IMG/VR virus record: IMGVR_UViG_3300028840_006907
Span: 64,001-128,000 of that record
DNA: 64,000 nucleotides
Origin: a virus
Reading direction: 5' to 3' (one strand)
Below the pieces are notes generated by a model. That model saw only the letters and a list, made by a program, of their open reading frames with translations. It ran no database searches and was not told where the DNA came from. Below are positions 1-64,000 of the stretch, one piece after another. The stretch's first letter is position 1. Every line of letters begins with the position of its first letter. The translations under genes were made by a program, and so were the position numbers.

Positions 1-441
1 AAGAAATTTCTCCGGCAAACAGATCTACTCGAAACGGAAGTTCTTGCCCAAGACGGGGATGGCTTTAAAAAGGCCATACTTCGTAAGAGTGCCCGTCAAG
101 TTGATTCAAAGATATCTTGGGTAGTCTTTAAACGGGATGGCTATATGTGCCGTTACTGTGGCCGTGATGACGTACCACTTACTGTTGACCATTTGGTGCT
201 CTGGGAAGATGGTGGTCCAACCATTGAAGAGAATTTGCTTTCAAGTTGTAAAAATTGCAATAAGAAGCGTGGAAGTATGCAGTATGCTGATTGGTTGAAA
301 TCACAGCGATACAGAAATGTATCGGAAAATCTGTCTGAGGAAATAAAGAGAGCAAATGAAGCTCTTATCTCAACATTAGATGCTATTCCTCGAAAGTTAC
401 ATATTCCATCACGTGGAGGGAAGAAAAAGAAAAAAAGATAA
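1..441 (+). CDS. HNH endonuclease, 5'-partial (open from window edge)
   Basis: Frame 1 is open from base 1. CRYCG...DHLVLWEDGG...NLLSSCKNCNKKRG matches the Cys/His-Asn-His HNH core. Confidence 0.8.
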   Translation, partial: KKFLRQTDLLETEVLAQDGDGFKKAILRKSARQVDSKISWVVFKRDGYMCRYCGRDDVPLTVDHLVLWEDGGPTIEENLLSSCKNCNKKRGSMQYADWLKSQRYRNVSENLSEEIKRANEALISTLDAIPRKLHIPSRGGKKKKKR

Positions 442-469
442 TATATAACAAATAAAGAAGGAGCTTTAT

Positions 470-751
470 ATGAATTATGGTAATTCTGCTAGAAAAGCAT
501 TATTTGGTAAAATTTATGGATCTCCTGGTGCAGATTGGGGTAAAGTACATGCTATATTAAAAAACAAAGAAGCATCAGAACGAAGATCGTCGTCATCTAG
601 TAGTGGGGGTTGTACAGGAGGATATACCCCAACATTTACTCCTCGTGGACCTCGTACAGAGTTCGAAGAAGGGTTTAAAGGTAAATGCAAACATTGTAAT
701 TATACAATTAATTTTCATACCCCTAAAAAGAAATGGTGCCCTCTATATTAA
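470..751 (+). CDS. hypothetical protein (Ser-run, C-terminal CxxC)
   Basis: ORF with AGGAG upstream; no recognisable family. Confidence 0.5.
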   Translation: MNYGNSARKALFGKIYGSPGADWGKVHAILKNKEASERRSSSSSSGGCTGGYTPTFTPRGPRTEFEEGFKGKCKHCNYTINFHTPKKKWCPLY

Positions 752-759
752 AATAAGGA

Positions 760-1410
760 ATGTTAAAAATGTTATTAGAAACTGAATATTTATCATGTAT
801 TTCTGAAATAAATCCTAATTTCGAAAAGATAATAGCTTTCCATAATTTAAAGGAATTAATAAATTTATATTCTGAGAGTTTCCGCATTTATCATAATTTG
901 GATCACATCGAACATGGTTATACATTACTTGAAGAAGTAAAAAATTTGTGTGATGATTATTTTCTGGTTTTATATGCTTGGTTTTACCATGATTGTATAT
1001 ATGTGCCCAATGCTAAAAATATTAATGAAATAATCAGTGCTGATAGAGCTGTATTTGATGGATCTCGGTTAGGTTTTGGTATTGATGCAGTGAGGAAAAT
1101 TCGGAATTTAGTTATGGCAACGGAACATGTTAAACCCATGGTTAATACTAATGATGAGAAAATTATACATGATGTTGATCTAGCAATACTTGGAGCAAAT
1201 CCAGATGATTATGATAGTTATTCAAGTGATATTAGAAAAGAATACTGCATCTTTCCGTGGAATCAATATCGAGATGGGCGACTTTTTGCAATGAATACTT
1301 TTTTGAAATTAGATCAGATTTATTTTACTGATTATTTTAAAGACCTTTTTGAGAAGAGAGCCCGAGCGAACATAAAACGTGAGATGAAAGCAATAAGGGA
1401 AATAGGGTAA
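760..1410 (+). CDS. HD-domain metal-dependent phosphohydrolase
   Basis: YHNLDHIEH ... WFYHDCIY ... HDVDLAILG gives an H..HD..D signature. Confidence 0.65.
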   Translation: MLKMLLETEYLSCISEINPNFEKIIAFHNLKELINLYSESFRIYHNLDHIEHGYTLLEEVKNLCDDYFLVLYAWFYHDCIYVPNAKNINEIISADRAVFDGSRLGFGIDAVRKIRNLVMATEHVKPMVNTNDEKIIHDVDLAILGANPDDYDSYSSDIRKEYCIFPWNQYRDGRLFAMNTFLKLDQIYFTDYFKDLFEKRARANIKREMKAIREIG

Positions 1411-1427
1411 ATTTTTATATAAAGTTT

Positions 1428-1495
1428 GGGGACTGCAGGTGCGTGGGATATATGTCTGCGAAACTTTATCTTACCTTGGTGAGCCTTGCAGTCCC
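1428..1495 (+). other. long GC-rich hairpin after the HD gene (terminator or structured RNA)
   Basis: gggactgcagg (1428-1438) pairs with ccttgcagtccc (1484-1495) with one bulge. A T-rich tract follows. Confidence 0.4.
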
Positions 1496-1509
1496 TCTTT
1501 CTATTTAAT

Positions 1510-1656
1510 ATGTCAATTTTAATACTTGTAATTTTTACTCTTTGTGCATTTATAGTGTGGTGGTTTATTACCCATACCATTTATTCAGCTAAGTGGTATC
1601 TTTTAAGTTTAATAGGTAAACTCAGAAAAAAATTTAAGAAATGGAACCGGTTTTAA
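1510..1656 (+). CDS. small membrane protein (48 aa)
   Basis: MSILILVIFTLCAFIVWWFITH... is hydrophobic. Its stop abuts the ATG at 1657. Below the ORF-track size cutoff. Confidence 0.45.
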   Translation: MSILILVIFTLCAFIVWWFITHTIYSAKWYLLSLIGKLRKKFKKWNRF

Positions 1657-2097
1657 ATGGGATCATTATTAACATTAATTATAAGTGGTAAAGTTAAAGA
1701 AAGAATTAAAGAGATTGTAAAATATGCTGAAGCGCATCGGGTAGATTTTGAAACTCTGATGAGTATGAAAGATTATGGTAATCCAGGTTACACCGGTCCC
1801 ATTCCTGCCGGACTGAATCAAAACAATACGATGAAGATCTATGATATTAAGGGTTACCATTATTATAAAATTGCTTATACTATTGAGCAGATGGAACAAC
1901 TTTGGGTTAGACATTTCTCTGCTTCAGTAAGTACGAATGAAATGCCTAATTTGAAAATGCTTATGATGTGTCTTCCTGATTTCGGTTTTAAAGAATGTAA
2001 TATAAACAAACTTTATGTTGAGCCTCTTCCACCTGCATTACATATATTAGAGCCACTTGATATGACCTGGGAAGAGTTCACAAAGAAATATAAATGA
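1657..2097 (+). CDS. hypothetical protein
   Basis: ORF track; tightly packed with its neighbours. Confidence 0.6.
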   Translation: MGSLLTLIISGKVKERIKEIVKYAEAHRVDFETLMSMKDYGNPGYTGPIPAGLNQNNTMKIYDIKGYHYYKIAYTIEQMEQLWVRHFSASVSTNEMPNLKMLMMCLPDFGFKECNINKLYVEPLPPALHILEPLDMTWEEFTKKYK

Positions 2098-2267
2098 AAA
2101 AGAAGTACCAATTGATAGTGGCCCAATCAGTGGATCGTGAAAATGATATTCATACCTTATTTATGTACTATGTAAGCTGGTGGAGAGCCAAATTAAACCA
2201 GTTTACCCATTATATCTTCAATAAGAAGTGCTCCTCAACAACATTAAGAAGAATACCTTTCGTTTAA
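2094..2267 (+). CDS. small hypothetical protein (57 aa)
   Basis: ATGA start/stop overlap with the upstream ORF. Translated by hand as MKKKYQLIVAQSVDREND... Confidence 0.4.
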   Translation: MKKKYQLIVAQSVDRENDIHTLFMYYVSWWRAKLNQFTHYIFNKKCSSTTLRRIPFV

Positions 2268-2340
2268 TTTACCTTAATTTCCGAGTAATTTTCTATTAAT
2301 ATTTGTTGCAATATCTAAACCAATTTGGAAGGATATTGCA

Positions 2341-5300
2341 ATGTACTCTATTGATGATTTTATTCAAACTGTTTTTTCATATACTCTTCAGAAACAGAAA
2401 TTCTTCGCAGCAGCAGAACGTGCTTTAAAGAAAAATCTCCAATCCTATATACGCCCCGACTTTTTCGGAACTAGTTCGGGAGATGTCCGACTAGATAATT
2501 TACTTGTATCTCTCGCCAATAGATTGGGTGAAGCTGATGTTGAAGATAAAAGAATTTTTCTTGAAGATGCAGTAAGTGATTTTGTCTCAGAAGAGAAGGC
2601 TGACGAGTTAAGAGCAATCCTTGAAACCAAATTGGAAAGAAAACATAAAATCCCTGAAGAACTAGCTGATAAATTTATCAGTAAATCAGGTTTACTTGTT
2701 GATGAAGAGAAAAAAGAATTTGATCGTGTGAAGAAAGATATGGTCAAATTGATCTCAGGTTTTATTTACGGTTTCTTCGAAAATAAATTTAAAGAATTTG
2801 TACGAGCAAAAAAGAAAAAAGAAGATATCGGTAGAGAAGTAGCCCCGGATCTAGAAGTCCTGCCTGATAGTGAATTAATTGATCAAGCTGAAAAAGAACA
2901 AGAATGGCAAGAAGGTTTAACTAAAGATCTGTTTGGATATATCAATAAAAATGTTCCGGAAAAAAGGCGCTATGCTTATAAAATGATCTTGTTAAAAAGA
3001 TTTATGGTAGCACCAGCTAGTAGGATGGGTTTTGTTGAAATGGCAGAAAAGACAGGAATACCCAAATCATCTCTGGAAGAATGGGAAAAAGATTTGGGCC
3101 GTAGACTTGCTGAATATCTCTCTGCAGGTGGCCTTGGCCCTAAATTCGTTAGTGAGGGTGGCCTTTATAAAAAAGATGTTAAAGTTCCCGATTATAAAGA
3201 TGTTTTTAAAAACAAAGAGAATTCGAATGATTTCAAAGATTTCATGGAAGGCAAACAACCAAAAACCGGTAAACCCATGAGTGAGAAGGTAAAAAAAATA
3301 TTAGAGTTGTTTGCTGAAGGTAAAGATACCAAGGAAATCGAATCACAGACTGATGCGAGTATTGGTCAGATAAAAAAATTAAAAAGTACTCATTTCTCTC
3401 CCTGGTATAAAGAGTGGTATGCTGAAATGCTTAAGGATGTCAGAGAAGCTACAGAACGTATAAAGAAAGCTCTTATGATAATTAATGGTGAGACACCTCC
3501 TCCAGCTTCTCATGAGAAATATGTGAATATGGCAATAGCTAAAAAATACCCTCTTGAACTTACTGTAACTTTTAGTGCCAATTATGATAACCAGGATTTA
3601 ATAAAGGAAAGTGATCGAGTTGATCCGGAAAAAGACCCGGTTGATTTTAAATACAAACATTACCAGGTAAAATTAGAAAGGACCAGTAGACCCCGAATTG
3701 AATATACTTTTGATCAAAAATTAACCGATAAAGGTGATTTTGAAGGTAGCCCTCGATCATCATTGGTCATTGAAGGAAATCCTGGTCATGAAGGTTTGAG
3801 AAGAAGGCTCGATGAATATGTCGAGCAAGAAATGAAACCAGAGGGTATCCTTCCTTACGGTCCTTCGGTAAAGGGTAGAAAACCTGTCCAGATCCCTGTT
3901 GAATATGTAAATGAATCTCTTGATAGTACTAAGACCTATGATGGGTCTAAAAAAAGAAGATATCGTGGATTTATTGATTTCGCTGACAAGTACAAAGGTT
4001 TCATGGTAAAAGACCAACCTCATTTAACCCGGGTTCAGGAAGAAAGTAAAAGGGAAGAGAAGAAATTGTTACCTAAGGGTGGAAAAAATGAAATTCGAAA
4101 ATTGATCCAGCATTTAAAAGAAAATATTGGTGATGAAATGGAAGAGACTACACCCGATAAGAAAAAAGTTGAGGTGTGGAAAAAACAGATTAAAGAATTA
4201 CAGGATCATTTGAAGAAAGATTCTGAAAAAGAAATAGTGGATTTTGTCTCAAAACATAAAGAGAGGTTTAAATTCGCTGTCTCTGAAGAGCGCATGAAAA
4301 ATGTTCGTGAATTGATGAAACTCAGAGAACTAGTAGAAAACCAAGAACAACGATTGTTACAAAGAAAAATGAAAGGTGATCCTAAAGATAAGGATACAGT
4401 TAAACTTAAAGAAGATATAGCAACAAATAAAGATAAAATCACTAAGCTCGAAAAAATCCTTGAAGAAACAAAAGAGCCATTTCCTCCACCAGAATCGGCT
4501 AAAGTTCAAAAGTTATTAAAGGAACTTTCTGATCTCGGTATTAAAGACAGAAAATTAGAAGAATTCCTGACTTCAACTGATCTCCAATTTTTTGTTAACC
4601 AGGTACAAGGTGCTCTGGCCAAGGAAGCACAAGATAATATCGCAGGTGTTAAGAAAAACAAAAATATGAGTGATGAGGAAAAGAAACAGGAATATGAAGC
4701 TATTGAGAGAAAACGTGGTGTAAAGCTGAATAAATTTATCGAGTTGTTTGAAGCTGTACCTGAAGACATGAAAAAACGTCTGGAGAAATATAAAAAGGCT
4801 GATCCCAGTGGGTATAAAAAATTAGAAAAGAAGCATGGGGCTCTTTTAAACTGGGTAAATAATCCTGAAAAAGCCCTCTCTAAAGTAAAACAGAATCTTT
4901 CTACACCGAAAACTCTTGAGGCTCCAAAAGGTAAACAGGAATCAGTGGTACCTATGGAGGAAGAGGATGCTAAATACATGCTCAATTGGCTTGAGGCCCA
5001 GTTACAGGGTTTCGATGTTATAGGAGAAAGATTTGGTCAGGCAGCTTTAAAAGCAGAAGGTTTAAGTCCACAAGAGAGAGTTAAGGTAGAAAAACAATTA
5101 AAAGATACAGAAAAAGAGTTTCAGGATTTACGAAATAGAATAGGTGAAATGGAAGGTAAAGGGAAGGCTACCACTAGTGAAATCAAAGATCTGAAAAAAG
5201 ACATACCGACTTATATGAGAACAATAGAAGGTTTAAAAAGTTCTCTTTCTGATTCAAAAGAATCTCCTGCTATGATTATGGCACAAGTTTTAACTGATCG

Positions 5301-6885
5301 ACTTTCTGATTTCACTAAAATGTACAATCCGTTATCAAAGACTTTATGGTTTAGCCCAAAAACCTATGAGAAGAGAGCAGAAATTGTTACCAGTGAAGAT
5401 GATCCAGCTTTAGCTTCATTGCAAAAGAACATTGCTAAGGATACAGTTTCATTTTCAAAACTCAGCATCTTCGATAAAGAATCCATTAGATCTCTGGCAA
5501 GTACCATCCGGTCAGGTTTATCAAAATTCAAAAAGGAGTTACCAAGAATGGCCTCTTTTAATCCAATCTATTTAACAGTAGAAGAAAAAGCCCTTATGGA
5601 TAAACAAGCTAAGGAAGAAGATCACTTTGAAAAACGTGTTAAATTTGTTTTTCCTGAAGGTGAATTGAATGATGCCAAAAATATGGTAACTCAGCTCAAA
5701 GAGAAGAAATTAGATGATGCATCGAAAAAAGCTCAGAAAGAATTATCAGAATTAATTAAAAATGTCACAAGTGCCTATGATGATTTCGATATAGGTAAAA
5801 TTAAAGCATTGGCAGAAAAAGAGGAGATTTCTGAATCAAAAGCTGCTGTTCGTTTAAAAAGAATAAAAGACTCATTGGCTAAATATGCTCTAAGTCAATT
5901 CATTCTTAAGTGGCAAGATGTCATAGACATGGGATTTAAAGATACTCCAAGAAAGAAAGGACCTTTGGGAGGACCGGAATCCCAAAAATATGATAAAATT
6001 TTGGAAATAATTGAAGAGGATGTACCTGAGTTATTTAAAGAGGCTCCTCCTGAGAAAGAAATAAAAGAAGCTCCTAAAGGCTTACCTACTCCTAAGGAAA
6101 TCAGAGAACGTATCGAAATGGAATTTGAAGAAGGATTTCCAGCACAAAAAGAAAGAGAATACAGAACTCTGAAGGACAAAGGTCATAAATTATTCAAAGA
6201 TCCTTCTGGGGCTGGTGGTGGCGGTGGCGGAAAAGGTAAAAGTCGCCCAAAACCTATAAAGAAACATCCTCCTGCCCATACATATGAAACACTTAAGAGT
6301 AATTTCAAAGAAGCTCTGAAAACAAAATCAGTTCATGACATAGTACTTAGTGAAATAGGCAGGTATTTACATAATGTGAGAAATTATGTGAAAGGTGGCT
6401 CTTATTTCGATGTGGATGATGTTGTTGCTGGAGTTGTCGATGTATTGAAAAATTTTAAAAAAGTCATCAAATCATTAAGAGTAACCATGGATCCAGGAGC
6501 TACTGCAGATATAAAACTGAAAGATGAAAAAGAGGCAAAACAACTTTTTAATAAATTATCAGATATTTACAAATTAATAGATATGATTGCTGCTGATGAA
6601 AGTGGGAAACCTGTTATAAAAATAGGTCCTATACCAGGTGATCTGAGTAAGATAAAAACTCAACGTGGTGAACCCGATACCTGGTTCCCGAAAGGTCTTA
6701 TGGAAGCTGTTCAAGTAAAAAAACGAGAAGAGATTGAAGAAGGAGCAAAAGAGAAAGCTCCTGAAAAGTCAGTTTCAGCAAAAAAAGTATCAGCACAATT
6801 TTTGGCTTTTAAATTAGCACATAAGTTTTCCTTTTCAGATTTACAAAAGATTGAAGGTCTGAAAGAAGATATAGATAAAAAATAA
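2341..6885 (+). CDS. giant Lys/Glu-rich coiled-coil protein (1514 aa), function unknown
   Basis: Uninterrupted 4.5-kb ORF with a Gly run GAGGGGGGKGK. The N-terminal part has two HTH-like stretches (MGFVEMAEKTGIPKSSLEEWEK; TKEIESQTDASIGQIKKLK). Confidence 0.7.
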   Translation: MYSIDDFIQTVFSYTLQKQKFFAAAERALKKNLQSYIRPDFFGTSSGDVRLDNLLVSLANRLGEADVEDKRIFLEDAVSDFVSEEKADELRAILETKLERKHKIPEELADKFISKSGLLVDEEKKEFDRVKKDMVKLISGFIYGFFENKFKEFVRAKKKKEDIGREVAPDLEVLPDSELIDQAEKEQEWQEGLTKDLFGYINKNVPEKRRYAYKMILLKRFMVAPASRMGFVEMAEKTGIPKSSLEEWEKDLGRRLAEYLSAGGLGPKFVSEGGLYKKDVKVPDYKDVFKNKENSNDFKDFMEGKQPKTGKPMSEKVKKILELFAEGKDTKEIESQTDASIGQIKKLKSTHFSPWYKEWYAEMLKDVREATERIKKALMIINGETPPPASHEKYVNMAIAKKYPLELTVTFSANYDNQDLIKESDRVDPEKDPVDFKYKHYQVKLERTSRPRIEYTFDQKLTDKGDFEGSPRSSLVIEGNPGHEGLRRRLDEYVEQEMKPEGILPYGPSVKGRKPVQIPVEYVNESLDSTKTYDGSKKRRYRGFIDFADKYKGFMVKDQPHLTRVQEESKREEKKLLPKGGKNEIRKLIQHLKENIGDEMEETTPDKKKVEVWKKQIKELQDHLKKDSEKEIVDFVSKHKERFKFAVSEERMKNVRELMKLRELVENQEQRLLQRKMKGDPKDKDTVKLKEDIATNKDKITKLEKILEETKEPFPPPESAKVQKLLKELSDLGIKDRKLEEFLTSTDLQFFVNQVQGALAKEAQDNIAGVKKNKNMSDEEKKQEYEAIERKRGVKLNKFIELFEAVPEDMKKRLEKYKKADPSGYKKLEKKHGALLNWVNNPEKALSKVKQNLSTPKTLEAPKGKQESVVPMEEEDAKYMLNWLEAQLQGFDVIGERFGQAALKAEGLSPQERVKVEKQLKDTEKEFQDLRNRIGEMEGKGKATTSEIKDLKKDIPTYMRTIEGLKSSLSDSKESPAMIMAQVLTDRLSDFTKMYNPLSKTLWFSPKTYEKRAEIVTSEDDPALASLQKNIAKDTVSFSKLSIFDKESIRSLASTIRSGLSKFKKELPRMASFNPIYLTVEEKALMDKQAKEEDHFEKRVKFVFPEGELNDAKNMVTQLKEKKLDDASKKAQKELSELIKNVTSAYDDFDIGKIKALAEKEEISESKAAVRLKRIKDSLAKYALSQFILKWQDVIDMGFKDTPRKKGPLGGPESQKYDKILEIIEEDVPELFKEAPPEKEIKEAPKGLPTPKEIRERIEMEFEEGFPAQKEREYRTLKDKGHKLFKDPSGAGGGGGGKGKSRPKPIKKHPPAHTYETLKSNFKEALKTKSVHDIVLSEIGRYLHNVRNYVKGGSYFDVDDVVAGVVDVLKNFKKVIKSLRVTMDPGATADIKLKDEKEAKQLFNKLSDIYKLIDMIAADESGKPVIKIGPIPGDLSKIKTQRGEPDTWFPKGLMEAVQVKKREEIEEGAKEKAPEKSVSAKKVSAQFLAFKLAHKFSFSDLQKIEGLKEDIDKK

Positions 6886-6923
6886 AAATAAAATAAGAGC
6901 CCTCTTAGAAGGCTTGTAAAGGC

Positions 6924-7682
6924 TTGGAGACATCTGTGAAGTATAGCGTACTTGTACCCTACTATAAACGCCTAGGGCACCTACATAATACCTTTATTTC
7001 CTTTCTACACCATTATTCAGATAGAAATGATTATGAGGTTGTCATAGCAGAAGATTATAAAAATGTCCAGAATAAAAAAGACCATGACGGTCTATCAGAA
7101 ACCATTGAGAAATTCCGTGAAAAAATACCGATAATTCATTTAACTCTTTCTATGGAAACCTGGAATCCAGCTCATGGTTTTAATGAAGCTGCAAAGTGGG
7201 CTTCTGGTGAATATTTCGTTGTAACCAATCCAGAATGTTTCCATCAAGTGAACATACTGGCTGGACTCGATAAAGAATTTGAAGAAGACCCCAATGTCTA
7301 TGTTGTATGTGGTTGTATGAATTATGTCCGTTGTAATTTTTTTATTAAAAACTTTAATGATCTAAATGGAAAATTTCAGAGATGGTACCAACACTCAATA
7401 CATAGAGCAGCCCACTATCATTTCTGTTCAGCTATTTCAAAACAGAATTGGGTAAAAATAGGAGGATTCGATGAAGACTTTGCTATGGGTATAGCCTATG
7501 ATGATGTCGATTTTAAATTAAGCATTCAAAAAGCCAAGATACCCTTTCATATCCGGGATGACCTTCTTACTATACATATTGACCATGGTTCCTTCCCATC
7601 TCCTCCAAATGCTCAGAAATTAGTTAATCGAAATAGAATCACCTATCAAAGAAAATGGGAAGGAAGTAATGAATCTTACTAG
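6924..7682 (+). CDS. family-2 glycosyltransferase
   Basis: YSVLVPYYKR N-terminus, EDY and DDVDF acidic motifs. The start may be GTG at 6936, 5 nt after GGAGA. Confidence 0.7.
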   Translation: METSVKYSVLVPYYKRLGHLHNTFISFLHHYSDRNDYEVVIAEDYKNVQNKKDHDGLSETIEKFREKIPIIHLTLSMETWNPAHGFNEAAKWASGEYFVVTNPECFHQVNILAGLDKEFEEDPNVYVVCGCMNYVRCNFFIKNFNDLNGKFQRWYQHSIHRAAHYHFCSAISKQNWVKIGGFDEDFAMGIAYDDVDFKLSIQKAKIPFHIRDDLLTIHIDHGSFPSPPNAQKLVNRNRITYQRKWEGSNESY

Positions 7683-9762
7683 TTATACCGCAGCCGACAG
7701 TATCCCGATAAAATTGATTAAGAACTTTAAATTGTTAAAGTCCATGACAACAAAAGGAGTCATCTTACCAATCCATGTCCAGTTCATACCCACAAATAGA
7801 TGTAACATGAAATGTGGATTTTGTAGCTGTGCTGAAGATGACAGAAAAACAGAAATGTCCCTTAAAAATGCTAAGAAGATCATCAGAAAATTAAAAAAAC
7901 TCGGTACTCAATCCGTAACCATCACCGGAGGAGGAGAACCACTCCTTTATCCTCATCTCCAAGAATTGTTTTCTCTGTTTAAAGATGCCGGGATAAAAAT
8001 CGGTTTTGTTACCAATGGCCTCTTATTAGGTAAATGTACCTATGAAGATGTAACCTGGTGTCGGATTTCTAATTCTGATGAAAGAAAAATGGACATGGAC
8101 TATTATCACACAATAGCTTATGCTGTTGAAGATAACCCAAACGTGGACTGGGCCTTTAGTCATGTCGTTTCTCCAAAACCAAATATCTCCGAAATAAAAC
8201 GGATCATAGAATTTGCCAATCTCCATGATTTTACCCATGTCCGATTAGTAGCTGATCTATTGAATTATAAAGAAGTAGATTTAATGCAGTTAAAAATCAC
8301 TCTTCGAGATGAAAATGTCGATGATGATAAAGTCATCTATCAAAGTAGAAATACCCCGCTCAGAGGCGGAGACTGTTATATATGCTATCTTAAACCCATG
8401 ATAGGGGCTGACTGTAATGTGTACGCTTGTTGTTTAGAGGCTAATGAACCTGTATTAATCCAGAGAAATAACGAAAGGATGTATTTATCTATAAAGGATG
8501 TTGTTCCAGGGGATTATGCTTGTGAATATGGAAAGATTTTAAATGTGTTTCATAAAGAGGGTGAAGAAGGCTTGGAAATAGTTTTGCAAAATAATAGGAC
8601 TATTTATGTTTCGAAAGATCATCTTATGCTTAAATTGACAAACCCTGAAATTAGACATAAGAGAAAGAAGTTATTATCTGACTATGAATTAGATACAATA
8701 GAATCTTCTGAATTAAGAATTGGAGATTTACTTCCGGTCAAATATAAATATGATATTAGTGAAATAAAAGAAGATACTATATCTGAAGAAGAAGCAGAAT
8801 TAATAGGATATTATGTAGCTGAAGGTTGGTCCAATGAACGAACTTGTATAGTTGATAAAAAATATCCTACTAGAACTACCACTATAGGATTTATGCTAGG
8901 GAAAGAGTCAAGAGAATATATAAGAAGATTTGAAGAAATTTGTGATATTTTGAATCTAAATTTTTCTATGACTGAACGTAGAACTGGTATGCAGTATCAG
9001 ATAGGTGCACATAAACCCTACGATGACTTAATTGTACACTGTGGTAATAAAGCAGAATTAAAAAAGATCCCTCCTTTTATTTTAAACGGCTCTGATAAAA
9101 TAAAGTGGAAATTTATTCAAGGCTATTTTGGAGGTGACGGGAATTTTCAAACTCCTTCTAAAAGCTATGATGGTTTTAAAATGAGAATGAGTACTGTCAG
9201 TAGACAACTAGCTAATGATATAATTTATCTCTTTTGTACTTTAAATATTCATGCTTCTATGAGAGTTGAGAGACGTGAAGGAAAAATGATAATAGAAGGA
9301 AGAGAGGTAAATGCTAAAGATCGGTATCATATAAATATAGGGGGAGCCTATAATTTAGAAAAAGCCCCATTCCTAAATGTAATTCAAACAAAAGAAAGAA
9401 GTCCTAAAAGAGCCCTCGGTTTTTTGAAAGATGAGGATAAGGGCATTATGTTTGTACCAGTTAAAGAGATCAGAGAGAAAAAGTTAGGAAAATTAGTAGA
9501 CATTCAAGTGGAAGGTTCAAATAAATTTATATCTTCATTTGGTATAATAGTTCATAATTGTGGCGTCCAGTATGCTCTTAAAAAGCCTTCAAAGAATCTT
9601 CCTAAGAAACTGAGCCTAGGAAGTGCTTTTGATCTTGAGAAGATAATTGAGAACAGTAATAAGCCCCTGGACGGGAGCATGTGTTATCGATGCTATTATA
9701 GTAATTATAACAAGATACTAGGATCCATCCTGGATGATACCGATCATATGGAGTTTGTATGA
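7669..9762 (+). CDS. radical SAM enzyme interrupted by an intein
   Basis: CNMKCGFC (CxxxCxxC) and a GGGEPLL SAM motif. The extein is 321 aa after removing residues encoded by 8431-9558. Confidence 0.85.
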   Translation: MNLTSYTAADSIPIKLIKNFKLLKSMTTKGVILPIHVQFIPTNRCNMKCGFCSCAEDDRKTEMSLKNAKKIIRKLKKLGTQSVTITGGGEPLLYPHLQELFSLFKDAGIKIGFVTNGLLLGKCTYEDVTWCRISNSDERKMDMDYYHTIAYAVEDNPNVDWAFSHVVSPKPNISEIKRIIEFANLHDFTHVRLVADLLNYKEVDLMQLKITLRDENVDDDKVIYQSRNTPLRGGDCYICYLKPMIGADCNVYACCLEANEPVLIQRNNERMYLSIKDVVPGDYACEYGKILNVFHKEGEEGLEIVLQNNRTIYVSKDHLMLKLTNPEIRHKRKKLLSDYELDTIESSELRIGDLLPVKYKYDISEIKEDTISEEEAELIGYYVAEGWSNERTCIVDKKYPTRTTTIGFMLGKESREYIRRFEEICDILNLNFSMTERRTGMQYQIGAHKPYDDLIVHCGNKAELKKIPPFILNGSDKIKWKFIQGYFGGDGNFQTPSKSYDGFKMRMSTVSRQLANDIIYLFCTLNIHASMRVERREGKMIIEGREVNAKDRYHINIGGAYNLEKAPFLNVIQTKERSPKRALGFLKDEDKGIMFVPVKEIREKKLGKLVDIQVEGSNKFISSFGIIVHNCGVQYALKKPSKNLPKKLSLGSAFDLEKIIENSNKPLDGSMCYRCYYSNYNKILGSILDDTDHMEFV
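8431..9558 (+). mobile_element. LAGLIDADG-type intein (376 aa) inside the radical SAM gene
   Basis: N-terminal junction YAC|CLEANEPVL; block B SKDH. Two LAGLIDADG motifs (LIGYYVAEGW, FIQGYFGGDGN). C-terminal junction GIIVHN|C. Confidence 0.85.
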
Positions 9763-10310
9763 TCCGTTATAAAGAGATCTATGAACGAGTATTTGACATA
9801 CCTCATTATTCCAGAAACCAAGACCGAAAGATTACCTGTTCCCAAGTACATAACTATTTAATAGGAACTGAAAAATCTATCATTGATATAGGATCGGGGC
9901 GTGGGCCTGTTCTTATAGAACTGCTGAATCATTTTCAGAGATCTCAGATATTGTCTTGTGATTTAAAAAAGTTCCATGATATTGAAGTCCCGTTCCTGAA
10001 ACTGGATTTAACTGAGTTCAAGGATCGGGAAGCAATATTGAGGGTCTTTCCACAGTTTGATTTCTTAACCTGTTTTGATGTCCTGGAACATATCGAGCGA
10101 CAGGAATTGCACGCTATTCTCAGATTCTTTAAAGAGCTATCTAAAAAACATCTAATTATTGTAGCAAATCACTCTGATAACTGGGGCCAGGAATTACATT
10201 TAATACAGGAGCCCATGGACTGGTGGGAGGAAAGTTTTGGTGAATATTTTAAGATATTGGATAAAAAGAGTATTCATAATGATAGAGCGTATGTATTCCA
10301 TTTAGAATGA
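9759..10310 (+). CDS. class I SAM-dependent methyltransferase
   Basis: IIDIGSGRGPV motif I; FDFLTCFDVLEHI motif. Confidence 0.7.
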   Translation: MIRYKEIYERVFDIPHYSRNQDRKITCSQVHNYLIGTEKSIIDIGSGRGPVLIELLNHFQRSQILSCDLKKFHDIEVPFLKLDLTEFKDREAILRVFPQFDFLTCFDVLEHIERQELHAILRFFKELSKKHLIIVANHSDNWGQELHLIQEPMDWWEESFGEYFKILDKKSIHNDRAYVFHLE

Positions 10311-10320
10311 GAGGTATAGG

Positions 10321-10572
10321 ATGTTTAAAGGACTGATCAATTCGATTAAGGAAGATAACGGTAATGCTTCTTCTACCAGATTTATTATGTATGGTACTGG
10401 AGCTGTTGTCTTAGGGACATATCTTTTTCATAACATACTTTCTGCAGTAAGAGGAGGAGAATTTATTGATTTCCCAGTAAACAGTGTCGTTGTTCTTGGT
10501 ATCGTTCTGACGGGTAAAGTTACACAGAAATTCGCTGAGTTTAAAGGTAGCAATGGGAAGACAGATGCTTAA
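10321..10572 (+). CDS. small membrane protein
   Basis: Two hydrophobic segments; ORF track. Confidence 0.5.
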   Translation: MFKGLINSIKEDNGNASSTRFIMYGTGAVVLGTYLFHNILSAVRGGEFIDFPVNSVVVLGIVLTGKVTQKFAEFKGSNGKTDA

Positions 10573-10726
10573 GTTTCTTCGTGCTTTAAAGGAAAAAATA
10601 AAACCAGCAAATCCTACTCGTAGAAGTACTGTGATTAAATATTTAATGAGTCACCCTTTTGATAAACACACAAAATTAATCCCATTTGATAAATATTTAA
10701 AAAATATCCGGAAAAAGCATTCATGA
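10565..10726 (+). CDS. small basic hypothetical protein (53 aa)
   Basis: ATG overlaps the upstream stop; hand-translated. Confidence 0.3.
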   Translation: MLKFLRALKEKIKPANPTRRSTVIKYLMSHPFDKHTKLIPFDKYLKNIRKKHS

Positions 10727-10976
10727 AATGTCCCTTTATATAGAAGGAGATTGTCATGAATGTAATAAAACTAGAAGACTGCAGGAAATATTTCAAAGAT
10801 GAAGGAAATTTTAGGAAATTTGTGGAAACTTTTGGAAATTTTTTTAAAAAAGTTTCTCTTATCTTATCCTTGGTGATGATATTATAGGCACAACTTTAAC
10901 TCCTGAGTCCACCAAGGAATATATTATCGAAAGAATTTTAAAGAGGGAAGATATCCTGATAAAGGTTATAGAGGAG

Positions 10977-11540
10977 TTATAGGGATTTATTTGCGTGTGG
11001 AAAAGGTTTAACCACAATTTCTCGATCCAGGAACTTGCACAATGTTGCATATTTATTTTTATCTTCAATATCTATGAGTAGGAATCGGGGTTTGTCTTTG
11101 AAGAACTCTATGATTTCTTCATTCCTCTTATGGTATCGATCTATTATTTCAGCTTTGTTCTCTGGAATAAATTCAATCTTCCATATCCAGTTATACATGA
11201 CTTGTGCATTTTTTAATTGAATCCAATTTAAAACTGAGTTAAACCATTTCTCGGGATCCCGGGTCAAATGAATGAAGTAGGCATCGGGGAACATATCATA
11301 GAGCATTTCATGACTCCCTTCTAAATTGAAAGGGATATCACAAAATAAATTGGCTGTATATTTTCTTAATCGAAAAGCTTTAAAAAGTTGAATCATATTT
11401 TCTTTGGAATGTTTAAGTCCACCTCCAAGATAGAGTCCATATGCTTTAGTAGAGGGAATAGGGTTGAAACCAAGCTTTTTTATGGCTTGTTCCATAGAGG
11501 TTGTACCGGTTTTATTTGAGCCTATACAAAAGACTTTCAT
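10977..11540 (-). CDS. sulfotransferase-family protein
   Basis: N-terminal MKVFCIGSNKTGTTS, a PAPS-binding P-loop-like motif typical of sulfotransferases. Confidence 0.55.
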   Translation of the reverse strand: MKVFCIGSNKTGTTSMEQAIKKLGFNPIPSTKAYGLYLGGGLKHSKENMIQLFKAFRLRKYTANLFCDIPFNLEGSHEMLYDMFPDAYFIHLTRDPEKWFNSVLNWIQLKNAQVMYNWIWKIEFIPENKAEIIDRYHKRNEEIIEFFKDKPRFLLIDIEDKNKYATLCKFLDREIVVKPFPHANKSL

Positions 11541-11705
11541 TTATGTATGATCTTTTTCCCATCTTGCTCTGAACGATTCACTTTCTTCTTCTATCCATTT
11601 ATGGATTGTGTCATCATTCACGTGGTTACCGGCTTCTCTTTCTTTTTTAAGGTGCTTCTCAATTTCCTTGATCTGGTCTTGCATAAATTCTTTTTGTCGT
11701 CCCAT
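11541..11705 (-). CDS. small charged protein (54 aa), or -1-frame C-terminus of the upstream Cys-rich ORF
   Basis: MGRQKEFMQDQIKEIEKHLKKE... Its stop abuts the sulfotransferase ATG. GGGAGG lies 9 nt upstream of its ATG. It overlaps the 3' end of the 11618..11983 ORF. Confidence 0.45.
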   Translation of the reverse strand: MGRQKEFMQDQIKEIEKHLKKEREAGNHVNDDTIHKWIEEESESFRARWEKDHT

Positions 11706-11983
11706 TCTTCCAGACCTCCCTTATTGAGAGTATCATTTTTAAGCGTTAAGTTCAAGTCTCTTAATGACATACATGGAACATCCCGTACTCGTTTGGAGTT
11801 CCATATAGGGCATACAGTATGATTACACCTATTAGGACCTAACCTACACTCGACATTAAAATGTCCAGGTTCTCCGGCATAGAGGAAATTTCGTTCTATG
11901 CAGTGCGCCTGGAATACCTGAAAAGGCATTATCTTTTCGACACTTACCCCGTTTTTATGTGATTTATTATTCATATTTTTCAT
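11618..11983 (-). CDS. Cys/His-rich hypothetical protein
   Basis: The track ORF extends to 12127, but that part overlaps CRISPR repeats. The likely start is MKNMNNK at 11983. Contains HC...ECRLGPNRCNHTVCP. Confidence 0.45.
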   Translation of the reverse strand: MKNMNNKSHKNGVSVEKIMPFQVFQAHCIERNFLYAGEPGHFNVECRLGPNRCNHTVCPIWNSKRVRDVPCMSLRDLNLTLKNDTLNKGGLEEWDDKKNLCKTRSRKLRSTLKKKEKPVTT

Positions 11984-12025
11984 TCTAGGAATGTAAAGTA
12001 TTAGAGGATTATTAAGGGGAGGGAA

Positions 12026-15018
12026 ACCCCGCTCAGATGCAGGGAAGAAGATTTCATTAAGAAGTTTTAGGAAGAGCCCCGCAGAGGAGGAACCTCGCAA
12101 GATGCGGGGAAAAGGAACTTCAGGCAATTGGCTGGGATTAGCCCCGCGAAGGTGCGGGGAAAACAGTTTCCATGAACTATATTAGGGAGAGCCCCGTTGA
12201 CACGGGGAAAAACCCGTCTTTACTTAGTGAGATCGAGGAAGGAACAGCCCCGTTGATACGGGGATAAAATAATATGACTTTTACGAATCCTCTAGGGACA
12301 GCCCTGCAGAGTGCAGGGAAAAGTAACGTCTGGGAATTGTTTAGGATTAGCCCCGCGAAGGTGCGGGGAAAGCCATAGATTTTATATTGACACAGGAAAA
12401 ACCCCGGTATAGTCCGGGGAAAAGTACGTAATCAAGATGTAAGAGGATTAGACCCGGCGAGTCCGGGAAAAGATTGGCCCAATCACTATTAAGTAGGGTG
12501 GGATAGCCCCGCAGAATGCAGGGAATAGATGCCTCACTTCATACCACTGCGTCAACCCCAGTAGAGTCCGGGGAACATGAGTGTAAATCTCTGTCGTAGG
12601 TTCAACCCCGGAGAGATCCAGGGGAAATGGGTACAACTTTGTGTACAAGGGGTAGCCCCGGAGAAATCCGAGGAAAATGAGTGTAAATCTGTGTTGAGGG
12701 TCCAGCCCCGCTCAGTGCAGGGAATATTAAGGGTCAAAACCGGTTGCCCCTGCGTCAACCCCGGTGAAGTCCGGGGAACATGAGTGTAAATCTCTGTGGT
12801 AGGATCAACCCCGCAGAGTGCAGGGAAAAATTGAACTTTTTAATCAACCCTGTAACAGCCCCGGAGTCAGTTTTGACAAGTCCGGGGGAATATCACTTCG
12901 TAAAGGAGTGGCTGTCAAGGGGGCAACCCCACAGAGATGTGGGGGAAAGTAAGCCAACGTTCCGGCATAGGCATAGCCCCTGAATTTACAGAGGGCAATT
13001 TTTCCAGTGTCCAGAAGAAGATGCAGGGAGAACCCCGGAAAGTCCAGGGGAAAATGTGTCACAGAACAACTCTTTGTGATCTCCAGGGTGAACCTCGCAG
13101 AGGTGCGGGGGAAAAGTGTCAATGAATACCAGTATGAGTCAGCCCCGGTATAGCCCGGGAATAATTACTTCTAGTCTGATAGAAGGTGCAACCCCGGGAA
13201 GTCCGGGGAAATCGGTCATAGCCATCTGGACCAGGAAGAACCCCGGTGAGATCCGGGGAAAAGGACGTTTAAATCCTGACATAGTAGCTAACTGAGGCGT
13301 AGCTCCGGTCGGGTCAGCCCTGCAGAGAGCAGGGAACAAACATAGGTAATAAATCGGCACGTGACAGCCCCGCAGAGAGGCGGGGATATATAGCGTGAGT
13401 TGCAGGGTAAGGTTCAACCCTTGTTTACCAAGGGAAAAATACCGGCAGATAAGAATTTAGGATGACCCCCGGTGAAAGTCCGGGGAAAATAATTAATACG
13501 CAAAACAGCAGGGCCAGTCCCGCGAGATGCAGGGAATGTTCAGCCAGTTTGTGTAATATTTCAGGAGACGGTGGTGCAACCCTGTCAAGGACAGGGATAT
13601 GCAACATCTGTGGCTCTACGAGGATCAGCCCCGGCAAGTCCGGGGAATTATCTTTTTATAAATGCCAAAAATAACAGTTGGGAGGGGCCAATTCCGCTGA
13701 TGCAGAAAGACATTTCATAATTAATATATTTATGGAAGAGCCCCGGTGAAATCCGGGGAAGTCAAGTAATTACAGCTCGCTGACCACTGGGGGTAGCCCC
13801 GGTAAGATCCGGGGAAAAGTTTGTTTTGAAACAAACGCTAGGAACAGCCCCGCTCAGGTGCGGGAGAATCACTGCATATTTGGTTAATGGCCCCCCTGAG
13901 TCAATCCCGCTCAGGTGCGGGGAAAATAAAGAGATAGACTAATTCAATATGCAGGAAGAACCCCGCTATATGCAGGAAAATTTAAAAAGTATGGATATCT
14001 CCTTGAGTCAACCCCGGAGATCCAGGGAAATGTAGGCACTCGTTGTCCTTTGTCGAAGTGTGAAGGGCAAACCTCGTTGATACGAGGAACAAATTTAGTT
14101 TTACTTTTGAATAAAAGTGGTCAAGCCCCGCTCAGGTGCAGGGAATAGATAAGTATACCGACGATAGCCAGGACAGCACCTGTGGTTTAGCCCTGCATGT
14201 GCAGGGAATAGTTGAGTTGAAGATTGAAGAAAAAGATAAAGTAGGGTCAGCTCTGCATGTGCAGAGAATAGCCTTTCTTCAAGCGTTGACTTGGGAGTAG
14301 GTGGGGATCAGCCCTGCACATGCAGGGAATAGAATGGTGAATCAAATTCCATTTTGTCAAAGAACGGCGACAGCCCTGCCAGTGCAGGGAATATGATTTT
14401 AACGATGGTAAAATTGGGAAGGGGTCAGCCCTGCACATGCAGGGAATAGTCGCTAGTTCAAATCCAATCGCCCCGACAGGATCAGCCCTGCATACGCAGG
14501 GAATAGAAAATACTGACGATAAACTAGCGATATGGGATCAGCCCTGCATACGCAGGGATATAGCTTGACGAATGGCCGTTTTAATGCCAGGAGTAACCCC
14601 GCTGCGAGGAATAGTCATTTCAAATATATAGGTAAAGCCCCGCGAAAGAGCGGGGGTATAATATGGCGGATTTTGTTCTATTGGTGGAATCCGGGCCATC
14701 CCCGTAGATTGACACGGGGAGATCTTTTAGAAATCTACCAAGGTGCCTTTCCGGAGTCATCCCCGTATATACGGGGGAGATTTCAATTCAGGGAATTTCG
14801 GTACAAAATTGGTCGGTTTATCCCCGTATACACGGGGAATATTGTTTCAATAGGGCATAGCAGATCTAGGATCGGGGAATCCCCGCAGGGGCGGGGAACA
14901 TCTCGGATTTATTAATCAAATTCAAACGTTTTTCGGGGAATCCCCGCAGGGGCGGGGAACATTGTTTTAAGAGGTGGTAGTTACCTCGTAGGGGAATCCC
15001 CGCAGGGGCGGGGAACAT
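12026..15018 (-). CRISPR. CRISPR array 1 with highly heterogeneous I-E-like repeats (~55 units)
   Basis: Three identical leader-proximal repeats, GGGGAATCCCCGCAGGGGCGGGGAACAT, start at 14874, 14935 and 14991. Read on the minus strand they are ATGTTCCCCGCCCCTGCGGGGATTCCCC, close to the type I-E consensus GTGTTCCCCGCGCCAGCGGGGATAAACCG. Hairpin units then continue every 49-62 bp down to ~12026. Confidence 0.9.
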
Positions 15019-15057
15019 ACTAAGTCATAATGCCATTCAAATCAAAGGTTTATAGGA

Positions 15058-15112
15058 ACCCTAATTTTCTACCAAAGAAAAATGTACTTGTCATGTATAA
15101 ATGTCAAAGAGC
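15058..15112 (-). promoter_or_regulatory. CRISPR leader, array 1
   Basis: accctaattttctaccaaa..gtacttg.c.t.tataaatgtcaaagagc is nearly identical to 22626-22677. The minus-strand reading contains TTGACA (15102-15107). Confidence 0.7.
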
Positions 15113-15127
15113 GTCAGAGAGAAATCC

Positions 15128-17359
15128 CTAGTGGATATACCGAATCCATTCATATCGAATTTTCATCGTTTTATAAGGAGCTTTTTTTCTCCCTGGAAAT
15201 ATGTTTCCTTCAAAAAGGAAAAATTTTTGAACAATTTTAAATTCAGCGTTTGATGGTGTCAAGCTCTGTGGTGCATAATCCGAACGCCAGTAATTATTAC
15301 AATATATAAATTTTTCTTCTCTGTCTTTTTGTATAAGGCCCGGAAACACCACTAAAACTATCTTTTCGTTTTCAATAACAATATCCCCTTGATAAATAGC
15401 TATTTCTAAATCCAGACCATCCTGCTCTATCACACGAGCATATTTCGAGAGTTTCCCATCAATCTTTACTTTAGCTTTAGGGGGAATATCAAAAGTTATC
15501 CATTCACCTTTTATGTCCTTAATGCTTTGAATAGGTTTTTTAACTGGAATTTCTTGAAAGACATGATCTTGGTATTCTGCTTTTTTAAGGATTTCTCCAT
15601 CTTTTTCCATATTAAGCAATAAAGCCTTTTCCATGATGTCTTTAAGTTCATAGAGATCTTTTTCAGTTAAGGGCTCTTTTGTTCCGAATACGATGGAACC
15701 TACATTCTCTAATCGAGCGATTTTATCAAAACCCTGTTTCCGGACAAAGTCTATGGTAATATGTTCTATTTTTCTATTTCTTGAAAGTCTTATGATTCTT
15801 ACAAATTCAGTTTTAATTGTGTCTTTGAAATTATCAAAACTTAAATGATCTTCTACGTAGGGATGATACAAATCCGCTATAAGACTTAATAAAATTTCTA
15901 TGTCTTCAGGTTTATCCTGTTTACGGTTGTAATCATAAGCTTTAATAATTTCTTGTCTCATTTCCATTAATATATCAGGAGCCATTATTTCACTTAAACT
16001 GGTAGATCCTTTTTTGTCCCGATAAAAGGGAGCTGTTGGAAGTAAGGGAATCCTGATAGCAGCACAAAGTTCTGACATTACAATTGAGGTTAAGAACAAA
16101 TTCAATCTGTCTGAATATAATGCCCTGATATTATTACGTTCTTCTTTTTTAATAGGTGGAACATAAATGTATAACCATATTTTATCTTTTTTAGGGTAAC
16201 ATCTGAAAATACGAAACATTATTTGAGAGAAGGTCACCTGACTCTTTCCATAACTTGTATTATGTAAAACAGCAGCAGGAGGCCAATCATACCCTTCATA
16301 GAATATTCTGCAAGATACGGCGACCCAGTATTTTTTATGATTACGTCTCAATAACTCTCTATTTTTTTTCTGAGTTTCCGGTGTGACTAAATCCAGTACT
16401 TTGGACGCAGGATATATTTCGTGAATAGCTTTTAAATATTTTTTAAGGGTTCCTTCCTCTCTGAACCGGTTCCCCATGTCAGGTAATATGACAATGTGTC
16501 TTTGATCTTTGTGCTCTTTCATATATCTAATGATCTGAGTAAGGGGATCTTTCCTATAGTGAGTGAAACGGAAATTGAATTCTTTGATTTTTATGATTGA
16601 GAGATAGTCATTTAATGGGATAACCCATTTTTCAAAATGATGTTTATAAGCATTGGGGACTATTTCTCCTCTGTCTGTGCGGTGGTAAGTAGCTGTATAA
16701 AAATTTACGTTACAAGTAGGTTCATGGATGGTACATACATCTCTGACAAAATCACCCAAATGAGTGGAATCTAGTGGGGTTGATTTTGAATGATGGCATT
16801 CATCTACATGTACAGTTAAATTTCTAAGGGCTTTCTTTTTTTCATAGTTGGTTAATTTTTCCCAGGTCATGACAAACCCTCTATGGGTAGCTGTAGCAAT
16901 AGGGCCTGTTATATGTTTTTCATTGTACGGGTATTTTCGAGGATCTGCTAAAAGGAATTCTTTAAGTCCTTTAATGGATTGAGGGTTTTCACTATTGAAT
17001 TTATGTTCTTTTGGTACTTCCCACAATCTTACCATACCTTTATATTTGATTTTTATTTGTCTATTTTGGGATCTGCAGAAATTTTCACCTATTTCTATTG
17101 TTGGTGCGATAAAGATATGTTTTCGAGTATTTTTAGATATTATGATTTCATCCAGGGATATGCATACTGCTAAAAAAGTTTTGCCGACTCCCCCTGGTGC
17201 ATCAAAGATCATGTATCTGAATTTTTTCCCATATTCTTTTGCATTGCATTGCCAGCCAGAGGGTATCATGATCCCTGATTCAAGTTTTTTATTATAGGTA
17301 CCAAGGTCAACCGGTTCTATTTTAATAGATTGCTGGAAAAGCGGTAATAGCTTTTTCAT
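15128..17359 (-). CDS. SF2 DExH helicase, Cas3'-like position, no HD nuclease domain
   Basis: Motif I APGGVGKT, motif II DECHH, motif III TAT, motif VI-like QIMFRIFR. Only ~55 aa precede the Walker A, so there is no room for an HD domain. Last gene of the cas operon. Confidence 0.75.
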   Translation of the reverse strand: MKKLLPLFQQSIKIEPVDLGTYNKKLESGIMIPSGWQCNAKEYGKKFRYMIFDAPGGVGKTFLAVCISLDEIIISKNTRKHIFIAPTIEIGENFCRSQNRQIKIKYKGMVRLWEVPKEHKFNSENPQSIKGLKEFLLADPRKYPYNEKHITGPIATATHRGFVMTWEKLTNYEKKKALRNLTVHVDECHHSKSTPLDSTHLGDFVRDVCTIHEPTCNVNFYTATYHRTDRGEIVPNAYKHHFEKWVIPLNDYLSIIKIKEFNFRFTHYRKDPLTQIIRYMKEHKDQRHIVILPDMGNRFREEGTLKKYLKAIHEIYPASKVLDLVTPETQKKNRELLRRNHKKYWVAVSCRIFYEGYDWPPAAVLHNTSYGKSQVTFSQIMFRIFRCYPKKDKIWLYIYVPPIKKEERNNIRALYSDRLNLFLTSIVMSELCAAIRIPLLPTAPFYRDKKGSTSLSEIMAPDILMEMRQEIIKAYDYNRKQDKPEDIEILLSLIADLYHPYVEDHLSFDNFKDTIKTEFVRIIRLSRNRKIEHITIDFVRKQGFDKIARLENVGSIVFGTKEPLTEKDLYELKDIMEKALLLNMEKDGEILKKAEYQDHVFQEIPVKKPIQSIKDIKGEWITFDIPPKAKVKIDGKLSKYARVIEQDGLDLEIAIYQGDIVIENEKIVLVVFPGLIQKDREEKFIYCNNYWRSDYAPQSLTPSNAEFKIVQKFFLFEGNIFPGRKKAPYKTMKIRYEWIRYIH

Positions 17360-17444
17360 TGTCTTTTTCCTCTCAAATAAGTCCTGGAAAGCCTTTTCAG
17401 GGGCTTTCCAGGATTAATGTACTGTGTATTCTATATCAACACTT

Positions 17445-17600
17445 TCAATCGTTTTTATCAATCTCCGTGGCTAATACCGACATAAATGACATTCCGGTTC
17501 CTCCTGGTAATTCAATAATAGAAGGTCTTTTGATGTTCTCTTCTAAATTCCTAGAAGCGAGTTGCCAAGAATAGGCTTTTATAGTTTTTGTATTATTCAT
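17445..17600 (-). CDS. 51-aa ORF resembling the helicase N-terminus (degenerate Walker A)
   Basis: YSWQLA...IIELPGGTGMSFMSVLATEI aligns with SGWQCNA...MIFDAPGGVGKTFLAVCISLDEI of the helicase. GGAG lies upstream. Confidence 0.4.
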   Translation of the reverse strand: MNNTKTIKAYSWQLASRNLEENIKRPSIIELPGGTGMSFMSVLATEIDKND

Positions 17601-17628
17601 TTTAAAATCTCCATATAAAAGGTTTATT

Positions 17629-18273
17629 TTAATAAGATTTATACGGTGCAATAAGCATCATACCACATCCGAAACCTTTACTCTTACCAATTCCATTATA
17701 AATAGTATTCACAAAAAGATTTTTATTGACTACCTGAAGGACTCCTCGTAAATCAATACTGAAAAAAGATACAACTTTACCATCTTTTTTTTTGAATTTA
17801 CAGAATTGAAAAGATTGAACGGAATGCTTTTGAATCATATTTTTAAAACCGTAACTTTGGCCACGTTTCTGAAGCCAATTCTTTGAGGATTCGTGAGCAA
17901 TGAAATTCCAATTATAGGGTTCATCAAGAACTTTCATTTCATTTGCCAGATCCGTCATGATTGAAACCTTTTTCCTGGTTTTCAATTTACAAACTTCGGC
18001 ATTGAGTCTGAGATCGTATTGAAGAAATATTCCAGATTTTAAATTATTTAAATCGAATACTTTTGTTTGTGTAGTGTATTCGTCCTCTGGAGGATTTGGT
18101 TTCTTTTTTGATATGATATAAAGTTCACCATTATAGAGATAATAAAGGAAATCTCTTACCCTGTTAGATCTTTGATCACCAAAAAATTCCCAGACTTTTT
18201 GATGAAGCTCATATATACCTTCGGTGGGAGAATATCTTCTCAAGCTGTCACTGTAAATTTTACTCAGAAACAT
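17629..18273 (-). CDS. cas6e: Cas6e (CasE) crRNA endoribonuclease
   Basis: MFLSKIY...YELHQKVWEFF...RDFLY and C-terminal GIGKSKGFGCGMMLIAP parallel E. coli CasE (MYLSKV...LHQGLW...GIGPAKSMGCGLLSLAP). AGGAGG lies 6 nt upstream of the ATG at 18273. Confidence 0.85.
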   Translation of the reverse strand: MFLSKIYSDSLRRYSPTEGIYELHQKVWEFFGDQRSNRVRDFLYYLYNGELYIISKKKPNPPEDEYTTQTKVFDLNNLKSGIFLQYDLRLNAEVCKLKTRKKVSIMTDLANEMKVLDEPYNWNFIAHESSKNWLQKRGQSYGFKNMIQKHSVQSFQFCKFKKKDGKVVSFFSIDLRGVLQVVNKNLFVNTIYNGIGKSKGFGCGMMLIAPYKSY

Positions 18274-18910
18274 TCGATACCTCCTTCCATCCCATATACT
18301 CAATTCGGGATCGGTATTGTTTGGGACCGGTTACCTGATCAAAACGTTGATTGCTTTTTACTATTTTGATACTGGTATCGGTACCTTCCCAAAATATTCG
18401 GTTCTTTTCACGCCCTTTAAGACTACCATTAAGAAATTCAGGAAGAGAGTACTGTTCAAACGCCTCTGAGAGGCTCTCAGCCTTAACGATCTTAGGATCG
18501 GGTGGTATGTCATAGGAACAGCATTTCCTTCCAAGAAAGGGGGTATAGATGGGCCTATTAAGGGCTTCCATTATTTTCTTCAAAGTATAGGGACAGTTTT
18601 CATTCTCCCATATACATACGGTAAAGATGGCATTGACTAGGTAAAATCTATTCGAGACAATTCCTGGTCCGACTCTGACAATATGGAAATCTTTTAGAAT
18701 AGTACCAGGATTATCTTCCCTACAGGCAAATCCTAGTTGGGCAATCTGAGTTAATTCTTTCACCATTTCTCTTGAGACTCCAAGAGAAGCAGCGATTAAC
18801 CCGCTTACGCCAGATTTGGTAGGGTGATCATCTGTCTTTCGGGTATTACCCTGAAGGGGGAGACCCCAGGCGGATAGAGTACCCGAAAGAAGGAATAATA
18901 AATAATTCAT
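18260..18910 (-). CDS. cas5e: Cas5e (CasD)
   Basis: MNYLLFLLSGTLSAWGLP...TRKT..HPTKSGVSGLIAASLGVSRE parallels the Cas5e N-terminus (LRLAGPMQAWG...PTRSGLLGLLGACLGI). Confidence 0.85.
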   Translation of the reverse strand: MNYLLFLLSGTLSAWGLPLQGNTRKTDDHPTKSGVSGLIAASLGVSREMVKELTQIAQLGFACREDNPGTILKDFHIVRVGPGIVSNRFYLVNAIFTVCIWENENCPYTLKKIMEALNRPIYTPFLGRKCCSYDIPPDPKIVKAESLSEAFEQYSLPEFLNGSLKGREKNRIFWEGTDTSIKIVKSNQRFDQVTGPKQYRSRIEYMGWKEVSNVSE

Positions 18911-18933
18911 AATATTATAACTCCTGGTAACAA

Positions 18934-20019
18934 TTAGAAATCGATGAATTTAATAAGTTCGTTAAGTGATCCTTCTTTTGTGAGTACATTCAAGATCCTA
19001 TAATCCATTTCATGGTAACATGAATCAAAACTACTTTTCATGTCAAGAAGGGCTTTGACAGCATTTTCCATAACCGCAGGACCTTTAATAGGAGTATGGA
19101 AGGCTTGACAGAGACTTCGTGGGGCAGTTGGAGCTTTTTCGATCATAACGAATGCTGGCCATGTTTGACTATCAGCACATCTGTTTTTATTAGCTGAGGG
19201 GGATGAAGTGGTTAATACTTCGACTATCTGTCGGATGGTTTTGATAGCTAGTTCTTTATTACCTTGAAGATTTTTCGTTAAGAGCTTGGAATTGATTACA
19301 AAGAAACTATAATAGACACCCTGGGTAAAATAGAAATTATCTAGGTGACCTGAACCTTTGGTTCCTTCTAATCCAAGGTTATCGGTAGCTGTAAAATAGT
19401 CGGTTTGGACAGATCCTATATCATTGACAGTAAAAGCGAAATTTGAGGACAGTGAAGCTTCAACATCATATTGGGGCAGTTTTGCAATCATGCGACCGGT
19501 AAGGGCTGTTCTGATTCCTGTATTTTCTTTTAAAAAGAAGAATTCTTGATCAGTGGGTTTATGCCCCTCAATAATTTTGTCAATCAGTTCTTCAATATGT
19601 TGTCTTTCGCTCGGTTGAATTTTAATGGTTTCGGTTTTAAGAAGATCAACCTTTTTTTTCTTTTTCTTTGTATTTTTATCATCTTCTTTTTCAGTGTGCT
19701 TTTTGATATCAACAAAAGTACCAATAAATTTAAATGCGTATTCTTCAGCTTTTTTAGGTGATATTCCACCATCAATTAATCTTTTCTCGACATATTTTCC
19801 AATAAGAGGAGTCTGAAGACCTATATCGATTTCGCACCTTTCAAATAGAGCCTTGTTTAAATCATATTTTCGATTTTGTGAAGACGAATAACCTCGGTTG
19901 GTATCATTAAGTTTCATTGTTTTAGGACGTCCGTCCTGGCCTCGGTTTATGCTAGATACAGCTACACCAGTGAGAAGGTGAATTAACCAGTAGGGGTCTT
20001 TAATAATAGTTTTAGACAT
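18934..20019 (-). CDS. cas7e: Cas7e (CasC/Cse4) backbone subunit
   Basis: LIHLLTGVAVSSINRGQDGRPKT...RGYSSSQNRKYDLNKAL parallels CasC (HVLISHSPSCLNRDD...RISSQSLKRAMR). 361 aa, like CasC. Confidence 0.85.
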   Translation of the reverse strand: MSKTIIKDPYWLIHLLTGVAVSSINRGQDGRPKTMKLNDTNRGYSSSQNRKYDLNKALFERCEIDIGLQTPLIGKYVEKRLIDGGISPKKAEEYAFKFIGTFVDIKKHTEKEDDKNTKKKKKKVDLLKTETIKIQPSERQHIEELIDKIIEGHKPTDQEFFFLKENTGIRTALTGRMIAKLPQYDVEASLSSNFAFTVNDIGSVQTDYFTATDNLGLEGTKGSGHLDNFYFTQGVYYSFFVINSKLLTKNLQGNKELAIKTIRQIVEVLTTSSPSANKNRCADSQTWPAFVMIEKAPTAPRSLCQAFHTPIKGPAVMENAVKALLDMKSSFDSCYHEMDYRILNVLTKEGSLNELIKFIDF

Positions 20020-20045
20020 AAATACTCCTTGATATTTATTATTTA

Positions 20046-21989
20046 TTATATGTTATTTGAATATTCTCTTTCCCAGTAGAACTTGACATCTTTGCTCCAG
20101 TGGGCATACCCTTCCATGAAACTGATGATGTTAAATCCTTCCATTCGAGAAACAACATCAGCAAATACTTTCCAGTTTTTTTGTATATCCGTTTTATTGA
20201 AACTCATCATTTCGTCAACATGTCGGCGGTTAATTTTTTGAGAACCCATTTGGGCACCGAAAGATTGAGAAAAATCCAGATCCTTAGCTTTAAAAACAAT
20301 TAGTAGAAGAGGTACGAAAAGAGTCTTCATATCTTCTGATCTTAAAGCAGGGAAATGCATAGACATTTCTAAAATAAAATTCAAATAAAGGTCTTCATGT
20401 TTTAAGATATCGATGTCAAAACATCGGGTAAATACCCTATGTTTTTCTGTATTTCTAATAGTCCCGTACCAGGACAGGAATGGTTTGGTAAAGACCTGGT
20501 TAAAATGAGGTAGGTTTAATTTCCTGTATTCGATATGGGCGAAATTCTCATATTCTAATGGTTGTAGTTTAAGAGGTTTAACAACTTTTTTATTTAAGGT
20601 TTCGATAAATTGTTCCTTAAAATATTTCTGTAAACCTCTCTTTTCAGTACCTACATTTTTTTCAAATGTATCGAAAGCTTTAACTACCATCTTTTCCAAC
20701 CATTTTTCGATATTATGATTCTTGAGAACTTCATAGAAGTATTCTTCAGTTTCTGTCAGAAATTCGTGAAATATTAAAGGTTCGGTTTTATCAGTTCCCC
20801 AGAACTTTCTTATATAATTACAGGTATACCATCCTATAAGATATGAGTGTTCTCTGATATTTAAAGTAAACGCACTATCTTTATAGAGTTCTTCTGGGAT
20901 ATCGAATTTATTTTCCTCCCATCCAAAGAGTTTGGCTTTAGCCATATTATAACCGAAAGTCCATAATCCGAAATCAGTTATTCCAAGATATTCTCGGTTC
21001 TCCATGAAATGACTCACCACTAAAGCTGGAGTTAATTTTTTAGCTGGTAGTAGATAGGTCACAAGATCGAGATGGCTGGTAAAGTCCAGGGGTTTCCGGA
21101 AACCTGTTTCTTTGCCTTTTATAATGGGTGAAAGGATATGACGTGGTTTGACATAACAGTTACCATAATTCCTCGTTTTTATCTTTCTAACCATTAATTT
21201 GGAATGATTGCCACAGATAGTACATGATTCATCAAATTTATCAAAGATAAGATGAATACGTAGAGGCATTTCCCAGAGCGGGTAATAAGGATTCATCTCA
21301 TCCAGGGAAACAGTAGCTTTGTTTTTACTATCAACGGTATCACTAAGCCATGGGAGTGTTACACCTTTTGGATTTCCTCCGAATTCAAACATGGTCTTTT
21401 TAATAATAACATTAGACCATATTGTTTCCCATAACGTGGAACCGGTAATAATAGTGGTAAGAGAACCATTGGCACCGGCTGTTATCGAAGTACGGTATCC
21501 TTGGCCTCCCATAATGGCACTGAGTTGATTAAGATAAAGGGCAATTGTAGCACAGGATTGGCAAAAAGTATGTATCTTTGCTTTTTGGAAGAAATCTTTA
21601 CCAGCTTTAATTGTCGCTGTCCCTGGAGTATCAAAGAGGAGATTACCAACATTTACGATTCTTTCAAGGTCCTGTGGCCGTTTATCCTGTAAAAAACGAG
21701 GACCTTTGCCATCTAGTTCAAAGAGTTTTGGTTTAAGTTTTTCTAGGATGGCTTTTTGGTTTGGTGCTTTTTTGAATAGTTTTTTCCATTCTTTCTTACT
21801 TGTAGGAGCAAGATAAGTGTTGAAAAAACCTATGAGAAGCCGTACACCTACAGCATTGAAATCGGGTCTACCGAAATCGAGAGCTATTATAGGGTTATTA
21901 GGTTTTGAAGTTATTTTGTAGGGTGGAATGTTTTCCCTGGTACCGTCTTTTCGGATGACGGGGATCCAAGGGTCCTTAATTACATTCAT
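20046..21989 (-). CDS. cas8e: Cas8e (Cse1) large subunit with fused Cas11/Cse2-like C-terminal domain
   Basis: N-terminus MNVIKDPWIPV and CQSCATIALYLNQ...GGQGYR parallel Cse1 (NWIPV; CGGCTAIALFNQ...GGGFK). The C-terminal ~170 aa (SFGAQMGSQKINRRHVDEMM...HWSKDVKFYWEREY) parallels Cse2 (SLGRALANSGRINERRIFQLI...WWGKRERQQLLEDF). There is no separate cas11 gene. Confidence 0.8.
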   Translation of the reverse strand: MNVIKDPWIPVIRKDGTRENIPPYKITSKPNNPIIALDFGRPDFNAVGVRLLIGFFNTYLAPTSKKEWKKLFKKAPNQKAILEKLKPKLFELDGKGPRFLQDKRPQDLERIVNVGNLLFDTPGTATIKAGKDFFQKAKIHTFCQSCATIALYLNQLSAIMGGQGYRTSITAGANGSLTTIITGSTLWETIWSNVIIKKTMFEFGGNPKGVTLPWLSDTVDSKNKATVSLDEMNPYYPLWEMPLRIHLIFDKFDESCTICGNHSKLMVRKIKTRNYGNCYVKPRHILSPIIKGKETGFRKPLDFTSHLDLVTYLLPAKKLTPALVVSHFMENREYLGITDFGLWTFGYNMAKAKLFGWEENKFDIPEELYKDSAFTLNIREHSYLIGWYTCNYIRKFWGTDKTEPLIFHEFLTETEEYFYEVLKNHNIEKWLEKMVVKAFDTFEKNVGTEKRGLQKYFKEQFIETLNKKVVKPLKLQPLEYENFAHIEYRKLNLPHFNQVFTKPFLSWYGTIRNTEKHRVFTRCFDIDILKHEDLYLNFILEMSMHFPALRSEDMKTLFVPLLLIVFKAKDLDFSQSFGAQMGSQKINRRHVDEMMSFNKTDIQKNWKVFADVVSRMEGFNIISFMEGYAHWSKDVKFYWEREYSNNI

Positions 21990-22120
21990 ATGATACCTCC
22001 GCGATTTATGAATGGTTGCGGAAATTTAATTATTTATGTTTTTACTCAACTTATTTATGTTTTTTTGCTTAGCTGAGACTTTGATTTAATTTTTTAATTA
22101 ACCCATTAGTTATAAAGTTA

Positions 22121-22149
22121 ATTATAATCTAAAATAAATATAAATGCAA
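22121..22149 (-). promoter_or_regulatory. sigma70-like promoter upstream of cas8e
   Basis: Minus strand reads TTGCAT, 17 nt, TATAAT, about 130 nt upstream of the cas8e ATG. Confidence 0.55.
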
Positions 22150-22210
22150 CATTTTTTCAAGTACTTTATATATAACTATAATATTTCGAATTGTTTATAG
22201 CATGAGAAAT

Positions 22211-22236
22211 ATTTCCTCCGTTTACACGGAGGAAAT
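22211..22236. promoter_or_regulatory. perfect 10-bp inverted repeat between array 2 and the cas promoter
   Basis: atttcctccg tttaca cggaggaaat. Could terminate the array-2 transcript or act as an operator. Confidence 0.45.
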
Positions 22237-22266
22237 TTAGGATTATATCAGAGATGGGCTCTGAGA

Positions 22267-22586
22267 CAGCCCCGGTAAAGTCCAGGGAAATAAAAATTAG
22301 TGATAATTCGGGAATCAGCAGGAGGAGAGCATCAGCCCTGCGTATGCGGGGAATAGTGTTATCGTCTTACAGGATGTAAAGCAGAGACAGCCCCGCGTAT
22401 GCGGGGAATAGAAATTAATACATCTCATAAAATCTAGCATCAGCCCCGCGTATGCGGGGAATAGTTATTTATCTATACTTCCTACAACTCCCATAACGCA
22501 TCAGCCCCGCGTATGCGGGGAATAGCTCGTTGGTTTTCCCATTCCACAAAAGTTCAACGCATCAGCCCCGCGTATGCGGGGAATAG
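22267..22586 (-). CRISPR. CRISPR array 2 (6 repeats)
   Basis: GCATCAGCCCCGCGTATGCGGGGAATAG occurs at 22437, 22498 and 22559, with variants at 22329 and 22384 and a divergent unit at 22267. The two leader-proximal spacers are 33 nt. Minus-strand reading is CTATTCCCCGCATACGCGGGGCTGATGC. Confidence 0.9.
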
Positions 22587-22625
22587 ACTATAATATAATT
22601 AGTTGAAAATCAGAGAGTTACAAAG

Positions 22626-22677
22626 ACCCTAATTTTCTACCAAAAAAAGTACTTGCCGTTTATAAATGTCAAAGAGC
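22626..22677 (-). promoter_or_regulatory. CRISPR leader, array 2
   Basis: Near-identical copy of 15058-15112, including TTGACA on the minus strand (22667-22672). Confidence 0.7.
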
Positions 22678-22683
22678 TTATCT

Positions 22684-22857
22684 TTAAAGGTATAAATCCT
22701 CTTCATCCTCAGGAGCCAGATCTATATCTGAAAGAGTTCTGCTCCCACCGAAATCTAATTCTAATACTTCATCTTCTCCACCTGTATTAAAAAAATCATC
22801 TTCTTCACTTGGCTCTTTAAGAATCTCATCAGCATCGTATTCTTCGATTGGTAACAT
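22684..22857 (-). CDS. highly acidic 57-aa protein
   Basis: MLPIEEYDADEILKEPSEEDDFFNTGGEDEVLELDF...EDEEDLYL, hand-translated. Ends 7 nt before the array-2 leader. Confidence 0.45.
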   Translation of the reverse strand: MLPIEEYDADEILKEPSEEDDFFNTGGEDEVLELDFGGSRTLSDIDLAPEDEEDLYL

Positions 22858-22872
22858 AACATTTCCCCTCTT

Positions 22873-23316
22873 TTAATTGTTTCCTTCATTGATATAAAGA
22901 AATCCAGTTCTTTCCAATGTTAAATCTAAATCATTCTCTTTAAGTTTAAAGTTTTTTATTGTGTCTTGCACATCTTTTTTTCCATTCATACATACCCATA
23001 ATGCGTGTTGAAAGAATTCATCATTATCAGGTAACTTTGAGATGTACTTATGTGTAGGTGGAGGACAGTTTTCAGGTTTAATATCCTTTTTTAAAGCCAG
23101 TGCGGTTTTACCGCTATTAAATACATGTAATGGTAATCCTAAGAGATATACCCGACTTTTCATCTCTCTCAATGTCTGTTCTGCCTGGGATAATGTCATT
23201 TCATTGTTTTTCATTAATTCCATGATAGTTTGAGCCACAACCATTGCATTGTTATATTGTGGTTGATCTATAATTTTATTCATCTTTTTTAATACTTCTT
23301 TTATTATATCTGGCAT
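22873..23316 (-). CDS. hypothetical protein
   Basis: ORF track; co-directional block. Confidence 0.6.
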   Translation of the reverse strand: MPDIIKEVLKKMNKIIDQPQYNNAMVVAQTIMELMKNNEMTLSQAEQTLREMKSRVYLLGLPLHVFNSGKTALALKKDIKPENCPPPTHKYISKLPDNDEFFQHALWVCMNGKKDVQDTIKNFKLKENDLDLTLERTGFLYINEGNN

Positions 23317-23317
23317 G

Positions 23318-23812
23318 TTAAATATTCTCTCCTTGTCCGGCTACAGTAATGCCTATTACTTCTTCTGGTTTTATGGTGAATTTAGTAAGGCTTTTAACAA
23401 CACCACTTGCTTTTGGATAATCTTTTAAGAAGATAAAGTTTATACATGTTTTAAGGGCTGTATAATTAATGGACTTTTCATTTAATAGAAGGACATATTT
23501 TAATCGGGGGTAATATTGACTGATTGTTTTTGTCCTTTCCTCAAAAGAAATAATATGAGAGATGGGAAATTGGTATCTTATCATTTTTATAATTAAGTTA
23601 TTACGTAGGTTAGATCCTGTAAGTAAAAATTCATTTCCTTCTAGAATAGGACGAAATTCATTATAATTATAATCAAGTCTTCCGAATACAGATAAGGTGC
23701 GATTAACTTGTTCATCATCTATGATATGGGTAAAAGAAAATTTTAAATACTTGAATAGTATTTTCTGCTTTTCTTCAAAAGACCCATGAGCCCATTTCCA
23801 GTTCTCAGTCAT
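23318..23812 (-). CDS. hypothetical protein
   Basis: ORF track; 1-nt spacing to its neighbour. Confidence 0.6.
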   Translation of the reverse strand: MTENWKWAHGSFEEKQKILFKYLKFSFTHIIDDEQVNRTLSVFGRLDYNYNEFRPILEGNEFLLTGSNLRNNLIIKMIRYQFPISHIISFEERTKTISQYYPRLKYVLLLNEKSINYTALKTCINFIFLKDYPKASGVVKSLTKFTIKPEEVIGITVAGQGENI

Positions 23813-23815
23813 TTT

Positions 23816-24100
23816 TCACTCTTCCTCTTCTTCCGTAGCTTCTTCATACAAATTTATCATCCCGTCAACTTGGGTCTTGTGAGATCTTAATCTTTCCAAT
23901 AGGATTCTTTGGAGATCCTTTTTACTATTTATTTCTTCTTCATCATTGGTCCAGTACAGGCTATCACTGAAAAATATATAGATATCATTTCCATTGGTTT
24001 GTAGAGAAATAGTTTCGATAGTACTTAAATTATCAATACCGGTTTCAATCTCTTTATTTAGCTCTTTTATTATTTTCAGTAGTTCGGGAATATCCAACAT
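23816..24100 (-). CDS. hypothetical acidic protein
   Basis: ORF track. Confidence 0.55.
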   Translation of the reverse strand: MLDIPELLKIIKELNKEIETGIDNLSTIETISLQTNGNDIYIFFSDSLYWTNDEEEINSKKDLQRILLERLRSHKTQVDGMINLYEEATEEEEE

Positions 24101-24111
24101 TTATAATGCTC

Positions 24112-24444
24112 CTATAATTCAGTTACTTTAATTCCAAGATGTTTATAAAACCATTCTGCGACGATATGTCTATGGCAGAATTTTGTTTTATTTTCCCAGC
24201 ACAGGAGAATGGCATTCTCACCAAGTCGTTCATAAATTCTTTTAGGATCTAATTTATCCAGTACGTTTTCATAATAAAGTTTAATGTATTCTTTGGTATT
24301 GAGATCTTTTTTAAATTTATTTATGAGCCATCTTGGTGGAGCTAAAAGAGTAAAGTGTCTTCCTTTGAAACTGGGAGGATTTTTATATGCTATCGATACT
24401 GCATTTGGATTTTTACCTGATTTAGAGAAGTAGGATGTATTCAT
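24112..24444 (-). CDS. DUF488-like protein
   Basis: ILLCWENKTKFCHRHIVAEWF resembles the DUF488 LLCxE....CHR motif. Confidence 0.45.
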   Translation of the reverse strand: MNTSYFSKSGKNPNAVSIAYKNPPSFKGRHFTLLAPPRWLINKFKKDLNTKEYIKLYYENVLDKLDPKRIYERLGENAILLCWENKTKFCHRHIVAEWFYKHLGIKVTEL

Positions 24445-24896
24445 TATGTGTCACCGTCCATGGGTTTTGCTACTTGTACAAATATTTCATTTTCATATTT
24501 TATCCAATCCCATTTATCTTTAATCCATCTTCCTCTCATACTACAGGTATATTCGTTATTGTAATAGCAATTAAAAATAAGGTACAGCTCTTGTGTTTCG
24601 GTCCATCTCTTAAAGAATTCATCTATTCGAACACTGTTATTTAAATCTTTTGCATCAACTATTGAATCTACCTCAGTTCCAATAAGAATGGTCCTTTTTT
24701 CAGGATCAATGTGTACATCTTTGTTCAATCCATCTAAAGCTATTTCTAATTGTTGTGCTGTGTAGAGTCTGGGTAAGCCATCCGCTGTAACACAAAGTAC
24801 AGGGATTTCATCTTCAACAAATTCTCGTTCTGTTTTTTCGTCCATAGTAGAGGTGATCGTGTGTTTACTTGTAGTTGGTGAAACTATAATATTCAA
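24444..24896 (-). CDS. hypothetical protein
   Basis: ORF track. Confidence 0.6.
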   Translation of the reverse strand: MNIIVSPTTSKHTITSTMDEKTEREFVEDEIPVLCVTADGLPRLYTAQQLEIALDGLNKDVHIDPEKRTILIGTEVDSIVDAKDLNNSVRIDEFFKRWTETQELYLIFNCYYNNEYTCSMRGRWIKDKWDWIKYENEIFVQVAKPMDGDT

Positions 24897-24952
24897 AATT
24901 TATTATCCTTTCTTTATGGTAAAGTATATAAATATATCATTTCATAATATTA

Positions 24953-25150
24953 CTATTTTCTTTTATCGGGAAGATACCAGGAGGTCATAATAGCATACAT
25001 TCCCCCGATGATTAGAAGTACTTCTTTTATACCTATTTGTTCACCGTTAAGGAAAATTGATACTCCGTAACAAAAGAGTAAAAAAAGACCAATGATTAGA
25101 TAAGTTAATCGATTTATTTTAAGCATTTTTTCTGTCTCGCAATTTGACAT
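24953..25150 (-). CDS. small membrane protein
   Basis: Two hydrophobic helices. Confidence 0.45.
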   Translation of the reverse strand: MSNCETEKMLKINRLTYLIIGLFLLFCYGVSIFLNGEQIGIKEVLLIIGGMYAIMTSWYLPDKRK

Positions 25151-25203
25151 AACAAAGTGAAAAGAACAGTTGAAACAATCTTTTTAATACTTTCAATCAT
25201 AAT

Positions 25204-25404
25204 TTACCAATCTTCAGAATCGGTTAAATTAATTTCCTCTCCACATAAACATTCGACATGAATCAAAGGACCCATGCCGGTAGGGGTAAATACGAATGAA
25301 AGTCTACCTCCAATGGCTCCAGCATCACTGTCGCATTTTTCACGATGTTTTTTATCCCACTCTTTGAATTTCCTGACTTGTTCTTCATCTAATTCAAATT
25401 TCAT
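25204..25404 (-). CDS. hypothetical protein
   Basis: ORF track. Confidence 0.5.
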   Translation of the reverse strand: MKFELDEEQVRKFKEWDKKHREKCDSDAGAIGGRLSFVFTPTGMGPLIHVECLCGEEINLTDSEDW

Positions 25405-25467
25405 AATTTACCCTTTTAATTATGTCCATGGATCAGGGAGATGTTCCCTGATCCATAATTAACATAA

Positions 25468-26352
25468 TTATTTTTTGAGTCCTTTTGCTAATTTTAAATC
25501 TTCAAGCCCAAAAACCCAAGTGGCCTGTTGTCCTGATTCAGAAATTTTATTAACCATCTCTTGTGTCTTGTTTATTTGATAATATGTTGCAAATGGGATG
25601 CCATTTCTTTTACAAGCTTTACCCATTGAATCAATTTTAGCTACTTCAAGTTTCACACTAACCAATTGAGCAGTTTCTTGGACTATTTTTTTATCTTGTT
25701 GAATATTTGATGCAGTTACATTTGTTAAAGTTAATGGCACTGAATTTCGTTGAAATATGGTATCTGCCATTGCATATAATTGGTTATTCAATACTTCTTT
25801 ATTCTTTTTAGTATTAAGTGTTTCAAAATTTTTAAATCCGGCAAAAACTATTCTGGCACTGGGTCTGCAATCCATTCCGGCATAAGTATCATAAACTGAC
25901 ATTAAGCTTATAATCTCTGTATTAGGGGTAGTACCTGGTTTAGATTTCATTTCACCTAATATTTTTGTGAGGTACTCAGTATTATTTCGAGAGAGGTTTA
26001 CTTTGTACCTGACATCTACAGTTAAGGGCGCTTGGTCTCCAAGAGTTATTCGATGGTCTTTGTCAGGGCTCTCTTTTACAAAGGGCTCTTTCTTGGTATA
26101 TACTCCAATTTCTACGAGAATTAGCTTGTTATGAAATTTAGTCTTTCTGTCTACTTTCCCTAGATTAACTAATTGTCCGGAGGTGTAAATTTTTAATTTG
26201 CCTCCACCGTCCATTTCAAATCCAGTGCTTATTTGTTTTACCCCAATATATTTTCGCGGTACTTCGACATATGTATCTCTAGCACAGCCTATCATCATGA
26301 GTAGGAATGAGGTAATTATTATGGTCGATAGAAGTTTTATGTACAGTTTCAT
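25468..26352 (-). CDS. lipoprotein, possibly SPFH/band-7-like
   Basis: Signal peptide with lipobox LLMMIGC. The body loosely resembles the SPFH fold pattern. Confidence 0.5.
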   Translation of the reverse strand: MKLYIKLLSTIIITSFLLMMIGCARDTYVEVPRKYIGVKQISTGFEMDGGGKLKIYTSGQLVNLGKVDRKTKFHNKLILVEIGVYTKKEPFVKESPDKDHRITLGDQAPLTVDVRYKVNLSRNNTEYLTKILGEMKSKPGTTPNTEIISLMSVYDTYAGMDCRPSARIVFAGFKNFETLNTKKNKEVLNNQLYAMADTIFQRNSVPLTLTNVTASNIQQDKKIVQETAQLVSVKLEVAKIDSMGKACKRNGIPFATYYQINKTQEMVNKISESGQQATWVFGLEDLKLAKGLKK

Positions 26353-26384
26353 TTAAAGTGGTCTCCTTTTTTATAGTTAAATGG

Positions 26385-26693
26385 TTATTTGGTTGTATCT
26401 TGATAAACGGCTTCCCGTTTTTTCCCAACATCAGTTTCAAAAGTACTCTCTGGCATTTCCTGTGGTGGTATTAATCTTTCCTGATATCTTTTAGCGGTTG
26501 TAAATATCTGTAAAGCGATAATAACGATATTTAAAAGAATCCAAGTTTTTCCAAAATGCTTTTGAATTCCTTTGGGTAAAGATTTCTTTTTGAAACTGAT
26601 TATAGCTATCACAACATTTAAAATCAATAGAGTGGTTATTAAACCAGTCCACATTCTAAGATCTGATCTAAAAAGTTGTTCTATGAGATCCAT
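26385..26693 (-). CDS. membrane protein
   Basis: Two TM segments. Confidence 0.5.
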   Translation of the reverse strand: MDLIEQLFRSDLRMWTGLITTLLILNVVIAIISFKKKSLPKGIQKHFGKTWILLNIVIIALQIFTTAKRYQERLIPPQEMPESTFETDVGKKREAVYQDTTK

Positions 26694-26714
26694 TATTTTT
26701 CATCACCTCCTTTT

Positions 26715-27032
26715 TTATTTCAGTGTTATAAACTTCCCATTAGGATTTGGCTTTTTTTCACATTTAGGACAGTACGGCATTTGTTCTTGTTTGACTTGTC
26801 CTGAACCTGACAAAGCAAAAAGTCCGTCATGAACAGGATGGGCTATTAAACCTACCAATATTTCATTACCACATTCAGTACAAATGAAATCATTATTTGT
26901 GCATTTGTAGGCATGTTTTTGGGAGAGCTTCTTATGGTAGACAGTATTGCATATAACGCATTTAGCTATATGTATCTCTTCTTCGATACCCCCTCCACGT
27001 GTAAATTTAAGTTCAACATCGCAACATTTCAT
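26715..27032 (-). CDS. zinc-ribbon protein
   Basis: Several CxxC pairs (CVIC, CTEC, CPKC). Confidence 0.55.
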   Translation of the reverse strand: MKCCDVELKFTRGGGIEEEIHIAKCVICNTVYHKKLSQKHAYKCTNNDFICTECGNEILVGLIAHPVHDGLFALSGSGQVKQEQMPYCPKCEKKPNPNGKFITLK

Positions 27033-27322
27033 AATGCCTTCTTTCTTCTTTTTCGTCTATGTTCTAAAAGTATTTTTCCCATTTCATAATTTGTGATTTC
27101 TTTGGCACCCATTTCAATAGCTCTTTTTCTTCGGCTTTCTACCAAATCGAAATGAATAAAACCGGTTCTACTTTTTTGTATCCAGTTTTTTTTCATTCCA
27201 ATCTTTTCTGCAAATTCGAGTAATTCTTTAATACTAATATCAGAAAACATGTGACAGTTTTTCACATATCTTCCACGAAGTTTCCAAAGGTTATCTTTTA
27301 ATTCATCTACATATATTGTCAT
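27029..27322 (-). CDS. DUF4031-family protein
   Basis: IYVDEL...CHMFSD..EELLEFAEKIGMKKNWIQ...HFDL...RKRAIEMGA follows the DUF4031 pattern. Confidence 0.6.
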   Translation of the reverse strand: MTIYVDELKDNLWKLRGRYVKNCHMFSDISIKELLEFAEKIGMKKNWIQKSRTGFIHFDLVESRRKRAIEMGAKEITNYEMGKILLEHRRKRRKKAL

Positions 27323-27849
27323 GGTAATGTTAATCCGAATTTGTCAAAAATTCCTATGATTGCTTCAGCATTACCCATAGCATCATCTAGTGGATTATGG
27401 GTATGTTTTGTTTTTCGAAACTTCTTTTTCCAGTTCCTTTGAGCGTTGAATTTTTTTACAAGCCCACTATATAGATCCCCGATTCTCCTGGCACTATGTC
27501 CAAAAGGATTGTTATTACAAAAATGCCATAGATAATAATTTATGAATTGCCAGTCGAAAACGGGGTTATCCGAAATGAATACAATTCCTTGTTCTTTTTC
27601 ATTTATATTTTTTAACCATTGGTGAAATTTTTCTATTACTTTTTTGGGTGGAGGGAATTTTTTAACTTCTTTATATGAGAATCCTGAGACAACTAGAGCT
27701 GATTCGATAAATTTATTTGTTATAGGGCGTAATTGACTATAAAAAGTCCTGTTTAATTCTGGCTCTACAACTACCGCTCCGAAACAGACCATGGAATAAT
27801 CGCCGGGGCATGGACCGTCAGCTTCAATATCTACTGAGATAAGTTTCAT
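27319..27849 (-). CDS. DEDD-type 3'-5' exonuclease
   Basis: SVDIEADG (Exo I), FISDNPVFDWQF (Exo II), HNPLDDAMGNA (Exo III). Confidence 0.65.
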   Translation of the reverse strand: MKLISVDIEADGPCPGDYSMVCFGAVVVEPELNRTFYSQLRPITNKFIESALVVSGFSYKEVKKFPPPKKVIEKFHQWLKNINEKEQGIVFISDNPVFDWQFINYYLWHFCNNNPFGHSARRIGDLYSGLVKKFNAQRNWKKKFRKTKHTHNPLDDAMGNAEAIIGIFDKFGLTLP

Positions 27850-27853
27850 TGGT

Positions 27854-28030
27854 TTAACCTTTCATGTATTGTCTATTTATGTGTTTTTCATTTAGACCTA
27901 ATTTTTCAAGTGCTGAGGTAACCATATAATCCACTATTGTGATGTCAATTTCTTCTTCAAGATTTTCTTTAACAAGATTACCCGTTCTAATAATTTCTTG
28001 CACCATGTTTTCTTTTATAGTTTTTTTCAT
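27854..28030 (-). CDS. small hypothetical protein (58 aa)
   Basis: Hand-translated MKKTIKENMVQEIIRTG...; fills the gap between neighbouring genes. Confidence 0.35.
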   Translation of the reverse strand: MKKTIKENMVQEIIRTGNLVKENLEEEIDITIVDYMVTSALEKLGLNEKHINRQYMKG

Positions 28031-28031
28031 T

Positions 28032-28346
28032 TTAATTGGGATTTATAAATTTAAAAATTTCTTTTATAGCATCATCACAAGTATTATTTTTTGGAGAAGA
28101 TTTTAATATAGAATCAATTGCTGTAGCATAAAGCGCTCTGAGTTCAAATATAAATCGAATCTTTTCTTCTTTTGAAAGAGCTATATACATATCTCCTACA
28201 TTCTTGTCATGATTCATTATTTTTTCTTGGCAACTCGGACAAACAACTTGATTTAAAGGGCATCCTTTTTTACTATTACATGCTAAACATTTGGTTGGCA
28301 ATTTATCCTCTGTAATAAAACTGTGGCACAATTTACATCTATCCAT
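28032..28346 (-). CDS. Cys-rich zinc-binding protein (paralog of 28363..28863)
   Basis: CKLCHS..KCLACNSKKGCP..VCPSCQEK. Confidence 0.55.
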   Translation of the reverse strand: MDRCKLCHSFITEDKLPTKCLACNSKKGCPLNQVVCPSCQEKIMNHDKNVGDMYIALSKEEKIRFIFELRALYATAIDSILKSSPKNNTCDDAIKEIFKFINPN

Positions 28347-28362
28347 TTATTATCCTTAATTT

Positions 28363-28863
28363 TTAAAATTTCATAAAAGGTGGTAAATCTTCATCTGAAC
28401 CTCTTCTGAAAAAATCAGATAACATTTCAGATAACATATCAAGTATTCTTTCTACTCTTTTATTAGTAAATAGTTCCATAAATTTTTCTGAAAATTCCCT
28501 TCTCTGAATTGGATTAAGATCTATTAAAAGGTCTTTAATACTTTCTTTATTGGTATGTACTTTGTTAATACAGTCACTACAGAATATTTCCAGTAACATA
28601 CAGCTTTTTTGGCCATAGCAATCATGGCATCTCTCAATTTTGTTTTCTCCTTTTTTATATGTCTTTTTGCATAAGAGACATGATTCCTTTTTTTCTTTTT
28701 TATTGAAGTCAGTTTTGCAGGAATCTACTTTTTCTAGGCATGCTGTACATAAAGTATTCGGTCCAATACAATCTTTTTTATATTCGCATATTTCACATTT
28801 ACCACATTTTCTTATATCTTCTATAAGAGGTTTTTCACACTTTTTACATAATACTATTTTCAT
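28363..28863 (-). CDS. Cys-rich zinc-binding protein
   Basis: Two copies of the CKKCEK..KCGKCEIC..KKDC..LCTACLEK-type module. Confidence 0.55.
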   Translation of the reverse strand: MKIVLCKKCEKPLIEDIRKCGKCEICEYKKDCIGPNTLCTACLEKVDSCKTDFNKKEKKESCLLCKKTYKKGENKIERCHDCYGQKSCMLLEIFCSDCINKVHTNKESIKDLLIDLNPIQRREFSEKFMELFTNKRVERILDMLSEMLSDFFRRGSDEDLPPFMKF

Positions 28864-28895
28864 TATTTTCTACTCTTTTTTATATATAATTTTAA

Positions 28896-29093
28896 TTAAA
28901 GGGTTTCGAATTTTTCTTTTTCATCGTATTCATGTATAATTTTTCGCATTTGTTCAATCCGTTTTTTGAAATCGGGCATAGTTCTAATTATTTCAGAAAG
29001 AGGCATCCCCATTTTAATGACATATGTTGCTGTAGCATATCCTAATTGAAAAGCTTCAAATGCAAGATCTACCCGTGATTTATAATGATCCAT
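28896..29093 (-). CDS. hypothetical protein
   Basis: ORF track. Confidence 0.45.
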   Translation of the reverse strand: MDHYKSRVDLAFEAFQLGYATATYVIKMGMPLSEIIRTMPDFKKRIEQMRKIIHEYDEKEKFETL

Positions 29094-29102
29094 ATACCTC
29101 CC

Positions 29103-29312
29103 CTATTTCAACATTTTAAAATGCTTAAAGGTATCCCAAAAGAAATTTATTGTACATATGATAAAATAGCCAGGTATCAATTTTAATAAGAGTTCTTTTT
29201 TTGTTTTATATTCTCCTAACCATAAATGCCCAAGAACAACAGTCCATTGCATTAATAAAAAATTCGCTATTACAAATAATACCCATACTAATCCTATAGA
29301 CATACTTACCAC
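29103..29312 (-). CDS. small membrane protein
   Basis: Hydrophobic. Confidence 0.45.
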   Translation of the reverse strand: MVSMSIGLVWVLFVIANFLLMQWTVVLGHLWLGEYKTKKELLLKLIPGYFIICTINFFWDTFKHFKMLK

Positions 29313-30025
29313 ATTTCCCCAATGGCCTTTTTCTGTTTATTGGTTAATTTATAAACCAGCTTGCAATTAATACATTTCATTCTAGTTATATTCCCAAATA
29401 TATCATAAAGATCATCAGTTACCTTTCCAATCTTGTGACAAGAGTTTTGCTCACCTGCAGAAATGGTCCCATCGATATTAACTGATGGAGTGCACATTTT
29501 ACCCATCATTGCAAGACCCATCATAACTTGTGAAAGAGAGTTCGCCCCTGAATTTCGGCATAAGGATCTAAGGTTAAAACAATTAGGTGCTTTAGAGGTT
29601 ATTGGAAGTTCATTTTTAATGGCTCTTCCAAAGGGTGTTATCACTCTAAGCTGATGCTCATATGTAATATTAGGATGTTGTATAATAGGTACTTCTTTTG
29701 GATAGTACCGAGGATCATTGGTAATTTGAATATTTATTCCAATTTGAATGATTTCTTTTTTTAATGTTTCATCTTCAAGAAAAGTACCATTCGATAAAAG
29801 TGCTGGCATCAAACCTATATTTTTGGCTCTATTAATCATTTCAATAATGTCTGGATGTGAAGTTGGCTCTCCGCCTGTAAGCATTATTATAGGCATTTCA
29901 AGATTTTTTAAATATCGCAATGTCTGGTCATATGTTTTAAGATCCATATGTTCACCTTCCGGACATGCATTCACTGAACAATGAATGCAATTCATATGGC
30001 ATTTTTCAGTGACTCTTACGAGCAT
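29306..30025 (-). CDS. radical SAM enzyme
   Basis: CHMNCIHC (CxxxCxxC) and LTGGEPTSHP. Confidence 0.75.
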   Translation of the reverse strand: MLVRVTEKCHMNCIHCSVNACPEGEHMDLKTYDQTLRYLKNLEMPIIMLTGGEPTSHPDIIEMINRAKNIGLMPALLSNGTFLEDETLKKEIIQIGINIQITNDPRYYPKEVPIIQHPNITYEHQLRVITPFGRAIKNELPITSKAPNCFNLRSLCRNSGANSLSQVMMGLAMMGKMCTPSVNIDGTISAGEQNSCHKIGKVTDDLYDIFGNITRMKCINCKLVYKLTNKQKKAIGEMW

Positions 30026-30183
30026 TTCACTTATCCTTTCAAATATAATACTTACTTCTCCTCTATACTATATATACCAGATTTAAAGGCCAATTATCCC
30101 AAAATAATTTTAAATAATTTTGGGTATACTATATAACTCTATATTTATGAATGTATTATATAAGAAAAAAGTTGAGGGGAGAT

Positions 30184-30873
30184 TTAGTGTTTTCTATGTT
30201 TTCCAGTATTTAGAGATTTCTCATAATTCTTAGTGAGATGGTCATACATCTTTAAAAACCAACGATGCCATCGAGGTTTTTCTAACCAGCAGTCTTTTCC
30301 TACATGCCGAAATCCCATTTTAGAAGGAGGAGCACCTGTTACAAGATCATAGCCATTTTCTACGCGAGTTGTATCTATTGGAAGTTTATTATATTCATCT
30401 CTAAATGTCTTGTTTCCAATACGAGGACAACCATATACTATACAGGATAGGCCATTGATTCCTCTATTTTTGGCAAGGTGGCGTGCACATAAAACAGCCA
30501 GGGCTGCTCCACGAGAATGGCCTGTGGTATATATAGGCTTTTCATCATATGATTTTATGTATTTATCGATCATTTCTTTAAAGACAATCCAGCCATCATA
30601 GAAACCCTGGTGTATGGTCTTCGCCTCTTGGAGGGGGTAGATTTCAAAATCTGAGAGCCATCCTTTAATATTATCGGTACCACGAAAGGTCATGATAATA
30701 CGATTGGGATATTCAGCTATGAAAGCATAGTCAGTATTGTCTATTTTATGTATGAACTTGTCAGGTTCTTGGATATTATATCTATTTTTAGAAAGAGAGA
30801 CTAATTGTCCAGCATTGGTTGGTTCTTGGTATGCAATATTAGCAAAACCCCAGATATCTCTAAGTATCTTCAT
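30184..30873 (-). CDS. class-3 lipase / alpha-beta hydrolase
   Basis: FRGTDNIKGWLSDF and the nucleophile elbow GHSRGAA. Confidence 0.7.
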   Translation of the reverse strand: MKILRDIWGFANIAYQEPTNAGQLVSLSKNRYNIQEPDKFIHKIDNTDYAFIAEYPNRIIMTFRGTDNIKGWLSDFEIYPLQEAKTIHQGFYDGWIVFKEMIDKYIKSYDEKPIYTTGHSRGAALAVLCARHLAKNRGINGLSCIVYGCPRIGNKTFRDEYNKLPIDTTRVENGYDLVTGAPPSKMGFRHVGKDCWLEKPRWHRWFLKMYDHLTKNYEKSLNTGKHRKH

Positions 30874-30906
30874 ATCAAAGCCTTATAACTATATTTTTGA
30901 TTATTT

Positions 30907-31197
30907 CTATTTAAGAGTGGATTGATACCCCGATACCTTAACATACTTTTTTGTGAGCGCTTTTCTCAATGATTTTATTTTTGGGATAATCTTTCTAAAT
31001 ATTAAAATTGCTTTCTCTGCATGAATACTAAAATCGGTTATAGCCTTATCCAGCCGAATCTTATTTAATTGGTATTCATCAAGTTTCACATGTTTGAAAC
31101 AATTGGCTATTGATTGGTTAATTTGGTGTAATCTTTTAAGTTCCTTTTCATTAATTTTAAGTATCATTTTTGGAATCGGTTTCATCTTCTTCCTCAC
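30907..31197 (-). CDS. hypothetical protein
   Basis: ORF track. Confidence 0.5.
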   Translation of the reverse strand: MRKKMKPIPKMILKINEKELKRLHQINQSIANCFKHVKLDEYQLNKIRLDKAITDFSIHAEKAILIFRKIIPKIKSLRKALTKKYVKVSGYQSTLK

Positions 31198-31316
31198 GAG
31201 GTTTTCTATTTAAATTACACCTTTCTGAATCTCGCTCTACGTTACATCCTTCAGGAGACATGTACCAAGCGCAATCAGAACAATTACCATAACCTAATTT
31301 TTTATCTGACATAATT

Positions 31317-32270
31317 TTATTCCTTAAAATAAAATTTAGATTTTAAATTATCGTAAGCACTCCAATTACCTTCAATAATACGATTAGTATATATAGTACT
31401 TAGATTGTATTCAGAGTCGATTATATCAGCTTTAGATAAAAGTATAGCTTCAGGAGTCATCGGGACTACTGCAGCCCCTAAATCCAGAGAACCGTGATGA
31501 CTTAATATTAAATGACCTAATATTTTTTTCATTCGGTTTCTTTCTTCCGGAGGAGCTTCTAATGCGTTTATGATTGGTATAATATTAGTATAACTTAAAT
31601 TGAGATGACTATGCAATCGTCCTATATCAGTCATTTCAATAGTCAAGTCATATGTATAGGAAAACATTTTTCCGTGATCATGAAGAAAAGCTCCCATGCA
31701 AATGATAGAAGGATCTATTGGATAAATATAACAGAAAGAGGAACAGATCTTCGTTACACATAAAGTATGCTCTAATAGACCGTGTAGATAAGCGTGATGG
31801 ACGTTACCCTTTCCTCCAGGGCACATTTTAAATTTATGCACAAATGTTTCATTATTTTTAAATTTATCCCAGAGATCTCTCATATATTTATTTTTAACTT
31901 TATCATCCATTATTTGAACTAGTTCAACCCACATTTCATCGGGATCATGTGGTGAAGTAGGAAGGAAATCTACAGGATTATAAGGATTTGTTTCTTCAAT
32001 TGAAGATACAATGATTTGATTCTGACCTTGATATACATTAACTTTCCCTTGAATACGACAAACTTTAGCATTTTTAACTATTTCGTAATAAGTATCTGCA
32101 TGATTGAAAGCGGTTGCTGCTATCTGTCCTTTTTTATCTCTCAACTCAAAAGTTAGAAAATTACCTTTTGAAGCGTTTTTGAATGGTCTTAGTGAAGCGT
32201 CTGCTATAACGAAGATTCCATCTATATCTGTTCCACTACTCAATGTTAATATATCTGCTGTGTTTACCAT
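31317..32270 (-). CDS. YhaM-like OB-fold plus HD-domain 3'-5' exoribonuclease
   Basis: N-terminal OB-fold-like region, then HHAYLHGLLEHT and FLHDHGK HD motifs. 317 aa. Confidence 0.6.
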   Translation of the reverse strand: MVNTADILTLSSGTDIDGIFVIADASLRPFKNASKGNFLTFELRDKKGQIAATAFNHADTYYEIVKNAKVCRIQGKVNVYQGQNQIIVSSIEETNPYNPVDFLPTSPHDPDEMWVELVQIMDDKVKNKYMRDLWDKFKNNETFVHKFKMCPGGKGNVHHAYLHGLLEHTLCVTKICSSFCYIYPIDPSIICMGAFLHDHGKMFSYTYDLTIEMTDIGRLHSHLNLSYTNIIPIINALEAPPEERNRMKKILGHLILSHHGSLDLGAAVVPMTPEAILLSKADIIDSEYNLSTIYTNRIIEGNWSAYDNLKSKFYFKE

Positions 32271-32474
32271 TATTCTCCTCCTATATCTATGTCTATTTCA
32301 CCAATACCATCACCGACTTCTTCAATACCATCACAAATGATATCACAAAATGGTATATGCTTTCGGAAGATATAGCAGAAAATTATAATGAGAATTATTA
32401 TTGCAACAACAATTAAAACCCAACCCCACCAAGGCATAGGTCACTCCTTTATTATGTGTTATCTATTATTTTAT

Positions 32475-32885
32475 TTATACAAATTCAGTCATTGCTGTTA
32501 TATCAAATTTTAACTGAATCGGTATTGGTGCACCAAAATCCCATATAGAGAATTCTTTACAGTCAGTGCATCTATAAATTACTTCATTATCAGATTCTGT
32601 TATGAAACTTCCAGAAGTAATCAGCTCATTTCCGCAATTACATTTTAAAAAAGTGCATGGTTCATATGTAAATCTAACATCATACCAATCCAAACATTTC
32701 TGTGAAACTGAATTGAATGTTTCCATTCCTATTTGATTTTTTAAGCATCTTTGTAGGATATAAGCAGTTGAAAGGATTTTTAATTTTCCTTCAAGCTTTT
32801 TCCACCAAATGAATCTTCTCACAATTCTGGTTTTATTATAGACTTTCTTATGTATGCCTGGGTATGGATGAATATTGATCGCCAT
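32475..32885 (-). CDS. hypothetical Cys-containing protein
   Basis: ORF track. Confidence 0.55.
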   Translation of the reverse strand: MAINIHPYPGIHKKVYNKTRIVRRFIWWKKLEGKLKILSTAYILQRCLKNQIGMETFNSVSQKCLDWYDVRFTYEPCTFLKCNCGNELITSGSFITESDNEVIYRCTDCKEFSIWDFGAPIPIQLKFDITAMTEFV

Positions 32886-32912
32886 CTTGAATTACTCCAT
32901 AATATAAAAAGA

Positions 32913-33232
32913 ACCTCATACTCTCAGTGCCTTTCAAGTCAAATTCCATTGCCAAATCCATGCATTAATCTGATATAGAATATATTTGTACTTGAGGTGA
33001 CATAATCGCCTGTCCCGCCTAGGCCAATCGTCTCTCGTTGGGCAAAGGATCGAACATATTAGTTGTCCCTATACCCTTGTGAGCCCGATTTTCAAGAGCA
33101 GAAATCTTTCTGGTATCGTCAAGAAAGATCCGCGACTGCACTTCGATAACATTTCTTTATCTTTTATTTTCGAGATACCACCGGAAATATCTTCATCAAT
33201 ACTTTGTAACCTCCTTTTGAGAGGGTATGAGG
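32913..33232 (-). ncRNA. candidate structured RNA (unclassified)
   Basis: ~320 nt with no credible ORF, visibly GC-richer than its flanks. Termini pair: acctcatactctc with gagagggtatgagg. On the minus strand the closing stem is followed by a T-run. Confidence 0.3.
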
Positions 33233-33242
33233 CCCTATTAAT

Positions 33243-33881
33243 TTAAAAAATACTTTTATATAATGTATTGTCACTATTTCCAATTTTATATGAAACTAGC
33301 GCTCCGAATTCTACAAATCGTTGCATTAATAAATATGCTTTGGCTCCAAATTTTTTAGAATAATCTTCAATCAATTCTGCCAGCTCTTCACGAGAAAATA
33401 AATGCGTGGTTATATCTTCACTTGCTTCGCTTAGATCTGAACTTATTTCTCCTTTAACAGAGCATAAAATCATAAATACCGATTCGTTCGTTAATCCTGT
33501 TGAACTATATATCGGAGGAGATACATGAAATATTTGATCGATATCTAATCCAGTTTCCTCCTTCATTTCTCTACGAGCCGCGATTTCGGGTGTCTCTCCT
33601 TTATCTATGAGCCCAGCAGGAAGGCCCCACTCGTAGTCTTCCAATGGTACTCTGTACTCTTTTGTTATCACCATTTTTCCATTATATAAAGCAGCGATAA
33701 CTACAGCTTTTTGATTATTAATTCTACGTACCCAATCCCATTTTTTATGTTCACCTCTTGTATCAATATATGGTGATGTAACCATTTGGATAAAAGGTGT
33801 TTTAAAATTAATTTCGATTAGATCCTTTAATATCCTCATTTTTCCATTAATCCTTAGAAATAAATGTTTCTGGTAACTCAT
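33243..33881 (-). CDS. NUDIX hydrolase (ADP-ribose pyrophosphatase-like)
   Basis: Nudix box GLPAGLIDKGETPEIAARREMKEETGL. Confidence 0.8.
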   Translation of the reverse strand: MSYQKHLFLRINGKMRILKDLIEINFKTPFIQMVTSPYIDTRGEHKKWDWVRRINNQKAVVIAALYNGKMVITKEYRVPLEDYEWGLPAGLIDKGETPEIAARREMKEETGLDIDQIFHVSPPIYSSTGLTNESVFMILCSVKGEISSDLSEASEDITTHLFSREELAELIEDYSKKFGAKAYLLMQRFVEFGALVSYKIGNSDNTLYKSIF

Positions 33882-34335
33882 GTTCTGATATTATCATGGT
33901 TCTTGTATTTGTTACTCGTAATGTATGCCATTTATATTCAAGATCATCCCAGAGTCCCTTAAATGTAAAAAGGTATTTTTCTTTTTTATCATACACATTG
34001 TATTCAAGACCGAGCATTCTAGTTTCTACCCACCGTTCAAGAAAAGAATCTCCGTAAGTGTTGCTGTCTTTAATATCATATTCTATAAGAGCTGTGTTAG
34101 GATCATTGAATCTTCCACTTATAACCAATCTTCTTTTTTCTATATCAACACATACATATTTAGATAAATCACGGCAGACACTTTTCAGTTTATTTTTATC
34201 AATCTTTTTTGAAGATTGATCTAAAACAGCTATACAAGAACATACAGGGACATCGGTTTTTTTCATTGTCTCAGCACCTGGAGACACTAAATGTCTTGTG
34301 GAGCTTAAATAAACAGTGAATTGTTTTAAACCCAT
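33847..34335 (-). CDS. hypothetical protein
   Basis: ORF track. Confidence 0.55.
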   Translation of the reverse strand: MGLKQFTVYLSSTRHLVSPGAETMKKTDVPVCSCIAVLDQSSKKIDKNKLKSVCRDLSKYVCVDIEKRRLVISGRFNDPNTALIEYDIKDSNTYGDSFLERWVETRMLGLEYNVYDKKEKYLFTFKGLWDDLEYKWHTLRVTNTRTMIISEHELPETFISKD

Positions 34336-34425
34336 AATAACCTCGAATCGTTGAAGTTAAATGCTCCTATATATTATACAAGATTGGGATAAGTAATATT
34401 CACTTTTTTTAAAAAAAATTTAGGA

Positions 34426-34502
34426 TGGTACCCCAATCAGGACTCTAACCTGAAATCTTTGGCTCCGGAAACCAACGCTTTATACAATTAAGCTATTGGG
34501 GC
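34426..34502 (-). tRNA. tRNA-Arg(CCG)
   Basis: Hand-folded cloverleaf: acceptor GCCCCAA/TTGGGGT, anticodon loop TTCCGGA, T-loop TTAGAGT, CCA encoded. Confidence 0.85.
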
Positions 34503-34511
34503 ATTATAAGA

Positions 34512-34586
34512 TGGCGGTGCGTAAGGGAATCGAACCCTTGCCAGGAGATCGACAGTCTCCGGTCCTAACCACTGAACGAACGCACC
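34512..34586 (-). tRNA. tRNA-Asp(GTC)
   Basis: Acceptor GGTGCGT/ACGCACC, anticodon loop CTGTCGA, T-loop TTCGATT, CCA encoded. Confidence 0.9.
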
Positions 34587-34782
34587 GTATTTTTATTAAT
34601 CAATTTTTTTATTTCCGATAAAAAGACCGCAGTCGCATTGCCGAGCCATTTTCGTTTTATTCTTTATTACAATGCCTATTGCTTTAATAGGCTTTTTACA
34701 AGTGTTGCAAATATTTTGCTGTGTCTTTTTGTCATGCTGTTTCACTGCTGTTTTAGCCATTACTTGTACTCCTTAAATGTTA

Positions 34783-34856
34783 TGGCAGGGACGGTCAGAT
34801 TCGAACTGACATCGCCGGTTTTGGAGACCGGGTGCTTGACCGTTAGCGACGCCCCT
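34783..34856 (-). tRNA. tRNA-Trp(CCA)
   Basis: Acceptor AGGGGCG/CGTCCCT, anticodon loop CTCCAAA, T-loop TTCGAAT, CCA encoded. Confidence 0.85.
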
Positions 34857-35062
34857 GTATTGACAAATTTTTCATGATTTGAACCATTCACTACAACCTT
34901 CGGCTAGTTCTAATAAATGAACACAAGGTTTTGTTTCTTTTGCCAGAACACAGCCACACACTGTACAAATTACCACAGCAGGTTTCAAATCATGTTTCTC
35001 AATTTCAGCGAATGCTTTCACTATATCATTCACTATATCATTCATTTTTTCTCCGAATTATC

Positions 35063-35135
35063 TGGGCGCAGACGGACTTGAACCGCCCACGAATGGCTTA
35101 TGAGACCACTACTCTACCGACTGAGTTATACGCCC
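35063..35135 (-). tRNA. tRNA-Met/Ile2(CAT)
   Basis: Acceptor GGGCGTA/TGCGCCC, anticodon loop CTCATAA, T-loop TTCAAGT. Confidence 0.85.
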
Positions 35136-35143
35136 TTGACTTA

Positions 35144-35221
35144 TGGCACACCCGGCACGATTTGAACGTGCGACTTCTTCGTTCGTGGCGAAGATCTCTA
35201 TCCGGACTGAGTTACGGGTGC
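35144..35221 (-). tRNA. tRNA-Arg(ACG)
   Basis: Acceptor GCACCCG/CGGGTGT, anticodon loop CCACGAA (note C rather than U at position 33), CCA encoded. Confidence 0.75.
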
Positions 35222-35227
35222 GTATTT

Positions 35228-35728
35228 TTATAAAAAAGTTTTATACGTTTTTTTATTAATGATATATGATAATGTTGATTTTGCTGATTTATATTCCTTT
35301 GCTAATTTATTTAAACTTTCTCCATTTTTATTTCTGTTAATTATAGATTCTATCTCTTTTTTTGTGAATTTTCTTAATTTATACGCAGCTTTAACTGCTT
35401 GCTCTTTTCTTTCTTTTTCAGGTATATCAAATGAATTCTCTGATCTTGTACCAATTGATATATTAGAATCATTGAAATTTAATCTATTTCTATCTAAGTG
35501 TCTAGTCTCAATCCCTTCTTCAAAAACTTTATCCCCAAATAAAAAGTATGCTTTTAATTTATGTACTTTTAAATTTTTAATCTTTTTGTTTACATAGATA
35601 TTTATGGTAGGGTAACCTTTTGAATAATGGAATCTTAAAGGTTTTCCCATTGGCCCAATAACTTCATTTTTATCATTAAAATGATATCCTTTTTTTACAG
35701 CTATTTTTAAGACATCATTATTTTTCAT
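35228..35728 (-). CDS. HNH (HNH_3/NUMOD-type) homing endonuclease
   Basis: VHKLKAYFLFGD...ETRHLDRNRLNFNDSNISIGTRSEN plus a C-terminal HTH-like tail. Sits inside the tRNA cluster. Confidence 0.7.
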   Translation of the reverse strand: MKNNDVLKIAVKKGYHFNDKNEVIGPMGKPLRFHYSKGYPTINIYVNKKIKNLKVHKLKAYFLFGDKVFEEGIETRHLDRNRLNFNDSNISIGTRSENSFDIPEKERKEQAVKAAYKLRKFTKKEIESIINRNKNGESLNKLAKEYKSAKSTLSYIINKKTYKTFL

Positions 35729-35748
35729 ATATTAATTTTTCTTTCTAA

Positions 35749-35821
35749 TAGGGGTACGGGGAGTCGAACCCCGGTCGTGGGAGAGAAAATCCCATATCCT
35801 AAGCCATTAGAAGATACCCCC
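35749..35821 (-). tRNA. tRNA-Glu(TTC)
   Basis: Acceptor GGGGGTA/TACCCCT, anticodon loop TTTTCTC, T-loop TTCGACT. Confidence 0.85.
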
Positions 35822-35866
35822 ATAAAATAAAAAAGCTCCTGTCTGGTTCTCACCCGACAGGAGCTT
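35822..35866 (-). terminator. rho-independent terminator
   Basis: 11-bp stem aagctcctgtc/gacaggagctt, followed on the minus strand by TTTTATTTT. Confidence 0.7.
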
Positions 35867-36023
35867 GTATTTGCTTTATTGTTAGACAATATTATACCCT
35901 ATCAGGTGATATGTACCTCCCGATCTCGTTCGCGCCATTCTATAGCGATTGATATAATATTGTTTGTTGTTTTCATAATAATTTAAATATACCCCAAAAG
36001 GAAAGATATGTCAACTTTAAATT

Positions 36024-36653
36024 TTATTTTTTCTTGAGTCGCTTATGAAAAGTATAAGCTTGAGCTGTTTGAAGTAAAAGAGTTAACCAGTTTTCTTCAA
36101 ATTCTGTTATTAGATAAGGGAATTTTTTGACATCTTTATCTAATTTTGCCCACTTCCAATTAATTGGATCATCGTTACTACTAACCCATATATCTCCATT
36201 GTGCTGATTAATATAAGCTACCCAAAGTTCATTTCTTTCATTAGTATAAGAGTGAAAACAGAATCCTGTTATAAACGGCCCATCGGGAAGTTTGAATGGA
36301 TCTTGGTATTCTTCGAAAAATTGTTTTGATGTTTTTAATCCTGTTTTAATACATCCTGGAATAATTATTTTTTCTATGACATTTTTTTCTGACATTTCTT
36401 CGTTCAATTTTAAAGTAAATTTTGTACTACCTGAGTGCCTTTTCTTCATTTCTTCTTCTGATAATTGTTTAACAATACCGTAATCTTTAAAAGAGGATAG
36501 GTTGAAGGAAGCCCCAATATTCTTTTTACTTTTATTATTAAAAGTAGCTTTTTTTGTCAATCCAGTAATATCTGATATTACATACCCTATGTAAGTTAAA
36601 TTTTCTTTACGCCTAATTTCTAAACCATTTTCTAATAGCTGTGTGTCTTTCAA
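36024..36653 (-). CDS. hypothetical protein
   Basis: ORF track. Confidence 0.6.
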   Translation of the reverse strand: MKDTQLLENGLEIRRKENLTYIGYVISDITGLTKKATFNNKSKKNIGASFNLSSFKDYGIVKQLSEEEMKKRHSGSTKFTLKLNEEMSEKNVIEKIIIPGCIKTGLKTSKQFFEEYQDPFKLPDGPFITGFCFHSYTNERNELWVAYINQHNGDIWVSSNDDPINWKWAKLDKDVKKFPYLITEFEENWLTLLLQTAQAYTFHKRLKKK

Positions 36654-36908
36654 AACATCTCCTTTGATTTATTATATGGATTTAAGATTTCTATATAATT
36701 AGAAATATATGAAAAATATAAGGAAAAATCAAGAAAAATTTAAGATATCGTGAAAAAGTCGTGAGAACTATTTAAGTATAAAAATCGGAAGTACATAGAT
36801 AGGGATGAATTATATTATTAATCGACACTTTTTTAAAATGATGAAGCCCTTTTGAGGGTAGTCGCACGGGATATCTGTGATTATGAAAATTATCATAGGT
36901 ATCCCATT

Positions 36909-37106
36909 TTATTGTATTATATGTAGCTGATTATCTATTTCCCAATTATCCTCATCTTTAATAATATCTTCTGGCCATCTGGCTGCAGGAGAAAATTCAT
37001 TATTTTGCCAAATTATAAATTTTTTCATAGCTTCTGATTTGTCTTTTGCTAATACAAGATATTGGTGGCATCCACATCCTTCAGCAAGGAATGTATAATA
37101 GTTCAC
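36909..37106 (-). CDS. hypothetical protein
   Basis: ORF track. Confidence 0.45.
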   Translation of the reverse strand: MNYYTFLAEGCGCHQYLVLAKDKSEAMKKFIIWQNNEFSPAARWPEDIIKDEDNWEIDNQLHIIQ

Positions 37107-37140
37107 TTAAAAGAGCCTTTTTAATATGTAGGAATTTAAA

Positions 37141-37174
37141 TTGGAGGATCCGCATTATGACGCAGATCCTCCAA
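37141..37174 (-). terminator. hairpin terminator after the coiled-coil gene
   Basis: 13-bp stem ttggaggatccgc/gcagatcctccaa. The single non-Watson-Crick position is a G-U pair on the minus strand. Confidence 0.5.
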
Positions 37175-37193
37175 CAATGAAAGGAACTTAATA

Positions 37194-38192
37194 TTATTTA
37201 GATTTATTACTACCGGCGGCAATTTTCGAAACTTCTGAAATAGTCGCAGCGTCACCTTGTGCTTTCAGAGCTGCCTGTGCCATTGTAGCAACTTTTTCGT
37301 TGGCACTTAATACAGCTTCATTTGCTCTATTAATTTGTTTTTCCAGATCCACCACTTTAGCTTCAAGATTGGCAATAGTAGATTGAGCAATTTTAGCCTC
37401 AGCATCGGTATGGGATTTAACCATATTAGCCTGGAATTGCGCCGATTTCTTAGCTTTTTCCTCACCATTAGTAAAAGCTTCATCAATTTTATCTTGAATA
37501 CTCTTTTCAAGATTTTCAATCTTTCTAGAAAGTTCATCAATTTTACTATCTTTTTCATTGGCTATTTTTTCACGTTCACCGACTTCTTTTTCACGTTGAT
37601 CAAGGGATTTTGATTTCAACTCTAATTCATCAGCGACCTTATCAGCATCTTTACGACGGTTGCGTGTAGTATCATAGTTATATTGTTCTTCTTCACGAGC
37701 ACGTTCAATATCTTGTTTTTCTGTAATTTTTTCTGCTTCCTCATTGGTTTTCTTAATGGTGTCACGATAATATTCATCGGCTTCTTTCTTTTTCTCTTCA
37801 GCGTCAGCAATAATTTTCTTGGCCTCTTCATCTTTGTCAGCAATTAATTTTTCTTTAACCGCAGCCAGAGCAGCCAGGTCATTAGCACTAACTTCAATAC
37901 CATGAACTTCTTTTAATTCTGCTTTTTTAGCACCAATTGCAGTAACAAGATCATCGTATTCTTTTTTTAAGCCAACAACACCTTCGACAAGTTTTGTAAG
38001 AACAGTTTCAATAGTACTCGTGTCAATTCCAGAAGCATTTTTAACCGCACTTGATACAGCATCTTTGTTTGCTCTTTCAGTAGTACTGACAGGTTCATTT
38101 GCTTTTAATTTAGTTAATTCAGCTTTAGTTTCTTTATATGCATCCCATATTTCTTTTTTTGTGGAACCCATATATTTAATCTCTTCTGCCAT
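37194..38192 (-). CDS. Ala/Lys/Glu-rich coiled-coil protein
   Basis: Heptad-like composition throughout. Own terminator and a long upstream AT-rich region suggest high expression. Confidence 0.6.
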   Translation of the reverse strand: MAEEIKYMGSTKKEIWDAYKETKAELTKLKANEPVSTTERANKDAVSSAVKNASGIDTSTIETVLTKLVEGVVGLKKEYDDLVTAIGAKKAELKEVHGIEVSANDLAALAAVKEKLIADKDEEAKKIIADAEEKKKEADEYYRDTIKKTNEEAEKITEKQDIERAREEEQYNYDTTRNRRKDADKVADELELKSKSLDQREKEVGEREKIANEKDSKIDELSRKIENLEKSIQDKIDEAFTNGEEKAKKSAQFQANMVKSHTDAEAKIAQSTIANLEAKVVDLEKQINRANEAVLSANEKVATMAQAALKAQGDAATISEVSKIAAGSNKSK

Positions 38193-38334
38193 TTGAAATT
38201 CCTTTCTTTCAAAAGATTATTAATAAAAAGTTTGTACTACCCAACTATTTTTTGGTTGAGTAGTCCGTTAAATAATATTTAATTGTGAATATTTTTACTA
38301 GAGGAATTGGATGCTCCTTTACGGAGCACCTTTA

Positions 38335-39456
38335 TTATTTCATTCCGTGTTCCCAGTCCTCGACCTCATAAAGAAATTTTGTACCAGCAAGCAACTTCCG
38401 GTTATAGGAAGTACTCTGGATAAATATATTGTATTTGCCAAGATCTGCTTCTTTAGGAGCAAAAGAGACTCTTCCTTCTGGAATGCCTACGATCTCTCTT
38501 GCTTCACTACCACTGAAAAAATCTCCGGTGATTTTATCCTGGAGAATGACTTCTTTATATTCCTGAATCAGAACACGTTTAATAAATTCGTAGAATCCTC
38601 GGCCCTTCTTAAATGTCATCCCATTGTCTAGGACAAATTGTTTAATTGGACAATCTTCCTCAACATCCATAACCTGAAACCGTCCTGGTGGTACTGCAGA
38701 TAGCTTTGTGGTAGCATAACGCTCTTTATATTCTTTCGGAAGTGTAATTTCAGCTCCAGTAAGGGCTGTAAGGTTTTTGACCATGGAACGAGAGAAGTGA
38801 CGCTTCTTGAATCTCTTATTTACAAATTCAACAACTTTCTCTTTCCCGGCCTGGGAATAACATATAGCTTTAATCAGATCTGGAACATCTGAAAACTGAT
38901 TTAGTTCAAGATGAAGTCCTTCAGTTTTTCTGGCTACTTCTTTATAAAAACTGGTAGCATGACGACGGCCTAGTGCCTGAACTGCATATACGTGAACGCC
39001 CATTTCCAGGAGACAGTCTAGTTCGTTTCTCCAATCAAGATGTTTGTAATTTTGAGCCTCATTCTGTTTATGGGGAACATCATCACCGATAAGAACTAAA
39101 ACTTTGTTTTTGCCTGCTGTCCAGTTAAAGGCTCTGGCAGAATGAAGAACTAATTCATAACATTCCGGTGCATCACCACCGTAAGTATTACCACAATGAC
39201 GAATAAATTTTATTAATGAACTTTGATCGGTTGAGAGTTCATGTGTTTTAATAACATAAGTATTTCCATCATCACAATAATCCCCATGTGCAATTAACCC
39301 CATGCGAAAATTTGGTATGTCTTTAAAGAGATTTTTTGTAAACTTTTCGACCTCTTTTCGAACCTGGGTCAGGCATGGGTACATCGAGCCAGTAGTGTCA
39401 AAAGACACTAACACTTCGACGATTCCTTCTTTTTCATCCATAATTTTTTCCTCCAA
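38335..39456 (-). CDS. von Willebrand factor A (vWA) domain protein
   Basis: MIDAS-like VSFDTTGSM near the N-terminus; vWA-like beta-alpha pattern. Confidence 0.6.
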   Translation of the reverse strand: MEEKIMDEKEGIVEVLVSFDTTGSMYPCLTQVRKEVEKFTKNLFKDIPNFRMGLIAHGDYCDDGNTYVIKTHELSTDQSSLIKFIRHCGNTYGGDAPECYELVLHSARAFNWTAGKNKVLVLIGDDVPHKQNEAQNYKHLDWRNELDCLLEMGVHVYAVQALGRRHATSFYKEVARKTEGLHLELNQFSDVPDLIKAICYSQAGKEKVVEFVNKRFKKRHFSRSMVKNLTALTGAEITLPKEYKERYATTKLSAVPPGRFQVMDVEEDCPIKQFVLDNGMTFKKGRGFYEFIKRVLIQEYKEVILQDKITGDFFSGSEAREIVGIPEGRVSFAPKEADLGKYNIFIQSTSYNRKLLAGTKFLYEVEDWEHGMK

Positions 39457-39495
39457 TTTATGATTTTGGATTTTTGAATTTGTTTATTTATGTAT

Positions 39496-39852
39496 TTATG
39501 TTTTTTTGGCTGGAAAACCTAAATATGTAAGTTTCCAATCTAATTTTTGAGTCCATCCTTTTTCGATGGCTATATTTCTTGCTTCTTTTCTTGTCCTTGC
39601 TTGAATAACTTTAAAAAAATCTTTACGTGCAGGTACAGTAAAAAGAAAGAGAGGGGGATTTCCGTTAGGCATCTCCACTTTTGGAAGATGTTGATCTTTA
39701 GAGAAAATCCTCTCTATAGTTGTTACCCGATACCCACACTTTGGATTGGTACATAATCTCCTTCGCCTAGTGACATAAGGAGTTTTACAACGTGAATCTA
39801 TTACTTGAGTAGCACTCTCACATTGAGGGCATTTAAATTTTGTATGTGTCAT
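39496..39852 (-). CDS. NrdR-like zinc-ribbon protein lacking an ATP-cone
   Basis: [15 protein letters not shown]...[20 protein letters not shown] parallels the NrdR N-terminus (CPFC...VIDSR...RRRRxC..C..RFTTFE). Only 118 aa. Confidence 0.55.
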
Positions 39853-40726
39853 CTATACTTTGTTCCGCTATATTTAACAAATATTTTCCGTAATTATTCT
39901 TTTCCATTGGTAGAGCTAGGTTCATTAATTGCCCCTCATTTATATAACCATTTCGGTATGCTATCTCTTCAGGAGAAGAAATGATCAGTCCTTGTCTGGT
40001 TTGTATAGCTTCTACAAACTGGGAAGCTTGCATCATGGATTCATGTGTACCCGTATCAAGCCATGCTACTCCTCGGCCAAGAAGTTCTACTTTCAATAAT
40101 TCTTTTTCAAGATAAATCTGGTTAAGGCTAGTTATTTCAAGTTCTCCTCTGGGGGAGGGTTTTACCTGATGAGCGTATTCCACAACATTTTCATCATAGC
40201 AATATAAACCGGTAACAGCATAGTTTGATTTTGGATATTTGGGTTTCTCTTCAATACTAATGGCTCTTCCGTGTCCATTAAATTCTACAACTCCATATCT
40301 TTGGGGATCTGTGACTTGGTAACCGAAAACAGTAGCACCATGATTAAGTGTTACTGATTTTCGGAGTTTATCAATGAATTTATGACCCCAGAATATATTG
40401 TCTCCTAAAATGAGTGTCGTAGGTGAATCCATGGCAAAATCAGCCCCGACAAGAAAGGCTTGAGCCAGCCCTTCAGGTTTAGGTTGTATTACATAAGAGA
40501 AGGACAGCCCCAATTTATGGCCATCTCCGAGTAATCGTTTATACGACTCTATATCCTGGGGTGTTGATATTATGAGAATTTCTCTAATTCCTGCAAGCAT
40601 TAGTATTGATAGAGGATAATATATCATCGGCTTATCGTATATAGGAATTAACTGTTTGCTTATTCCTATAGTAGCTGGATAGAGCCTAGTCCCTGATCCT
40701 CCGGCAAGGATAATACCTTTTACCAT
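39833..40726 (-). CDS. rmlA: glucose-1-phosphate thymidylyltransferase
   Basis: [40 protein letters not shown] is a canonical RmlA N-terminus. Confidence 0.9.
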
Positions 40727-40944
40727 TATTTTGTCTCTCCTTCAAAAGCTGCTTCTTTTTCATCACCTTTATTTTTATTAGCCATTTCGATGTATCTTTG
40801 TTCAATAAGATATGCTATCTCACCAGGTTCTAAATTTAATACAGCAAACCATCCTGGCATATCATTACGCATTAATCTTATTTGTACAACAGTAGGAGAG
40901 TGTTTTACATCACAGATGCTTATAACAGGCTTTTGTTTTGACAT
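40726..40944 (-). CDS. small protein, tandem paralog A
   Basis: Shares NMPGWFA.L.L...EI..L.E.(R/K)Y with 40953..41177. Confidence 0.5.
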
Positions 40945-40952
40945 AATTCCCC

Positions 40953-41177
40953 CTATTTTGATTTTAATTTTCTTGGTAATTTAGAAAACCCGCTACGGTC
41001 TTCAATTCCATTTTGAATTAAATTTTCATCAATTTTATATTTCTCTTCAAGTAATTGAGTAATTTCTTCTGCATCTAAATCCAATTCTGCAAACCATCCT
41101 GGCATATTTTTTTCTTTTAGTGTGATTCTGATAGCCCCCTCAACAGGTATCACATCTAATATGCTAAATGATCCCAT
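40953..41177 (-). CDS. small protein, tandem paralog B
   Basis: See the paralog at 40726..40944. Confidence 0.5.
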   Translation of the reverse strand: MGSFSILDVIPVEGAIRITLKEKNMPGWFAELDLDAEEITQLLEEKYKIDENLIQNGIEDRSGFSKLPRKLKSK

Positions 41178-41189
41178 CCTTTCTCCTTA

Positions 41190-41441
41190 TTAACATTTGG
41201 GTGGTTGGTTATAACTGGACACATTTGCAAGAGAACCAAATGCACTTTTAACTCCTTTAAAAGTTGATGTGATTATATTGTCTATTGTTGAAATAGTAAC
41301 TTTACATATAGTTACTATCCCTGTAACAATCACCCACAATGAAAATCCTGCCGTAACTAGAGTGAAACAACAAACAATTGTTTCTTGCACGTTGAGCCCA
41401 TCATTAATTAATTCCACTATTGCTTGCATTAATTCATTCAT
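41190..41441 (-). CDS. small membrane protein
   Basis: Hydrophobic core. Confidence 0.45.
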   Translation of the reverse strand: MNELMQAIVELINDGLNVQETIVCCFTLVTAGFSLWVIVTGIVTICKVTISTIDNIITSTFKGVKSAFGSLANVSSYNQPPKC

Positions 41442-41466
41442 ATCTGATTCCTATTTTATTTATTAT

Positions 41467-41931
41467 TTAATCTTCCCAAACAGTGTATTTATTAACACCT
41501 TGCCAATTAGTCTTATCATAAATGATCACAGGTCTTAAGAGATCCGGATCCAGAGCCATGGGAATCAACCATCTTAAATTTGGAATGATATTATTTGGCA
41601 AGTTGTTAATATCTGCTATAATTACTTTCTCATCTGTGGGATTATGTTCGGGTAAAATCAGTGCTGCTTTATTCAAAGCATAGAAAAAATAAACTCTCCA
41701 TCCTGAACCATTTATGATAGCAAAGTTTTTAAAATCCGCGATAGTATAAGAAGTTTCTTCTTTAAATTCCCTGATCATTGCCTGTTCAGGAGACTCCATT
41801 GGTTCAATATGACCTCCTATTCCGTTTACTTTATTTATCTGCCATTCTGGTCGATTTTTTTCTATCAGCATTACTTTATTAGTATGCCCTAAACAATCAT
41901 TAAAAAGAAATCCGACTACCATTTCAGTCAT
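41467..41931 (-). CDS. NUDIX hydrolase
   Basis: Nudix box GIGGHIEPMESPEQAMIREFKEETS. Confidence 0.75.
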   Translation of the reverse strand: MTEMVVGFLFNDCLGHTNKVMLIEKNRPEWQINKVNGIGGHIEPMESPEQAMIREFKEETSYTIADFKNFAIINGSGWRVYFFYALNKAALILPEHNPTDEKVIIADINNLPNNIIPNLRWLIPMALDPDLLRPVIIYDKTNWQGVNKYTVWED

Positions 41932-42317
41932 TCTTTTACTACCTCGATTGCGGGTTCACCTGGTTTATATGAATTACAAAGAGAATCGATAAATTCTTCT
42001 ATTGTACCGTACCTTTCTCGGGCACCTAATCCTTTATATTTTTCATTGTTCCAAAATTGGTCTGCCCGTTTCTCCATATACTCTCGATGTTTCTCAGGAG
42101 TAAGATCTGTAAAGATCCTGGAACCAACGGGAGGATCGTAATTAGGAAGACAACAATCTCCTTCCCAGTTTATATGAAGCATGTCTTTACCACATTTTAT
42201 ACATGTGATACCAAACGGGGTAACACCATCACGGCTGTTCCATATTGTTTCGGAATATCCACAATCCTTACACTGATATTTCATTAAACAGAAAGCTTCT
42301 TTGTGTAGATATGCCAT
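41928..42317 (-). CDS. zinc-ribbon protein
   Basis: CKDCGY...CIKCGK. Confidence 0.55.
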   Translation of the reverse strand: MAYLHKEAFCLMKYQCKDCGYSETIWNSRDGVTPFGITCIKCGKDMLHINWEGDCCLPNYDPPVGSRIFTDLTPEKHREYMEKRADQFWNNEKYKGLGARERYGTIEEFIDSLCNSYKPGEPAIEVVKE

Positions 42318-42329
42318 AGATCCTCCTTG

Positions 42330-42542
42330 TTAATGTCCAAATACTTCATCTGTATCATCTTCAACAAATGCTATAGGATCAGCTACTCCGAATTCTCCCA
42401 TATCTTTTACGCACTCATGGTAAACACAAGTGGGAGTTAACGGCTTGTTTGCTTTAACATTTTCTTTGAATTCAATCTCATTTATACCAATTTCAAAAGT
42501 GCGCTTACAATTTCTGCATAAAAGTTTAATATAATATTTCAT
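42330..42542 (-). CDS. hypothetical small protein
   Basis: ORF track. Confidence 0.45.
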   Translation of the reverse strand: MKYYIKLLCRNCKRTFEIGINEIEFKENVKANKPLTPTCVYHECVKDMGEFGVADPIAFVEDDTDEVFGH

Positions 42543-42790
42543 TTGGTTTTGTCCTTTTTAAGTCTGTTTTTAACCCGGTCCTTTTCTTGAAAATGCAAAT
42601 CTGCTGTTGACATGTGTGGGCATCCATCATATGGATCAGTGCAGAATTTAATTTCATGCCGAAAACCAATATGTGATTTTATTAATATTATTTTTTTGCA
42701 CCATATGTTTTTGTCTTCATCAGTTATAAGACAACAGACTGGTAGGGTTTCAATACCTTTATTAGAATTTTCTTCGTAATTTACCATCAA
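42539..42790 (-). CDS. hypothetical small protein
   Basis: ORF track; 4-nt overlaps with neighbours. Confidence 0.45.
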   Translation of the reverse strand: MMVNYEENSNKGIETLPVCCLITDEDKNIWCKKIILIKSHIGFRHEIKFCTDPYDGCPHMSTADLHFQEKDRVKNRLKKDKTK

Positions 42791-42996
42791 TTTAAACCTA
42801 TATGATCAAATCGTTTCAAGGCACATTCTACACATTCATCATCACTTTTTATTTCTATTTTCGGATTTACATCACATCCGCAGTCTATGCATTTCTTTGG
42901 TTTAATTAATCTCGCTTTAATATTTAATTTTGTAAATAGTTGTATAAATTTTCCTATAAACTTTTCTTGTGTTTCTATTATAAAATAGTGGCTCAT
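42787..42996 (-). CDS. hypothetical small zinc-ribbon protein
   Basis: CIDCGC...CVEC. Confidence 0.45.
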   Translation of the reverse strand: MSHYFIIETQEKFIGKFIQLFTKLNIKARLIKPKKCIDCGCDVNPKIEIKSDDECVECALKRFDHIGLN

Positions 42997-43047
42997 TTAT
43001 TGTTCTTGCCCTTTTGCAAGGTTCCTTTCTTTTTAGGTTTAAATACA

Positions 43048-44658
43048 TTAGTACAGAGGCTTTCCTGGTGCTGATCTCATACTCATAGGTCTTGGTATTT
43101 CTTCTTTCGCTGTTTCATCTTCTATAATAGCTATCTCTTCATTGAATTTATATGCTTTTAAATTCTTTTTAGACTGTTCGAAAAAGGTGATAGCTTTATC
43201 GATTTCATCTATAAGTGTTGATGTTTCCGGATTATCCATATTAATAAAGACCTTTTCAATAATACCGCATGTTAATTCTGCTTGTGTAAAATTATTGTTT
43301 AAGCATCGTGTTAGTATTTTTTCCAGATCTTTTTGTAGAGGAAATTCAATATCTTCGAATTTGGTATAGAAGCGTTTTAGTTTATTGAATTTGGACAGCA
43401 TCACGACATATGCCTCATCCCCGGTTCTGGGAGGTTTTATTTCAACTATTTCATCGAATCTCCCTGGTCGGTCAATGATAGTTTTATGGACTAATTCTGT
43501 GTCGTTAATGGTTATTAAAAGAACTATGTTAAGGTTATTATTTGTATCATCTATTTCATTTATAAAAGCTCCAACACGTTCGTTTTTTTCCTTAAATCCA
43601 AGAGCATCGAGATCTTCAATAATAACAAGAGCTGGTTGAATCATCCGAACAAATTGAAAGCACTTTTTTATTCGGTAAACTGTGCTGAATTCTTCAGGAC
43701 CTAGTTTGATAATAGTTATATCCGTAAGGATCTCTTCGAGTTTTTTTATGATAATAGATTTACCGGTACCCTGAAGCCCTATGAATCCGAAACCCCTTTT
43801 ACGATTATACTTTAAAATTTTCCTTATTACTTGTGCAAAAGCAGGAACATCATATTGGTTGATATTCTCTTCAACCTTCTGACGTGGTTTTGTTATAAGG
43901 CCATTTCTGAATTCCAATATATTGTCATGGGTATTAAAGGTGACAATGAAATCTTTTATTATGAGTTCTTCTAGATCGCGGATAATTTCTTCTGCTGAGT
44001 AAGATGAATTTAACGCATATTGTAAATCAAAGTAATATGAGGAAGATATCAACTTTGTGATCTTTAAATCGAACAATATTTTCTCATCATTAAATTCAAC
44101 CAGAATAAGGATCTCATTAAATTCGTGATCGAGTGAAACCTTTTCTAATGGTTTAAAAGAATGATCATAGTAACCTATTATTTTATATCCATTTGTTTTC
44201 GGGCTTTTAAATAGCCAGAATATGATGTCTTCATTTAAATATTTAGTCTCGTAATAACTGACATTATGGATATCCTCTATCTCTAAAAATTCTTTTAATT
44301 TCTTCTGCCTCTTATCATATTCAGAAAGTTCTTTTTGGTTTATTTTATCTATATATTTCTTGATTTTAATACCCATCTCCAGGCCATAGAGTGAAGCCGG
44401 TAAGGTATAGCGAAATAAGTTGAAGGTGTTTTTAAAAGTGAGTTTTCGATTACCATTGGTTAAGAATTTAAATCCTTTATCTAAATCTAAGATAACAGAT
44501 AAAGCTTTTGTGATATCTGCTGGACTTCCGTAATTTTCACCAATAAAATTGAATAAATGATATAGTTTGTGGTTTCTGGGAACCAGATTCATCAGTGATA
44601 TATCTGTTTTGGGATTTTCATCTCCTGCTGTCGTTACTGGCATATTTACTCGTGGCAT
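43048..44658 (-). CDS. AAA+ ATPase
   Basis: Walker A GLQGTGKS, Walker B LVIIEDLD, followed by an arginine-finger-like DRPGRFD. Confidence 0.75.
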   Translation of the reverse strand: MPRVNMPVTTAGDENPKTDISLMNLVPRNHKLYHLFNFIGENYGSPADITKALSVILDLDKGFKFLTNGNRKLTFKNTFNLFRYTLPASLYGLEMGIKIKKYIDKINQKELSEYDKRQKKLKEFLEIEDIHNVSYYETKYLNEDIIFWLFKSPKTNGYKIIGYYDHSFKPLEKVSLDHEFNEILILVEFNDEKILFDLKITKLISSSYYFDLQYALNSSYSAEEIIRDLEELIIKDFIVTFNTHDNILEFRNGLITKPRQKVEENINQYDVPAFAQVIRKILKYNRKRGFGFIGLQGTGKSIIIKKLEEILTDITIIKLGPEEFSTVYRIKKCFQFVRMIQPALVIIEDLDALGFKEKNERVGAFINEIDDTNNNLNIVLLITINDTELVHKTIIDRPGRFDEIVEIKPPRTGDEAYVVMLSKFNKLKRFYTKFEDIEFPLQKDLEKILTRCLNNNFTQAELTCGIIEKVFINMDNPETSTLIDEIDKAITFFEQSKKNLKAYKFNEEIAIIEDETAKEEIPRPMSMRSAPGKPLY

Positions 44659-44927
44659 TATTCTTTATCTTCTTCCTCTATTAATTTGTAACCCATACTA
44701 TGAGGCTCTTGTGGTTTAAAATATTTGTCATAAGTATCTGTGTCATCAATGTGAGCTATAATATAATCCCCTTTTATTTCTTTTACTTTCCCTATTATTT
44801 TATCTCCAAATTTAATTGGAGACCCTATAGGAGGTGCCCCTAAATTTGGGTTAATAGGAAATTTTATAAATTCCCCTTTTTCTTTTCGTTTTAAGAATTT
44901 TAAGAATATTTTTGGAAGAGCCATCAT
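44658..44927 (-). CDS. hypothetical protein
   Basis: ORF track. Confidence 0.5.
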   Translation of the reverse strand: MMALPKIFLKFLKRKEKGEFIKFPINPNLGAPPIGSPIKFGDKIIGKVKEIKGDYIIAHIDDTDTYDKYFKPQEPHSMGYKLIEEEDKE

Positions 44928-45202
44928 AATCCTAGTGCTTCTTTTTCTTTTTTGGTTAATTTTTTTAAAGCTCTTTTTCTGTAAATAACTTTGGGATCTG
45001 TTTTATCCAAATTATAGACTTTTCCTTCAACAATGACACGACCGCCACTGATCTCTTCTCCACTGGCTTTTAAAGGTCTGTAATCAACCCATTCTTCTTT
45101 CAAATCCCCACATTTTAATTCACAAGTTTCTTTATGGATAAATGCCTCTTTCATAAGATTCGACCCACCCATTGTACTTCTTTTCATTAAATAGACTTCC
45201 AT
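44924..45202 (-). CDS. hypothetical protein
   Basis: ORF track. Confidence 0.5.
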   Translation of the reverse strand: MEVYLMKRSTMGGSNLMKEAFIHKETCELKCGDLKEEWVDYRPLKASGEEISGGRVIVEGKVYNLDKTDPKVIYRKRALKKLTKKEKEALGL

Positions 45203-45214
45203 TATTTATTCCTT

Positions 45215-45601
45215 TTAATCAATGTCAAAAGAGTCAGCACTTCCACATTTGGGACACCTAGCTTTTCCATGGTTGTGGTCTCTTTTCCAATTCTCATAAA
45301 ACCACCATTTTTGAATCCAAAACTTTCGAAAGATCCTTTTAAATTGCTGTAACGCTAACCACCAGGAGTGCGGGTCAGATCTTTTCCAACCATTTTCTTC
45401 AGCATAATAGTCATCAAACCTAATTCGTGTTGGATACCAGTAACCTTTTTTAGTGAATACATATGAAAGGAAACAGGATATTGGATTATACCCCCATTTT
45501 ATTTTTATGATTGGGAAAGTATAATAACCATATTTTCCAAATTTAAAGTCCCAGAAATCATCCTGACTCCAATCACAGTTATGACAGTGTAAATAAGCGA
45601 T
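45215..45601 (-). CDS. Trp-rich zinc-ribbon protein with no canonical start codon
   Basis: 144-codon open frame (45215-45658) with no in-frame ATG, GTG or TTG. HCHNC...CPKC and 12 Trp. AAGGAG lies 6 nt before an ATC at 45601. Confidence 0.5.
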   Translation of the reverse strand: MAYLHCHNCDWSQDDFWDFKFGKYGYYTFPIIKIKWGYNPISCFLSYVFTKKGYWYPTRIRFDDYYAEENGWKRSDPHSWWLALQQFKRIFRKFWIQKWWFYENWKRDHNHGKARCPKCGSADSFDID

Positions 45602-45612
45602 ATTTAACTCCT

Positions 45613-46407
45613 TTATATATAGGTAGTGATTGTCTTTTCTACTGCCATAGGCAAAGTCTCAAAATTGGCATCTAATCTAATACAGGGAATTATACTAACA
45701 ATTTCTTCCATATTAAAATGCGATACTTCAAGTTCTCGTTTATAACCATCACTGTAATGATCGTAACATTTTTTATATTTATTAACAAAGTCTTGCCTGA
45801 CAACGAGATTTCTGTTTTCTTCTACAATAAGCCTCCCTTTGGTACCCTTGGTTCTCTGTACTACATTGTAGTATCTTTTCGCATATTTCGGAATTTTAAA
45901 ACGCCATAGATCATCAGGAGAAGCCCCACTGAATTTTACTGCTAATTTTCTTTTTTTCGATGGAGGTAAAAAACCGTCAATTAAAATCAATGCCTGTATG
46001 TTAGGTTTTTTATGATATGGTTTGAAAAAAGACAAGGCGGTAAGGGTATCCCCAACTCCGAAGCTCTTGGCAACAATGATATGATTAACATTATTTCCAT
46101 AATATTGCATAGTTTGTTGTAAAGCCTCAAAGAGACATTCTTCTGAGTCAGATCCAATAGTACCTCGACCAAAGATGAATACATAATTATCTTTGGTCTC
46201 AGGGGCCTTATTGCTCGTCCTGGCTTGTTCAACCCCGGTTAAGACTTCATAAAACAGGGAAGAATTGGTTTTCTCTATTTCTTGAACGTGAGGTAGCCAG
46301 ATAGTATTATAACCATCTAGTGCGTTCATATCAAAAGGATGTTCAGTGTCCTTTTGATGGAACCGGTTCATCCCAAGCATTACTGTTATAATAGTATATG
46401 AATCCAT
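45613..46407 (-). CDS. hypothetical protein
   Basis: ORF track. Confidence 0.6.
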   Translation of the reverse strand: MDSYTIITVMLGMNRFHQKDTEHPFDMNALDGYNTIWLPHVQEIEKTNSSLFYEVLTGVEQARTSNKAPETKDNYVFIFGRGTIGSDSEECLFEALQQTMQYYGNNVNHIIVAKSFGVGDTLTALSFFKPYHKKPNIQALILIDGFLPPSKKRKLAVKFSGASPDDLWRFKIPKYAKRYYNVVQRTKGTKGRLIVEENRNLVVRQDFVNKYKKCYDHYSDGYKRELEVSHFNMEEIVSIIPCIRLDANFETLPMAVEKTITTYI

Positions 46408-46654
46408 CCATTCTCCTAATTGTTGAAAAAGCTACATATATTTTACGACATAAGGAGACGCTTTCATTAAGTAGTTTTTTTGAAAATCTAAAATAGTTTT
46501 ATTCGGGAAAAATTTCTGTGGTTAAATATTTGATATTAAAGTATGATTTTAAAGGAATTATCTAAGTTAAATCATTTTTTCAACTCAACAACGTAATATT
46601 AATATACCTTCATAAATATAGAACACTCTTTATCACATTTTTTTAGGATGGATT

Positions 46655-47758
46655 ATGAAATTGTTTGTTACCGGTGGAGCAGGATTTATAGGAGCTAATT
46701 TCGTAAATTATTGGATTCAGAAACACCCCAATGACTATGTTACTGTTTTTGATAAATTAACGTATGCAGGGAATCTTAGTAGTTTATCAAAAGTAATGAA
46801 ACATCCTCATTTTAAATTCATTCGTGGGGATATTTTAGATTATAATTTATTATGCAAATCATTGAAAGAAGTAAGTACAGTTGTTCATTTCGCTGCGGAA
46901 TCCCATGTGGATCGGTCTCTTTCGGGATATGAAGCAGAGATGTTGTTTAATCGAACTAATTTGGATGGTACTATCACGCTTCTTCATGCTTGTTCTTTAA
47001 TGGATGTTGAGAGATTTCATCATGTCTCTACAGATGAGGTATATGGTGATTTAGGATATGATGATAAGCCATTTAATGAGAAATCACCCTATAATCCCCA
47101 TAACCCTTATGCTATAAGTAAAGCTGCGGCTGATTTTGCGGTTAGAGGATTTTCCCGTAGTCATGGGTTGGTATATACTATAAGTAATTGTACCAATAAT
47201 TATGGTAAATACCAAACCCCAGAAAAAATTATCCCTCGATCTATATGTCTTTTATTGCAGGATAAAAAGATTGAACTCTATACCGATGAACTAGGAAATC
47301 CAGGGACGAATATTCGAGATTGGATTTTTGTAGAAGATCATTGTAGGGCAATTGAGAAGATCCTTTTATATGGGAAAAATGGAGAAACTTATTGTATTGG
47401 TGGTAATTGTGAGCTAAAAAATATCGAATTGGTTAAAAAGATTTTAGCAATTATGTCAAAATTATTGGGTAAAACCTTTTTTGTTGAAAATAATGTCAAA
47501 CTAGTTAAAGACAGACCCGGGCATGATTTAAGATATGCTATGGATATTGAGAAGATTTCTTCTGAGTTGGACTGGATCCCTAAGCATTCATTTAATGAGG
47601 CATTTGAGTTAACCGTAAAGTGGTATTTATCAGAAGAAGGACAACAGTGGTTAAAATCAGTTGAAAAAACTTCTGGGGAAGTGAGAAAAGATCAGAGTAA
47701 AAAACATAAGAAGAGTTTTGATCTAAAGAATAAATTCAGCCATATTTTCAAACAGTAG
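46655..47758 (+). CDS. rmlB: dTDP-glucose 4,6-dehydratase
   Basis: MKLFVTGGAGFIGANFV Rossmann motif, catalytic YAISKAAAD, and typical RmlB length and pattern. Confidence 0.9.
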   Translation: MKLFVTGGAGFIGANFVNYWIQKHPNDYVTVFDKLTYAGNLSSLSKVMKHPHFKFIRGDILDYNLLCKSLKEVSTVVHFAAESHVDRSLSGYEAEMLFNRTNLDGTITLLHACSLMDVERFHHVSTDEVYGDLGYDDKPFNEKSPYNPHNPYAISKAAADFAVRGFSRSHGLVYTISNCTNNYGKYQTPEKIIPRSICLLLQDKKIELYTDELGNPGTNIRDWIFVEDHCRAIEKILLYGKNGETYCIGGNCELKNIELVKKILAIMSKLLGKTFFVENNVKLVKDRPGHDLRYAMDIEKISSELDWIPKHSFNEAFELTVKWYLSEEGQQWLKSVEKTSGEVRKDQSKKHKKSFDLKNKFSHIFKQ

Positions 47759-47760
47759 AA

Positions 47761-47789
47761 GTTGGCCTCTCCTATAAGAAGAGGCCAAC
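47761..47789 (+). terminator. hairpin terminator after rmlB
   Basis: 10-bp stem gttggcctct/agaggccaac. The T-tract is weak. Confidence 0.5.
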
Positions 47790-47872
47790 CATTCTTTAAG
47801 TGGTATACACAACTTAAAGAGCGGTCCTTCATGTTAACGTAGGTAATTTTCTCTGTAAGTTGTTGATTTATA

Positions 47873-48282
47873 TGGAGGTGAGGAGAGTTGAACTCCTGTC
47901 CGCGAAGGTATCTTGAGTAAACCTCTACATGTTTAGTCTATGGTTTAAATCTTATTCATAATCACGTTCACAGACAAACTTAATTAAGAACCAGTCTCTA
48001 GTCTCATTCATTGGTCAAGACTCCTCAATGAACCAGAACCCGTTTGGCTATCCGGAATTAACAGGGTTCAGTTAAAACCGGATTTGTCGTTTTTTGTTTA
48101 AACGACGGCTTCTTCTGCTTGATGAATAGCAGCAAGGTTAAGTGCTGAAAACATCGCACAGAAGTTAACTGTATTAGTTTTTTCAGTTATTATTGAAATC
48201 GGCTTTTTTACGAGGCCAACCGATTAACCTCGACATGCAGTTTACATTTCAACTCATCACGTCGAAAACCAAGTACACCCCC
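47873..48282 (-). ncRNA. ssrA: tmRNA
   Basis: 5' end GGGGGTGTACTTGGTTTTCGACG. 3' end AGGAGTTCAACTCTCCTCACCTCCA (T-arm plus acceptor). Acceptor GGGGGTG/CACCTCC has a G3-U70 pair (Ala identity). CCA is not encoded. Confidence 0.85.
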
Positions 48283-48305
48283 AGAATTATCAAAGAACTA
48301 TTAAT

Positions 48306-48334
48306 AGTATAAACTATTTCAATGAAAATATCAA
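48306..48334 (-). promoter_or_regulatory. sigma70-like promoter of the tmRNA
   Basis: Minus strand reads TTGATA, 17 nt, TATACT. It ends 23 nt upstream of the tmRNA 5' end. Confidence 0.6.
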
Positions 48335-48382
48335 ATGTTTTTATCTTTATAAGGCTGTTTTTTAATTAGACTAAATACTAAT

Positions 48383-49201
48383 TTAACTTGATAAAGTTAA
48401 GCTTGGCACTTTTTTAATAGTAGTCTCAGTTTTACTCTCTTCAAAACTGACACCAACAGTAGTCTCATAAAAATCATATAATTTCTCTAATTGTTCTTCC
48501 AATCTTTGATTTGATTCAATAGCTATTTCTCTCGCTTGTTTAAACATGTTATAAGCCATTTTTAAATAATCTTCTTTGTTTTCATCGTAAGCTTCACGAA
48601 TTTCTTCCCTTGATACTTCCATTTTATCACTACAATAAAAATTATCAAAAAACTGGCTAGTTAATTCATATAGTATGATAGCTTTTTTCTCAGCATATTC
48701 TTTAAATTCATTATCAGTCATTTTATCAATATGATTTTGTTTAAATGCTGTAATCATGAGTTCTTTGACATCTCTACACATAATTAAATCTACAAGAGTG
48801 GCAAATGCTTTGTAATCTTCATGAGATGTGACATTTTTACTATCTTTAATATGTGGCATAAGAAGTTTACCATAAGTATTAAGCATGGCTGAACGGGAGA
48901 TAATTAATTGTTCTTCAACAGCAGACATTTGAGCTTTAAGAGTTTCCTGATATTTGATATTGCTATATACAGACATCACTTCAATTGTTTTTACCACGGT
49001 TTTTTTGAAATCAATGTTATGAGGGCATTTTTCATGAGGGGATGTTTTTCCTCCTTTTTGTGTCCCCAGTGCGAATACGAAAGATTTACCTATTTTTATA
49101 TATGGTTTTCCAAGAAAAATGATGATTAGTAATGTGATTAGGATAATGAGCAACACAGTCATAAGTTGCCAAAACTCAAATTTACTTAGAAATTCGACCA
49201 T
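48383..49201 (-). CDS. membrane-anchored hypothetical protein
   Basis: N-terminal TM helix. Confidence 0.6.
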   Translation of the reverse strand: MVEFLSKFEFWQLMTVLLIILITLLIIIFLGKPYIKIGKSFVFALGTQKGGKTSPHEKCPHNIDFKKTVVKTIEVMSVYSNIKYQETLKAQMSAVEEQLIISRSAMLNTYGKLLMPHIKDSKNVTSHEDYKAFATLVDLIMCRDVKELMITAFKQNHIDKMTDNEFKEYAEKKAIILYELTSQFFDNFYCSDKMEVSREEIREAYDENKEDYLKMAYNMFKQAREIAIESNQRLEEQLEKLYDFYETTVGVSFEESKTETTIKKVPSLTLSS

Positions 49202-49300
49202 AAGATAAACTCCTCCGAAATATTTAAACGATTAAAATGCTGTTATCTTGTTGCAATTTCTGTTTAATAAATTTTCGGTATTAATACATTATTGGAGTTT

Positions 49301-49651
49301 TTAGCTCTTTTTGATGAATTTTTTAGTGAGTGCTGTAAAACGATTGTGTCTAATCTCTTCTTTTTTTGGCTCCATTCTAAGGATCTTATTACTCCATAAA
49401 AATTCGCCTTTTTTTAGTATAAACCATATATCTTCTTCTACTAAATAACCCAATTCAAGATGGTCATGTTTCTTAAATAGTCTCCCTAAAACATTTATAA
49501 TGTCATCTGGAATGATAAAGGTTATGACAGAATTTCTAAGATTTGCTACGAATTGCTTTATTTCGGTTTTTTTTATTGGGTCAATAATTTTTTCTATTAA
49601 AACAGTGACTGTATTTTTTCTTAGAATTTTGTTAGTATAAAAATTGTGCAT
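49301..49651 (-). CDS. hypothetical protein (paralog of 50631..50987)
   Basis: AAGGAG precedes the internal ATG (MHNFYTNK). The longer track ORF overlaps the amidase 3' end. Shared C-terminal pattern WF(I/V)L..GE(F/I)LWSN...RF(T/N)..TAL. Confidence 0.55.
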   Translation of the reverse strand: MHNFYTNKILRKNTVTVLIEKIIDPIKKTEIKQFVANLRNSVITFIIPDDIINVLGRLFKKHDHLELGYLVEEDIWFILKKGEFLWSNKILRMEPKKEEIRHNRFTALTKKFIKKS

Positions 49652-49706
49652 TATTGTTCTCCTTAACAATAATACACAATTTAGGTAAGAAAGATTTAGA
49701 AAAAAA

Positions 49707-50627
49707 TTAAATAATTTTATCCCAGTCGAATCCTGGGCCAATATCAAGTTTTCCATAGCCTCGATAGTTTACATGTGAACAAATTCCCTGGAAAGTCTGA
49801 GCTTCCTCTTTAGAAGGGAATAATCTGTAACGTTTATTCTCTGGAAGTAGTTCATGAGGAATATTGAATCTACTACATAGATAGGCTAATAAGTTACGAA
49901 GAGAGTCATATTGCTCTTCTGTGAAAGTAGCAAAATACGTATATTTGCGAAATGGCGTATCCAATTTAACATAAAATTCATCTTCATTAATGCCACAATA
50001 TTTCGTTCCGTAAACGGTATGTAAGTCTCCATTCTCTCTTACCAATGGGCCTATATTGGATAATTCAATAGCGATACTTCGTTTCGAATTTATACCATTT
50101 CCACCGACAGATCCTCGGCCCAGATGGTATGACCAATATCTTGGATCAAAAAGCTCGTATACAACACCATTTCGGCCTATCACATAAGCCGTAGACATAT
50201 GGACATCCTGCTCAGTCAGAGAGGCTAAATCACTCCGTAAAAACCCAACTGTAAAATGCAAGACTACCATATCTTTATCATATTCTGTCTCATAATAATA
50301 GCCAGTCACACCCTTTGGAGTTAAAATCGATAAAGGGAAAGTGAATGACCCATCTTCTTTCACATCATAAGAGACTCCGTCAGTATCTTTTTTTGTCCTT
50401 TCAAATTTTTCCTCGTGATTAGTAATACCTTCAGGGTACATCATTACCTCCTTTGTCTGATTGGTATTATCCTTTTCTGGTTCTTCTTTAATAGGCTCCG
50501 GCATTAAAGAAGTAGATGCAATAACTGATTCTTTTATTTTTGGTTGATCAGTTATTTTTTTGTTTGACTCGGTATTTGCAAACATTTGGCTTAAAAACCT
50601 GAAAAATGATTCTAATAAATTTTTCAT
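49707..50627 (-). CDS. N-acetylmuramoyl-L-alanine amidase-like lysin candidate
   Basis: The C-terminal ~190 aa (VLHFTVG...STAYVIGRNGVVYELFDPRYWSYHLG...SIAIELSNIG) resembles the Amidase_2/PGRP core. Confidence 0.5.
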   Translation of the reverse strand: MKNLLESFFRFLSQMFANTESNKKITDQPKIKESVIASTSLMPEPIKEEPEKDNTNQTKEVMMYPEGITNHEEKFERTKKDTDGVSYDVKEDGSFTFPLSILTPKGVTGYYYETEYDKDMVVLHFTVGFLRSDLASLTEQDVHMSTAYVIGRNGVVYELFDPRYWSYHLGRGSVGGNGINSKRSIAIELSNIGPLVRENGDLHTVYGTKYCGINEDEFYVKLDTPFRKYTYFATFTEEQYDSLRNLLAYLCSRFNIPHELLPENKRYRLFPSKEEAQTFQGICSHVNYRGYGKLDIGPGFDWDKII

Positions 50628-50630
50628 AGT

Positions 50631-50987
50631 TTAACCTCCTTCCTTTATAAGTGCAGTATACCGATTGAACCTTTTCTTTGGTTCTGATTTTACTTCTTTA
50701 GGTTTTTCTGTAGTGATTTTAAAGTTACTCCATAGAATTTCCTCACCTAGAATCACAAACCATAATCTGTGTTTTCGGATATAACCTACATCACATATAT
50801 TATTTTTAAGAAGTACTTGATTAATTTTATAAAGAGTACCATTTGGTATCTTTAAACTAATCGTCCTATCTACATTGCGTGCATAAGTATCACCACCCTC
50901 CGTAAAAAGTAATACTTTGTTATAAGTGTCTTGTAATTCATCTATGGGAACATAAATAGGAAATTTTTTACTCATAATTCTACCCAA
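50631..50987 (-). CDS. hypothetical protein (paralog of 49301..49651)
   Basis: See the paralog at 49301..49651. Confidence 0.55.
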   Translation of the reverse strand: MGRIMSKKFPIYVPIDELQDTYNKVLLFTEGGDTYARNVDRTISLKIPNGTLYKINQVLLKNNICDVGYIRKHRLWFVILGEEILWSNFKITTEKPKEVKSEPKKRFNRYTALIKEGG

Positions 50988-51305
50988 TTCATTATATATT
51001 TAAAATTCACCCTCAATACATTATACAAGATGTATAAGAGAGAAATTTGGTACTATTTTACTTTTTGAATATATTTAAGAGTACATCTTCAACTTTTTGC
51101 TTTGTAAGTTTTGTCTTTTTAGTGGCATATAGATATTGAATATCCAATAAATATTTCTTGGCTTCATTCATCTCATTTGAGGTATCTGTCTTTGATGTTT
51201 TTAAGTCCATAAGGTTAAAAAATAAAATTAAAGGATTATTACAGAAATTAATTATATTAAAAACAGATTTATAAAGAAAAAAACCATATTTACAAGAGAA
51301 CTACC

Positions 51306-51479
51306 ATGCCGAAATGTAGCGTATGTGGCCAGGATAAAGGAACTGTTGATAGAAATATGTTTGATGGTATGTGTGCTGAATGTACGGATAAAGCTTTATA
51401 TGACCCTTCAGTTAGTAAAAAGGCTGAAGAGAATAATAAATTACTTAAACAATTAAATGAATTGAACATTTTTTAGGAT
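51306..51479 (+). CDS. small zinc-ribbon protein (57 aa)
   Basis: MPKCSVCGQ...GMCAECTDK, hand-translated. Confidence 0.4.
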
Positions 51480-51484
51480 TAATT

Positions 51485-51946
51485 ATGCTAGATAAAGTAC
51501 CTACATTATATGTATTAATCGGTATCCCGGGTTCAGGGAAGAGCCGTTGGGCCATAAAGAATTCTCAGTATTACCGAATATGTCCTGATGATATGATGAA
51601 TCAGAAGAATAATATCAATGCTCATTTAATTGTAAGAGGAATGTTGATCACAGCTTTAAAATTTGGTATAGACACCGTTTTAGACGGGACTAATCTTAAT
51701 ACACGTTTTCGTAGAGAGATGTTTGCTAAACTCCCATTTCATAAAAGATGTGCAAAAATGTTTGAGATAGATCCTGAAATAGCTTTTGACCGCATGAGCA
51801 AAGATATAAAAGACGGTATTTATAGAGCCGATGTACCTAAATCCACATTTTATCGATATTATGGAGATTTTTTATATTGTAAAGAGGCTGTGAAAGAAGA
51901 AGAAGAATTCGATTCGATAGATTATGTTGATCAGGATTCATTTTAA
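51485..51946 (+). CDS. P-loop kinase (AAA_33 / polynucleotide-kinase-like)
   Basis: LIGIPGSGKS Walker A; ~150 aa. Confidence 0.55.
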   Translation: MLDKVPTLYVLIGIPGSGKSRWAIKNSQYYRICPDDMMNQKNNINAHLIVRGMLITALKFGIDTVLDGTNLNTRFRREMFAKLPFHKRCAKMFEIDPEIAFDRMSKDIKDGIYRADVPKSTFYRYYGDFLYCKEAVKEEEEFDSIDYVDQDSF

Positions 51947-52063
51947 GTCATCTACTTCAAAGACCCACAGAAAAACCATATATAGTAAGAAAAAATCTGT
52001 TTTCTCTGAAAAATGTATTATTTTAATATCTATATATAATATAGAGCATAGGAGGAAACTGAT

Positions 52064-52522
52064 ATGAATATAAGAGATAGAGTGTTAGATCTTTTAGAGA
52101 AAAGTTCGAAACCCTTATCTTCAGAAGAAATTGCAAAGCAATTGAAGCTAACTAATCGGCAGGTTCAAGAAGCAAACACAAAACTTAAAAGACAAAAGCG
52201 TATTAAATCACATGGTATTCGTCCATGTAAGTTTTCGTTTCTCACAAGAGAACTAGGGACAAAACTATCAACCAAAAAAGTCGAAAAGAAAAAAACTGAA
52301 AAGAAGAAAACGACTGTTAAAAATAGTTCTTCTTTTAAATTTAATGGCTACATATTGATGTTTTTAACGGAGGATTCTCCTGACCCTAAGATGCTCCATG
52401 ATTTTGATAATGCTAAAGAATTAACTGATAAATTCGAAGAACTTCAAGATATGGATGGATTGATTGATATAGCGGCTTATTCAAAAATTGGGATGGTTCG
52501 AAAACTACAATTAGAAATTTAA
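52064..52522 (+). CDS. winged-helix DNA-binding protein
   Basis: N-terminal RVLDLLEKSSKPLSSEEIAKQLKLTNRQV, wHTH-like. Confidence 0.45.
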   Translation: MNIRDRVLDLLEKSSKPLSSEEIAKQLKLTNRQVQEANTKLKRQKRIKSHGIRPCKFSFLTRELGTKLSTKKVEKKKTEKKKTTVKNSSSFKFNGYILMFLTEDSPDPKMLHDFDNAKELTDKFEELQDMDGLIDIAAYSKIGMVRKLQLEI

Positions 52523-52523
52523 T

Positions 52524-53405
52524 TTATTTGTCTATATAGTGATAGCCCATTTTCTCCCACTGCTCTCTGAATTGAATAGCTTCATATTCTATCCCTAATA
52601 AATTTATTAGTATCTTTTCACTCTTTTTTGTTTTTTGTTGAATAGCTTGTTTAGTGATTTTATAAGAGTTAGCTAATTCTTCAAAAGTCCATTTACCTTT
52701 ATTATCCAAATTATACCGATGGATAATAATATTTTGTTGTTGTTCATTTAAATAGTTTTTTATGACTCTTCGAATGATAACATCTATTTCCGAATTCTCA
52801 TATTCTTTTCCGGTTAAGTAATGTTCATCAAGATCAGGTATATTATTTATTAGAAGGATGTCTTCAATTTCATTTCCATTACCTATGGGTTCATAGAGAG
52901 ATTCAACTTTTAATAATTTAAATCTCAATTTTTCCTTTTCTGTATATCTAATGTGAGGCATGTATTTTGTAATTATATTCTTTCTCGCTATTGGTGGTAT
53001 CATACTCATTATAAAAGTGGTCTCTTTATAAGCTGGGTTATAGCATTTACTTGAATGGGTGAGAATAGTAAGATTGATTTCATTTATAATATCCTGATAT
53101 TCTACTCCACCTTGTAAAGAGGTATATATCTTCTTTGCTATATTCACGACTATTCCTTCGTGTTTGGCTGGATCTATACGGTATATCTGTCGTATTAAAA
53201 TTTCTTTTCCTTTTATGGATGGTGAAGGTCTTTCTTTAAAGAGGCGGTATTCAGCTATTTTATTTTTTATTTGTTTAATTCCCGCTTTTTTGGCTGTCTT
53301 TTCATCGGTACAATTTGTTACTACTGCTGTGAATACTCTTTTGGAACCACTGAGATTTAATTTATCAGCTTTACCTTGTAATTTTACCTTAACTTCAAAT
53401 AGCAT
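52524..53405 (-). CDS. sigma-factor-like protein
   Basis: C-terminal LNEQQQNIIIHRYNLDNKGKWTFEELANSYKITKQAIQQKTKKSEKIL resembles sigma70 region 4. Confidence 0.55.
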   Translation of the reverse strand: MLFEVKVKLQGKADKLNLSGSKRVFTAVVTNCTDEKTAKKAGIKQIKNKIAEYRLFKERPSPSIKGKEILIRQIYRIDPAKHEGIVVNIAKKIYTSLQGGVEYQDIINEINLTILTHSSKCYNPAYKETTFIMSMIPPIARKNIITKYMPHIRYTEKEKLRFKLLKVESLYEPIGNGNEIEDILLINNIPDLDEHYLTGKEYENSEIDVIIRRVIKNYLNEQQQNIIIHRYNLDNKGKWTFEELANSYKITKQAIQQKTKKSEKILINLLGIEYEAIQFREQWEKMGYHYIDK

Positions 53406-53564
53406 TATAACTCTCTTATTTTTTATATGAATATTTTCCAGGAATCACCCTAGCATGATCTGTGATATTTTGTTGTGGAATTTATTTAAATTACAGTTTA
53501 TGGGATTCTAATTATGACATGAATATTTAAAGAATATTACGATTTAATTTATTTGAAGAAGTTG

Positions 53565-53593
53565 TTGACTTTTTATTCGAAATTGAGTATACT
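53565..53593 (+). promoter_or_regulatory. sigma70-like promoter
   Basis: TTGACT, 17 nt, TATACT. Confidence 0.6.
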
Positions 53594-53632
53594 ATACAAA
53601 TAGCAAATGAAATTTAAATTAAAGAAGGAAAA

Positions 53633-53722
53633 ATGACTTCAATAAATCTAAGCGCAATTATAAAAACAGCGGGAGCCACCGGGACAACAGTCGTAGTGGG
53701 TACGGCAGGAGTATTGCCTTAG
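53633..53722 (+). CDS. 29-aa Gly/Thr/Ala/Val-rich peptide
   Basis: MTSINLSAIIKTAGATGTTVVVGTAGVLP. AAGGAA RBS. Lies between the promoter and the terminator. Confidence 0.3.
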   Translation: MTSINLSAIIKTAGATGTTVVVGTAGVLP

Positions 53723-53756
53723 AGGAAGTCTATATTATATATAAAGTCAAAGAAAA

Positions 53757-53792
53757 AGGACTTCCTCGATAAAAAGAGGGAGTCCTTTTTTT
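53757..53792 (+). terminator. rho-independent terminator
   Basis: Stem aggacttcctc/gagggagtcct (1 mismatch) followed by T7. Confidence 0.65.
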
Positions 53793-53794
53793 AT

Positions 53795-53868
53795 GCCGGA
53801 ATAGCTCAGTTGGCCAGAGCGGTTGATTTGTAATCAATTCGTCGGGGGTTCGAATCCCTCTTTCGGCT
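53795..53868 (+). tRNA. tRNA-Thr(TGT)
   Basis: Acceptor GCCGGAA/TTTCGGC, anticodon loop TTTGTAA, T-loop TTCGAAT. Confidence 0.85.
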
Positions 53869-53934
53869 TGTAAATTTATTTGGAAAGGAGATGACATGAT
53901 GGCGAAAGTGTGATACTTAAACAAAGGAGCCGTT

Positions 53935-54234
53935 ATGTCTCATCCGAAAAACAAAAGAGAACGTTTTCTTATTGGGAAACGTAAAGGGGAAAAACGTTCT
54001 TATTTGTATTGGAGTGGTTATTCCAATTGGTTTGACCTTCCAGATTATTTCTATAAGAAAAGCCCTCGTAATAAGGGTGTTGAGTATGAGGAGAAAAAGA
54101 GATTACTCGAAAAGAGTAAAGCAATAAGAAGGGATACAACAAAGTTATGCTCTTGTCCTCAGTGTGGAAATCCGCGCAGACATTTTAAAGAGCGTACTTT
54201 ACAAGAAAAAAGATATTTTACTGCGGGGGGCTAG
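53935..54234 (+). CDS. basic hypothetical protein with CxxC
   Basis: ORF track. Its 3' end overlaps the next tRNA by ~13 nt. Confidence 0.5.
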   Translation: MSHPKNKRERFLIGKRKGEKRSYLYWSGYSNWFDLPDYFYKKSPRNKGVEYEEKKRLLEKSKAIRRDTTKLCSCPQCGNPRRHFKERTLQEKRYFTAGG

Positions 54235-54294
54235 GCCTGGTGGTCTGGCAGGTCTCATAAGCCTGCAACTCAAGTTCAATTCTTGGCCCCGCAA
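54222..54294 (+). tRNA. tRNA(CAT), Met or Ile2
   Basis: Acceptor TGCGGGG/CCCCGCA (U1-A72), anticodon loop CTCATAA, T-loop TTCAATT. The D/anticodon junction is tight. Confidence 0.65.
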
Positions 54295-54314
54295 ATGCAT
54301 ATAAAGGGGAAATA

Positions 54315-54683
54315 ATGGGAATGGATATACATGAGTGTTTTGAATATAAATTAAAATCATTTAATGAAATGGTTGCAAAGATCAATGAGAAACCGAAAGA
54401 AGATGAAGAGATCGATCTTGATAAACCTTATATCAGTCAATGGGATCATTTTGAGAGCTTCTTGAGGGAATTAATCTCTGATGATCACAGTCGGTTTAAA
54501 AGTGCTATTTTATGGCTTTTCTTTGCTGATGAAGAATTAGAGTTGCATGAAAAGATGAAAAACTTGTTTAACATATTAACAGATTTTGACGATAAACAAT
54601 TGATCTCTATGGTTTATGATTCGGGTTGTGATCGAGTGAAAGTTGATTTTGATAAATCGGAAAGTATAATTCATATGGAATAA
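54315..54683 (+). CDS. hypothetical acidic protein
   Basis: ORF track. Confidence 0.55.
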   Translation: MGMDIHECFEYKLKSFNEMVAKINEKPKEDEEIDLDKPYISQWDHFESFLRELISDDHSRFKSAILWLFFADEELELHEKMKNLFNILTDFDDKQLISMVYDSGCDRVKVDFDKSESIIHME

Positions 54684-54689
54684 AAATGG

Positions 54690-54765
54690 GGGCCGGAATG
54701 TTCCAAGGGGGCGAGAATGCCTTGCAAGCAATCTGCGGTGAGTTCGATTCTCACTCGGTCCACCA
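54690..54765 (+). tRNA. tRNA-Ala(TGC) with poorly paired D-arm
   Basis: Exactly 76 nt. G3-U70 present. Anticodon loop CTTGCAA, T-arm GTGAG-TTCGATT-CTCAC, CCA encoded. The D-stem (tgtt/gcga) has only 2 of 4 pairs. Confidence 0.6.
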
Positions 54766-54780
54766 TAAGTAAAATAACAA

Positions 54781-54908
54781 AATCTTTCAAAAGGAAGTAG
54801 GCTTAAGAGTAGCCACTTTAATGAGTGATGAAAGGCGATGTGCACACGAATTTCGTGGAGTAGTTATCCGAATAGTCTTTGGTGTAACAACACACCTTTT
54901 GAAAGATT
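54781..54908 (+). ncRNA. structured inter-tRNA element (unclassified)
   Basis: Perfect 14-bp closing stem aatctttcaaaagg/ccttttgaaagatt encloses ~100 nt with internal hairpins (cacgaatttcgtg; ggtgt..acacc). Confidence 0.35.
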
Positions 54909-54919
54909 ATTAATATAAT

Positions 54920-54994
54920 GCGAGTGTAGTTCAATGGCAGAACCCCACCCTTCCAAGGTGGTTGTTGTGAGTTCAAATCTCATCACTCGCTCCA
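54920..54994 (+). tRNA. tRNA-Gly(TCC)
   Basis: Acceptor GCGAGTG/CACTCGC, anticodon loop CTTCCAA, CCA encoded. Confidence 0.9.
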
Positions 54995-55001
54995 AATTTA
55001 T

Positions 55002-55076
55002 GCGGTAGTAGCTCAATGGTGGAGTTCCTCTTTGCCAAGGAGGAGGTTATCGGTTCAAGCCCGATCTACCGCTCCA
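55002..55076 (+). tRNA. tRNA-Gly(GCC)
   Basis: Acceptor GCGGTAG/CTACCGC, anticodon loop TTGCCAA, CCA encoded. Confidence 0.9.
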
Positions 55077-55166
55077 GGTCAAAGGCTCTGGCAGGTTGCC
55101 TTAAATAAAATGGGGTGTGGGTACCTAGGCACTTCTCACATCTCTGCCTGACCTGATTAAATTTAC

Positions 55167-55245
55167 GGGCGCGTAGCCTAGCTGGTTAGGGCACCTGTTT
55201 TACACGCAGGAGATTTCGTAGGTTCAAGTCCTACCGCGCCTACCA
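55167..55245 (+). tRNA. tRNA-Val(TAC)
   Basis: Acceptor GGGCGCG/CGCGCCT, anticodon loop TTTACAC, T-loop TTCAAGT, CCA encoded. Confidence 0.85.
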
Positions 55246-55253
55246 TAAATCAA

Positions 55254-55328
55254 GCCGGAGTAGCTCAGAGGCAGAGCAACGCTCTCGTAAAGCGTAGGTC
55301 AAGGGTTCAAGTCCCTTTTCCGGCTCCA
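55254..55328 (+). tRNA. tRNA-Thr(CGT)
   Basis: Acceptor GCCGGAG/TTCCGGC, anticodon loop CTCGTAA, CCA encoded. Confidence 0.9.
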
Positions 55329-55424
55329 TTATGAAAGAAGAAATAATATGCCAAAAGCAGAAAGGGCAGATGCCCATTAACTATCTCTGGAAAAACAATT
55401 GATGGAAATTTCGTTGTTAAGGGT

Positions 55425-55655
55425 GTGTTTCCATTATTCTCTTCATTAACAGGCTTACCTCTTGAAGATATCCTAGAAGTTTTAAAACAGAATAATATGA
55501 TTGTGGATTGGCTGGATTTTTATGACCAGGCAATGGAAGAGAATTGGAAACCGAAACGGACTTTATTGAAAATTCGTGATTCGGTCGGAGAGGTATATGG
55601 ATCTAAGGTAGGAGAAGAGATCATGAAAAAATTTAAAATTTTTCGGGATATTTGA
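55425..55655 (+). CDS. hypothetical protein
   Basis: ORF track. Confidence 0.5.
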   Translation: MFPLFSSLTGLPLEDILEVLKQNNMIVDWLDFYDQAMEENWKPKRTLLKIRDSVGEVYGSKVGEEIMKKFKIFRDI

Positions 55656-55705
55656 TATTCTAGTCTCGTATAATATTTATAGGGATATTTAAATATAAAT
55701 AATAA

Positions 55706-56290
55706 ATGGAGGGAAATATGGTAAATAAAGATCCAGAAGATGTGGCTTTATTCGACATGGATGGCACTCTCTGTGACTACGAGAAAGGACTTATAAAGAG
55801 CTTGGAACAACTCAGGTCACCAATGGAGCCTCCTGTAACGAAACCACCTTCAAAAAGTTCCCCGAACTATTTAAGGGTACGTGCGGATCTGGTACGTACG
55901 AATGAAGATTGGTATGTTAACCTTGATCGATTTGAACTTGGTTTTGATATCTGGAATATTGCTGAAGAACTCGATTATACCAGAATGATTTTAACCCAAG
56001 GCCCGAAACGAAATCCATTCGCATGGTCTGGGAAAAAGATGTGGATCGATAAGCATCTGGGGACGGATGTTGGCATCACCATCACGCGAGATAAAGGGTT
56101 AGTGTATGGACGTGTTCTTGTAGATGACTACCCAGGATATATCAATCGTTGGTTGGAATGGCGTAGGAACGGGTTGGTAGTAATGCCAGCTAGTAGAATT
56201 AATGGTGATTTCAAGCATCCTCAGGTTATCCGATATGACGGGAGTAATTTAAATGAAGTCAGAGAAAGAATGATTGCAGTGAAGAGGTAA
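55706..56290 (+). CDS. HAD-family 5'(3')-deoxyribonucleotidase-like
   Basis: ALFDMDGTLCDY (DxDxT) and VLVDDYP. Confidence 0.6.
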   Translation: MEGNMVNKDPEDVALFDMDGTLCDYEKGLIKSLEQLRSPMEPPVTKPPSKSSPNYLRVRADLVRTNEDWYVNLDRFELGFDIWNIAEELDYTRMILTQGPKRNPFAWSGKKMWIDKHLGTDVGITITRDKGLVYGRVLVDDYPGYINRWLEWRRNGLVVMPASRINGDFKHPQVIRYDGSNLNEVRERMIAVKR

Positions 56291-56291
56291 T

Positions 56292-56693
56292 ATGAGAATG
56301 GTTTATTGTTTTCAAGATTTTGGGTCACACGGATTAATATATCCTCTTGAAGGTGATAATACTCCTAATATGGTTTTTTATATTGAGGAAAATGAAAACG
56401 GTATTTTAGATAATGCATATTTAATGAATACTATTTTTTGTAAAACAAAAGAGATATTCAATACAATTCTTAATAGAATTAAGAATGATCTATTTGAAGT
56501 GAAATATAAAGATTATTCGATTATGTTTAAAGCAATGAAATCGGATAAATCTTATGTGGGTAAATTAAAAAAGCCTTCGAATTCTCTATGGACATTAACA
56601 GAAATTGAAAAAAAAGATACAATCACTCAAATAGATTTATTTATAAAATGTGGCATTGTTCTAATAGGTTATTCTGAGGGAAAAGTAAAATGA
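56292..56693 (+). CDS. hypothetical protein
   Basis: ORF track. Confidence 0.55.
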   Translation: MRMVYCFQDFGSHGLIYPLEGDNTPNMVFYIEENENGILDNAYLMNTIFCKTKEIFNTILNRIKNDLFEVKYKDYSIMFKAMKSDKSYVGKLKKPSNSLWTLTEIEKKDTITQIDLFIKCGIVLIGYSEGKVK

Positions 56694-56902
56694 ATAATTT
56701 AAATAATTCCGAAGATTTAATTCAAAATTTATCTAATAGATCGCTTTTTTTATTAGATCAAGTCTCTGTTTTGAAAAACGATGAAGATTTTCTACTTTTA
56801 TGTTTACATATTGATTCATTGAAATCTTTCGAAAAAAAGATATTTATTAAATTACTTGAGAAAGAAAATATGGATTTTTATGAAAGATTTAAAAATTTAT
56901 GA
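56690..56902 (+). CDS. hypothetical protein
   Basis: ORF track; 4-nt overlaps. Confidence 0.5.
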   Translation: MNNLNNSEDLIQNLSNRSLFLLDQVSVLKNDEDFLLLCLHIDSLKSFEKKIFIKLLEKENMDFYERFKNL

Positions 56903-57333
56903 AATGTCCTGTTTGTAGTACTAAAATAAAAACAATGCCGAATGACGAAGATACGGTTTATTGCCCTAATTGCCATTCAGAGATTCCTCAAAGATTTGCT
57001 GAGAATTTTGAATTATATAAAGAAATGGGAAAAAGGATCAATCCATTCAATGAAATTGAAATCGCTCCTCAGGTCTTAGCGGATCAGTATGAAGATATTG
57101 CAAATCATTTTATACCACAAATCATTGGAGTAAAAGGATTCCTGATAACTGATGAATCGAGTTTGCTTGATTTTAATTTCGAAATTGTAGATGGGAAAAT
57201 AAAAAGAGAGACCAAAAAGACACTGAAGAAAATAAAAAAAATTTATGATGTAGATGTATCTGATATCAAAGATTTGAATTTAATGAAAATCTTTGAACGG
57301 TTAAGGATATTATCACCTGTATTTAATCAGTAA
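56899..57333 (+). CDS. zinc-ribbon protein
   Basis: CPVC...CPNC at the N-terminus. Confidence 0.55.
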   Translation: MKCPVCSTKIKTMPNDEDTVYCPNCHSEIPQRFAENFELYKEMGKRINPFNEIEIAPQVLADQYEDIANHFIPQIIGVKGFLITDESSLLDFNFEIVDGKIKRETKKTLKKIKKIYDVDVSDIKDLNLMKIFERLRILSPVFNQ

Positions 57334-57475
57334 AGTGAGGTATTATGCTTTATTTAATTATTAACTCAATAATGATTCTTATAGCTATAGGGGTTTTAGT
57401 AATGTTCTATAGATTCAGTGAACAAGATATTGGCATGGAGTATGCCAGGGACGGATTACCATATAAGGGGAAAAT

Positions 57476-58360
57476 GTGGATTTAATAATTGAAACAGATA
57501 TAGGTCATGATCCTGATGATTTCTTTGCACTCTGTTATTTCTTTTCTGTAGGAGTAAATGTACGGGCTATTTTAATCTCACCAGGAGATGAATCACAAGT
57601 TGCTATTGTTCGTTTTCTCCTCTCTGAACTGGGTAGAGAGGATGTAGTTGTAGGTGTCCCGGAACTGGGCAGAAGAAAGGAATATTTAACAAGTATTCAT
57701 AAATATTTTATTATAAGATATAATTATCCACGTTTTTCAGATGATTGTTGTGTTGGTGAAGAAATTCTTCATACTGTTTTTGATATATACCCTCAGAGTG
57801 AATTGTTTATTTGTGGTGCAATAAGAAATATTGGTAATTATCTTATCAGAAATGAAAATATAAAAATACCGAAAGCAGTCATGCAAGGTGGGTTTATAGG
57901 ATACGATACTCATGGTATTGATGTACCTAAATTAGATAAGTTCATTGGTAAAGAGAGTGTACCAACTTTTAATCTCAATGGATATGTCAGAGGTTCTCAG
58001 GCTTTTTTAAATCATTATAATATTGGGGAAAGATGGTTTGTTTCTAAAAATGTGTGTCACACAGCTATCTATGATTCAAAGATCCATGAAAAAGTTACGG
58101 CTATTCCGGCCAAGAACAGAGCAATGGAATTATTCCAGGAAGGAATGACAGAGTATTTAAGGAAACATCCTAAAGGTAAGAAATTCCATGATCCAACGGC
58201 AGCGGTATGCCATCTTCATCCTGAAATCGGGACTTGGGTAAAAGCCCGGTTATATCGATATCAAGGGGGATGGGGTTCTCGTATAGACGGTAATGGTGAT
58301 AATATTATAGTTGATATTGATCATAAAAAATTATGGGATTACATTGCAAAAGGAAAATAA
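57476..58360 (+). CDS. nucleoside hydrolase-like protein
   Basis: N-terminal IIETDIGHDPDDFFAL resembles the IU-nucleoside hydrolase DxDxxxDD motif. GTG start. Confidence 0.5.
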   Translation: MDLIIETDIGHDPDDFFALCYFFSVGVNVRAILISPGDESQVAIVRFLLSELGREDVVVGVPELGRRKEYLTSIHKYFIIRYNYPRFSDDCCVGEEILHTVFDIYPQSELFICGAIRNIGNYLIRNENIKIPKAVMQGGFIGYDTHGIDVPKLDKFIGKESVPTFNLNGYVRGSQAFLNHYNIGERWFVSKNVCHTAIYDSKIHEKVTAIPAKNRAMELFQEGMTEYLRKHPKGKKFHDPTAAVCHLHPEIGTWVKARLYRYQGGWGSRIDGNGDNIIVDIDHKKLWDYIAKGK

Positions 58361-58369
58361 TAGTTTGAT

Positions 58370-58645
58370 ATGTTACAGATTGCTTTTGATGTAGATGGTT
58401 GTTTAATTCAACAAATTGGGGTAAAAGAAGATACTCCCCGATATGATGTTATTGCTCTTTATCGTTTATTTGAAAAATTTGAAAATGATCTGTACATTTG
58501 GTCCGGCGGTGGTATAGATTATGCTACTAGATGGAGAGATAAATTAGGTTTAACAGGTGAGGTCGTTCAAAAAGGCTCTTTTAAACCTGATATTGCTGTT
58601 GATGACGAAGAAGTTGATCTTGGTATAGTAAATTTAAGGGTTTGA
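58370..58645 (+). CDS. small HAD-like protein
   Basis: IAFDVDGCL ... VDDEE. Confidence 0.45.
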   Translation: MLQIAFDVDGCLIQQIGVKEDTPRYDVIALYRLFEKFENDLYIWSGGGIDYATRWRDKLGLTGEVVQKGSFKPDIAVDDEEVDLGIVNLRV

Positions 58646-58646
58646 T

Positions 58647-58829
58647 ATGAATGCAAATAATGAAGAAAATCTGGATCAGGAAGATACTGGTTTTATATTA
58701 TGGTGTTTAGGATTTGTCCTTGGTGTATCAGAAGGTTTAGATGATAAACATAAAAAATTTATAAAAGATAATCATGATAGGGTTGCTTTAAAAATAGGCC
58801 GAATACATGAGAGGCAACAGGTAAATTAA
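58647..58829 (+). CDS. hypothetical protein
   Basis: ORF track. Confidence 0.45.
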   Translation: MNANNEENLDQEDTGFILWCLGFVLGVSEGLDDKHKKFIKDNHDRVALKIGRIHERQQVN

Positions 58830-58993
58830 TGGGACTTATAGGAAAACCTAATAAAGAATATAAAATCCGATTAAAATATTGGACCAAAGGCATGGAAATA
58901 CAATGCCCTAGTTGTAAAACAATGGTTAAAGAACCCTATAAATGTCCTAAATGTTTTTCTATTCTTAAACCATATGTTAAGGGGAAAAGATGA
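58829..58993 (+). CDS. small zinc-ribbon protein (54 aa)
   Basis: CPSC...CPKC, hand-translated; overlaps neighbours by 1-4 nt. Confidence 0.4.
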   Translation: MGLIGKPNKEYKIRLKYWTKGMEIQCPSCKTMVKEPYKCPKCFSILKPYVKGKR

Positions 58994-59796
58994 TAAAGTT
59001 AATTTATGCTACTGACCTTCATGGGGATCCTCGTAAGTATCGAGCTGTTCTGGAATTCGCTCTGAAACATGATATAAAGTTAATTCATCTCGGTGCTGAT
59101 ATATTACCGAAAGGTACCAATCTGTTAAAGATACAGAAAAGGTTCGTTAAGAATTACTTAAAAGATTTTCATACTGAGTGCGACTCTTATGGTATCAAAA
59201 TTTTAAGTTTCTTTGGCAATGACGATATCTATACTCGTAAGAAGTATTTTCGGGAATATGGTGAATTGCTCGATGAGAATCCATGTACAATAGAAGGCTA
59301 TGAATTTAAAGCTTACCCCTATGTCTTGGATTATCCCTTTGGTATAAAATCCGCTTGTAAACTGGATTATCCTGGGTGGAAATGTCCCGATCTTTATTTA
59401 ACCAATCCATGTGAGTTTAATGAAAAAGGTTATTATCTCATTGAAGATATAAATGATTACTTTCTGCAGAAGGGTACTGTGGAAGATGATCTTAAAGAGA
59501 TCCATGCCGATGATAAAACTATCATGGCGATGCATATGCCTCCGCAGGGACTCGGTATGGATGTCTGTTACGGGAACAGGCGTGTAGGTTCCAAGTCAGT
59601 CCTGGACTGGATCTATCGGGAACAACCCTTGTTATTTCTGTCAGGTCATATTCATGAAAGTCCTGAGATAACGGGTATTTGGAAGACTATGGTAGGTGAC
59701 ACAGTGGTTATTCAGCCCGGACAAAAAACCGATAAAACCACAATGGTTTATATCGAAATAGATGGTAATAAAGTTGATGCTCAATTAATAGGATAA
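58990..59796 (+). CDS. calcineurin-like metallophosphoesterase
   Basis: YATDLHGD, LGADIL, FGNDD, GHIHES motifs. Confidence 0.65.
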   Translation: MIKLIYATDLHGDPRKYRAVLEFALKHDIKLIHLGADILPKGTNLLKIQKRFVKNYLKDFHTECDSYGIKILSFFGNDDIYTRKKYFREYGELLDENPCTIEGYEFKAYPYVLDYPFGIKSACKLDYPGWKCPDLYLTNPCEFNEKGYYLIEDINDYFLQKGTVEDDLKEIHADDKTIMAMHMPPQGLGMDVCYGNRRVGSKSVLDWIYREQPLLFLSGHIHESPEITGIWKTMVGDTVVIQPGQKTDKTTMVYIEIDGNKVDAQLIG

Positions 59797-59799
59797 ATT

Positions 59800-60072
59800 A
59801 TGTTTGAAAATTTACAGATAATAGTTTCTTCGGAAGAAGAGAAACAGGAATTATTAAGAGGGTGTAAGCATATTCATGATTTTACTGTGTTGTCTCAGGA
59901 TGATAAAAGCATCACAGCTCACGATGAATTTGGTGAAACTAGACCTCTTGAAAAAGATGTTGTTGGGGTATGTTTGAATTTCGATGAGTACCCTTTTGTT
60001 AATTTCCTAGCCGGACTATACGACTGTGATGATAAATCGATTCAAGAAGATATTATTAAAGTAAAACCCTAA
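59800..60072 (+). CDS. hypothetical protein
   Basis: ORF track. Confidence 0.5.
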   Translation: MFENLQIIVSSEEEKQELLRGCKHIHDFTVLSQDDKSITAHDEFGETRPLEKDVVGVCLNFDEYPFVNFLAGLYDCDDKSIQEDIIKVKP

Positions 60073-60170
60073 TTGCTCATACTAAATTATGATGTGATTA
60101 TAAAGTGAAAATATAAAAAGAAACAGTCTAATACCTGAAGAATACAGAAAAAATAAAAATAAAAAACTGG

Positions 60171-60199
60171 TTGACACGGTTATGTTTTTTTAGTATTAT
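60171..60199 (+). promoter_or_regulatory. sigma70-like promoter
   Basis: TTGACA, 17 nt, TATTAT. Confidence 0.6.
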
Positions 60200-60241
60200 T
60201 AAGGGTAGTTATTGAAGATTAAATTTTTAAAAAGTAGGAAA

Positions 60242-60376
60242 ATGATGAATTTATTTAAGGCCCAGAACACAGTCAAAAGCATAAGACTACTATCAAGTAG
60301 TTTTAAATGCTCATTGTGTTTATCCCATATGCTCTATTCAATTAGAGGAAAACAGGTATGGGTGGGGTCTATGTGA
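60242..60376 (+). CDS. 44-aa ORF between promoter and terminator
   Basis: MMNLFKAQNTVKSIRLL...; may instead be a small RNA. Confidence 0.25.
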   Translation: MMNLFKAQNTVKSIRLLSSSFKCSLCLSHMLYSIRGKQVWVGSM

Positions 60377-60407
60377 ATGTGATTTAATACATAATACGGA
60401 TAAAAAA

Positions 60408-60442
60408 AGCCCCCGCCCGATAAAAAGGACGGGGGCTTTTTT
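60408..60442 (+). terminator. rho-independent terminator
   Basis: GC-rich stem agcccccgccc/ggacgggggct followed by T6. Confidence 0.75.
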
Positions 60443-60462
60443 CGTTTATAGGGTTAAAAGTA

Positions 60463-60711
60463 ATGAAAACAGTAAAAGACAGAGCATATTCATTTAATCA
60501 TACGAAAGATCGGCTTCTTGAAAGATGCCAGGTATCTTTATCGTTCGATGAATACAATGAGCTTTGTCAGAGATATATTGATAATAAAGTAACAATTGAT
60601 AATGTGGAAGGAGAGCAGATAGTATTCCTGACTGGATTTAAAGGAAACATGATTAAGTTTGTCTGGTCAAATAAACGTAAGTTGATTACAACTGCTCTTA
60701 AAACAATTTAA
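60463..60711 (+). CDS. hypothetical protein
   Basis: ORF track. Confidence 0.55.
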   Translation: MKTVKDRAYSFNHTKDRLLERCQVSLSFDEYNELCQRYIDNKVTIDNVEGEQIVFLTGFKGNMIKFVWSNKRKLITTALKTI

Positions 60712-60767
60712 CAAAGGAGACAGCCATTATGGTTGATGACTTTAGTGACTTTAGAAGTTTTAATTAT

Positions 60768-60843
60768 GGCTGTCTGACCGATGTGGTAAAGGTGCTGGAC
60801 TGAAAATCCAGAAATTCCGGTTCAATTCCGGAGGCAGCCACCA
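60768..60843 (+). tRNA. tRNA-Phe(GAA)
   Basis: Acceptor GGCTGTC/GGCAGCC, anticodon loop CTGAAAA, T-loop TTCAATT, CCA encoded. Confidence 0.85.
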
Positions 60844-60870
60844 TTAGTAAATTAGTGTTTTTTAATAAAA

Positions 60871-60946
60871 GGGCGTATCGGCAAGCGGTTAAGCCACTAC
60901 TCTGATAAGGTAGCATGCGAAAGTTCAAATCTTTCTACGCCCACCA
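60871..60946 (+). tRNA. tRNA-Ile(GAT)
   Basis: Acceptor GGGCGTA/TACGCCC, anticodon loop CTGATAA, CCA encoded. Confidence 0.9.
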
Positions 60947-60965
60947 TAAATCTTAGGAGGACAAG

Positions 60966-61732
60966 GTGTTCTGGGTTTTACAAAACAATCTTTTTAATGA
61001 AGTAGGGTTTCAGTCTTTGGTAGGAACTCTGGAAAGGATGAATATAAAACATATCATTGTGAAAGTGGTTCCTTTTGTAGGAGATATAATTCCTGACATA
61101 AACCCGAAGAACCCTGTCATAGCAGTGGGAGCCTATTCCATGTGGAAGGTTGCCAAAAGAAAAGATGGCACCCAGGTGTCTTTGTGAATGAGAATTTTAC
61201 GTATCCGAAATTGATAAAACATTATGGAGACAATCTCTTAAATAAAGAATGCAATATAACTACACTTGAGAATGTTCTCCCGAAATATAACGAATTTTTT
61301 ATAAAACCTTGTAAGGATAGTAAAGTTTTCTCAGGACAAAGGATGACCTGGGTAGAATTTAAAGAGTGGAGAGAAAGAATCTTAGAACTCGGATGGGAGG
61401 GTTCAGTAAAGGGAAGTACCTGTGTAGTACAGGCACCTGTAAAAGAAATCTACCGGGAGTACCGGTTCTTTATAGTGAATGGTAAAGTTGTCACAGGTTC
61501 GCAATACAGAGTAGGAATGCGGGTATTTTCAACGGAATGTCATGAAAAGGATGTAATTGAATATGCTCAACGAATGGTTGATCTCTGGAGTCCGGATGTA
61601 GGTTTTGTCATTGACATAGCACTAACTCCTGAAGGATTCAAAGTTATCGAGATAAACTGTTTAAATGCTTCAGGCTTTTATGCCTGTGATATGAGTAAAG
61701 TAGTTTTTGCATTGGAGAAAATTTATAATTAA
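60966..61732 (+). pseudogene. ATP-grasp-domain gene split by a -1 frame change (frameshifted gene or pseudogene)
   Basis: The ORFs 60966..61187 and 61142..61732 overlap in frames 0 and -1 around gccaaaagaaaagatgg. The downstream part has an ATP-grasp-like EYRFFIVNGKVV...VIDIA...VIEINCLNASGFY. Confidence 0.55.
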
Positions 61733-61733
61733 C

Positions 61734-61819
61734 GCAGACGTGCTGGAATGGTAGACAGGCTTGGCTAAGGACCAAGTGTTCGTATGGGCGTGAGAGTTCG
61801 AGTCTCTCCGTCTGCACCA
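61734..61819 (+). tRNA. tRNA-Leu(AAG), type II
   Basis: Acceptor GCAGACG/CGTCTGC, anticodon stem CTTGG/CCAAG, loop CTAAGGA, long variable arm, CCA encoded. Confidence 0.8.
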
Positions 61820-61833
61820 TATAGGAAGTAAAG

Positions 61834-61998
61834 ATGGGCGAATGTAATTGCTGTTATATGACAATGGGAGAACATGCTTTGACTTGCCCTGCGTATAAAA
61901 GGGATAAAAGTCAGCCCTGTGATTGTTGCTATATGACAACAGGAGAACATGCTCTTACTTGCCCACAGTATGAAATTGAAGATAATGAGGAGGATTAA
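61834..61998 (+). CDS. 54-aa protein with a tandem Cys motif
   Basis: C(N/D)CCYMT(M/T)GEHALTCP(A/Q)Y occurs twice. AGGAAG RBS. Confidence 0.45.
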   Translation: MGECNCCYMTMGEHALTCPAYKRDKSQPCDCCYMTTGEHALTCPQYEIEDNEED

Positions 61999-62077
61999 GA
62001 TGGGACTGAACTCATCGTTGTTTAAACGTAAGTGGTTTGTAGATTAAGACCTGAGCCTGAGTGCTACAGGTCTGTAC

Positions 62078-62150
62078 GGGCTTGTGGCCAAGTTGGTAAG
62101 GCTCTTGACTTTTAATCAAGAAATCGTCAGTTCGATCCTGACCAGGCCCA
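62078..62150 (+). tRNA. tRNA-Lys(TTT)
   Basis: Acceptor GGGCTTG/CAGGCCC, anticodon stem CTTGA/TCAAG, loop CTTTTAA. Confidence 0.85.
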
Positions 62151-62159
62151 TATGTAAAC

Positions 62160-62236
62160 GCTCCCGTAACTCAGTTGGTCAGAGTAGCTGATTCTTAATC
62201 AGCGAGTCGAGTGTTCAAATCACTCCGGGAGTACCA
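62160..62236 (+). tRNA. tRNA-Lys(CTT)
   Basis: Acceptor GCTCCCG/CGGGAGT, anticodon loop TTCTTAA, CCA encoded. Confidence 0.9.
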
Positions 62237-62255
62237 TAAGTAAAGTAAATAATTC

Positions 62256-62344
62256 GGAAGGGAGCCAGATATTGGTTAGCTGGGGCTGTCTGCTAAACAG
62301 TTGTTCTATAAGGACTTAGGGTTCAATTCCCTATCCTTCCGCCA
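62256..62344 (+). tRNA. tRNA-Ser(GCT), type II
   Basis: Acceptor GGAAGGG/TCCTTCC, anticodon loop CTGCTAA, long variable arm, CCA encoded. Confidence 0.85.
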
Positions 62345-62360
62345 TAAAAAGAAGATTAGC

Positions 62361-62603
62361 ATGAAAGATGAAGATGAACTTAAATGGTGTGATGACGATT
62401 GCAAAAATTGTGATGACGATTCAATAATTAAAGAAATACATGCTATTCGGAAGGAACATGCTAAAAGGTTTAATTATGATATAAAAGCTATGGGAGACGA
62501 TCACAAATTAAAACATCCAATCATTGTAGAGATGATGACTGCAAGTAGAAAAGGAGATCATGAAACTGTTAGAAAATTAAGACAAAAGTTGAATTCTATG
62601 TGA
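62361..62603 (+). CDS. hypothetical protein (80 aa)
   Basis: The track ORF starts inside tRNA-Ser. The likely start is MKDEDELKWCDDDC at 62361. Confidence 0.5.
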   Translation: MKDEDELKWCDDDCKNCDDDSIIKEIHAIRKEHAKRFNYDIKAMGDDHKLKHPIIVEMMTASRKGDHETVRKLRQKLNSM

Positions 62604-62767
62604 ATGAAAAGATTTTAAAAATGAATATGAAAAAGAAAGAACAGAAAAAGGCAATAAAATGGGGCAGAAGAAAGATATACATAGGAAGAAAAAGATTAAT
62701 GCCCGTAAACGAAAACCGTGTAATCGGGATTGCGAAAACTATAAAAAATTCAAGTGTTAATATATAG

Positions 62768-62845
62768 GGCCGAGTGGTGAAGTTGTTTTAACACGGTAGT
62801 CTGCAAAACTATTATGCGTCGGTTAGAATCCGACCTCGGCCTCCA
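62768..62845 (+). tRNA. tRNA-Cys(GCA)
   Basis: Acceptor GGCCGAG/CTCGGCC, anticodon loop CTGCAAA, T-loop TTAGAAT, CCA encoded. Confidence 0.85.
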
Positions 62846-62858
62846 GTTCTTTGAAATA

Positions 62859-63064
62859 AATAAGTATATCGAGTCCACGCGCAGATGTTAAGTCTGTGAG
62901 GAAGCTCAGGACATCACCGCTGACGGAAGGAGACGTAAGTCGTAGGTACTTCCTAGGATGCAACACAAACAGACCTATGCCGGTGAGCGGGGCTATGATG
63001 GTCGGGTTAGTGGCAAAGATAAATGTGGACATAAAACAGAATCCTGGCTACGGATATACTTATT
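62859..63064 (+). ncRNA. rnpB: minimal RNase P RNA-like gene
   Basis: GAGGAAGCTCAGGAC (62898-62912) parallels the bacterial CR-I GAGGAAAGUCCGGGC. ACAGAATCCTGGCTAC (63036-63051) parallels CR-V ACAGAACCCGGCUUA. The two strands form P4 (AGC-U-CAGGA with UCCUG-GCU) with a bulged U. P1 is 12 bp perfect (62859-62870 with 63053-63064). P2 pairs gtccac with gtggac. AGATAAATG parallels AGAUGAAUG. Confidence 0.7.
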
Positions 63065-63068
63065 ATAC

Positions 63069-63176
63069 GGAGAGGTAGGTTTAATTGGTAAAATCAGTGC
63101 TTTGCACAGCACCTAAGCTAGCAAGGTGCCATTCCAGGGATGGATTTCGGGGTTCAAGTCCCCGTCTCTCTGCCAA
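63069..63176 (+). tRNA. aberrant 108-nt tRNA-like gene (anticodon uncertain)
   Basis: Canonical acceptor GGAGAGG/TCTCTCT, D-arm, T-arm CGGGG-TTCAAGT-CCCCG and CCA. Between the D-arm and T-arm lie ~53 nt with competing hairpins. Confidence 0.5.
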
Positions 63177-63186
63177 TAAATTATAC

Positions 63187-63275
63187 GGAGGTAGACCGGC
63201 TGGACGAGGAGCCTGTCTTGAAAACAGGTAGGGCTGTAAAAGGTCTTCGGGGTTCAAGTCCTCGTGCCTCCGCCA
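63187..63275 (+). tRNA. tRNA-Ser(TGA), type II
   Basis: Acceptor GGAGGTA/TGCCTCC, anticodon loop CTTGAAA, long variable arm, CCA encoded. Confidence 0.85.
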
Positions 63276-63352
63276 TAAAAACAATAGTTATCAAAAGGTA
63301 ACTATAAGTTCTTTGACATTTCGGTTATTATGAAGTAAGCACATATTTATAT

Positions 63353-63431
63353 GGTGAGCGTAGCTTAACTTGGTTAGAGCACTGGATTGTGGTTCCAGGA
63401 GTTGGGGATTCGAGTTCCCTCGCTCACCCCA
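63353..63431 (+). tRNA. tRNA-His(GTG) with encoded G-1
   Basis: G-1 plus acceptor GTGAGCG/CGCTCAC, discriminator C, anticodon loop TTGTGGT, CCA encoded. Confidence 0.9.
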
Positions 63432-63459
63432 TAAATTTTCATTTTATATAGAATGAAAC

Positions 63460-63549
63460 GAGTAGGAGGTCAGATAGTGGTTGGCTGCACCGGACTGTAA
63501 ATCCGGATCTCGTAAAGGGACGCTGGGGGTTCGACGCCCTCCCTACTCA
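63460..63549 (+). tRNA. tRNA-Tyr(GTA), type II
   Basis: Acceptor GAGTAGG/CCTACTC, anticodon loop CTGTAAA, long variable arm. Confidence 0.85.
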
Positions 63550-63563
63550 TTTGTCAATTTTAT

Positions 63564-63649
63564 GGAGAGCAACCGAATGGTTAGGAGGCGGTTTCGAAAA
63601 CCGTTAAGGCTGAAAGGCTAACTAAGTTCGATTCTTAGGCTCTCCGCCA
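63564..63649 (+). tRNA. tRNA-Ser(CGA), type II
   Basis: Acceptor GGAGAGC/GCTCTCC, anticodon loop TTCGAAA, long variable arm, CCA encoded. Confidence 0.85.
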
Positions 63650-63985
63650 TTAACAAACAGATTTTAAAAAAGATGATGCTACTCTTTTAATTGCTTCTTT
63701 ATCGGCGTTTTCCATTTGATTAACAATTTTTTTGGCCCAGGTATATCCAGAATCACCTCCCCAAACAAGCCATGCTACATAACCTTTATCTTTCCATGGT
63801 TCATTTTTATATTCTGGGTTTATCTTTTTATTCTTTTGATGACGGTCGAAGAAAGCTTTCATTCTTTTGACTGTTTTGGGAGATAAAATATCTCTGTTTT
63901 TAAGATTAACAGCTCTTTGAACACCAGACCCAACACCTTCTGCTTTTGCCTGTTCAACTGTTAGTCCTCCTTTACCACCGGCCAT
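63650..63985 (-). CDS. hypothetical protein
   Basis: ORF track; Trp/Lys-rich. Confidence 0.55.
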   Translation of the reverse strand: MAGGKGGLTVEQAKAEGVGSGVQRAVNLKNRDILSPKTVKRMKAFFDRHQKNKKINPEYKNEPWKDKGYVAWLVWGGDSGYTWAKKIVNQMENADKEAIKRVASSFLKSVC

Positions 63986-64000
63986 TCTTCTATATCTTAA

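Follow-up and report, generated by a model that had tools for sequence, protein, structure and literature searches.

A CRISPR spacer normally records a past invader, is private to its array and is soon replaced. CreA and CreR are crRNA-like regulatory RNAs with degenerate repeats, short or partly matching guides and conserved sequence, which are bound by Cascade without cutting; their targets, a toxin or a cas promoter, lie inside the cas locus. CRISPR-associated transposons (types I-F3 and V-K) carry inherited homing guides with atypical flanking repeats, which match conserved chromosomal genes. The CRISPR systems of huge phages are usually devoid of Cas1 and Cas2, and some of them have a helicase instead of Cas3; a type I-C variant with compact arrays (median of six repeats) was described, and some spacers match, and may target, host genes, possibly via the proposed repression (Al-Shayeb et al. 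2020, PMC7162821). Stepwise-cut spacers of Escherichia coli assemble Cascade complexes with fewer Cas7 subunits, which are active above ~20 nt: interference persists with spacers >20 nt, and priming persists at 14 nt (Kuznedelov et al. 2016, PMC5159557). The locus described here lies in a 64-kb stretch (the window) of a 389-kb phage contig and belongs to a type I-E-like system, in which one guide, unlike ordinary spacers, is conserved across divergent phages.

Organisation of the cas genes and the array

The array is located downstream of a Cas8e-Cas7e-Cas5e-Cas6e-helicase operon, and the locus includes the following features:

20046..21989, minus strand: Cas8e/Cse1 large subunit, 647 aa (TIGR02547 E 1.6e-33, PF09481 E 4.6e-48, PADLOC Cas8e E 3.9e-55)
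18934..20019, minus strand: Cas7e/CasC backbone subunit (PF09344 E 1.1e-52, TIGR01869 E 2.4e-45)
18260..18910, minus strand: Cas5e/CasD (TIGR01868 E 1.7e-35)
17629..18303, minus strand: Cas6e/CasE (TIGR01907 E 3.9e-34, PF08798 E 5.9e-32)
15128..17359, minus strand: SF2 helicase, 743 aa, in place of Cas3 (PF04851 ResIII E 8.9e-7)
15019..15127, minus strand: array leader with a conserved CTCTTTGACAT motif and TTGACA at 15107-15102
12019..15018, minus strand: type I-E-like CRISPR array of 55 units, U01 (leader end) to U55, as parsed

Cas8e matched TIGR02547 with 116 bits (cut-off 70), and Cas5e and Cas6e were also above the NCBIfam cut-offs; Cas7e passes the Pfam model (180 bits) and is under the strict NCBIfam cut-off (156 vs 178). 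Cas6e is expected to be the enzyme cutting the pre-crRNA after each hairpin. No separate Cse2/Cas11e gene was found between cas8e and cas7e, and the C-terminal ~270 aa of Cas8e have no family match. No HD nuclease domain was detected in the helicase, the similarity of which to Cas3 is only weak (PADLOC Cas3 helicase, E 0.006); it adjoins the Cascade genes also in the related loci L011, L013, L018, L019 and L020. None of the 76 ORFs scanned in the window was predicted to encode Cas1, Cas2 or an HD-Cas3, and Cas1 and Cas2 were likewise absent from all related loci fetched. An alignment-based scan of IMG/VR with Cas7e returned relatives of 25-33% identity and no close ones, while the scan of a single metagenome returned one 1.8-kb contig without an array.

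Between 15119 and 14996, the sequence can be aligned to the L011 leader (71% of 125 nt, E 1e-15), and the CTCTTTGACAT motif is also present in L010 and L018. The hairpin repeats are heterogeneous among units, with compensatory stem changes that keep the pairing, and the hairpin and positions T2, C6 and C7 of the yTnnnCCn handle are retained in nearly all 55 units. Unit U04, which reads TATTCCCCGTGTATACGGGGATAAACCG, resembles the E. coli I-E repeat. Unit lengths cluster at ~50, 56 and 61 nt, both here (19 units of 49-51 nt, 13 of 54-57 nt and 11 of 59-62 nt) and in L011, and the spacers of 19-35 nt form three length classes. Rfam gave no family match to the array at or below the gathering score, and the whole array had no match among GenBank phages at E<=1.

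The repeated spacer and its match to recombinase genes

In the initial annotation, one spacer was reported to occur three times. The pattern GAGTGTAAATCT[CG]TGT[CTG]G[TA][AG]GG was indeed found exactly three times on the plus strand (12579, 12679 and 12782), and for its 21-nt version, with up to 3 mismatches, 0 occurrences were expected by chance (100 shuffles of the window). That reading, however, used the non-transcribed strand; the transcribed strand is the minus strand, on which the spacer comprises 19 nt (12800-12782, 12697-12679 and 12597-12579) behind an 8-nt handle. In the direction of minus-strand transcription, the three guides sit in the promoter-distal part of the 55-unit array, surrounded by the following features:

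12831..12850, minus strand: U39 spacer (GGGTTGATTAAAAAGTTCAA), which adjoins guide X1 and is conserved in the relative L018
12825-12809, 12776-12759 and 12722-12706, minus strand: repeat hairpins of U40, U41 and U42
12673-12656, 12623-12606 and 12573-12556, minus strand: repeat hairpins of U43, U44 and U45
12782..12800, minus strand: guide X1, unit U40, ACC ACA GAG ATT TAC ACT C (T T E I Y T)
12679..12697, minus strand: guide X2, unit U42, Q-type, TCA ACA CAG ATT TAC ACT C (S T Q I Y T)
12579..12597, minus strand: guide X3, unit U44, ACG ACA GAG ATT TAC ACT C (T T E I Y T)
12750..12813: segmental duplication (family D7), handle, X1, U41 hairpin, handle and 4 nt
12547..12610: its other copy, handle, X3, U45 hairpin, handle and 4 nt
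12101-12176 and 12310-12385, minus strand: second duplicated unit pair U53, U49 (family D10), with identical hairpins (CCCCGCaccttcGCGGGGctaatcc)

The hairpins of U41-U45 appear in the centroid RNA fold. Unit U43, a neighbour of the guides, and position 3515 of L018 resemble decayed spacer copies.

The copies containing X1 and X3 are a segmental duplication, as proposed initially, and a recent one. Between 12547-12610 and 12750-12813 there are 5 mismatches in 64 nt, and the identity covers a handle with its spacer, the hairpin that follows (loop included), the handle after that and 4 nt of the spacer beyond; the guides themselves differ solely at position 3. At lower identity the duplication extends to 12535-12630 and 12738-12833 (79% of 96 nt). 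The different flanks of the middle copy were also confirmed, the identity around the spacer being only 70-75% (offsets 100 and 103), a value near the 60-75% that most repeats of the array share with one another. Growth by duplication and recombination rather than by Cas1-Cas2 acquisition is supported for X1 and X3, which share everything from the handle through 4 nt of the next spacer, and is in line with the lack of Cas1 and Cas2 in the 64 kb and with the second duplicated unit pair. Duplication does not account for the growth of the whole array, since only 2 of ~54 spacers fall into recognisable duplication families. The spacers of the U53/U49 pair (AGC CAA TTG CCT GAA GTT C and AAA CAA TTC CCA GAC GTT A) differ mostly at every third position.

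The twin plus-strand ORFs beginning with MSVNLC (12577-12783 and 12780-12983) exist and were rightly regarded as spurious, being antisense by-products of the duplication. Their reading as genes was rejected: an ATG is missing from the counterpart in L013, and in the middle copy the frame is closed after 6 codons. In the MSVNLC frame, the spacer family varies at first codon positions, and hence the pattern is not coding.

On the minus strand, the guides correspond to sense codons of T-T-(E/Q)-I-Y-T, the catalytic-tyrosine (Box II) motif of tyrosine recombinases. In species-representative genomes, at least 120 exact 20-nt matches were found, against ~17 expected by chance. Among the matches listed, 118 of 120 sit at ...LLGHxxxx with TT(E/Q)IYTH directly following, all of the full-length ORFs (107/107) match XerC, XerD or integron-integrase models at E<=1e-10, and X1 accounts for 17 exact 20-nt matches in recombinase genes. 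The TT(E/Q)IYT motif is about the sole stretch of these genes that is conserved at the nucleotide level across bacteria. The three bases upstream of the genome matches, where a PAM was sought, are heterogeneous. Against viral contigs, a 17-mer of the spacer gave 7 matches, six of which look like chance, while one (L006) led to integrases: it is inside a fragment that matches PF00589 (E 7e-14) over positions 131-169 of the 172 in the profile. Integrases of cultured phages rarely match, the X1 36-mer giving 1 weak match in INPHARED. The E-type genome matches, among those listed, belong mostly to Bacteroidota, a weak hint at the host.

Peptide 5-mer matches of the other spacers to recombinase motifs were at background (15 spacers vs 12 expected), and two other conserved spacers gave 20 and 44 matches to viral contigs with no consistent gene family. 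No spacer of the array has a self-target within the window, and searches of GenBank phages, the window and peptide 5-mers (for two spacers also viral contigs) yielded no target for the other 51 spacers.

A homologous spacer with its 5' handle is present in the arrays of three distant relatives (L010, L013 and L018), the Cas7e or helicase proteins of which are 55-66% identical. The L010 spacer has 2 mismatches of 21 (0 such matches expected), and the likely ortholog of X2 is at position 3566 of L018 (ACA ACG CAA ATA TAC ACT C), where the handle, CTGG(A)CC, is similar too. Among the six sequences compared, third codon positions vary at 6 of 6 and other positions at 2 of 13 (Fisher P 0.001). The neighbouring spacers have mostly diverged in the relatives beyond recognition; the U39 spacer region matches L018 3262-3306 at 87% of 45 nt (E 1e-7).

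The initial view of the spacer as reshuffled material does not agree with its persistence in four phages, with changes that are almost only synonymous, and with its equivalence to XerC/XerD-type active-site codons; nor is the middle copy a reshuffled one: it is a separate variant, of the Q type, for which L018 has a likely ortholog. The E-type and Q-type versions of the spacer appear to be old. As the spacer is conserved and copies the codons of the motif, its three occurrences resemble a single family-wide guide in different codon versions, not debris.

Proposed function and alternative explanations

The explanation we favour, with a probability of roughly 0.6, is that the three units belong to an inherited, truncated CRISPR guide family directed at the whole recombinase gene family, which has been multiplied and varied at wobble positions, and that recombinase genes are targeted by a short Cascade. 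The targets would be those of the host or of rival mobile elements. Cleavage by Cas6e after each hairpin would release crRNAs of ~50 nt, which might assemble a short Cascade, its backbone reduced from six Cas7 subunits to about four. The guide of 19 nt is at the lower edge of the lengths supporting interference in E. coli. The crRNA has the sense orientation, so it would not pair with mRNA but with the template strand of recombinase genes, whether these are chromosomal genes of the host or belong to mobile elements resident in the same cell. Elongation is blocked less effectively from the template strand than from the other strand. Binding of Cascade may block the recombinase genes or open them to the helicase and a putative nuclease.

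Restriction of the guide to the conserved stretch fits a single guide for a whole gene family. Starting at a codon boundary places the wobble positions 6, 12 and 18 on bases that I-E Cascade leaves unread. X1 (ACC) and X3 (ACG) differ only at seed position 3, the wobble base of the first Thr codon, and X2 is the Ser/Gln (Q-type) variant within the guide family. The codon-variant pattern points to an old pair of E-type and Q-type guides kept by selection, to which one recent 64-nt duplication added X3.

If this is true, a near-universal enzyme family would be under broad-spectrum CRISPR targeting that is germline-encoded, and the giant phage may disturb the resolution of chromosome dimers or the integration of rivals. 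Such a reading accounts for features that are usually dismissed as decay: the shortened spacers (only the conserved stretch would be useful), the near-identical spacers (as codon variants) and the heterogeneity of repeats with preserved hairpins. It also offers a design rule for gene-family guides: a start at a codon boundary and a short guide. More tentatively, and at somewhat less than even odds, the whole distal array may represent not immune memory but an inherited library of short family-level guides, selected, duplicated, wobble-tuned and codon-phased, in which the recombinase guide acts on XerC/XerD or integrase genes without acquisition machinery. With codon-boundary phasing in such a library, half of the wobble variation would fall on every sixth base, which is not read, and the recombinase guide could work, via short Cascade, in whatever host or rival element the phage meets.

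A possible, although unlikely, explanation is a neutral history, in which a recombinase-derived spacer in a decaying array trailer was copied by slippage or unequal recombination between hairpin repeats; the recombinase match would then reflect the origin of the spacer and not its present function. This would agree with the position of the guide units far from the leader, amid degenerate repeats and shortened spacers, with the demonstrable segmental duplication, with the decayed appearance of U43 and L018 3515, and with the fact that no Cas1, Cas2 or nuclease was found within the 64-kb window. However, the spacer and its handle persist in four phages with Cas7e or helicase at the 55-66% identity given above, while their neighbours have diverged; the variation is nearly all at synonymous codon positions, whereas neutral decay would strike all positions equally; and the compensatory changes in the hairpins argue that the distal units are still processed.

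Repeated capture of a favoured protospacer from different recombinase genes, by Cas1-Cas2 encoded elsewhere in the phage genome or by the host, is quite improbable. The copies do differ as different recombinase genes do, the repeats flanking X2 are unlike those of X1 and X3, and ~325 kb of the genome remains beyond the window scanned for Cas1 and Cas2. But new I-E spacers enter at the leader together with a copy of the first repeat, whereas the units in question are numbers 40-44 of 55 and have diverse repeats, and the downstream hairpin, loop, next handle and 4 bases shared by X1 and X3 indicate duplication of DNA. Moreover, the I-E integrase measures spacers of 32-33 nt, not the 19 nt of these guides, and neither the window nor any related locus fetched contains Cas1 or Cas2.

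In 2023, Camara-Wilpert et al. reportedly found that phages carry solitary-repeat-like RNA anti-CRISPR mimics. The many heterogeneous I-E-like hairpins with non-canonical spacing might similarly be a decoy for a host I-E system, sequestering its Cas6e or its Cascade subunits, with the sequence between hairpins being irrelevant; we consider this very improbable, as the array has its own cognate Cascade genes directly upstream and a conserved leader, its spacers are conserved as well as its hairpins and in a codon-aware manner, and its unit lengths change in ~6-nt steps, as expected for Cas7 loading. Finally, collapse or expansion of this repetitive region (50-nt period) during assembly is most unlikely, since the JGI contig and the Logan assembly, possibly made from the same reads, are identical base for base across the array, the copies are 74-92% identical and leave little to mis-join, and matching copies occur in L018, a phage from another sample.

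Comparison with described systems

As in the canonical type I-E system of E. coli K-12, Cas8e, Cas7e, Cas5e and Cas6e are encoded, the repeat forms a CCCCGC...GCGGGG hairpin followed by a ATAAACCG-like handle, and some units at the leader end have 61 nt. Unlike that system, the window contains no Cas1 or Cas2, no HD-Cas3 (a helicase being present instead) and no separate Cse2 gene; repeats vary from unit to unit, several spacers are conserved between distant relatives, and only the 11 units of 59-62 nt come near the unit length of the canonical architecture (29-nt repeat, 8-nt handle, 32-nt spacers, 61-nt units).

With CreA/CreR, the guides share degenerate repeats, short length and conserved sequence, but no cas-locus target was found in the window. 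Self-regulation of this type was considered for the best site, a promoter-like one at 15272-15254 matching X1 at 15 of 19 positions, and was rejected: the match is at chance level (~0.2 expected) and is not conserved in the 3' ends of the helicase genes of L018 or L011. The likeness to the homing guides of types I-F3 and V-K consists in inheritance, atypical flanking repeats and a match to conserved chromosomal genes; the target here, however, is not a single attachment site but the motif of a gene family, of which each cell has many members. Nor do Tn7-like transposition genes adjoin the Cascade genes: no transposase family was found among the 76 ORFs scanned (Pfam, PADLOC).

Like the huge-phage systems, the locus is phage-borne and, within the window, without Cas1 and Cas2, and a type I variant described there also has a helicase instead of Cas3 (PMC7162821). 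It differs from them in being an I-E variant with 55 units, and in having a guide that relatives conserve and that corresponds to the motif of a protein family rather than to one genome. Spacer lengths in steps are shared with the short-spacer Cascade studied in the laboratory, which was engineered (Kuznedelov et al. 2016, PMC5159557), whereas here, and in L011, three natural length classes occur in one array.

Cas genes and array

The window matches a stretch of a 388,651-bp contig of JGI metagenome 3300017963 without any difference, and a Logan assembly has the same sequence, base for base, across the array. The three tRNA clusters (34426-35822, 53795-55328 and 60768-63431; 21 genes) and one tmRNA gene (47873-48282) are typical of huge phages, and the source of the window is taken to be a huge phage. 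The effector genes are located on one strand:

21989-20046, minus, Cas8e/Cse1
20019-18934, minus, Cas7e
18910-18260, minus, Cas5e
18303-17629, minus, Cas6e
17359-15128, minus, SF2 helicase (743 aa), with only weak similarity to the Cas3 helicase

No HD domain was detected in the 743-aa helicase, and a scan of 76 ORFs across the 64-kb window found no Cas1, Cas2 or Cas4. An OB-fold and HD-domain protein (31317-32270, minus), encoded 9 kb from the cas operon, is the obvious candidate for the source of a weak PADLOC Cas3 match (E 9e-4; from one of 49 scanned ORFs) and might supply an HD nuclease in trans. A radical-SAM protein (7669-9762, plus) is split by an intein carrying a LAGLIDADG homing endonuclease; the ORF set that includes this protein gave, as a whole, viperin-like and homing-endonuclease matches in PADLOC. 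A Lys/Glu-rich protein of 1514 aa (2341-6885, plus) has a counterpart of 1540 aa in the same neighbourhood of a related phage locus, L018 (7585-12207).

The helicase gene is immediately followed by a series of short GC-rich hairpins spanning some 3 kb, in which 55 units were parsed, from U01 (15013) at the leader end to U55 (12027). Three features identify the minus strand as the transcribed strand. The minus-strand units resemble type I-E repeats, as seen from TATTCCCCGTGTATACGGGGATAAACCG in U04 and ATGTTCCCCGCCCCTGCGGGGATTCCCC in the three leader-end repeats. From the helicase stop codon to the first repeat there are 110 nt, which align with the corresponding region of another related locus, L011 (71% of 125 nt, E 1e-15), and contain the motif CTCTTTGACAT, also present in L018 and in a third locus, L010. 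Finally, repeat regularity falls off with distance from the leader end. The hairpins vary from unit to unit, pairing being kept via compensatory changes (stem position 4: 30 C-G, 11 U-A, 8 U-G and 6 G-C pairs), and in the eight bases after the hairpin three positions of the E. coli handle ATAAACCG are retained (T2, C6 and C7), both results having been obtained with a hairpin finder that itself selects for pairing.

Unit lengths cluster in three classes, with 19 units of 49-51 nt, 13 of 54-57 nt and 11 of 59-62 nt, and with spacers of about 19-20, 25-28 and 30-34 nt (period-6 test, P about 5e-4). The L011 array (5016-7560), an independent one, has the same three classes as the window array (12019-15018), around 50, 56 and 61 nt. 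The footprint of Cas7 is 6 nt; the steps of ~6 nt fit it, as a consistency argument only, and the classes would be consistent with one array producing Cascade complexes of 4, 5 and 6 Cas7 subunits.

The repeated guide and its relatives

One guide recurs in three units of the array, in each case with the 8-nt handle before it and the next hairpin after it:

12800-12782, minus, guide X1 (unit U40), ACCACAGAGATTTACACTC
12697-12679, minus, guide X2 (unit U42), TCAACACAGATTTACACTC
12597-12579, minus, guide X3 (unit U44), ACGACAGAGATTTACACTC

The spacer pattern described in the initial annotation has exactly three plus-strand matches (12579, 12679 and 12782), a repetition that chance does not predict, as 100 shuffles gave 0 matches. 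The proposed segmental duplication is borne out, with 5 mismatches in 64 nt between 12547-12610 and 12750-12813, and so are the different flanks of the middle copy, which has the spacer in common and flanks just 70-75% identical, about the level between most repeats of the region. The reported twin ORFs starting MSVNLC are also present (12577-12783 and 12780-12983). Starting with the handle, the high identity between X1 and X3 extends across the spacer and the following hairpin, loop included, to four bases past the next handle, and ends abruptly at both sides; the pair is therefore a recent DNA segmental duplication about one unit long. Units U49 and U53 form a second duplicated pair (12310-12385 and 12101-12176); apart from it and the X family, no spacer pairs within the array rose above shuffled controls. 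The U43 spacer between X2 and X3 (12629-12647; hairpin 12656-12673), TGTACACAAAGTTGTACCC, matches X2 at 12 of 19 bases, can fold on itself and is perhaps a fourth copy that has decayed.

Few relatives turned up when homologs of Cas7e and the helicase were searched for; all come from other samples, and their loci have the same gene order and similarly heterogeneous arrays. Guide and handle recur together in three of their loci:

L010 guide, ACAACAGAAATTTACACAC, 2 mismatches of 21 against the window (none expected by chance)
L013 guide, ACAACAGAAATATATACCC
L018 guide, ACAACGCAAATATACACTC, with a second, probably decayed copy alongside

When 139 spacers of four arrays were compared all-against-all, the six best pairs all belonged to the X-guide family. 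The L018 copy shares with X2 a Gln codon and the handle CTGG(A)CC, and its decayed neighbour shares with X1 the handle CTGATCC; this modest evidence suggests that the pair of E-type and Q-type guides (with a Glu or a Gln codon) predates the split of these phages. Further spacers are shared together with their handles, namely U39 (12831-12850) with L018 (3270-3291), and U30 (13348-13367) and U48 (12374-12393) with L011 (7391-7416 and 5561-5587), the differences falling mostly at every third base.

In L013 the array is placed between cas6e and the helicase, and a block of six identical canonical repeats (2371-2694; CTATTTCCCGCGTGCGCGGGGATAAACC, 61-nt units) is bordered by degenerate short units, one of them with the recombinase guide. 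In three related phages (window 11735-11995, minus; L010 about 8653-8900; L018 about 3750-4040) the array is directly followed, on its own strand, by a small Cys-rich ORF of ~87 aa (MNNKSHKNG...CIERNFLYAGEPGHFNVECRLGPNRCNHTVCPIWNS...), which has no Pfam or PADLOC match. The more distant loci L019 and L020 keep Cascade and the helicase, and carry extra genes of ~201 aa before the helicase (9396-10004 and 9399-10004, respectively) and ~110 aa after it (12289-12618 and 12307-12639); these have no family match, and the missing nuclease or some other partner could be among them.

A tyrosine-recombinase motif

Conservation of the guide is codon-like: the columns variable across the six sequences (1, 3, 6, 7, 9, 12, 15 and 18) comprise every third-codon position and only 2 of the remaining 13 (Fisher P 0.001). 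The translation is TTEIYT in X1, X3, L010 and L013, STQIYT in X2 and TTQIYT in L018. The 17-nt core has seven matches in viral contigs, one of which (L006) lies in a reading frame corresponding to the final C-terminal portion of a Phage_integrase domain (PF00589, E 7e-14, positions 131-169 of 172). Prokaryotic genomes, one for each species, were scanned with the query WCNACASAGATTTACACTCA, which covers X1, X2 and X3; at least 120 matches were obtained against about 17 expected by chance. Among the matches listed, 118 of 120 lie at the site ...LLGHxxxx|TT(E/Q)IYTH, the remaining two appear to be C-terminal fragments of the same type, and models of XerC, XerD and integron integrases match all 107 full-length ORFs (E<=1e-10). 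The spacer can therefore be securely identified as a copy, in sense orientation, of the codons for the catalytic-tyrosine motif of XerC/XerD-type recombinases.

The view that the array grows by duplication and recombination rather than by Cas1-Cas2 acquisition holds for the first and third copies but is not the main story. By their secure identity, the three copies are codon variants of a conserved guide that would be directed against the active-site sequence of tyrosine recombinases.

The genomes matched, among the matches listed, represent most bacterial phyla and some archaea; most matches resemble chromosomal XerC/XerD, and the E-type ones are mostly from Bacteroidota. GenBank phage integrases match rarely. 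Exact 20-mers number 17 for X1, 4 for X3 and 1 for X2 in the first 120 matches listed. Candidate targets are therefore the chromosome-dimer resolution genes of the host or the integrases of rival elements.

Possible working and comparison with known systems

From its conservation we infer a guide function. Cas6e would cut after each hairpin, releasing crRNAs of ~50 nt (8-nt handle, 19-nt guide, 21-23-nt hairpin), which might be loaded into short Cascade complexes. E. coli Cascade assembles in this way when spacers are shortened; interference persists above about 20 nt, and priming even at 14 nt (PMC5159557). By pairing with recombinase genes on their template strand, the complex could block these genes or, through the helicase and a further nuclease, damage them. 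A guide covering the conserved stretch alone might serve for the whole gene family; a full guide of 32 nt would reach beyond this stretch into the recombinase's variable C-terminal tail.

In type I-E, Cascade flips out every sixth base and leaves it unread. Conservation of C6 and C7 implies a handle of 8 nt; if so, the unread bases are guide positions 6, 12 and 18, and the start at a codon boundary would hide half of the wobble positions. X1 and X3 differ solely at position 3, a seed base and the wobble of the first Thr codon, and would therefore recognise different gene variants; X2 would cover the Ser/Gln variant. Other conserved or duplicated spacers hint at the same codon-phased design, with 8 of 10 differences at positions 3, 6, 9 etc. 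(P 0.003).

Atypical repeats and conserved short guides are known from the inherited guides of CRISPR-associated transposons and from CreA/CreR RNAs, which the system resembles in both features. Unlike the former, it has no transposase genes among the ORFs scanned and, unlike the latter, no guide target was found inside its own locus. The system also fits the pattern of huge-phage CRISPR, in which adaptation genes are absent, a helicase replaces Cas3 in an I-C variant, spacers are directed at the host, with repression possible, and arrays are compact (median six repeats) (PMC7162821); the array here has 55 units. Effector genes and repeat architecture place it in type I-E, although it differs from the standard form in that the HD part of Cas3 and, in the window, Cas1-Cas2 were not found, there is no separate Cse2 gene and the array is irregular. 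We therefore call it a variant of type I-E rather than a standard member.

Follow-up and report, generated by a model that had tools for sequence, protein, structure and literature searches.

Two CRISPR arrays of a probable huge phage share a leader of the family found beside cas1e-cas2e in Fibrobacterota

We analyzed a 64-kb stretch of viral DNA (hereafter the window). The carrier genome is large and phage-like, with many tRNAs and a tmRNA, and is probably that of a huge phage. A type I-E Cascade operon and a helicase gene sit between two CRISPR arrays, A and B, all on the minus strand. The features are listed below.

12019..15018, minus strand: array A, about 55–60 repeat units, the first three repeats near-identical (ATGTTCCCCGCCCCTGCGGGGATTCCCC)
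15019..15112, minus strand: leader A (94 nt), flanked by the helicase gene's stop at 15128 and by the first repeat of array A
15128..17359, minus strand: superfamily-2 helicase (ResIII/DEAD), 743 aa, at the cas operon's 3' end, downstream of cas6e
17629..18303, minus strand: cas6e, 224 aa, match to the Cas6e model
18260..18910, minus strand: cas5e, 216 aa, match to the Cas5e model
18934..20019, minus strand: cas7e, 361 aa, match to the Cas7e model
20046..21989, minus strand: cas8e (cse1), 647 aa, match to the Cas8e model
22262..22586, minus strand: array B, with about 6 units of repeat CTATTCCCCGCATACGCGGGGCTGATGCG; its two newest spacers are 32 nt long
22587..22677, minus strand: leader B (91 nt), flanked by the stop of a 57-aa acidic ORF at 22684 and by the first repeat of array B

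The cas operon contained no separate cse2 gene, and the cas region gave no match among GenBank phage records. The effector proteins matched Cas8e, Cas7e, Cas5e, and Cas6e, and not the Csf effectors and DinG/Csf4 helicase of type IV-A. The helicase matched ResIII/DEAD only, in addition to a weak match to the Cas3 helicase model; none of the Cas3 HD-domain families was matched, and no relatives with a solved structure were found. The 743-aa protein is the only candidate for a Cas3 substitute. The initial annotation had pointed to a conserved leader without Cas1-Cas2, which agrees with our searches: tblastn with Cas1e and Cas2e queries detected neither gene in the window, and neither is annotated within 10 kb on either side on the 388-kb source contig. 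No HU/IHF gene was detected in the window by tblastn. The window covers 64 kb of a 388–470-kb genome, so the remainder may contain cas1/cas2 or an IHF/HU gene.

The two arrays differ in their repeats, with 17 of 29 positions identical between their first repeats, and share a block at the high-coordinate end of each array. The initial annotation had described these blocks as near-identical and as upstream for minus-strand transcription, and both statements held. A minus-strand alignment of 15112..15058 (55 nt) with 22677..22626 (52 nt) had 49 identical columns out of 55, the others being 3 mismatches and 3 gaps. Two exact words, the 17-mer TATAAATGTCAAAGAGC and the 19-mer ACCCTAATTTTCTACCAAA, occurred at only two sites in the 64 kb, both in the blocks; no third copy of the block was found in the window, and the observed count was reached in 0 of 100 shuffles. 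The blocks are upstream of their arrays because repeat polarity and cas operon share the minus-strand orientation. The repeats read xxxTTCCCCGC..GCGGGG followed by an 8-nt handle on that strand, as in type I-E. The handles of the two repeat types are ATTCCCCG and CTGATGCG.

The similarity between the blocks ended sharply at the 5' G of GCTCTTTGACA, and the next 40 nt upstream were identical at just 7 positions. The upstream contexts also differ, being the 3' end of the helicase gene for block A (leader A begins 16 nt past its stop) and the 3' end of the 57-aa acidic ORF for block B. The sharp edge and the differing contexts indicate that the block is not part of a larger duplicated segment, a possibility raised in the initial annotation. 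On the other side, the stretch from the block to repeat 1 was exactly 39 nt in both leaders. This stretch had been described as about 40 nt and non-conserved; the length stands, whereas the lack of conservation does not, with 22 of 39 positions identical (about 30% expected from base composition), an IHF-like site, and a conserved junction with the repeat. The modules of the two leaders are given below, with negative positions counted from repeat 1.

15081..15112, minus strand: leader A promoter-like module, GCTCTTTGACAT, with TTGACA at 15107..15102, a 15-nt spacer, and TACATT at 15086..15081 after AAG
15063..15076, minus strand: leader A integrase-anchoring-like module TTTGGTAGAAAATT, -58..-45, with GGTA at 15073..15070 (-55..-52), 51 nt from repeat 1
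15040..15052, plus strand: leader A IHF-consensus site AATCAAAGGTTTA, -34..-22, a sequence match with 0 mismatches to WATCAANNNNTTR
15019..15023, minus strand: leader A leader-repeat junction TTAGT, directly upstream of repeat 1
22646..22677, minus strand: leader B promoter-like module, with TTGACA at 22672..22667, a 15-nt spacer, and TACTTT at 22651..22646
22631..22644, minus strand: leader B TTTGGTAGAAAATT, -58..-45, with GGTA at 22641..22638 (-55..-52)
22608..22620, plus strand: leader B IHF-like site AATCAGAGAGTTA, -34..-22, a sequence match with 1 mismatch to WATCAANNNNTTR

Judged by its sequence, each block covers the upstream two-thirds of a minus-strand type I-E CRISPR leader that is itself complete. 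On the transcribed strand, both leaders immediately precede repeat 1, carry a conserved sequence motif at about -44..-59, and have a predicted WATCAANNNNTTR site between the anchoring-like motif and the junction; the adjacent cas1e-cas2e genes of type I-E are absent from the window and its 10-kb flanks. The initial annotation had equated the leader with the 52–55-nt block. The block does belong to the leader, but the functional unit would be the whole 94/91-nt leader. The last 58 nt of leader A aligned without gaps with 9 other leaders of the family, in which positions -5..-1 read TTAGT or TAGA (TTTTAGA in E. coli).

The first module, GCTCTTTGACAT followed after 11 nt by AAGTAC(A/T)T, was conserved in all eight first-round leaders. 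The initial annotation had noted TTGACA with a weak -10 (TACATT/TACTTT) at 15 nt, all of which the sequence bears out. The -35/-10 spacing was 15 nt in both window leaders and 14–16 nt in the phage-type leaders, and this spacing together with the weak -10 hexamer makes a poor sigma-70 promoter; the promoter scan accepted spacings of 16–18 nt, and the 15-nt TTGACA..TACATT/TACTTT arrangement falls outside that range. We infer a promoter role from the conservation of the module, its retention as the sole module in L012, L015, and L016, and its recurrence near tRNA genes. The window holds 5 matches to the promoter-module 12-mer where 0.06 would be expected; among them are two extra copies outside the leaders.

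63308..63319, plus strand: GTTCTTTGACAT, 35 nt upstream of a tRNA gene (63354–63428)
62846..62857, plus strand: GTTCTTTGAAAT, intergenic, within the tRNA cluster

Two other promoter candidates were rejected. A Bacteroidetes-type promoter, with TTTG at -33 and TAnnTTTG at -7 (PMC7366714, PMC2483708), fits the leader but was not adopted; the leaders of the Fibrobacterota relatives have a 16–17-nt sigma-70-like spacing, and about 70% of the window genes have Shine-Dalgarno-like sequences. A strong sigma-70-like site inside the helicase gene (15262..15234) was taken as a chance match. Such sites were not in excess over shuffles in the promoter scan, inspection by eye found no TTGACA in the equivalent region of the related locus L013, and nothing equivalent was present upstream of array B.

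In the E. coli leader, the conserved region -44..-59 includes the integrase-anchoring site (-50..-53), and -9..-35 holds the IHF site (PMC5224486). We compared these positions across the leaders. The distance from GGTA to repeat 1 was exactly 51 nt in 8 of 8 leaders, and the distance from GGTA to the promoter module varied from 1 to 8 nt. GGT(A/G) was found at -54..-56 in all 14 type I-E leaders compared, E. coli included, and TTGGT(A/G)G at this position reaches Syntrophus, an Omnitrophica-like locus, and E. coli K-12. The IHF consensus fits -34..-22 in 7 of 8 leaders, with 12 summed mismatches there versus 33–57 at other offsets; a sum of 12 was reached in 0 of 20000 shuffles, a statistic that overstates independence because the leaders are kin. 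The search for IHF-like and integrase-anchoring motifs suggested in the initial annotation thus returned both, the IHF consensus at -34..-22 and GGTA at -55..-52.

The leader family extends well beyond the window. The whole leader is kept in four other cas1/2-less loci (L013, L017, L018, and L027), where Cas7 or the helicase is merely 33–57% identical. The same family occurs directly downstream of cas1e-cas2e in two metagenome contigs (L029 and L030), and also in Chitinispirillum alkaliphilum (reference genome GCA_001045525.1), a Fibrobacter MAG, and a Chitinivibrionales MAG; these last three leaders were retrieved via Cas1e homology alone, with no leader pattern imposed. The leaders of L029, L030, and L034–L036 follow cas2e. 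The identity between phage and bacterial leaders was just 47–55% over the last 58 nt. Searches by sequence pattern were unproductive: the exact 17-mer had 9 matches in IMG/VR, all chance matches with dissimilar flanks; the leader pattern had no matches in IMG/VR and 8 in the GTDB representative genomes, all by chance and with no arrays nearby; and a Cas7 peptide scan of IMG/VR found no relatives. The comparison with candidate host I-E leaders, also suggested in the initial annotation, therefore places the conserved leader common to both arrays in a family that stands beside cas1e-cas2e in Fibrobacterota.

The Fibrobacterota type I-E leaders share with the phage leaders the motif G(C/A/T)TCTTTGAAAT, the TTAGT junction, GGTA at -55/-56 followed by an equal fixed-length stretch to repeat 1, and, except in L036, a -10-like element AAGTAC(A/C/T)T. 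Their repeats begin, like those of array A, with ATGTTCCCCG (the 5' half of the repeat). They differ in that the leader follows cas1e-cas2e in complete systems with Cas3 and Cse2, in that the -35/-10 spacing is 16–17 nt rather than the 14–16 nt of phage-type leaders, and in that their Cascade proteins are about 25–27% identical to the phage ones. The E. coli type I-E leader resembles the phage leaders in being AT-rich, in abutting repeat 1 with a T-rich ..TTAG(T/A) junction, in carrying TTGGT(A/G)G at a closely similar distance (E. coli GGTG at -54, phage GGTA at -55), and in having an IHF-consensus match, predicted in the phage, between the GGT motif and the junction. It differs in lacking the promoter module GCTCTTTGA(C/A)AT and in standing beside cas1-cas2, of which the phage window has none.

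The arrays themselves were composite. In array A, the last base of the repeat was T in repeat 1 and G in repeats 2–3; units 4–6 resemble Fibrobacterota repeats (the handle of unit 4 is ATAAACCG), units 9–15 carry array-B-like repeats (20–23 of 29 positions identical), and the older part consists of very divergent hairpins with a 49–51-nt period. At the leader end, two 61-nt units of array B carry identical repeats, and array A has its three near-identical repeats, a 61-nt period in 4 of the first six, and a newest spacer of 27 nt. Many older array A spacers are about 19–26 nt long, some of them duplicated. Spacers of 27 nt and about 19–26 nt are not what a strict Cas1e-Cas2e ruler would produce, which argues against integration in trans. 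Among the relatives, the L027 array has fully regular 29+32 units, and L013 has a 32-nt spacer that agrees at 31 of 32 positions with the helicase gene of L016, a related element, L013's own copy having diverged. The near-identical leader-proximal repeats and mostly 61-nt periods of arrays A and B, the regular units of L027, and the L013 protospacer match may be signs of real spacer acquisition. The four newest spacers had no exact 22-nt match in IMG/VR, and no spacer self-targets were found in the window. No leader-end spacer variants were seen; the other contigs with an identical Cas7 (L010 and L011) were 100% identical to the window. L011 ends inside array B.

We consider it fairly probable that the leader has two roles, as a pre-crRNA promoter and as a landing pad on which Cas1e-Cas2e of the host acts in trans. 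Complete leaders like those of Fibrobacterota, with no spacer-inserting genes nearby, suggest that the phage probably borrows the insertion machinery of its host. The module GCTCTTTGACAT, 11 nt, AAGTAC(A/T)T would probably drive pre-crRNA synthesis, with a start a few bases before GGTA. The TTTGGTAGAAAATT module, with GGTA at -55..-52, would be the counterpart of the E. coli integrase-anchoring site contacted by Cas1-Cas2. In the fixed 39-nt stretch, a bending protein at -34..-22 would fold the TTTGGTAGAAAATT module back onto the junction, and the TTAGT junction with repeat 1 would be the insertion point for new spacers. Cas1e-Cas2e and the bending protein from a Fibrobacterota-like host would then add spacers to the phage arrays in trans. 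The initial annotation had proposed a docking site for host adaptation proteins, and the Fibrobacterota leaders, the position of GGTA, and the IHF-consensus site lend support to that proposal, integration itself being predicted from these features. A fuller version, in which Cas1e-Cas2e and the bending protein of a Fibrobacterota host load spacers against rival phages into an active landing pad and the stack of repeat types in array A records acquisition or capture in successive hosts, is tentative, and we regard it as possible rather than probable. More speculatively, the 3-kb tail of array A, with about 50 diversified Cas6e-type hairpins and spacers of about 19 nt, may be a decoy or regulatory RNA, not an immune memory.

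The leader might instead only transcribe the arrays, with no insertion by Cas1-Cas2, its other motifs being relics or serving transcription or regulation. L012, L015, and L016 are in line with such a role, since they retain the promoter-like module as the sole leader module, G(C/T)TCTTTGA(C/A)AT, directly upstream of degenerate arrays; so are the 12-mer upstream of a tRNA gene, the ancient look of most of array A (duplication and divergence, with spacers of roughly 19 nt), and the lack of strain-level spacer turnover in L010 and L011. However, relics are expected to decay, as they have in L012, L015, and L016, whereas six cas1/2-less leaders hold the integration modules at exactly 51 nt from repeat 1 with a varying distance to the promoter module, even though their Cas proteins are 33–57% identical. 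Regular 29+32 units with identical repeats also adjoin the leader in L027 and array B, and L013 has a protospacer-derived spacer. We consider a promoter-only leader unlikely, at something like one chance in several.

Quite improbable, in our assessment, is that leader and repeats serve as homology for swapping leader-proximal segments with the arrays of a host or of co-infecting relatives, so that spacers arrive by recombination. This would account for the blocks of differing repeats under one leader in array A (units 1–3, the host-like units 4–6, and the array-B-like units 9–15), for the block of regular 29+32 units mid-way in the degenerate array of L015, and for L012, which has no array B at the equivalent position; recombination has also been proposed for leaderless phage mini-arrays (PMC6858448). 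The 47–55% identity to the known bacterial leaders is, however, too low for efficient homologous recombination, and the exact 51-nt spacing and the positional IHF-like motif are left unexplained.

It is very improbable that array B and its leader are a functionless recent copy of the leader A region, made by duplication or gene conversion. Array-B-like repeats inside array A and the missing array B of L012 would fit a copy, in that array B may stem from leader A and its then-first repeats. Yet the conservation between leaders A and B is uneven (89% in the block, 56% in the following 39 nt), the same conserved and variable pattern recurs in loci with 33–57% identical proteins and in bacteria, and an origin by duplication is in any case compatible with function. 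Least probable of all is a structured RNA, for example regulatory or tracr-like, in the 5' part of the pre-crRNA: the transcript would include GGTAGAAAATT.. if it starts after TACATT, but the sequence is AT-rich, RNAalifold found 0 consensus pairs across 7 leaders, and no Rfam family matched at the leader blocks.

The reading that we favor, a promoter combined with a landing pad used in trans, has parallels in known systems. CRISPR-Cas systems of type IV-A3 on plasmids acquire spacers in trans with host Cas1/2e (bioRxiv 10.1101/2023.06.23.546257). Like the phage, they have a mobile carrier, no adaptation module (for the phage, in the window and its 10-kb flanks), a helicase in place of the nuclease, a type I-E-like leader and repeats, and spacers against competitors (on the phage side, L013 against L016). 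They differ in having Csf proteins and DinG, whereas the phage, probably a huge one, has a Cas8e/7e/5e/6e Cascade and a non-DinG helicase. Acquisition in trans has been demonstrated for the plasmids; for the phage it is suggested by a leader and repeat that resemble, in sequence, those of a Cas1-Cas2-bearing system of candidate hosts, the Fibrobacterota type I-E system. The Sulfolobales viruses SPV1 and SPV2 carry mini-CRISPR arrays with promoter-containing, host-like leaders, for which insertion by the host module has been inferred and whose spacers target related viruses (PMC6858448). These are likewise viral arrays behind host-like leaders, and they differ in having no cas genes, 1–2 spacers, and archaeal type I-A/III hosts, whereas the phage brings its own Cascade and has an array of 3 kb. 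Huge-phage CRISPR-Cas systems without Cas1/Cas2/Cas4, some with a helicase for Cas3, have also been described, and use of host Cas proteins was proposed (PMC7162821). The likeness lies in the large phage-like genome with its many tRNAs and tmRNA, a type I variant that lacks adaptation genes, and a helicase for Cas3; the published example is a type I-C variant, whereas the present system is type I-E-like, and the passages considered here compare repeats with those of hosts, not leader architecture.

The leader would thus explain how a CRISPR system of a phage, lacking adaptation genes, could still gain spacers, and the explanation is testable. The elements required by Cas1-Cas2 and IHF in E. 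coli are kept in it with spacing exact to the base pair. Earlier work demonstrated the strategy in type IV-A3 plasmids and put it forward for archaeal viruses and huge phages; the present locus adds a well-resolved case and no new principle. The leader can be split into a promoter module specific to the clade and an integration module common to all type I-E leaders compared, which helps in the annotation of orphan arrays. The match to Fibrobacterota cas1e-cas2e leaders points to candidate donors of the machinery and to a clade that may host an uncultured huge phage. If the fuller landing-pad version is true, leader homology would be a new usable signal for the host assignment of huge phages.

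We compared the two leaders of the window on the minus strand, where they and their shared block lie as follows.

22677..22587 (minus strand), leader B, 91 nt, before array B
22677..22626 (minus strand), block forming the upstream part of leader B
15112..15019 (minus strand), leader A, 94 nt, before array A
15112..15058 (minus strand), block forming the upstream part of leader A

Of the 55 columns in the alignment of the two blocks, 49 were identical, 3 were mismatches, and 3 were gaps. Their exact 17-mer and 19-mer cores occurred at these two sites only within the window, a count reached in 0 of 100 shuffles, and the near-identity described in the initial annotation was borne out. That annotation had also raised the possibility that the block is part of a larger duplicated segment. 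The similarity began sharply in both copies at the 5′ G of GCTCTTTGACA, identity over the 40 nt upstream was 7/40, and the upstream neighbours were different (3′ end of the helicase gene for A, 3′ end of a 57-aa acidic ORF for B), which contradicts a larger duplication. The roughly 40-nt stretch before repeat 1, previously called non-conserved, was exactly 39 nt in both leaders and 22/39 identical, against a random expectation of about 30%. The observation is confirmed, and its interpretation as leaders is supported with these corrections.

The sequence of the window recurred at 100% identity within a 388-kb JGI contig, and contigs of up to 470 kb encoded the same protein. Its G+C content was 35%, it carried 19 tRNA genes and one tmRNA gene, and most of its scanned ORFs had no match to any annotated family. 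No structural phage genes were identified within the window, which likely belongs to a huge phage or similar mobile element, "phage" not being a proven label. The full-length tmRNA gene (47870-48282) was accompanied by three tRNA gene clusters (34429-35821, 53795-55325, and 60768-63428), and the total of 19 includes a 104-nt call at 63069-63172 that was barely above threshold. A radical SAM protein (7669-9762) was interrupted by an intein, which carries a homing-endonuclease domain of the LAGLIDADG type.

All features between the blocks were on the minus strand, and the order was leader B, array B, cas8e (647 aa), cas7e, cas5e, cas6e, a 743-aa ResIII/DEAD helicase, leader A, and array A (about 3 kb). 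The helicase matched no HD-domain family of Cas3. The absence of Cas1-Cas2 beside a conserved leader, initially pointed out, held: tblastn with Cas1e and Cas2e queries found neither gene in the window, and no cas1 or cas2 was annotated within 10 kb on either side on the source contig. Matches to Cse1 models covered about the first 375 residues of the cas8e product (20046-21989) and no further. A separate cse2/cas11 gene was lacking, and its role may have been taken over by the C-terminal 270 residues. Between cas6e and the helicase gene, a G+C-rich hairpin of 12 bp with a T-rich tail behind it (17382-17413, minus strand) resembles an intrinsic terminator within the cas operon, and a second hairpin of 11 bp (22211-22236) was located between array B and cas8e. 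A very acidic small ORF was kept upstream of the operon in the window (22684-22857, 57 aa) and in the related locus L012 (L012:2501-2665, 54 aa). In L012, cas8e follows this ORF directly and array B is absent, so array B and its leader were either inserted in the lineage of the window or lost in L012.

Using Cas7 and helicase homologues, we collected further loci without cas1 and cas2, seven in all (L012, L013, L015, L016, L017, L018, and L027), L027 having been reached through a DNA pattern instead of protein homology. The helicase or Cas7 of L013, L017, L018, and L027 was just 33-57% identical to that of the window, yet their arrays were preceded by the same leader: GCTCTTTGA(C/A)AT, 10-12 nt, AAGnAC(A/T)T, 1-8 nt, GGTA, exactly 51 nt, and repeat 1. 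The distance from GGTA to the junction was rigid and that from GGTA to the promoter-like module was variable, which indicates that the integration site, and not the promoter, sets the position of GGTA. In L012, L015, and L016, the sole remnant of the leader was G(C/T)TCTTTGA(C/A)AT, directly upstream of degenerate repeat units and present in two copies in L016. The more distant relatives L017 and L018 contained an extra ORF of roughly 200 aa between cas6e and the helicase gene (L017:9396-10004; L018:9399-10004) and another of roughly 110 aa between the helicase gene and the leader (L017:12289-12618; L018:12307-12639); the L018 copies, which were the ones scanned, matched no PADLOC defence family.

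A comparison with candidate host type I-E leaders and a search for integrase-anchoring and IHF-like motifs had been suggested in the initial annotation. We scanned metagenomes with a pattern from the phage leaders that left the distance to the repeat and the downstream sequence unconstrained, and obtained two contigs with cas1e-cas2e, L029 and L030. L029 carries a complete type I-E locus (Cas3, Cse1, Cse2, Cas6e, Cas7, Cas5, Cas1e, and Cas2e), and in both contigs the leader starts immediately after cas2e. Traits outside the pattern agreed with the phage leaders, namely the 51-nt spacing, the -34..-22 motif (positions counted upstream from repeat 1), the TTAGT junction, and the repeat start ATGTTCCCCG. 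As a safeguard against ascertainment bias, further loci were fetched solely by homology to the Cas1e of L029, the closest named homologues of which were from Fibrobacter MAGs (89-91% identical) and Chitinispirillum alkaliphilum (85%).

Table. Leader features of loci fetched by Cas1e homology and of the E. coli reference (locus; 5′ module; GGT(A/G) position; TTAGT junction).
L034, Chitinispirillum alkaliphilum; yes; -55; yes
L035, Fibrobacter MAG; yes; -56; yes
L036, Chitinivibrionales MAG; yes; -55; yes
L037, Omnitrophica-like; no; -56; yes
L038, Syntrophus; no; -54; no (ends AGAAGT)
E. coli K-12, reference; no; -54; no (ends TTTTAGA)

The same leader thus stands beside cas1e-cas2e in L029, L030, and L034-L036, and TTGGT(A/G)G is kept in L037, L038, and E. 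coli K-12, which all lack the 5′ module. In E. coli, the integrase-anchoring site at -50..-53, within a conserved block at -44..-59, and the IHF site at -9..-35 are experimentally needed for integration (PMC5224486); TTGGT(A/G)G falls where those experiments place integration elements, here by likeness of sequence. Leaders A and B are very probably true type I-E leaders and homologues of the leaders found next to cas1e-cas2e.

The E. coli case prompted a search for the IHF consensus WATCAANNNNTTR. Read on the bottom strand at -34..-22, the consensus fitted leader A and L027 with 0 mismatches, leader B and L017 with 1, and L013, L029, and L030 with 2. The summed mismatches were 12 at this offset and 33-57 at other offsets, and 0 of 20000 shuffles reached 12, the leaders being mutually related and not eight independent events. 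The stretch at -34..-22 is a positionally conserved motif matching the IHF consensus and a predicted site.

In regard to transcription, the window leaders contain TTGACA and, after a 15-nt spacer, TACATT or TACTTT, a poor sigma-70 fit that agrees with the weak -10 element first described; the bacterial versions of the module have 16-17-nt spacers. The 12-mer G(C/T)TCTTTGA(C/A)AT occurred 5 times in the window, compared with 0.06 expected. Four of these copies were intergenic and either preceded non-coding RNA genes or lay among them: at the two arrays, 35 nt before the tRNA gene at 63354, and at 62846 in the same tRNA cluster. The excess near RNA genes and the sole retention of this element in L012, L015, and L016 point to a promoter role for the first 32 nt of the leader, and predicted promoter activity is the best reading of this segment. 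The fifth copy, GTTCTTTGACAT (48760-48771, plus strand), is inside and antisense to ORF 48383-49201, just past the tmRNA gene. A Bacteroidetes-type -33/-7 promoter fits by its letters (PMC7366714, PMC2483708) but was not adopted, because about 70% of the window genes have Shine-Dalgarno-like sequences and the bacterial relatives are Fibrobacterota with 16-17-nt sigma-70-like spacing. RNAalifold found no conserved RNA structure in the leader. ORF 52524-53405 (293 aa) matches a phage RNA polymerase sigma-factor family, and this element-encoded factor could recognise the unusual promoters. That the leaders serve as promoters only would fit the distribution of the 12-mer and is rather unlikely given the rigid placement of GGTA relative to the integration site.

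Several observations point to genuinely acquired spacers in arrays of this kind. The leader-adjacent units of L027 were perfectly regular (29+32), array B began with two 61-nt units with identical repeats, and array A began with three near-identical repeats, four of its first six periods measuring 61 nt. The newest spacer of array A, at 27 nt, fits this picture less well. Spacer 5 of L013 (32 nt, L013:5333-5364) matched the helicase gene of L016 at 31/32 positions (L016:1663-1693; upstream flank AAA), and the corresponding region of L013 itself was just 77% identical. Here one element targets a relative, as has been reported for virus mini-arrays (PMC6858448) and huge phages (PMC7162821), and the target lies in the rival's own CRISPR locus.

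In their older parts, arrays A and B as well as those of the relatives had 17-26-nt spacers, a 49-51-nt period, duplicated spacers, and very divergent hairpins with stems preserved by changes on both sides. In array A, this part (12019-14640, roughly 2.6 kb) held about 50 Cas6e-type hairpins with widely differing stems (CCCCGG/CCGGGG, CCCTGC/GCAGGG, CCCCGT/ACGGGG, CCTCGT/ACGAGG, CCCTTG/CAAGGG, and CCCCACA/TGTGGGG), and the fall of the period from 61 to 49-51 nt leaves roughly 19-nt spacers. Similarly degenerate arrays were present in all related loci with enough array sequence (L012:7205-8640, L013:5010-7596, L015:2180-3330, and L016:3140-3720). Such parts could be old memory in decay, or decoy or regulatory RNA under selection. 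Array A also contained duplicated spacer-repeat units (12544-12831 and 12103-12371): an 85-nt two-unit segment was repeated at 85% identity, and a spacer ..CAGAGATTTACACTCAT occurred three times with small changes. The duplicated units indicate that the distal array grows by tandem duplication as well as by insertion.

Units 1-3 of array A have one repeat type, units 4-6 (14699-14842) are near Fibrobacterota type I-E repeats, and units 9-15 are array-B-like, which indicates that the leader-adjacent repeat was swapped several times under an unchanged leader. A mutated repeat 1 copied at each insertion, or array segments captured by recombination, could explain these strata. Three different 5′ handles stand against a single Cascade: those of the current repeat types, ATTCCCCG (array A, leader-proximal) and CTGATGCG (array B), and a third, the 8-nt ATAAACCG of unit 4, which is identical to the E. 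coli handle. In L015, six regular 29-nt repeats with 32-nt spacers (CTATTTCCCGCGTGCGCGGGGATAAACCT, L015:2360-2700) lie amid the degenerate array, three degenerate units away from the promoter module, which suggests ectopic insertion or recombination capture. L011 (Logan SRR6963591), an independent assembly of the same element, ends at window position 22524, between repeats 1 and 2 of array B. The repeats could have made the assembly fail there, or the population could vary at the leader end.

On balance, the leaders probably act both as a promoter and as an in-trans integration site, as predicted roles. The element would do without adaptation genes of its own and rely on host Cas1-Cas2, to which its leader and repeat would remain compatible. 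Experiments have demonstrated this strategy for plasmid type IV-A3 systems with Cas1/2e (bioRxiv 10.1101/2023.06.23.546257); it has been inferred for mini-arrays of archaeal viruses, the leaders of which are host-like (PMC6858448), and suggested for huge phages from repeat similarity (PMC7162821). The present analysis adds a phage example of the type I-E-like kind, leader anatomy at base resolution, a link from phage leaders to Fibrobacterota leaders, and a division of the leader into two modules, a promoter module that is clade-specific and an integration module common to all compared type I-E leaders.

What the first reader, a model, noticed from the sequence alone, without database searches (positions are those of the whole stretch)
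15128..21989. Type I-E-like Cascade operon without cas1, cas2 or a Cas3 nuclease, ending in an HD-less DExH helicase
- Gene order on the minus strand: leader/array 2, promoter, cas8e(-cas11), cas7e, cas5e, cas6e, a 51-aa ORF, a 743-aa SF2 helicase, leader/array 1.
- The helicase has motifs I, II (DECHH), III and VI. Only ~55 residues precede the Walker A, and I see no H...HD motif anywhere in it.
- The system therefore looks able to bind targets and possibly translocate, but not to degrade DNA the Cas3 way.
- Adaptation genes are absent from the window.
- Nuclease-less, adaptation-less class 1 systems with a helicase in place of Cas3 have been noted in huge phages (reported there for I-C-like systems). 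An I-E-like version combined with the variable array would be a distinct configuration.
- A plausible function (inference) is transcriptional silencing or displacement on competitor or host DNA, or recruitment of a host nuclease.
Basis: partly seen in the sequence, partly recalled or inferred. Interest (0 to 1): 0.85.

Follow-up and report, generated by a model that had tools for sequence, protein, structure and literature searches.

The report
Phage Cascade with a borrowed helicase
A giant bacteriophage carries a CRISPR targeting complex (type I-E Cascade) that has no DNA-cutting Cas3 and no spacer-acquisition genes nearby, and is instead wired to a helicase taken from an ordinary large-phage helicase family, which points to RNA-guided interference without a dedicated nuclease.

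Summary
On the minus strand, 15128-21989 encodes cas8e (with a C-terminal Cas11-like fusion), cas7e, cas5e, cas6e, a 51-aa ORF and a 743-aa SF2 helicase, bracketed by two CRISPR arrays with homologous leaders.

- **Helicase:** all ATPase motifs are intact. There is no HD dipeptide and no nuclease domain. The unassigned C-terminal ~145 aa is an SH3/KOW/Tudor-like barrel with no conserved acidic or His residues.
- **Not Cas3, not DinG:** the Cas3 core HMM scores 13.8 bits against a cut-off of 102. The best PDB relatives are XPB, Hef and RIG-I.
- **Origin:** it belongs to a large family of big-phage helicases (437 clusters at E<=1e-30), most of them not next to cas genes.
- **Linkage:** one clade, the only one with this C-terminal domain, sits directly after cas6e in at least nine diverged loci (27-59% identity) in at least three genomic contexts. 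The linkage is therefore functional.
- **Relatives:** they carry two further conserved genes that the window lacks, a ~200-aa unknown protein (ORF200) and a ~110-aa double-HTH protein (ORF110).
- **Absent from the 64 kb:** Cas1, Cas2, Cas4 and Cas3.
- **Limits:** no spacer target was found, and the rest of the ~390-470 kb genome could not be checked.

Verdict: a new Cas3-less type I-E variant, mechanistically closest to type IV-A.

The parts
22589..22680 (-). Leader of array 2, including a TTGACA box
   Evidence: Homologous to the array 1 leader (D12 at 71% and D15 at 89% identity). Sequence read.
22211..22588 (-). CRISPR array 2. It has 6-7 units. The first four carry the 29-nt repeat CTATTCCCCGCATACGCGGGGCTGATGCG or a close 3'-end variant of it. 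Spacers are 24-36 nt. The last unit is a degenerate hairpin that looks like a terminator.
   Evidence: terminator-like hairpin at 22236-22211.
21990..22210 (-). AT-rich intergenic region with a promoter-like site upstream of cas8e
   Evidence: (TTGAAA-18-TATTTT at 22160-22131). This is a consensus match only.
20046..21989 (-). cas8e (Cse1) with a C-terminal Cas11/Cse2-like fusion of about 175 aa. There is no separate cas11 gene.
   Evidence: Cse1 HMMs cover aa 1-375. The C-terminal regions of 7 homologues align, and one of them hits Pfam Cse2 at 3.3e-6. The homologue in L024 has a precomputed faint Cse2 hit.
18934..20019 (-). cas7e (Cse4/CasC), with a lysine-rich insertion around aa 105-130
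   Evidence: Pfam PF09344 1.1e-52 and PADLOC Cas7e 2.5e-53. Translation.
18260..18910 (-). cas5e (CasD)
   Evidence: TIGR01868 1.7e-35 and PADLOC Cas5e 6.3e-39.
17629..18273 (-). cas6e (CasE/Cse3), the crRNA endonuclease. The His motif IYELHQKVW is retained.
   Evidence: TIGR01907 3.9e-34. Translation.
17445..17600 (-). 51-aa ORF, probably a remnant of the N-terminus of a second helicase (Q motif plus a degenerate Walker A, GGTGMS)
   Evidence: hhalign against the helicase family puts it at positions 29-71, E 2.3e-4, probability 44%. tblastn gives 41% identity over 44 aa to the N-terminus of P0008.
17382..17413 (-). 12-bp G+C-rich hairpin between the 51-aa ORF and the helicase ribosome-binding site. 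It may be an attenuator, a processing site or a stabiliser.
   Evidence: RNA fold: centroid -21.8 kcal/mol, z = -3.9 against shuffles.
15128..17359 (-). 743-aa SF2 helicase or translocase (ResIII/XPB-like core, helical middle region, C-terminal SH3/KOW-like barrel). It has no nuclease domain.
15019..15127 (-). Leader of array 1, starting directly after the helicase stop codon
   Evidence: (D12, D15).
12020..15018 (-). CRISPR array 1. It has about 51-58 I-E-like units. The hairpin stems, loops and 8-nt 5' handles vary, with compensatory stem changes. Spacers are 26-34 nt near the leader and mostly 19-20 nt in the distal part.

Best explanation
This is a huge-phage CRISPR-Cas module derived from type I-E, in which the Cas3 helicase-nuclease has been replaced by an unrelated SF2 motor.

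**Shown**
- A complete Cascade gene set (Cas8e-Cas11 fusion, Cas7e, Cas5e, Cas6e) is flanked by two arrays with homologous leaders.
- It is followed by a helicase whose ATPase motifs are intact and which has no nuclease domain.
- The helicase belongs to a large family of big-phage helicases, usually paired with an unknown ~200-aa protein (ORF200) and not linked to CRISPR.
- In a rough tree, all helicases known to be Cascade-linked fall in one clade. A subclade of it, including the window's protein, has gained a C-terminal SH3/KOW-like barrel. In every locus with enough sequence to judge, a helicase of this clade lies between cas6e and a CRISPR array.

**Inferred**
- Cas6e cuts the array transcripts at the repeat hairpins, and Cascade forms R-loops on matching double-stranded DNA.
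- The helicase is then recruited, probably through its clade-specific C-terminal domain docking on Cas8e-Cas11 or on the displaced strand. It translocates away from the R-loop using ATP.
- Because the module has no nuclease, the most likely outcome is interference without cleavage: blocking or stripping RNA polymerase or replisomes, which silences host or competitor genes. This is what type IV-A does with CasDinG.
- New spacers, if any are acquired, must come from machinery supplied in trans or from recombination.
For: - **Cascade identity:**
- **Cas11 fusion:**
- **Helicase motifs and absence of HD:**
- **No nuclease hit in Pfam, NCBIfam or PADLOC:**
- **Not Cas3:**
  - TIGR01587 scores 13.8 bits against a cut-off of 102.45.
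  - No Cas3 chain in the PDB matches at E<=1, while XPB reaches 6e-5.
- **C-terminal domain:**
  - The model is confident (pLDDT 84).
  - It matches only KOW/Tudor/SH3-like barrels.
  - Its invariant residues are W, F, V, Y, L, K, P and I only.
- **Conserved order cas8e-cas7e-cas5e-cas6e-(ORF200)-helicase-(ORF110)-array:** seen in L004, L005, L007, L024, L025, L027, L030 and L031. L003 is cut off within cas5e, so it shows only the cas5e end, cas6e, the helicase and a repeat region. Helicase identity to the window's protein is 27-59%, in at least three different neighbourhoods.
- **Translational coupling in relatives:** ORF200 and the helicase overlap by 4 nt.
- **Family size:** 1180 clusters at E<=1e-3 and 437 at E<=1e-30.
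- **Distant members are not CRISPR-linked:** those in 16 IMG/VR loci plus L006 and L032/33 have no Cascade genes within 10 kb.
- **Clade structure:** the C-terminal-domain HMM is found in 11 of 155 representatives only. In an NJ tree, all 10 helicases scored as CRISPR-linked form one clade and all 14 known unlinked ones fall outside it. For one of the 10, P0003, the context is only indirect.
- **Precedents:** type IV-A silences without a nuclease through DinG (PMC11656645, PMC11519345). A I-C variant in huge phages has a helicase in place of Cas3 (PMC7162821).
Against: - No protospacer was found for any spacer, so targeting is unproven.
- The repeats, and especially the 8-nt 5' handles, vary strongly. 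Many distal spacers are only 19-20 nt. This fits a canonical Cascade poorly and may mean that much of array 1 is not used as guides.
- A strong hairpin separates the Cascade genes from the helicase in this window, so co-transcription here is not shown.
- Only 64 kb of a ~390-470 kb genome was seen. A nuclease or cas1-cas2 may lie elsewhere.
- This window has lost ORF200 and ORF110, which are conserved in most relatives. The window's copy could therefore be a reduced or decaying version.
- The full-length helicase model is only moderate (pLDDT 67).
- No physical interaction between the helicase and Cascade was tested.
Confidence: 0.5

Rival explanations
1. Cascade plus helicase with a nuclease supplied in trans. 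The complex marks the target and the helicase unwinds it. Cleavage is done by a host enzyme (for example Cas3 of a host I-E system, or RecBCD) or by a phage nuclease encoded elsewhere, so the outcome is degradation of the target rather than silencing.
For: - Phage CRISPR systems often lack parts and are thought to rely on host complementation (PMC7162821).
- The repeats are of classical I-E type. One unit carries the handle ATAAACCG, which from my own memory is the E. coli handle. A host I-E Cas3 could therefore plausibly be compatible.
- The window encodes nucleases outside the operon: an OB-fold + HD protein at 31317-32270, an HNH protein at 145-441 and a DEDDh exonuclease at 27319-27849.
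- Type IV-A variants show that a helicase can carry a nuclease (DinG-HNH, PMC10910872).
Against: - No nuclease gene is part of the conserved module in any of the loci.
- The OB-HD protein is YhaM-like, lies 9 kb away, and matches Cas3-HD models only at E about 1e-3.
- If host Cas3 did the work, which already contains a helicase, a dedicated and tightly linked helicase would be redundant.
- No host array with either leader-proximal repeat was found in 185,579 species genomes.
Confidence: 0.22
2. The locus acts as an anti-CRISPR decoy or is in decay. The phage Cascade proteins and the dozens of divergent I-E repeat hairpins soak up host I-E components (Cas6e, Cascade subunits, Cas3) or host crRNAs, in the manner of RNA anti-CRISPRs. 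Alternatively the array is degenerating. In either case the helicase is not an effector.
For: - The repeats and handles are extremely diverse, spacer lengths are irregular, and some 19-nt spacers are near-duplicates.
- Viral solitary repeat units and viral cas homologues can inhibit host CRISPR (PMC11656645; bioRxiv 10.1101/2023.06.24.545427).
- No targets were found.
- The window has lost ORF200 and ORF110.
Against: - All five genes are intact, and catalytic and ATPase motifs are conserved across loci whose helicases are only 27-59% identical.
- Stem changes are compensatory, so the hairpins are kept under selection.
- Both arrays keep conserved leaders.
- A relative (L024) has a fully regular array of 29-nt repeats and 32-33-nt spacers.
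- A decoy would not need a Cas7 backbone plus a dedicated helicase.
Confidence: 0.12
3. The helicase services the crRNA complex rather than attacking the target. It would remove Cascade or R-loops from DNA (recycling, or protection of the phage's own genome), in the way that, from my own memory, T4 UvsW dissolves R-loops. Or it would help R-loop formation on modified or compacted DNA.
For: - The ancestral ORF200-helicase cassette works in phages that have no CRISPR. Its basic activity is therefore a general DNA transaction.
Against: - No canonical I-E system needs such a factor.
- The gain of a clade-specific domain and the strict position between cas6e and the array are what one expects of an effector replacing Cas3.
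- This reading overlaps with the main explanation and cannot be separated from it by sequence alone.
Confidence: 0.1
4. The helicase is simply a neighbouring phage replication or recombination gene with no functional tie to the cas genes.
For: - Most members of the helicase family are not next to cas genes.
- A hairpin separates it from the cas genes in this window.
- The window and L030 share flanking synteny (DUF488 upstream, a glycosyltransferase and a giant protein downstream).
Against: - The module keeps its order in three or more unrelated neighbourhoods (L004/L007, L024, and the window/L030 group).
- The helicase lies between cas6e and the CRISPR array in every locus.
- The linked helicases are monophyletic in a rough tree, and many carry a private C-terminal domain.
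Confidence: 0.06

Closest known systems
Canonical type I-E CRISPR-Cas (E. coli / T. fusca Cascade + Cas3 + Cas1-Cas2)
   Same: - Cas8e, Cas7e, Cas5e and Cas6e are all recognised by I-E-specific HMMs.
- A Cas11-like module is present.
- The repeats are I-E-type units of about 29 nt with a 6-bp G+C-rich hairpin and an 8-nt 5' handle.
- The gene order is cas8e-(cas11)-cas7e-cas5e-cas6e.
   Different: - There is no Cas3 (neither the HD domain nor the Cas3 helicase), and no Cas1 or Cas2 in the window or in relatives' loci.
- Cas11 is fused to Cas8e.
- The repeats, handles and spacer lengths are heterogeneous.
- An unrelated SF2 helicase follows cas6e.
- The system is encoded by a phage.
Type IV-A CRISPR-Cas with CasDinG (plasmid-borne, nuclease-independent silencing)
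   Same: - It is a class 1 effector with a dedicated non-Cas3 helicase and no nuclease.
- It usually has no adaptation module.
- It is carried by a mobile element.
- It is the best functional analogy for how the present system may work (PMC11656645, PMC11519345).
   Different: - The effector here is a type I-E Cascade, not Csf1/Csf2/Csf3.
- It is on a phage, not a plasmid.
Huge-phage type I-C variant with 'a helicase protein instead of Cas3' (Al-Shayeb et al. 2020, PMC7162821)
   Same: - It is in a huge phage.
- It is a type I-derived Cascade without Cas1 or Cas2.
- An unidentified helicase takes the place of Cas3.
- The underlying idea is the same.
   Different: - That system is I-C-like: Cas5d-type processing and no Cas6.
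- This one is I-E-like, with Cas6e and a Cas8e-Cas11 fusion.
Other Cas3-less type I derivatives: CRISPR-associated transposons (I-F3, I-B and others) and HNH-Cascades (Cas8-HNH, Cas5-HNH; PMC10910872)
   Same: A Cascade is kept as an RNA-guided DNA binder, and Cas3 is lost and replaced by another effector.
   Different: - There are no transposase genes and no HNH insertion in Cas5 or Cas8 here.
- The replacement is a motor protein, not a nuclease or a transposase.
XPB/Rad25, Hef/FANCM, RIG-I-like and type III restriction Res (ResIII) SF2 translocases
   Same: - The motifs are shared: DECH box, TATxxRxD, EGxDxP.
   Different: - Identity is only 12-16%.
- The helicase has none of their accessory domains (damage-recognition domain, thumb, RIG-I C-terminal domain, Res endonuclease).
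- It has its own helical middle region and its own SH3/KOW-like C-terminus.

Membership tests
Type I-E CRISPR-Cas | Cas8e (Cse1) large subunit | tested here: met
   PF09481 4.6e-48, TIGR02547 1.6e-33 (above the cut-off of 70), PADLOC Cas8e 3.9e-55.
Type I-E CRISPR-Cas | Cas7e, Cas5e and Cas6e subunits | tested here: met
   Cas7e: PF09344 1.1e-52. TIGR01869 scores 155.9 bits, below its strict cut-off of 178. Cas5e: TIGR01868 122.8 bits (cut-off 69). Cas6e: TIGR01907 118.8 bits (cut-off 45).
Type I-E CRISPR-Cas | Cas11 (Cse2) small subunit | tested here: inconclusive
   There is no separate gene. The Cas8e C-terminal ~175 aa aligns with those of 6 homologues, and one of them hits Pfam Cse2 at 3.3e-6. 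L024 has a faint precomputed Cse2 hit. The window's own sequence does not reach significance, and a profile search of the PDB found no Cse2 chain.
Type I-E CRISPR-Cas | Cas3 helicase-nuclease, the type I signature gene | tested here: not met
   There is no Cas3 in the operon. The weak Cas3-family matches in the window (PADLOC Cas3, Cas3b and Cas3-HD models, each one member, E 0.0009-0.0035) probably all belong to a distant OB-HD protein; the tool does not say which ORF matched. The operon's helicase scores 13.8 bits against TIGR01587, cut-off 102.45. Only the 64-kb window and relatives' 10-kb flanks were examined.
Type I-E CRISPR-Cas | Cas1-Cas2 adaptation module | tested here: not met
   No Cas1, Cas2 or Cas4 model was matched at E<=0.01 by 71 window ORFs of 75 aa or more. 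None is annotated in relatives' loci. The rest of the genome was not seen.
Type I-E CRISPR-Cas | Uniform 29-nt repeats with hairpin and 8-nt handle, and 32-33-nt spacers | tested here: inconclusive
   The hairpin architecture and unit length are of I-E type. Repeat sequence, handle and spacer length (19-36 nt) vary widely. No Rfam CRISPR-DR family was matched.
Cas3 / Cas3' helicase family | Match to the Cas3 core helicase model, with an HD nuclease domain fused or adjacent as Cas3'' | tested here: not met
   [not shown]
Type IV-A CRISPR-Cas | Csf1/Csf2/Csf3 effector and a DinG (Csf4) helicase | tested here: not met
   The effector genes match I-E models, with only weak secondary type IV Cas6 hits for Cas6e. 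No DinG model was matched by the helicase.
ResIII/XPB-like SF2 helicases (Pfam PF04851) | N-terminal RecA lobe matching ResIII, with a complete set of SF2 motifs I-VI | tested here: met
   PF04851 29.4 bits (cut-off 22.5) over aa 45-225. XPB C-terminal lobe at 6e-5. Motifs listed.
Large-phage ORF200 + helicase cassette (uncharacterised; defined here) | Helicase of this family immediately preceded by an ORF200 homologue | tested here: not met
   The window has the helicase but no ORF200 anywhere in its 64 kb (tblastn). ORF200 is present in L004/5/7/24/25/27/30/31. It is also present next to helicases that are not CRISPR-linked, in L009/10/14/15/17/32.

The most novel reading that the evidence does not exclude
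This is a previously undescribed, subtype-level CRISPR-Cas variant. A type I-E Cascade in huge phages captured an existing phage two-gene cassette (an unknown ~200-aa protein plus an XPB/ResIII-like SF2 translocase). That gave it an RNA-guided DNA motor with no nuclease, which silences or clears protein machinery from host or rival DNA. This would be an independent, convergent re-invention of the type IV-A/CasDinG strategy, here combined with arrays whose repeats have diversified while keeping the Cas6e hairpin.
Probability: 0.4. Interest if true: 0.8.

Novelty: new variant of a known kind. Interest (0 to 1): 0.7.

Why it matters
- **Evolution:** this would be a further independent case of a class 1 CRISPR effector swapping its nuclease-helicase for an unrelated helicase. 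The others are type IV-A with DinG, some type IV variants with RecD, and the huge-phage I-C variant. That would strengthen the view that 'guide complex plus motor' is a recurrent, selectable design on mobile elements.
- **Traceable origin:** the donor of the helicase can be identified. It is a common large-phage cassette, and the acquired C-terminal domain points to where the new interface with Cascade may lie.
- **Testability:** the window's five-gene version, without ORF200 and ORF110, is a natural minimal construct for asking what a helicase adds to DNA-bound Cascade.
- **Application:** a compact Cascade plus a non-nucleolytic motor could be a programmable tool for silencing or clearing roadblocks.
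- **Phage biology:** it bears on how huge phages use CRISPR against hosts or competitors without cutting DNA.

Tried and rejected
- **Truncated Cas3 or Cas3':** rejected.
- **DinG or RecD:** no model hit.
- **Hidden nuclease in the C-terminal ~145 aa:** rejected. The fold is an SH3/KOW/Tudor-like barrel with no conserved acidic or His residues.
- **The 51-aa ORF as a small Cas protein or a remnant of ORF200:** it does not align with ORF200. Instead it resembles a helicase N-terminus.
- **OB-HD protein at 31317-32270 as Cas3'':** it is an OB-fold + HD, YhaM-like, 9 kb away and not conserved with the module.
- **ORF200 as the missing nuclease or a methyltransferase:**
  - No Pfam or PHROG hit.
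  - Only a faint methyltransferase-like match (E 0.19).
  - I first suspected that the three FkbM methyltransferase hits were ORF200 homologues, but one search showed they are not.
- **Spacer targets, none found:**
  - GenBank phages.
  - The window and all fetched loci, including relatives' spacers against the window.
  - IMG/VR with three spacers.
  - JGI metagenomes with one spacer. That collection did not even return the phage's own contig, so this negative result is weak.
- **Host identification through repeats:** no exact match in 185,579 species genomes.
- **More module copies:**
  - The helicase found only unlinked relatives in IMG/VR.
  - Cas8e found nothing in IMG/VR.
  - The metagenome scan gave two short fragments.
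- **Literature:** no description of a I-E Cascade with this helicase was found. The words 'I-E', 'Cse1' and 'Cascade' are absent from the first 200 supplementary files of the 2020 huge-phage paper. The 2022 Cell survey of virus-encoded CRISPR systems is not held, so prior listing there cannot be excluded.

Full report
**1. What is in the sequence**

All features are on the minus strand (ORFs).

| Feature | Coordinates | Evidence |
|---|---|---|
| Array 2 leader | about 22589-22680 | |
| Array 2 (6-7 units) | 22211-22588 | |
| AT-rich, promoter-like gap | 21990-22210 | |
| cas8e | 20046-21989 | Cse1 4.6e-48; PADLOC Cas8e 3.9e-55 |
| cas7e | 18934-20019 | PF09344 1.1e-52 |
| cas5e | 18260-18910 | TIGR01868 1.7e-35 |
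| cas6e | 17629-18273 | TIGR01907 3.9e-34 |
| 51-aa ORF | 17445-17600 | |
| 12-bp hairpin | 17382-17413 | |
| 743-aa helicase | 15128-17359 | |
| Array 1 leader | 15019-15127 | |
| Array 1 | about 12020-15018 | |

- The four Cascade genes are assigned by type I-E-specific models in three libraries.
- Gaps between the cas genes are 23-28 nt, and cas5e and cas6e overlap.
- The two leaders are 71-89% identical over about 115 nt (D12 and D15).
- The window comes from a huge phage. The identical helicase lies on contigs of 388,651 and 469,617 bp.

**2. Cas11**

- There is no separate cas11 gene.
- Cse1 models cover only aa 1-375 of the 647-aa Cas8e.
- The last ~175 aa align across seven homologues. 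One of them matches Pfam Cse2 at 3.3e-6, and another has a faint precomputed Cse2 hit.
- A Cas8e-Cas11 fusion is therefore likely, but it is not shown directly for the window's own protein.

**3. The helicase has no nuclease and is not Cas3**

- *Motifs.* I, II (DECHH), III (TAT..R.D), V (EGYDWPPA) and VI (Q..R..R) are intact, and they are invariant in eight homologues.
- *No HD.* The protein contains no 'HD' dipeptide. The polar residues conserved beyond the motor core are only S416, R540, D545, Y656, K678 and K725.
- *Family searches.*
  - Pfam gives ResIII at 8.9e-7. The other two hits, DEAD and PhoH, fall below their cut-offs.
  - The Cas3 core model scores 13.8 bits against a cut-off of 102.45.
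  - No DinG model was matched.
- *Solved structures.*
  - A family profile against all PDB sequences finds XPB/Rad25 (6e-5) and no Cas3 chain at E<=1.
  - The AlphaFold model is moderate (pLDDT 67).
  - A search of predicted viral structures gives only generic SF2 helicases.
- *C-terminal ~145 aa.*
  - Modelled alone, it is confident (pLDDT 84).
  - Its invariant residues are W, F, V, Y, L, K, P and I.
  - No known metal-dependent nuclease site can be built from these residues.

**4. The helicase belongs to the CRISPR module**

- *Conserved synteny.*
  - Homologues 27-59% identical to the window's helicase sit in the order cas8e-cas7e-cas5e-cas6e-(ORF200)-helicase-(ORF110)-array in L004, L005, L007, L024, L025, L027, L030 and L031. 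L003 is cut off within cas5e and shows the cas5e end, cas6e, the helicase and a repeat region.
  - The flanking genes differ between groups:
    - a CCA-adding enzyme and a winged-helix protein in L004 and L007;
    - FtsK and DUF3150 in L024;
    - DUF488 upstream, with a glycosyltransferase and a giant protein downstream, in the window and L030.
  - In relatives, ORF200 overlaps the helicase start by 4 nt.
- *The wider family.*
  - It is large: 1180 clusters at E<=1e-3 and 437 at E<=1e-30.
  - Its distant members lie in big phage contigs with no Cascade genes within 10 kb. These are the 16 IMG/VR loci plus L006 and L032/33.
  - Many of these unlinked helicases are still preceded by an ORF200 homologue.
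  - ORF200 plus helicase is therefore an older phage cassette.
- *One clade was recruited.*
  - In a rough NJ tree without bootstrap, all ten helicases scored as CRISPR-linked form one clade, and all fourteen known unlinked ones fall outside it. For one of the ten, P0003, the context is only indirect.
  - The C-terminal-domain HMM is detected in only 11 of 155 family representatives, all within that clade.
- *This window is reduced.* The window and its closest relative L003 have lost ORF200 and ORF110.
- *Identity of the two accessory proteins.*
  - ORF200 has no Pfam or PHROG match, and only a faint methyltransferase-like signal.
  - ORF110 is a tandem helix-turn-helix-like repeat.

**5. The 51-aa ORF**

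- It aligns with the Q-motif and Walker A region of the helicase family (hhalign E 2.3e-4, probability 44%).
- tblastn gives 41% identity to the N-terminus of P0008.
- Its Walker A lysine is lost (GGTGMS).
- It is probably a relic of a second helicase gene, left at the place where relatives have ORF200.

**6. Other cas genes and nucleases**

- Of 71 other window ORFs, none matches Cas1, Cas2 or Cas4.
- One protein (31317-32270) has an OB-fold plus an HD domain, like YhaM. It probably accounts for the weak Cas3-HD matches at E about 1e-3, although the tool does not name the matching ORF. It is 9 kb away and is not part of the conserved module.
- Relatives' flanks also lack cas1, cas2 and cas3.
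- Only about 15% of the genome was visible.

**7. The arrays**

- *Array 1* has about 51-58 units. Their stems switch between CCCCGC/GCGGGG, CCCTGC/GCAGGG, CCCCGG/CCGGGG, CCCCGT/ACGGGG and others.
  - These switches are compensatory changes that keep the hairpin.
  - The loops and the 8-nt handles also vary.
  - Spacers are 26-34 nt near the leader and mostly 19-20 nt distally. Three of the distal 19-nt spacers are near-identical.
- *Relatives.* The 512-kb relative L030 has about 65 units, with spacers mostly 21-35 nt and a distal switch of the stem. L024 has a regular I-E array.
- *Targets and host.* No target was found for any spacer. No host genome carries the leader-proximal repeats.

**8. 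Mechanism**

- *Shown:* the gene content, the intact motor, the absence of a nuclease domain, the evolutionary linkage, and the origin of the helicase.
- *Inferred:*
  - Cas6e processes the hairpin units and Cascade forms R-loops.
  - The helicase is recruited, plausibly through its private C-terminal barrel, and translocates.
  - This gives interference without cleavage, as in type IV-A (PMC11656645, PMC11519345).
- *Probabilities:* I put this explanation at about 0.5. The rivals are a nuclease supplied in trans (0.22), an anti-CRISPR decoy or decay (0.12), a role in turnover of the complex or its R-loops (0.10), and a mere neighbouring gene (0.06).

**9. Comparison with known systems and novelty**

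- It has the type I-E effector but fails the type I signature test, because it has no Cas3. It is not type IV.
- The nearest published idea is the huge-phage I-C variant with 'a helicase protein instead of Cas3' (PMC7162821).
- Six literature searches found no description of a I-E Cascade with this helicase.
- The 2022 Cell survey of viral CRISPR systems could not be read.
- I rate it a new variant of a known kind, with interest 0.7.

Noticed in passing
window 12020-15018 (-): Array 1 is about 3 kb long, with about 51-58 I-E-like units. Stems, loops and 8-nt 5' handles differ from unit to unit, and stem changes are compensatory. G+C is about 50% against 33% for the genome. Spacer length falls from 26-34 nt near the leader to mostly 19-20 nt in the distal half. 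This does not look like the product of a Cas1-Cas2 ruler.
   Followed up: partly
window 12544-12831 (-): Three near-identical 19-nt 'spacers' (ACCACAGAGATTTACACTC, TCAACACAGATTTACACTC, ACGACAGAGATTTACACTC) lie within an ~85-nt segmental repeat (D8). This suggests the array grew by duplication and divergence rather than by adaptation.
   Followed up: no
window 17445-17600 (-): The 51-aa ORF between cas6e and the helicase resembles the Q-motif and Walker A region of a helicase of the same family, but has lost the Walker lysine (GGTGMS). It is probably a gene remnant.
   Followed up: partly
window 17382-17413 (-): A strong 12-bp hairpin (-21.8 kcal/mol, z -3.9) sits just upstream of the helicase ribosome-binding site, with a weak U tail. 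It could be an attenuator or a processing site that sets the ratio of helicase to Cascade.
   Followed up: partly
L004:9396-10004, L005:9399-10004, L030:10001-10606, L032:10001-10618 and others: An uncharacterised ~200-aa protein family (ORF200; 42 homologues) is paired with this helicase family, often with a 4-nt overlap (seen in the Cascade-linked loci and L032/33). The pairing holds both in Cascade-linked loci and in large phages without CRISPR. It has no Pfam or PHROG match, only a faint methyltransferase-like signal. The window lacks it.
   Followed up: partly
L004:12289-12618, L005:12307-12639, L025:8138-8470, L030:12894-13241: A ~110-aa protein made of two tandem HTH-like repeats follows the helicase and precedes the array in relatives. 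It is probably a regulator. The window and L003 lack it.
   Followed up: no
L030:13367-17200: A 512-kb relative has an array of about 65 units with irregular spacers, mostly 21-35 nt. Distal units switch the stem from CCCCG(C) to CCCAC/GTGGG. Several spacers are duplicated, for example at 14113/14509 and at 14688/15291. Repeat diversification is therefore a trait of this phage lineage and not an assembly artefact.
   Followed up: partly
window 31317-32270 (-): A 317-aa OB-fold + HD protein, YhaM-like (PF01336 2.7e-9, PF01966 2.9e-9). It is the only HD protein in the window. It probably accounts for the weak Cas3-HD model matches (E about 1e-3), but the tool does not name the matching ORF, and it is not linked to the cas operon.
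   Followed up: partly
window 7669-9762 (+): A 697-aa radical SAM protein carries weak precomputed intein and LAGLIDADG hits. The homologue in L003 is only 322 aa with no such hits, which suggests an intein insertion in the window's copy. PADLOC viperin-like (pVip) models are matched by two window ORFs, presumably this one and the radical SAM protein at 29306-30025.
   Followed up: no
window 18934-20019 (-), Cas7e aa ~105-130: Cas7e has a lysine-rich insertion (KKHTEKEDDKNTKKKKKKVD). I do not recall anything like it in E. coli CasC. Its position in the fold was not examined.
   Followed up: no
window 2341-6885 (+) and 6924-11540: Beyond the distal end of array 1 there is a 1514-aa protein of unknown function, followed by a cluster of a glycosyltransferase, a radical SAM protein, a methyltransferase and a sulfotransferase. 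The cluster is syntenic with L003 and partly with L030. It may be a surface or DNA modification cluster.
   Followed up: no
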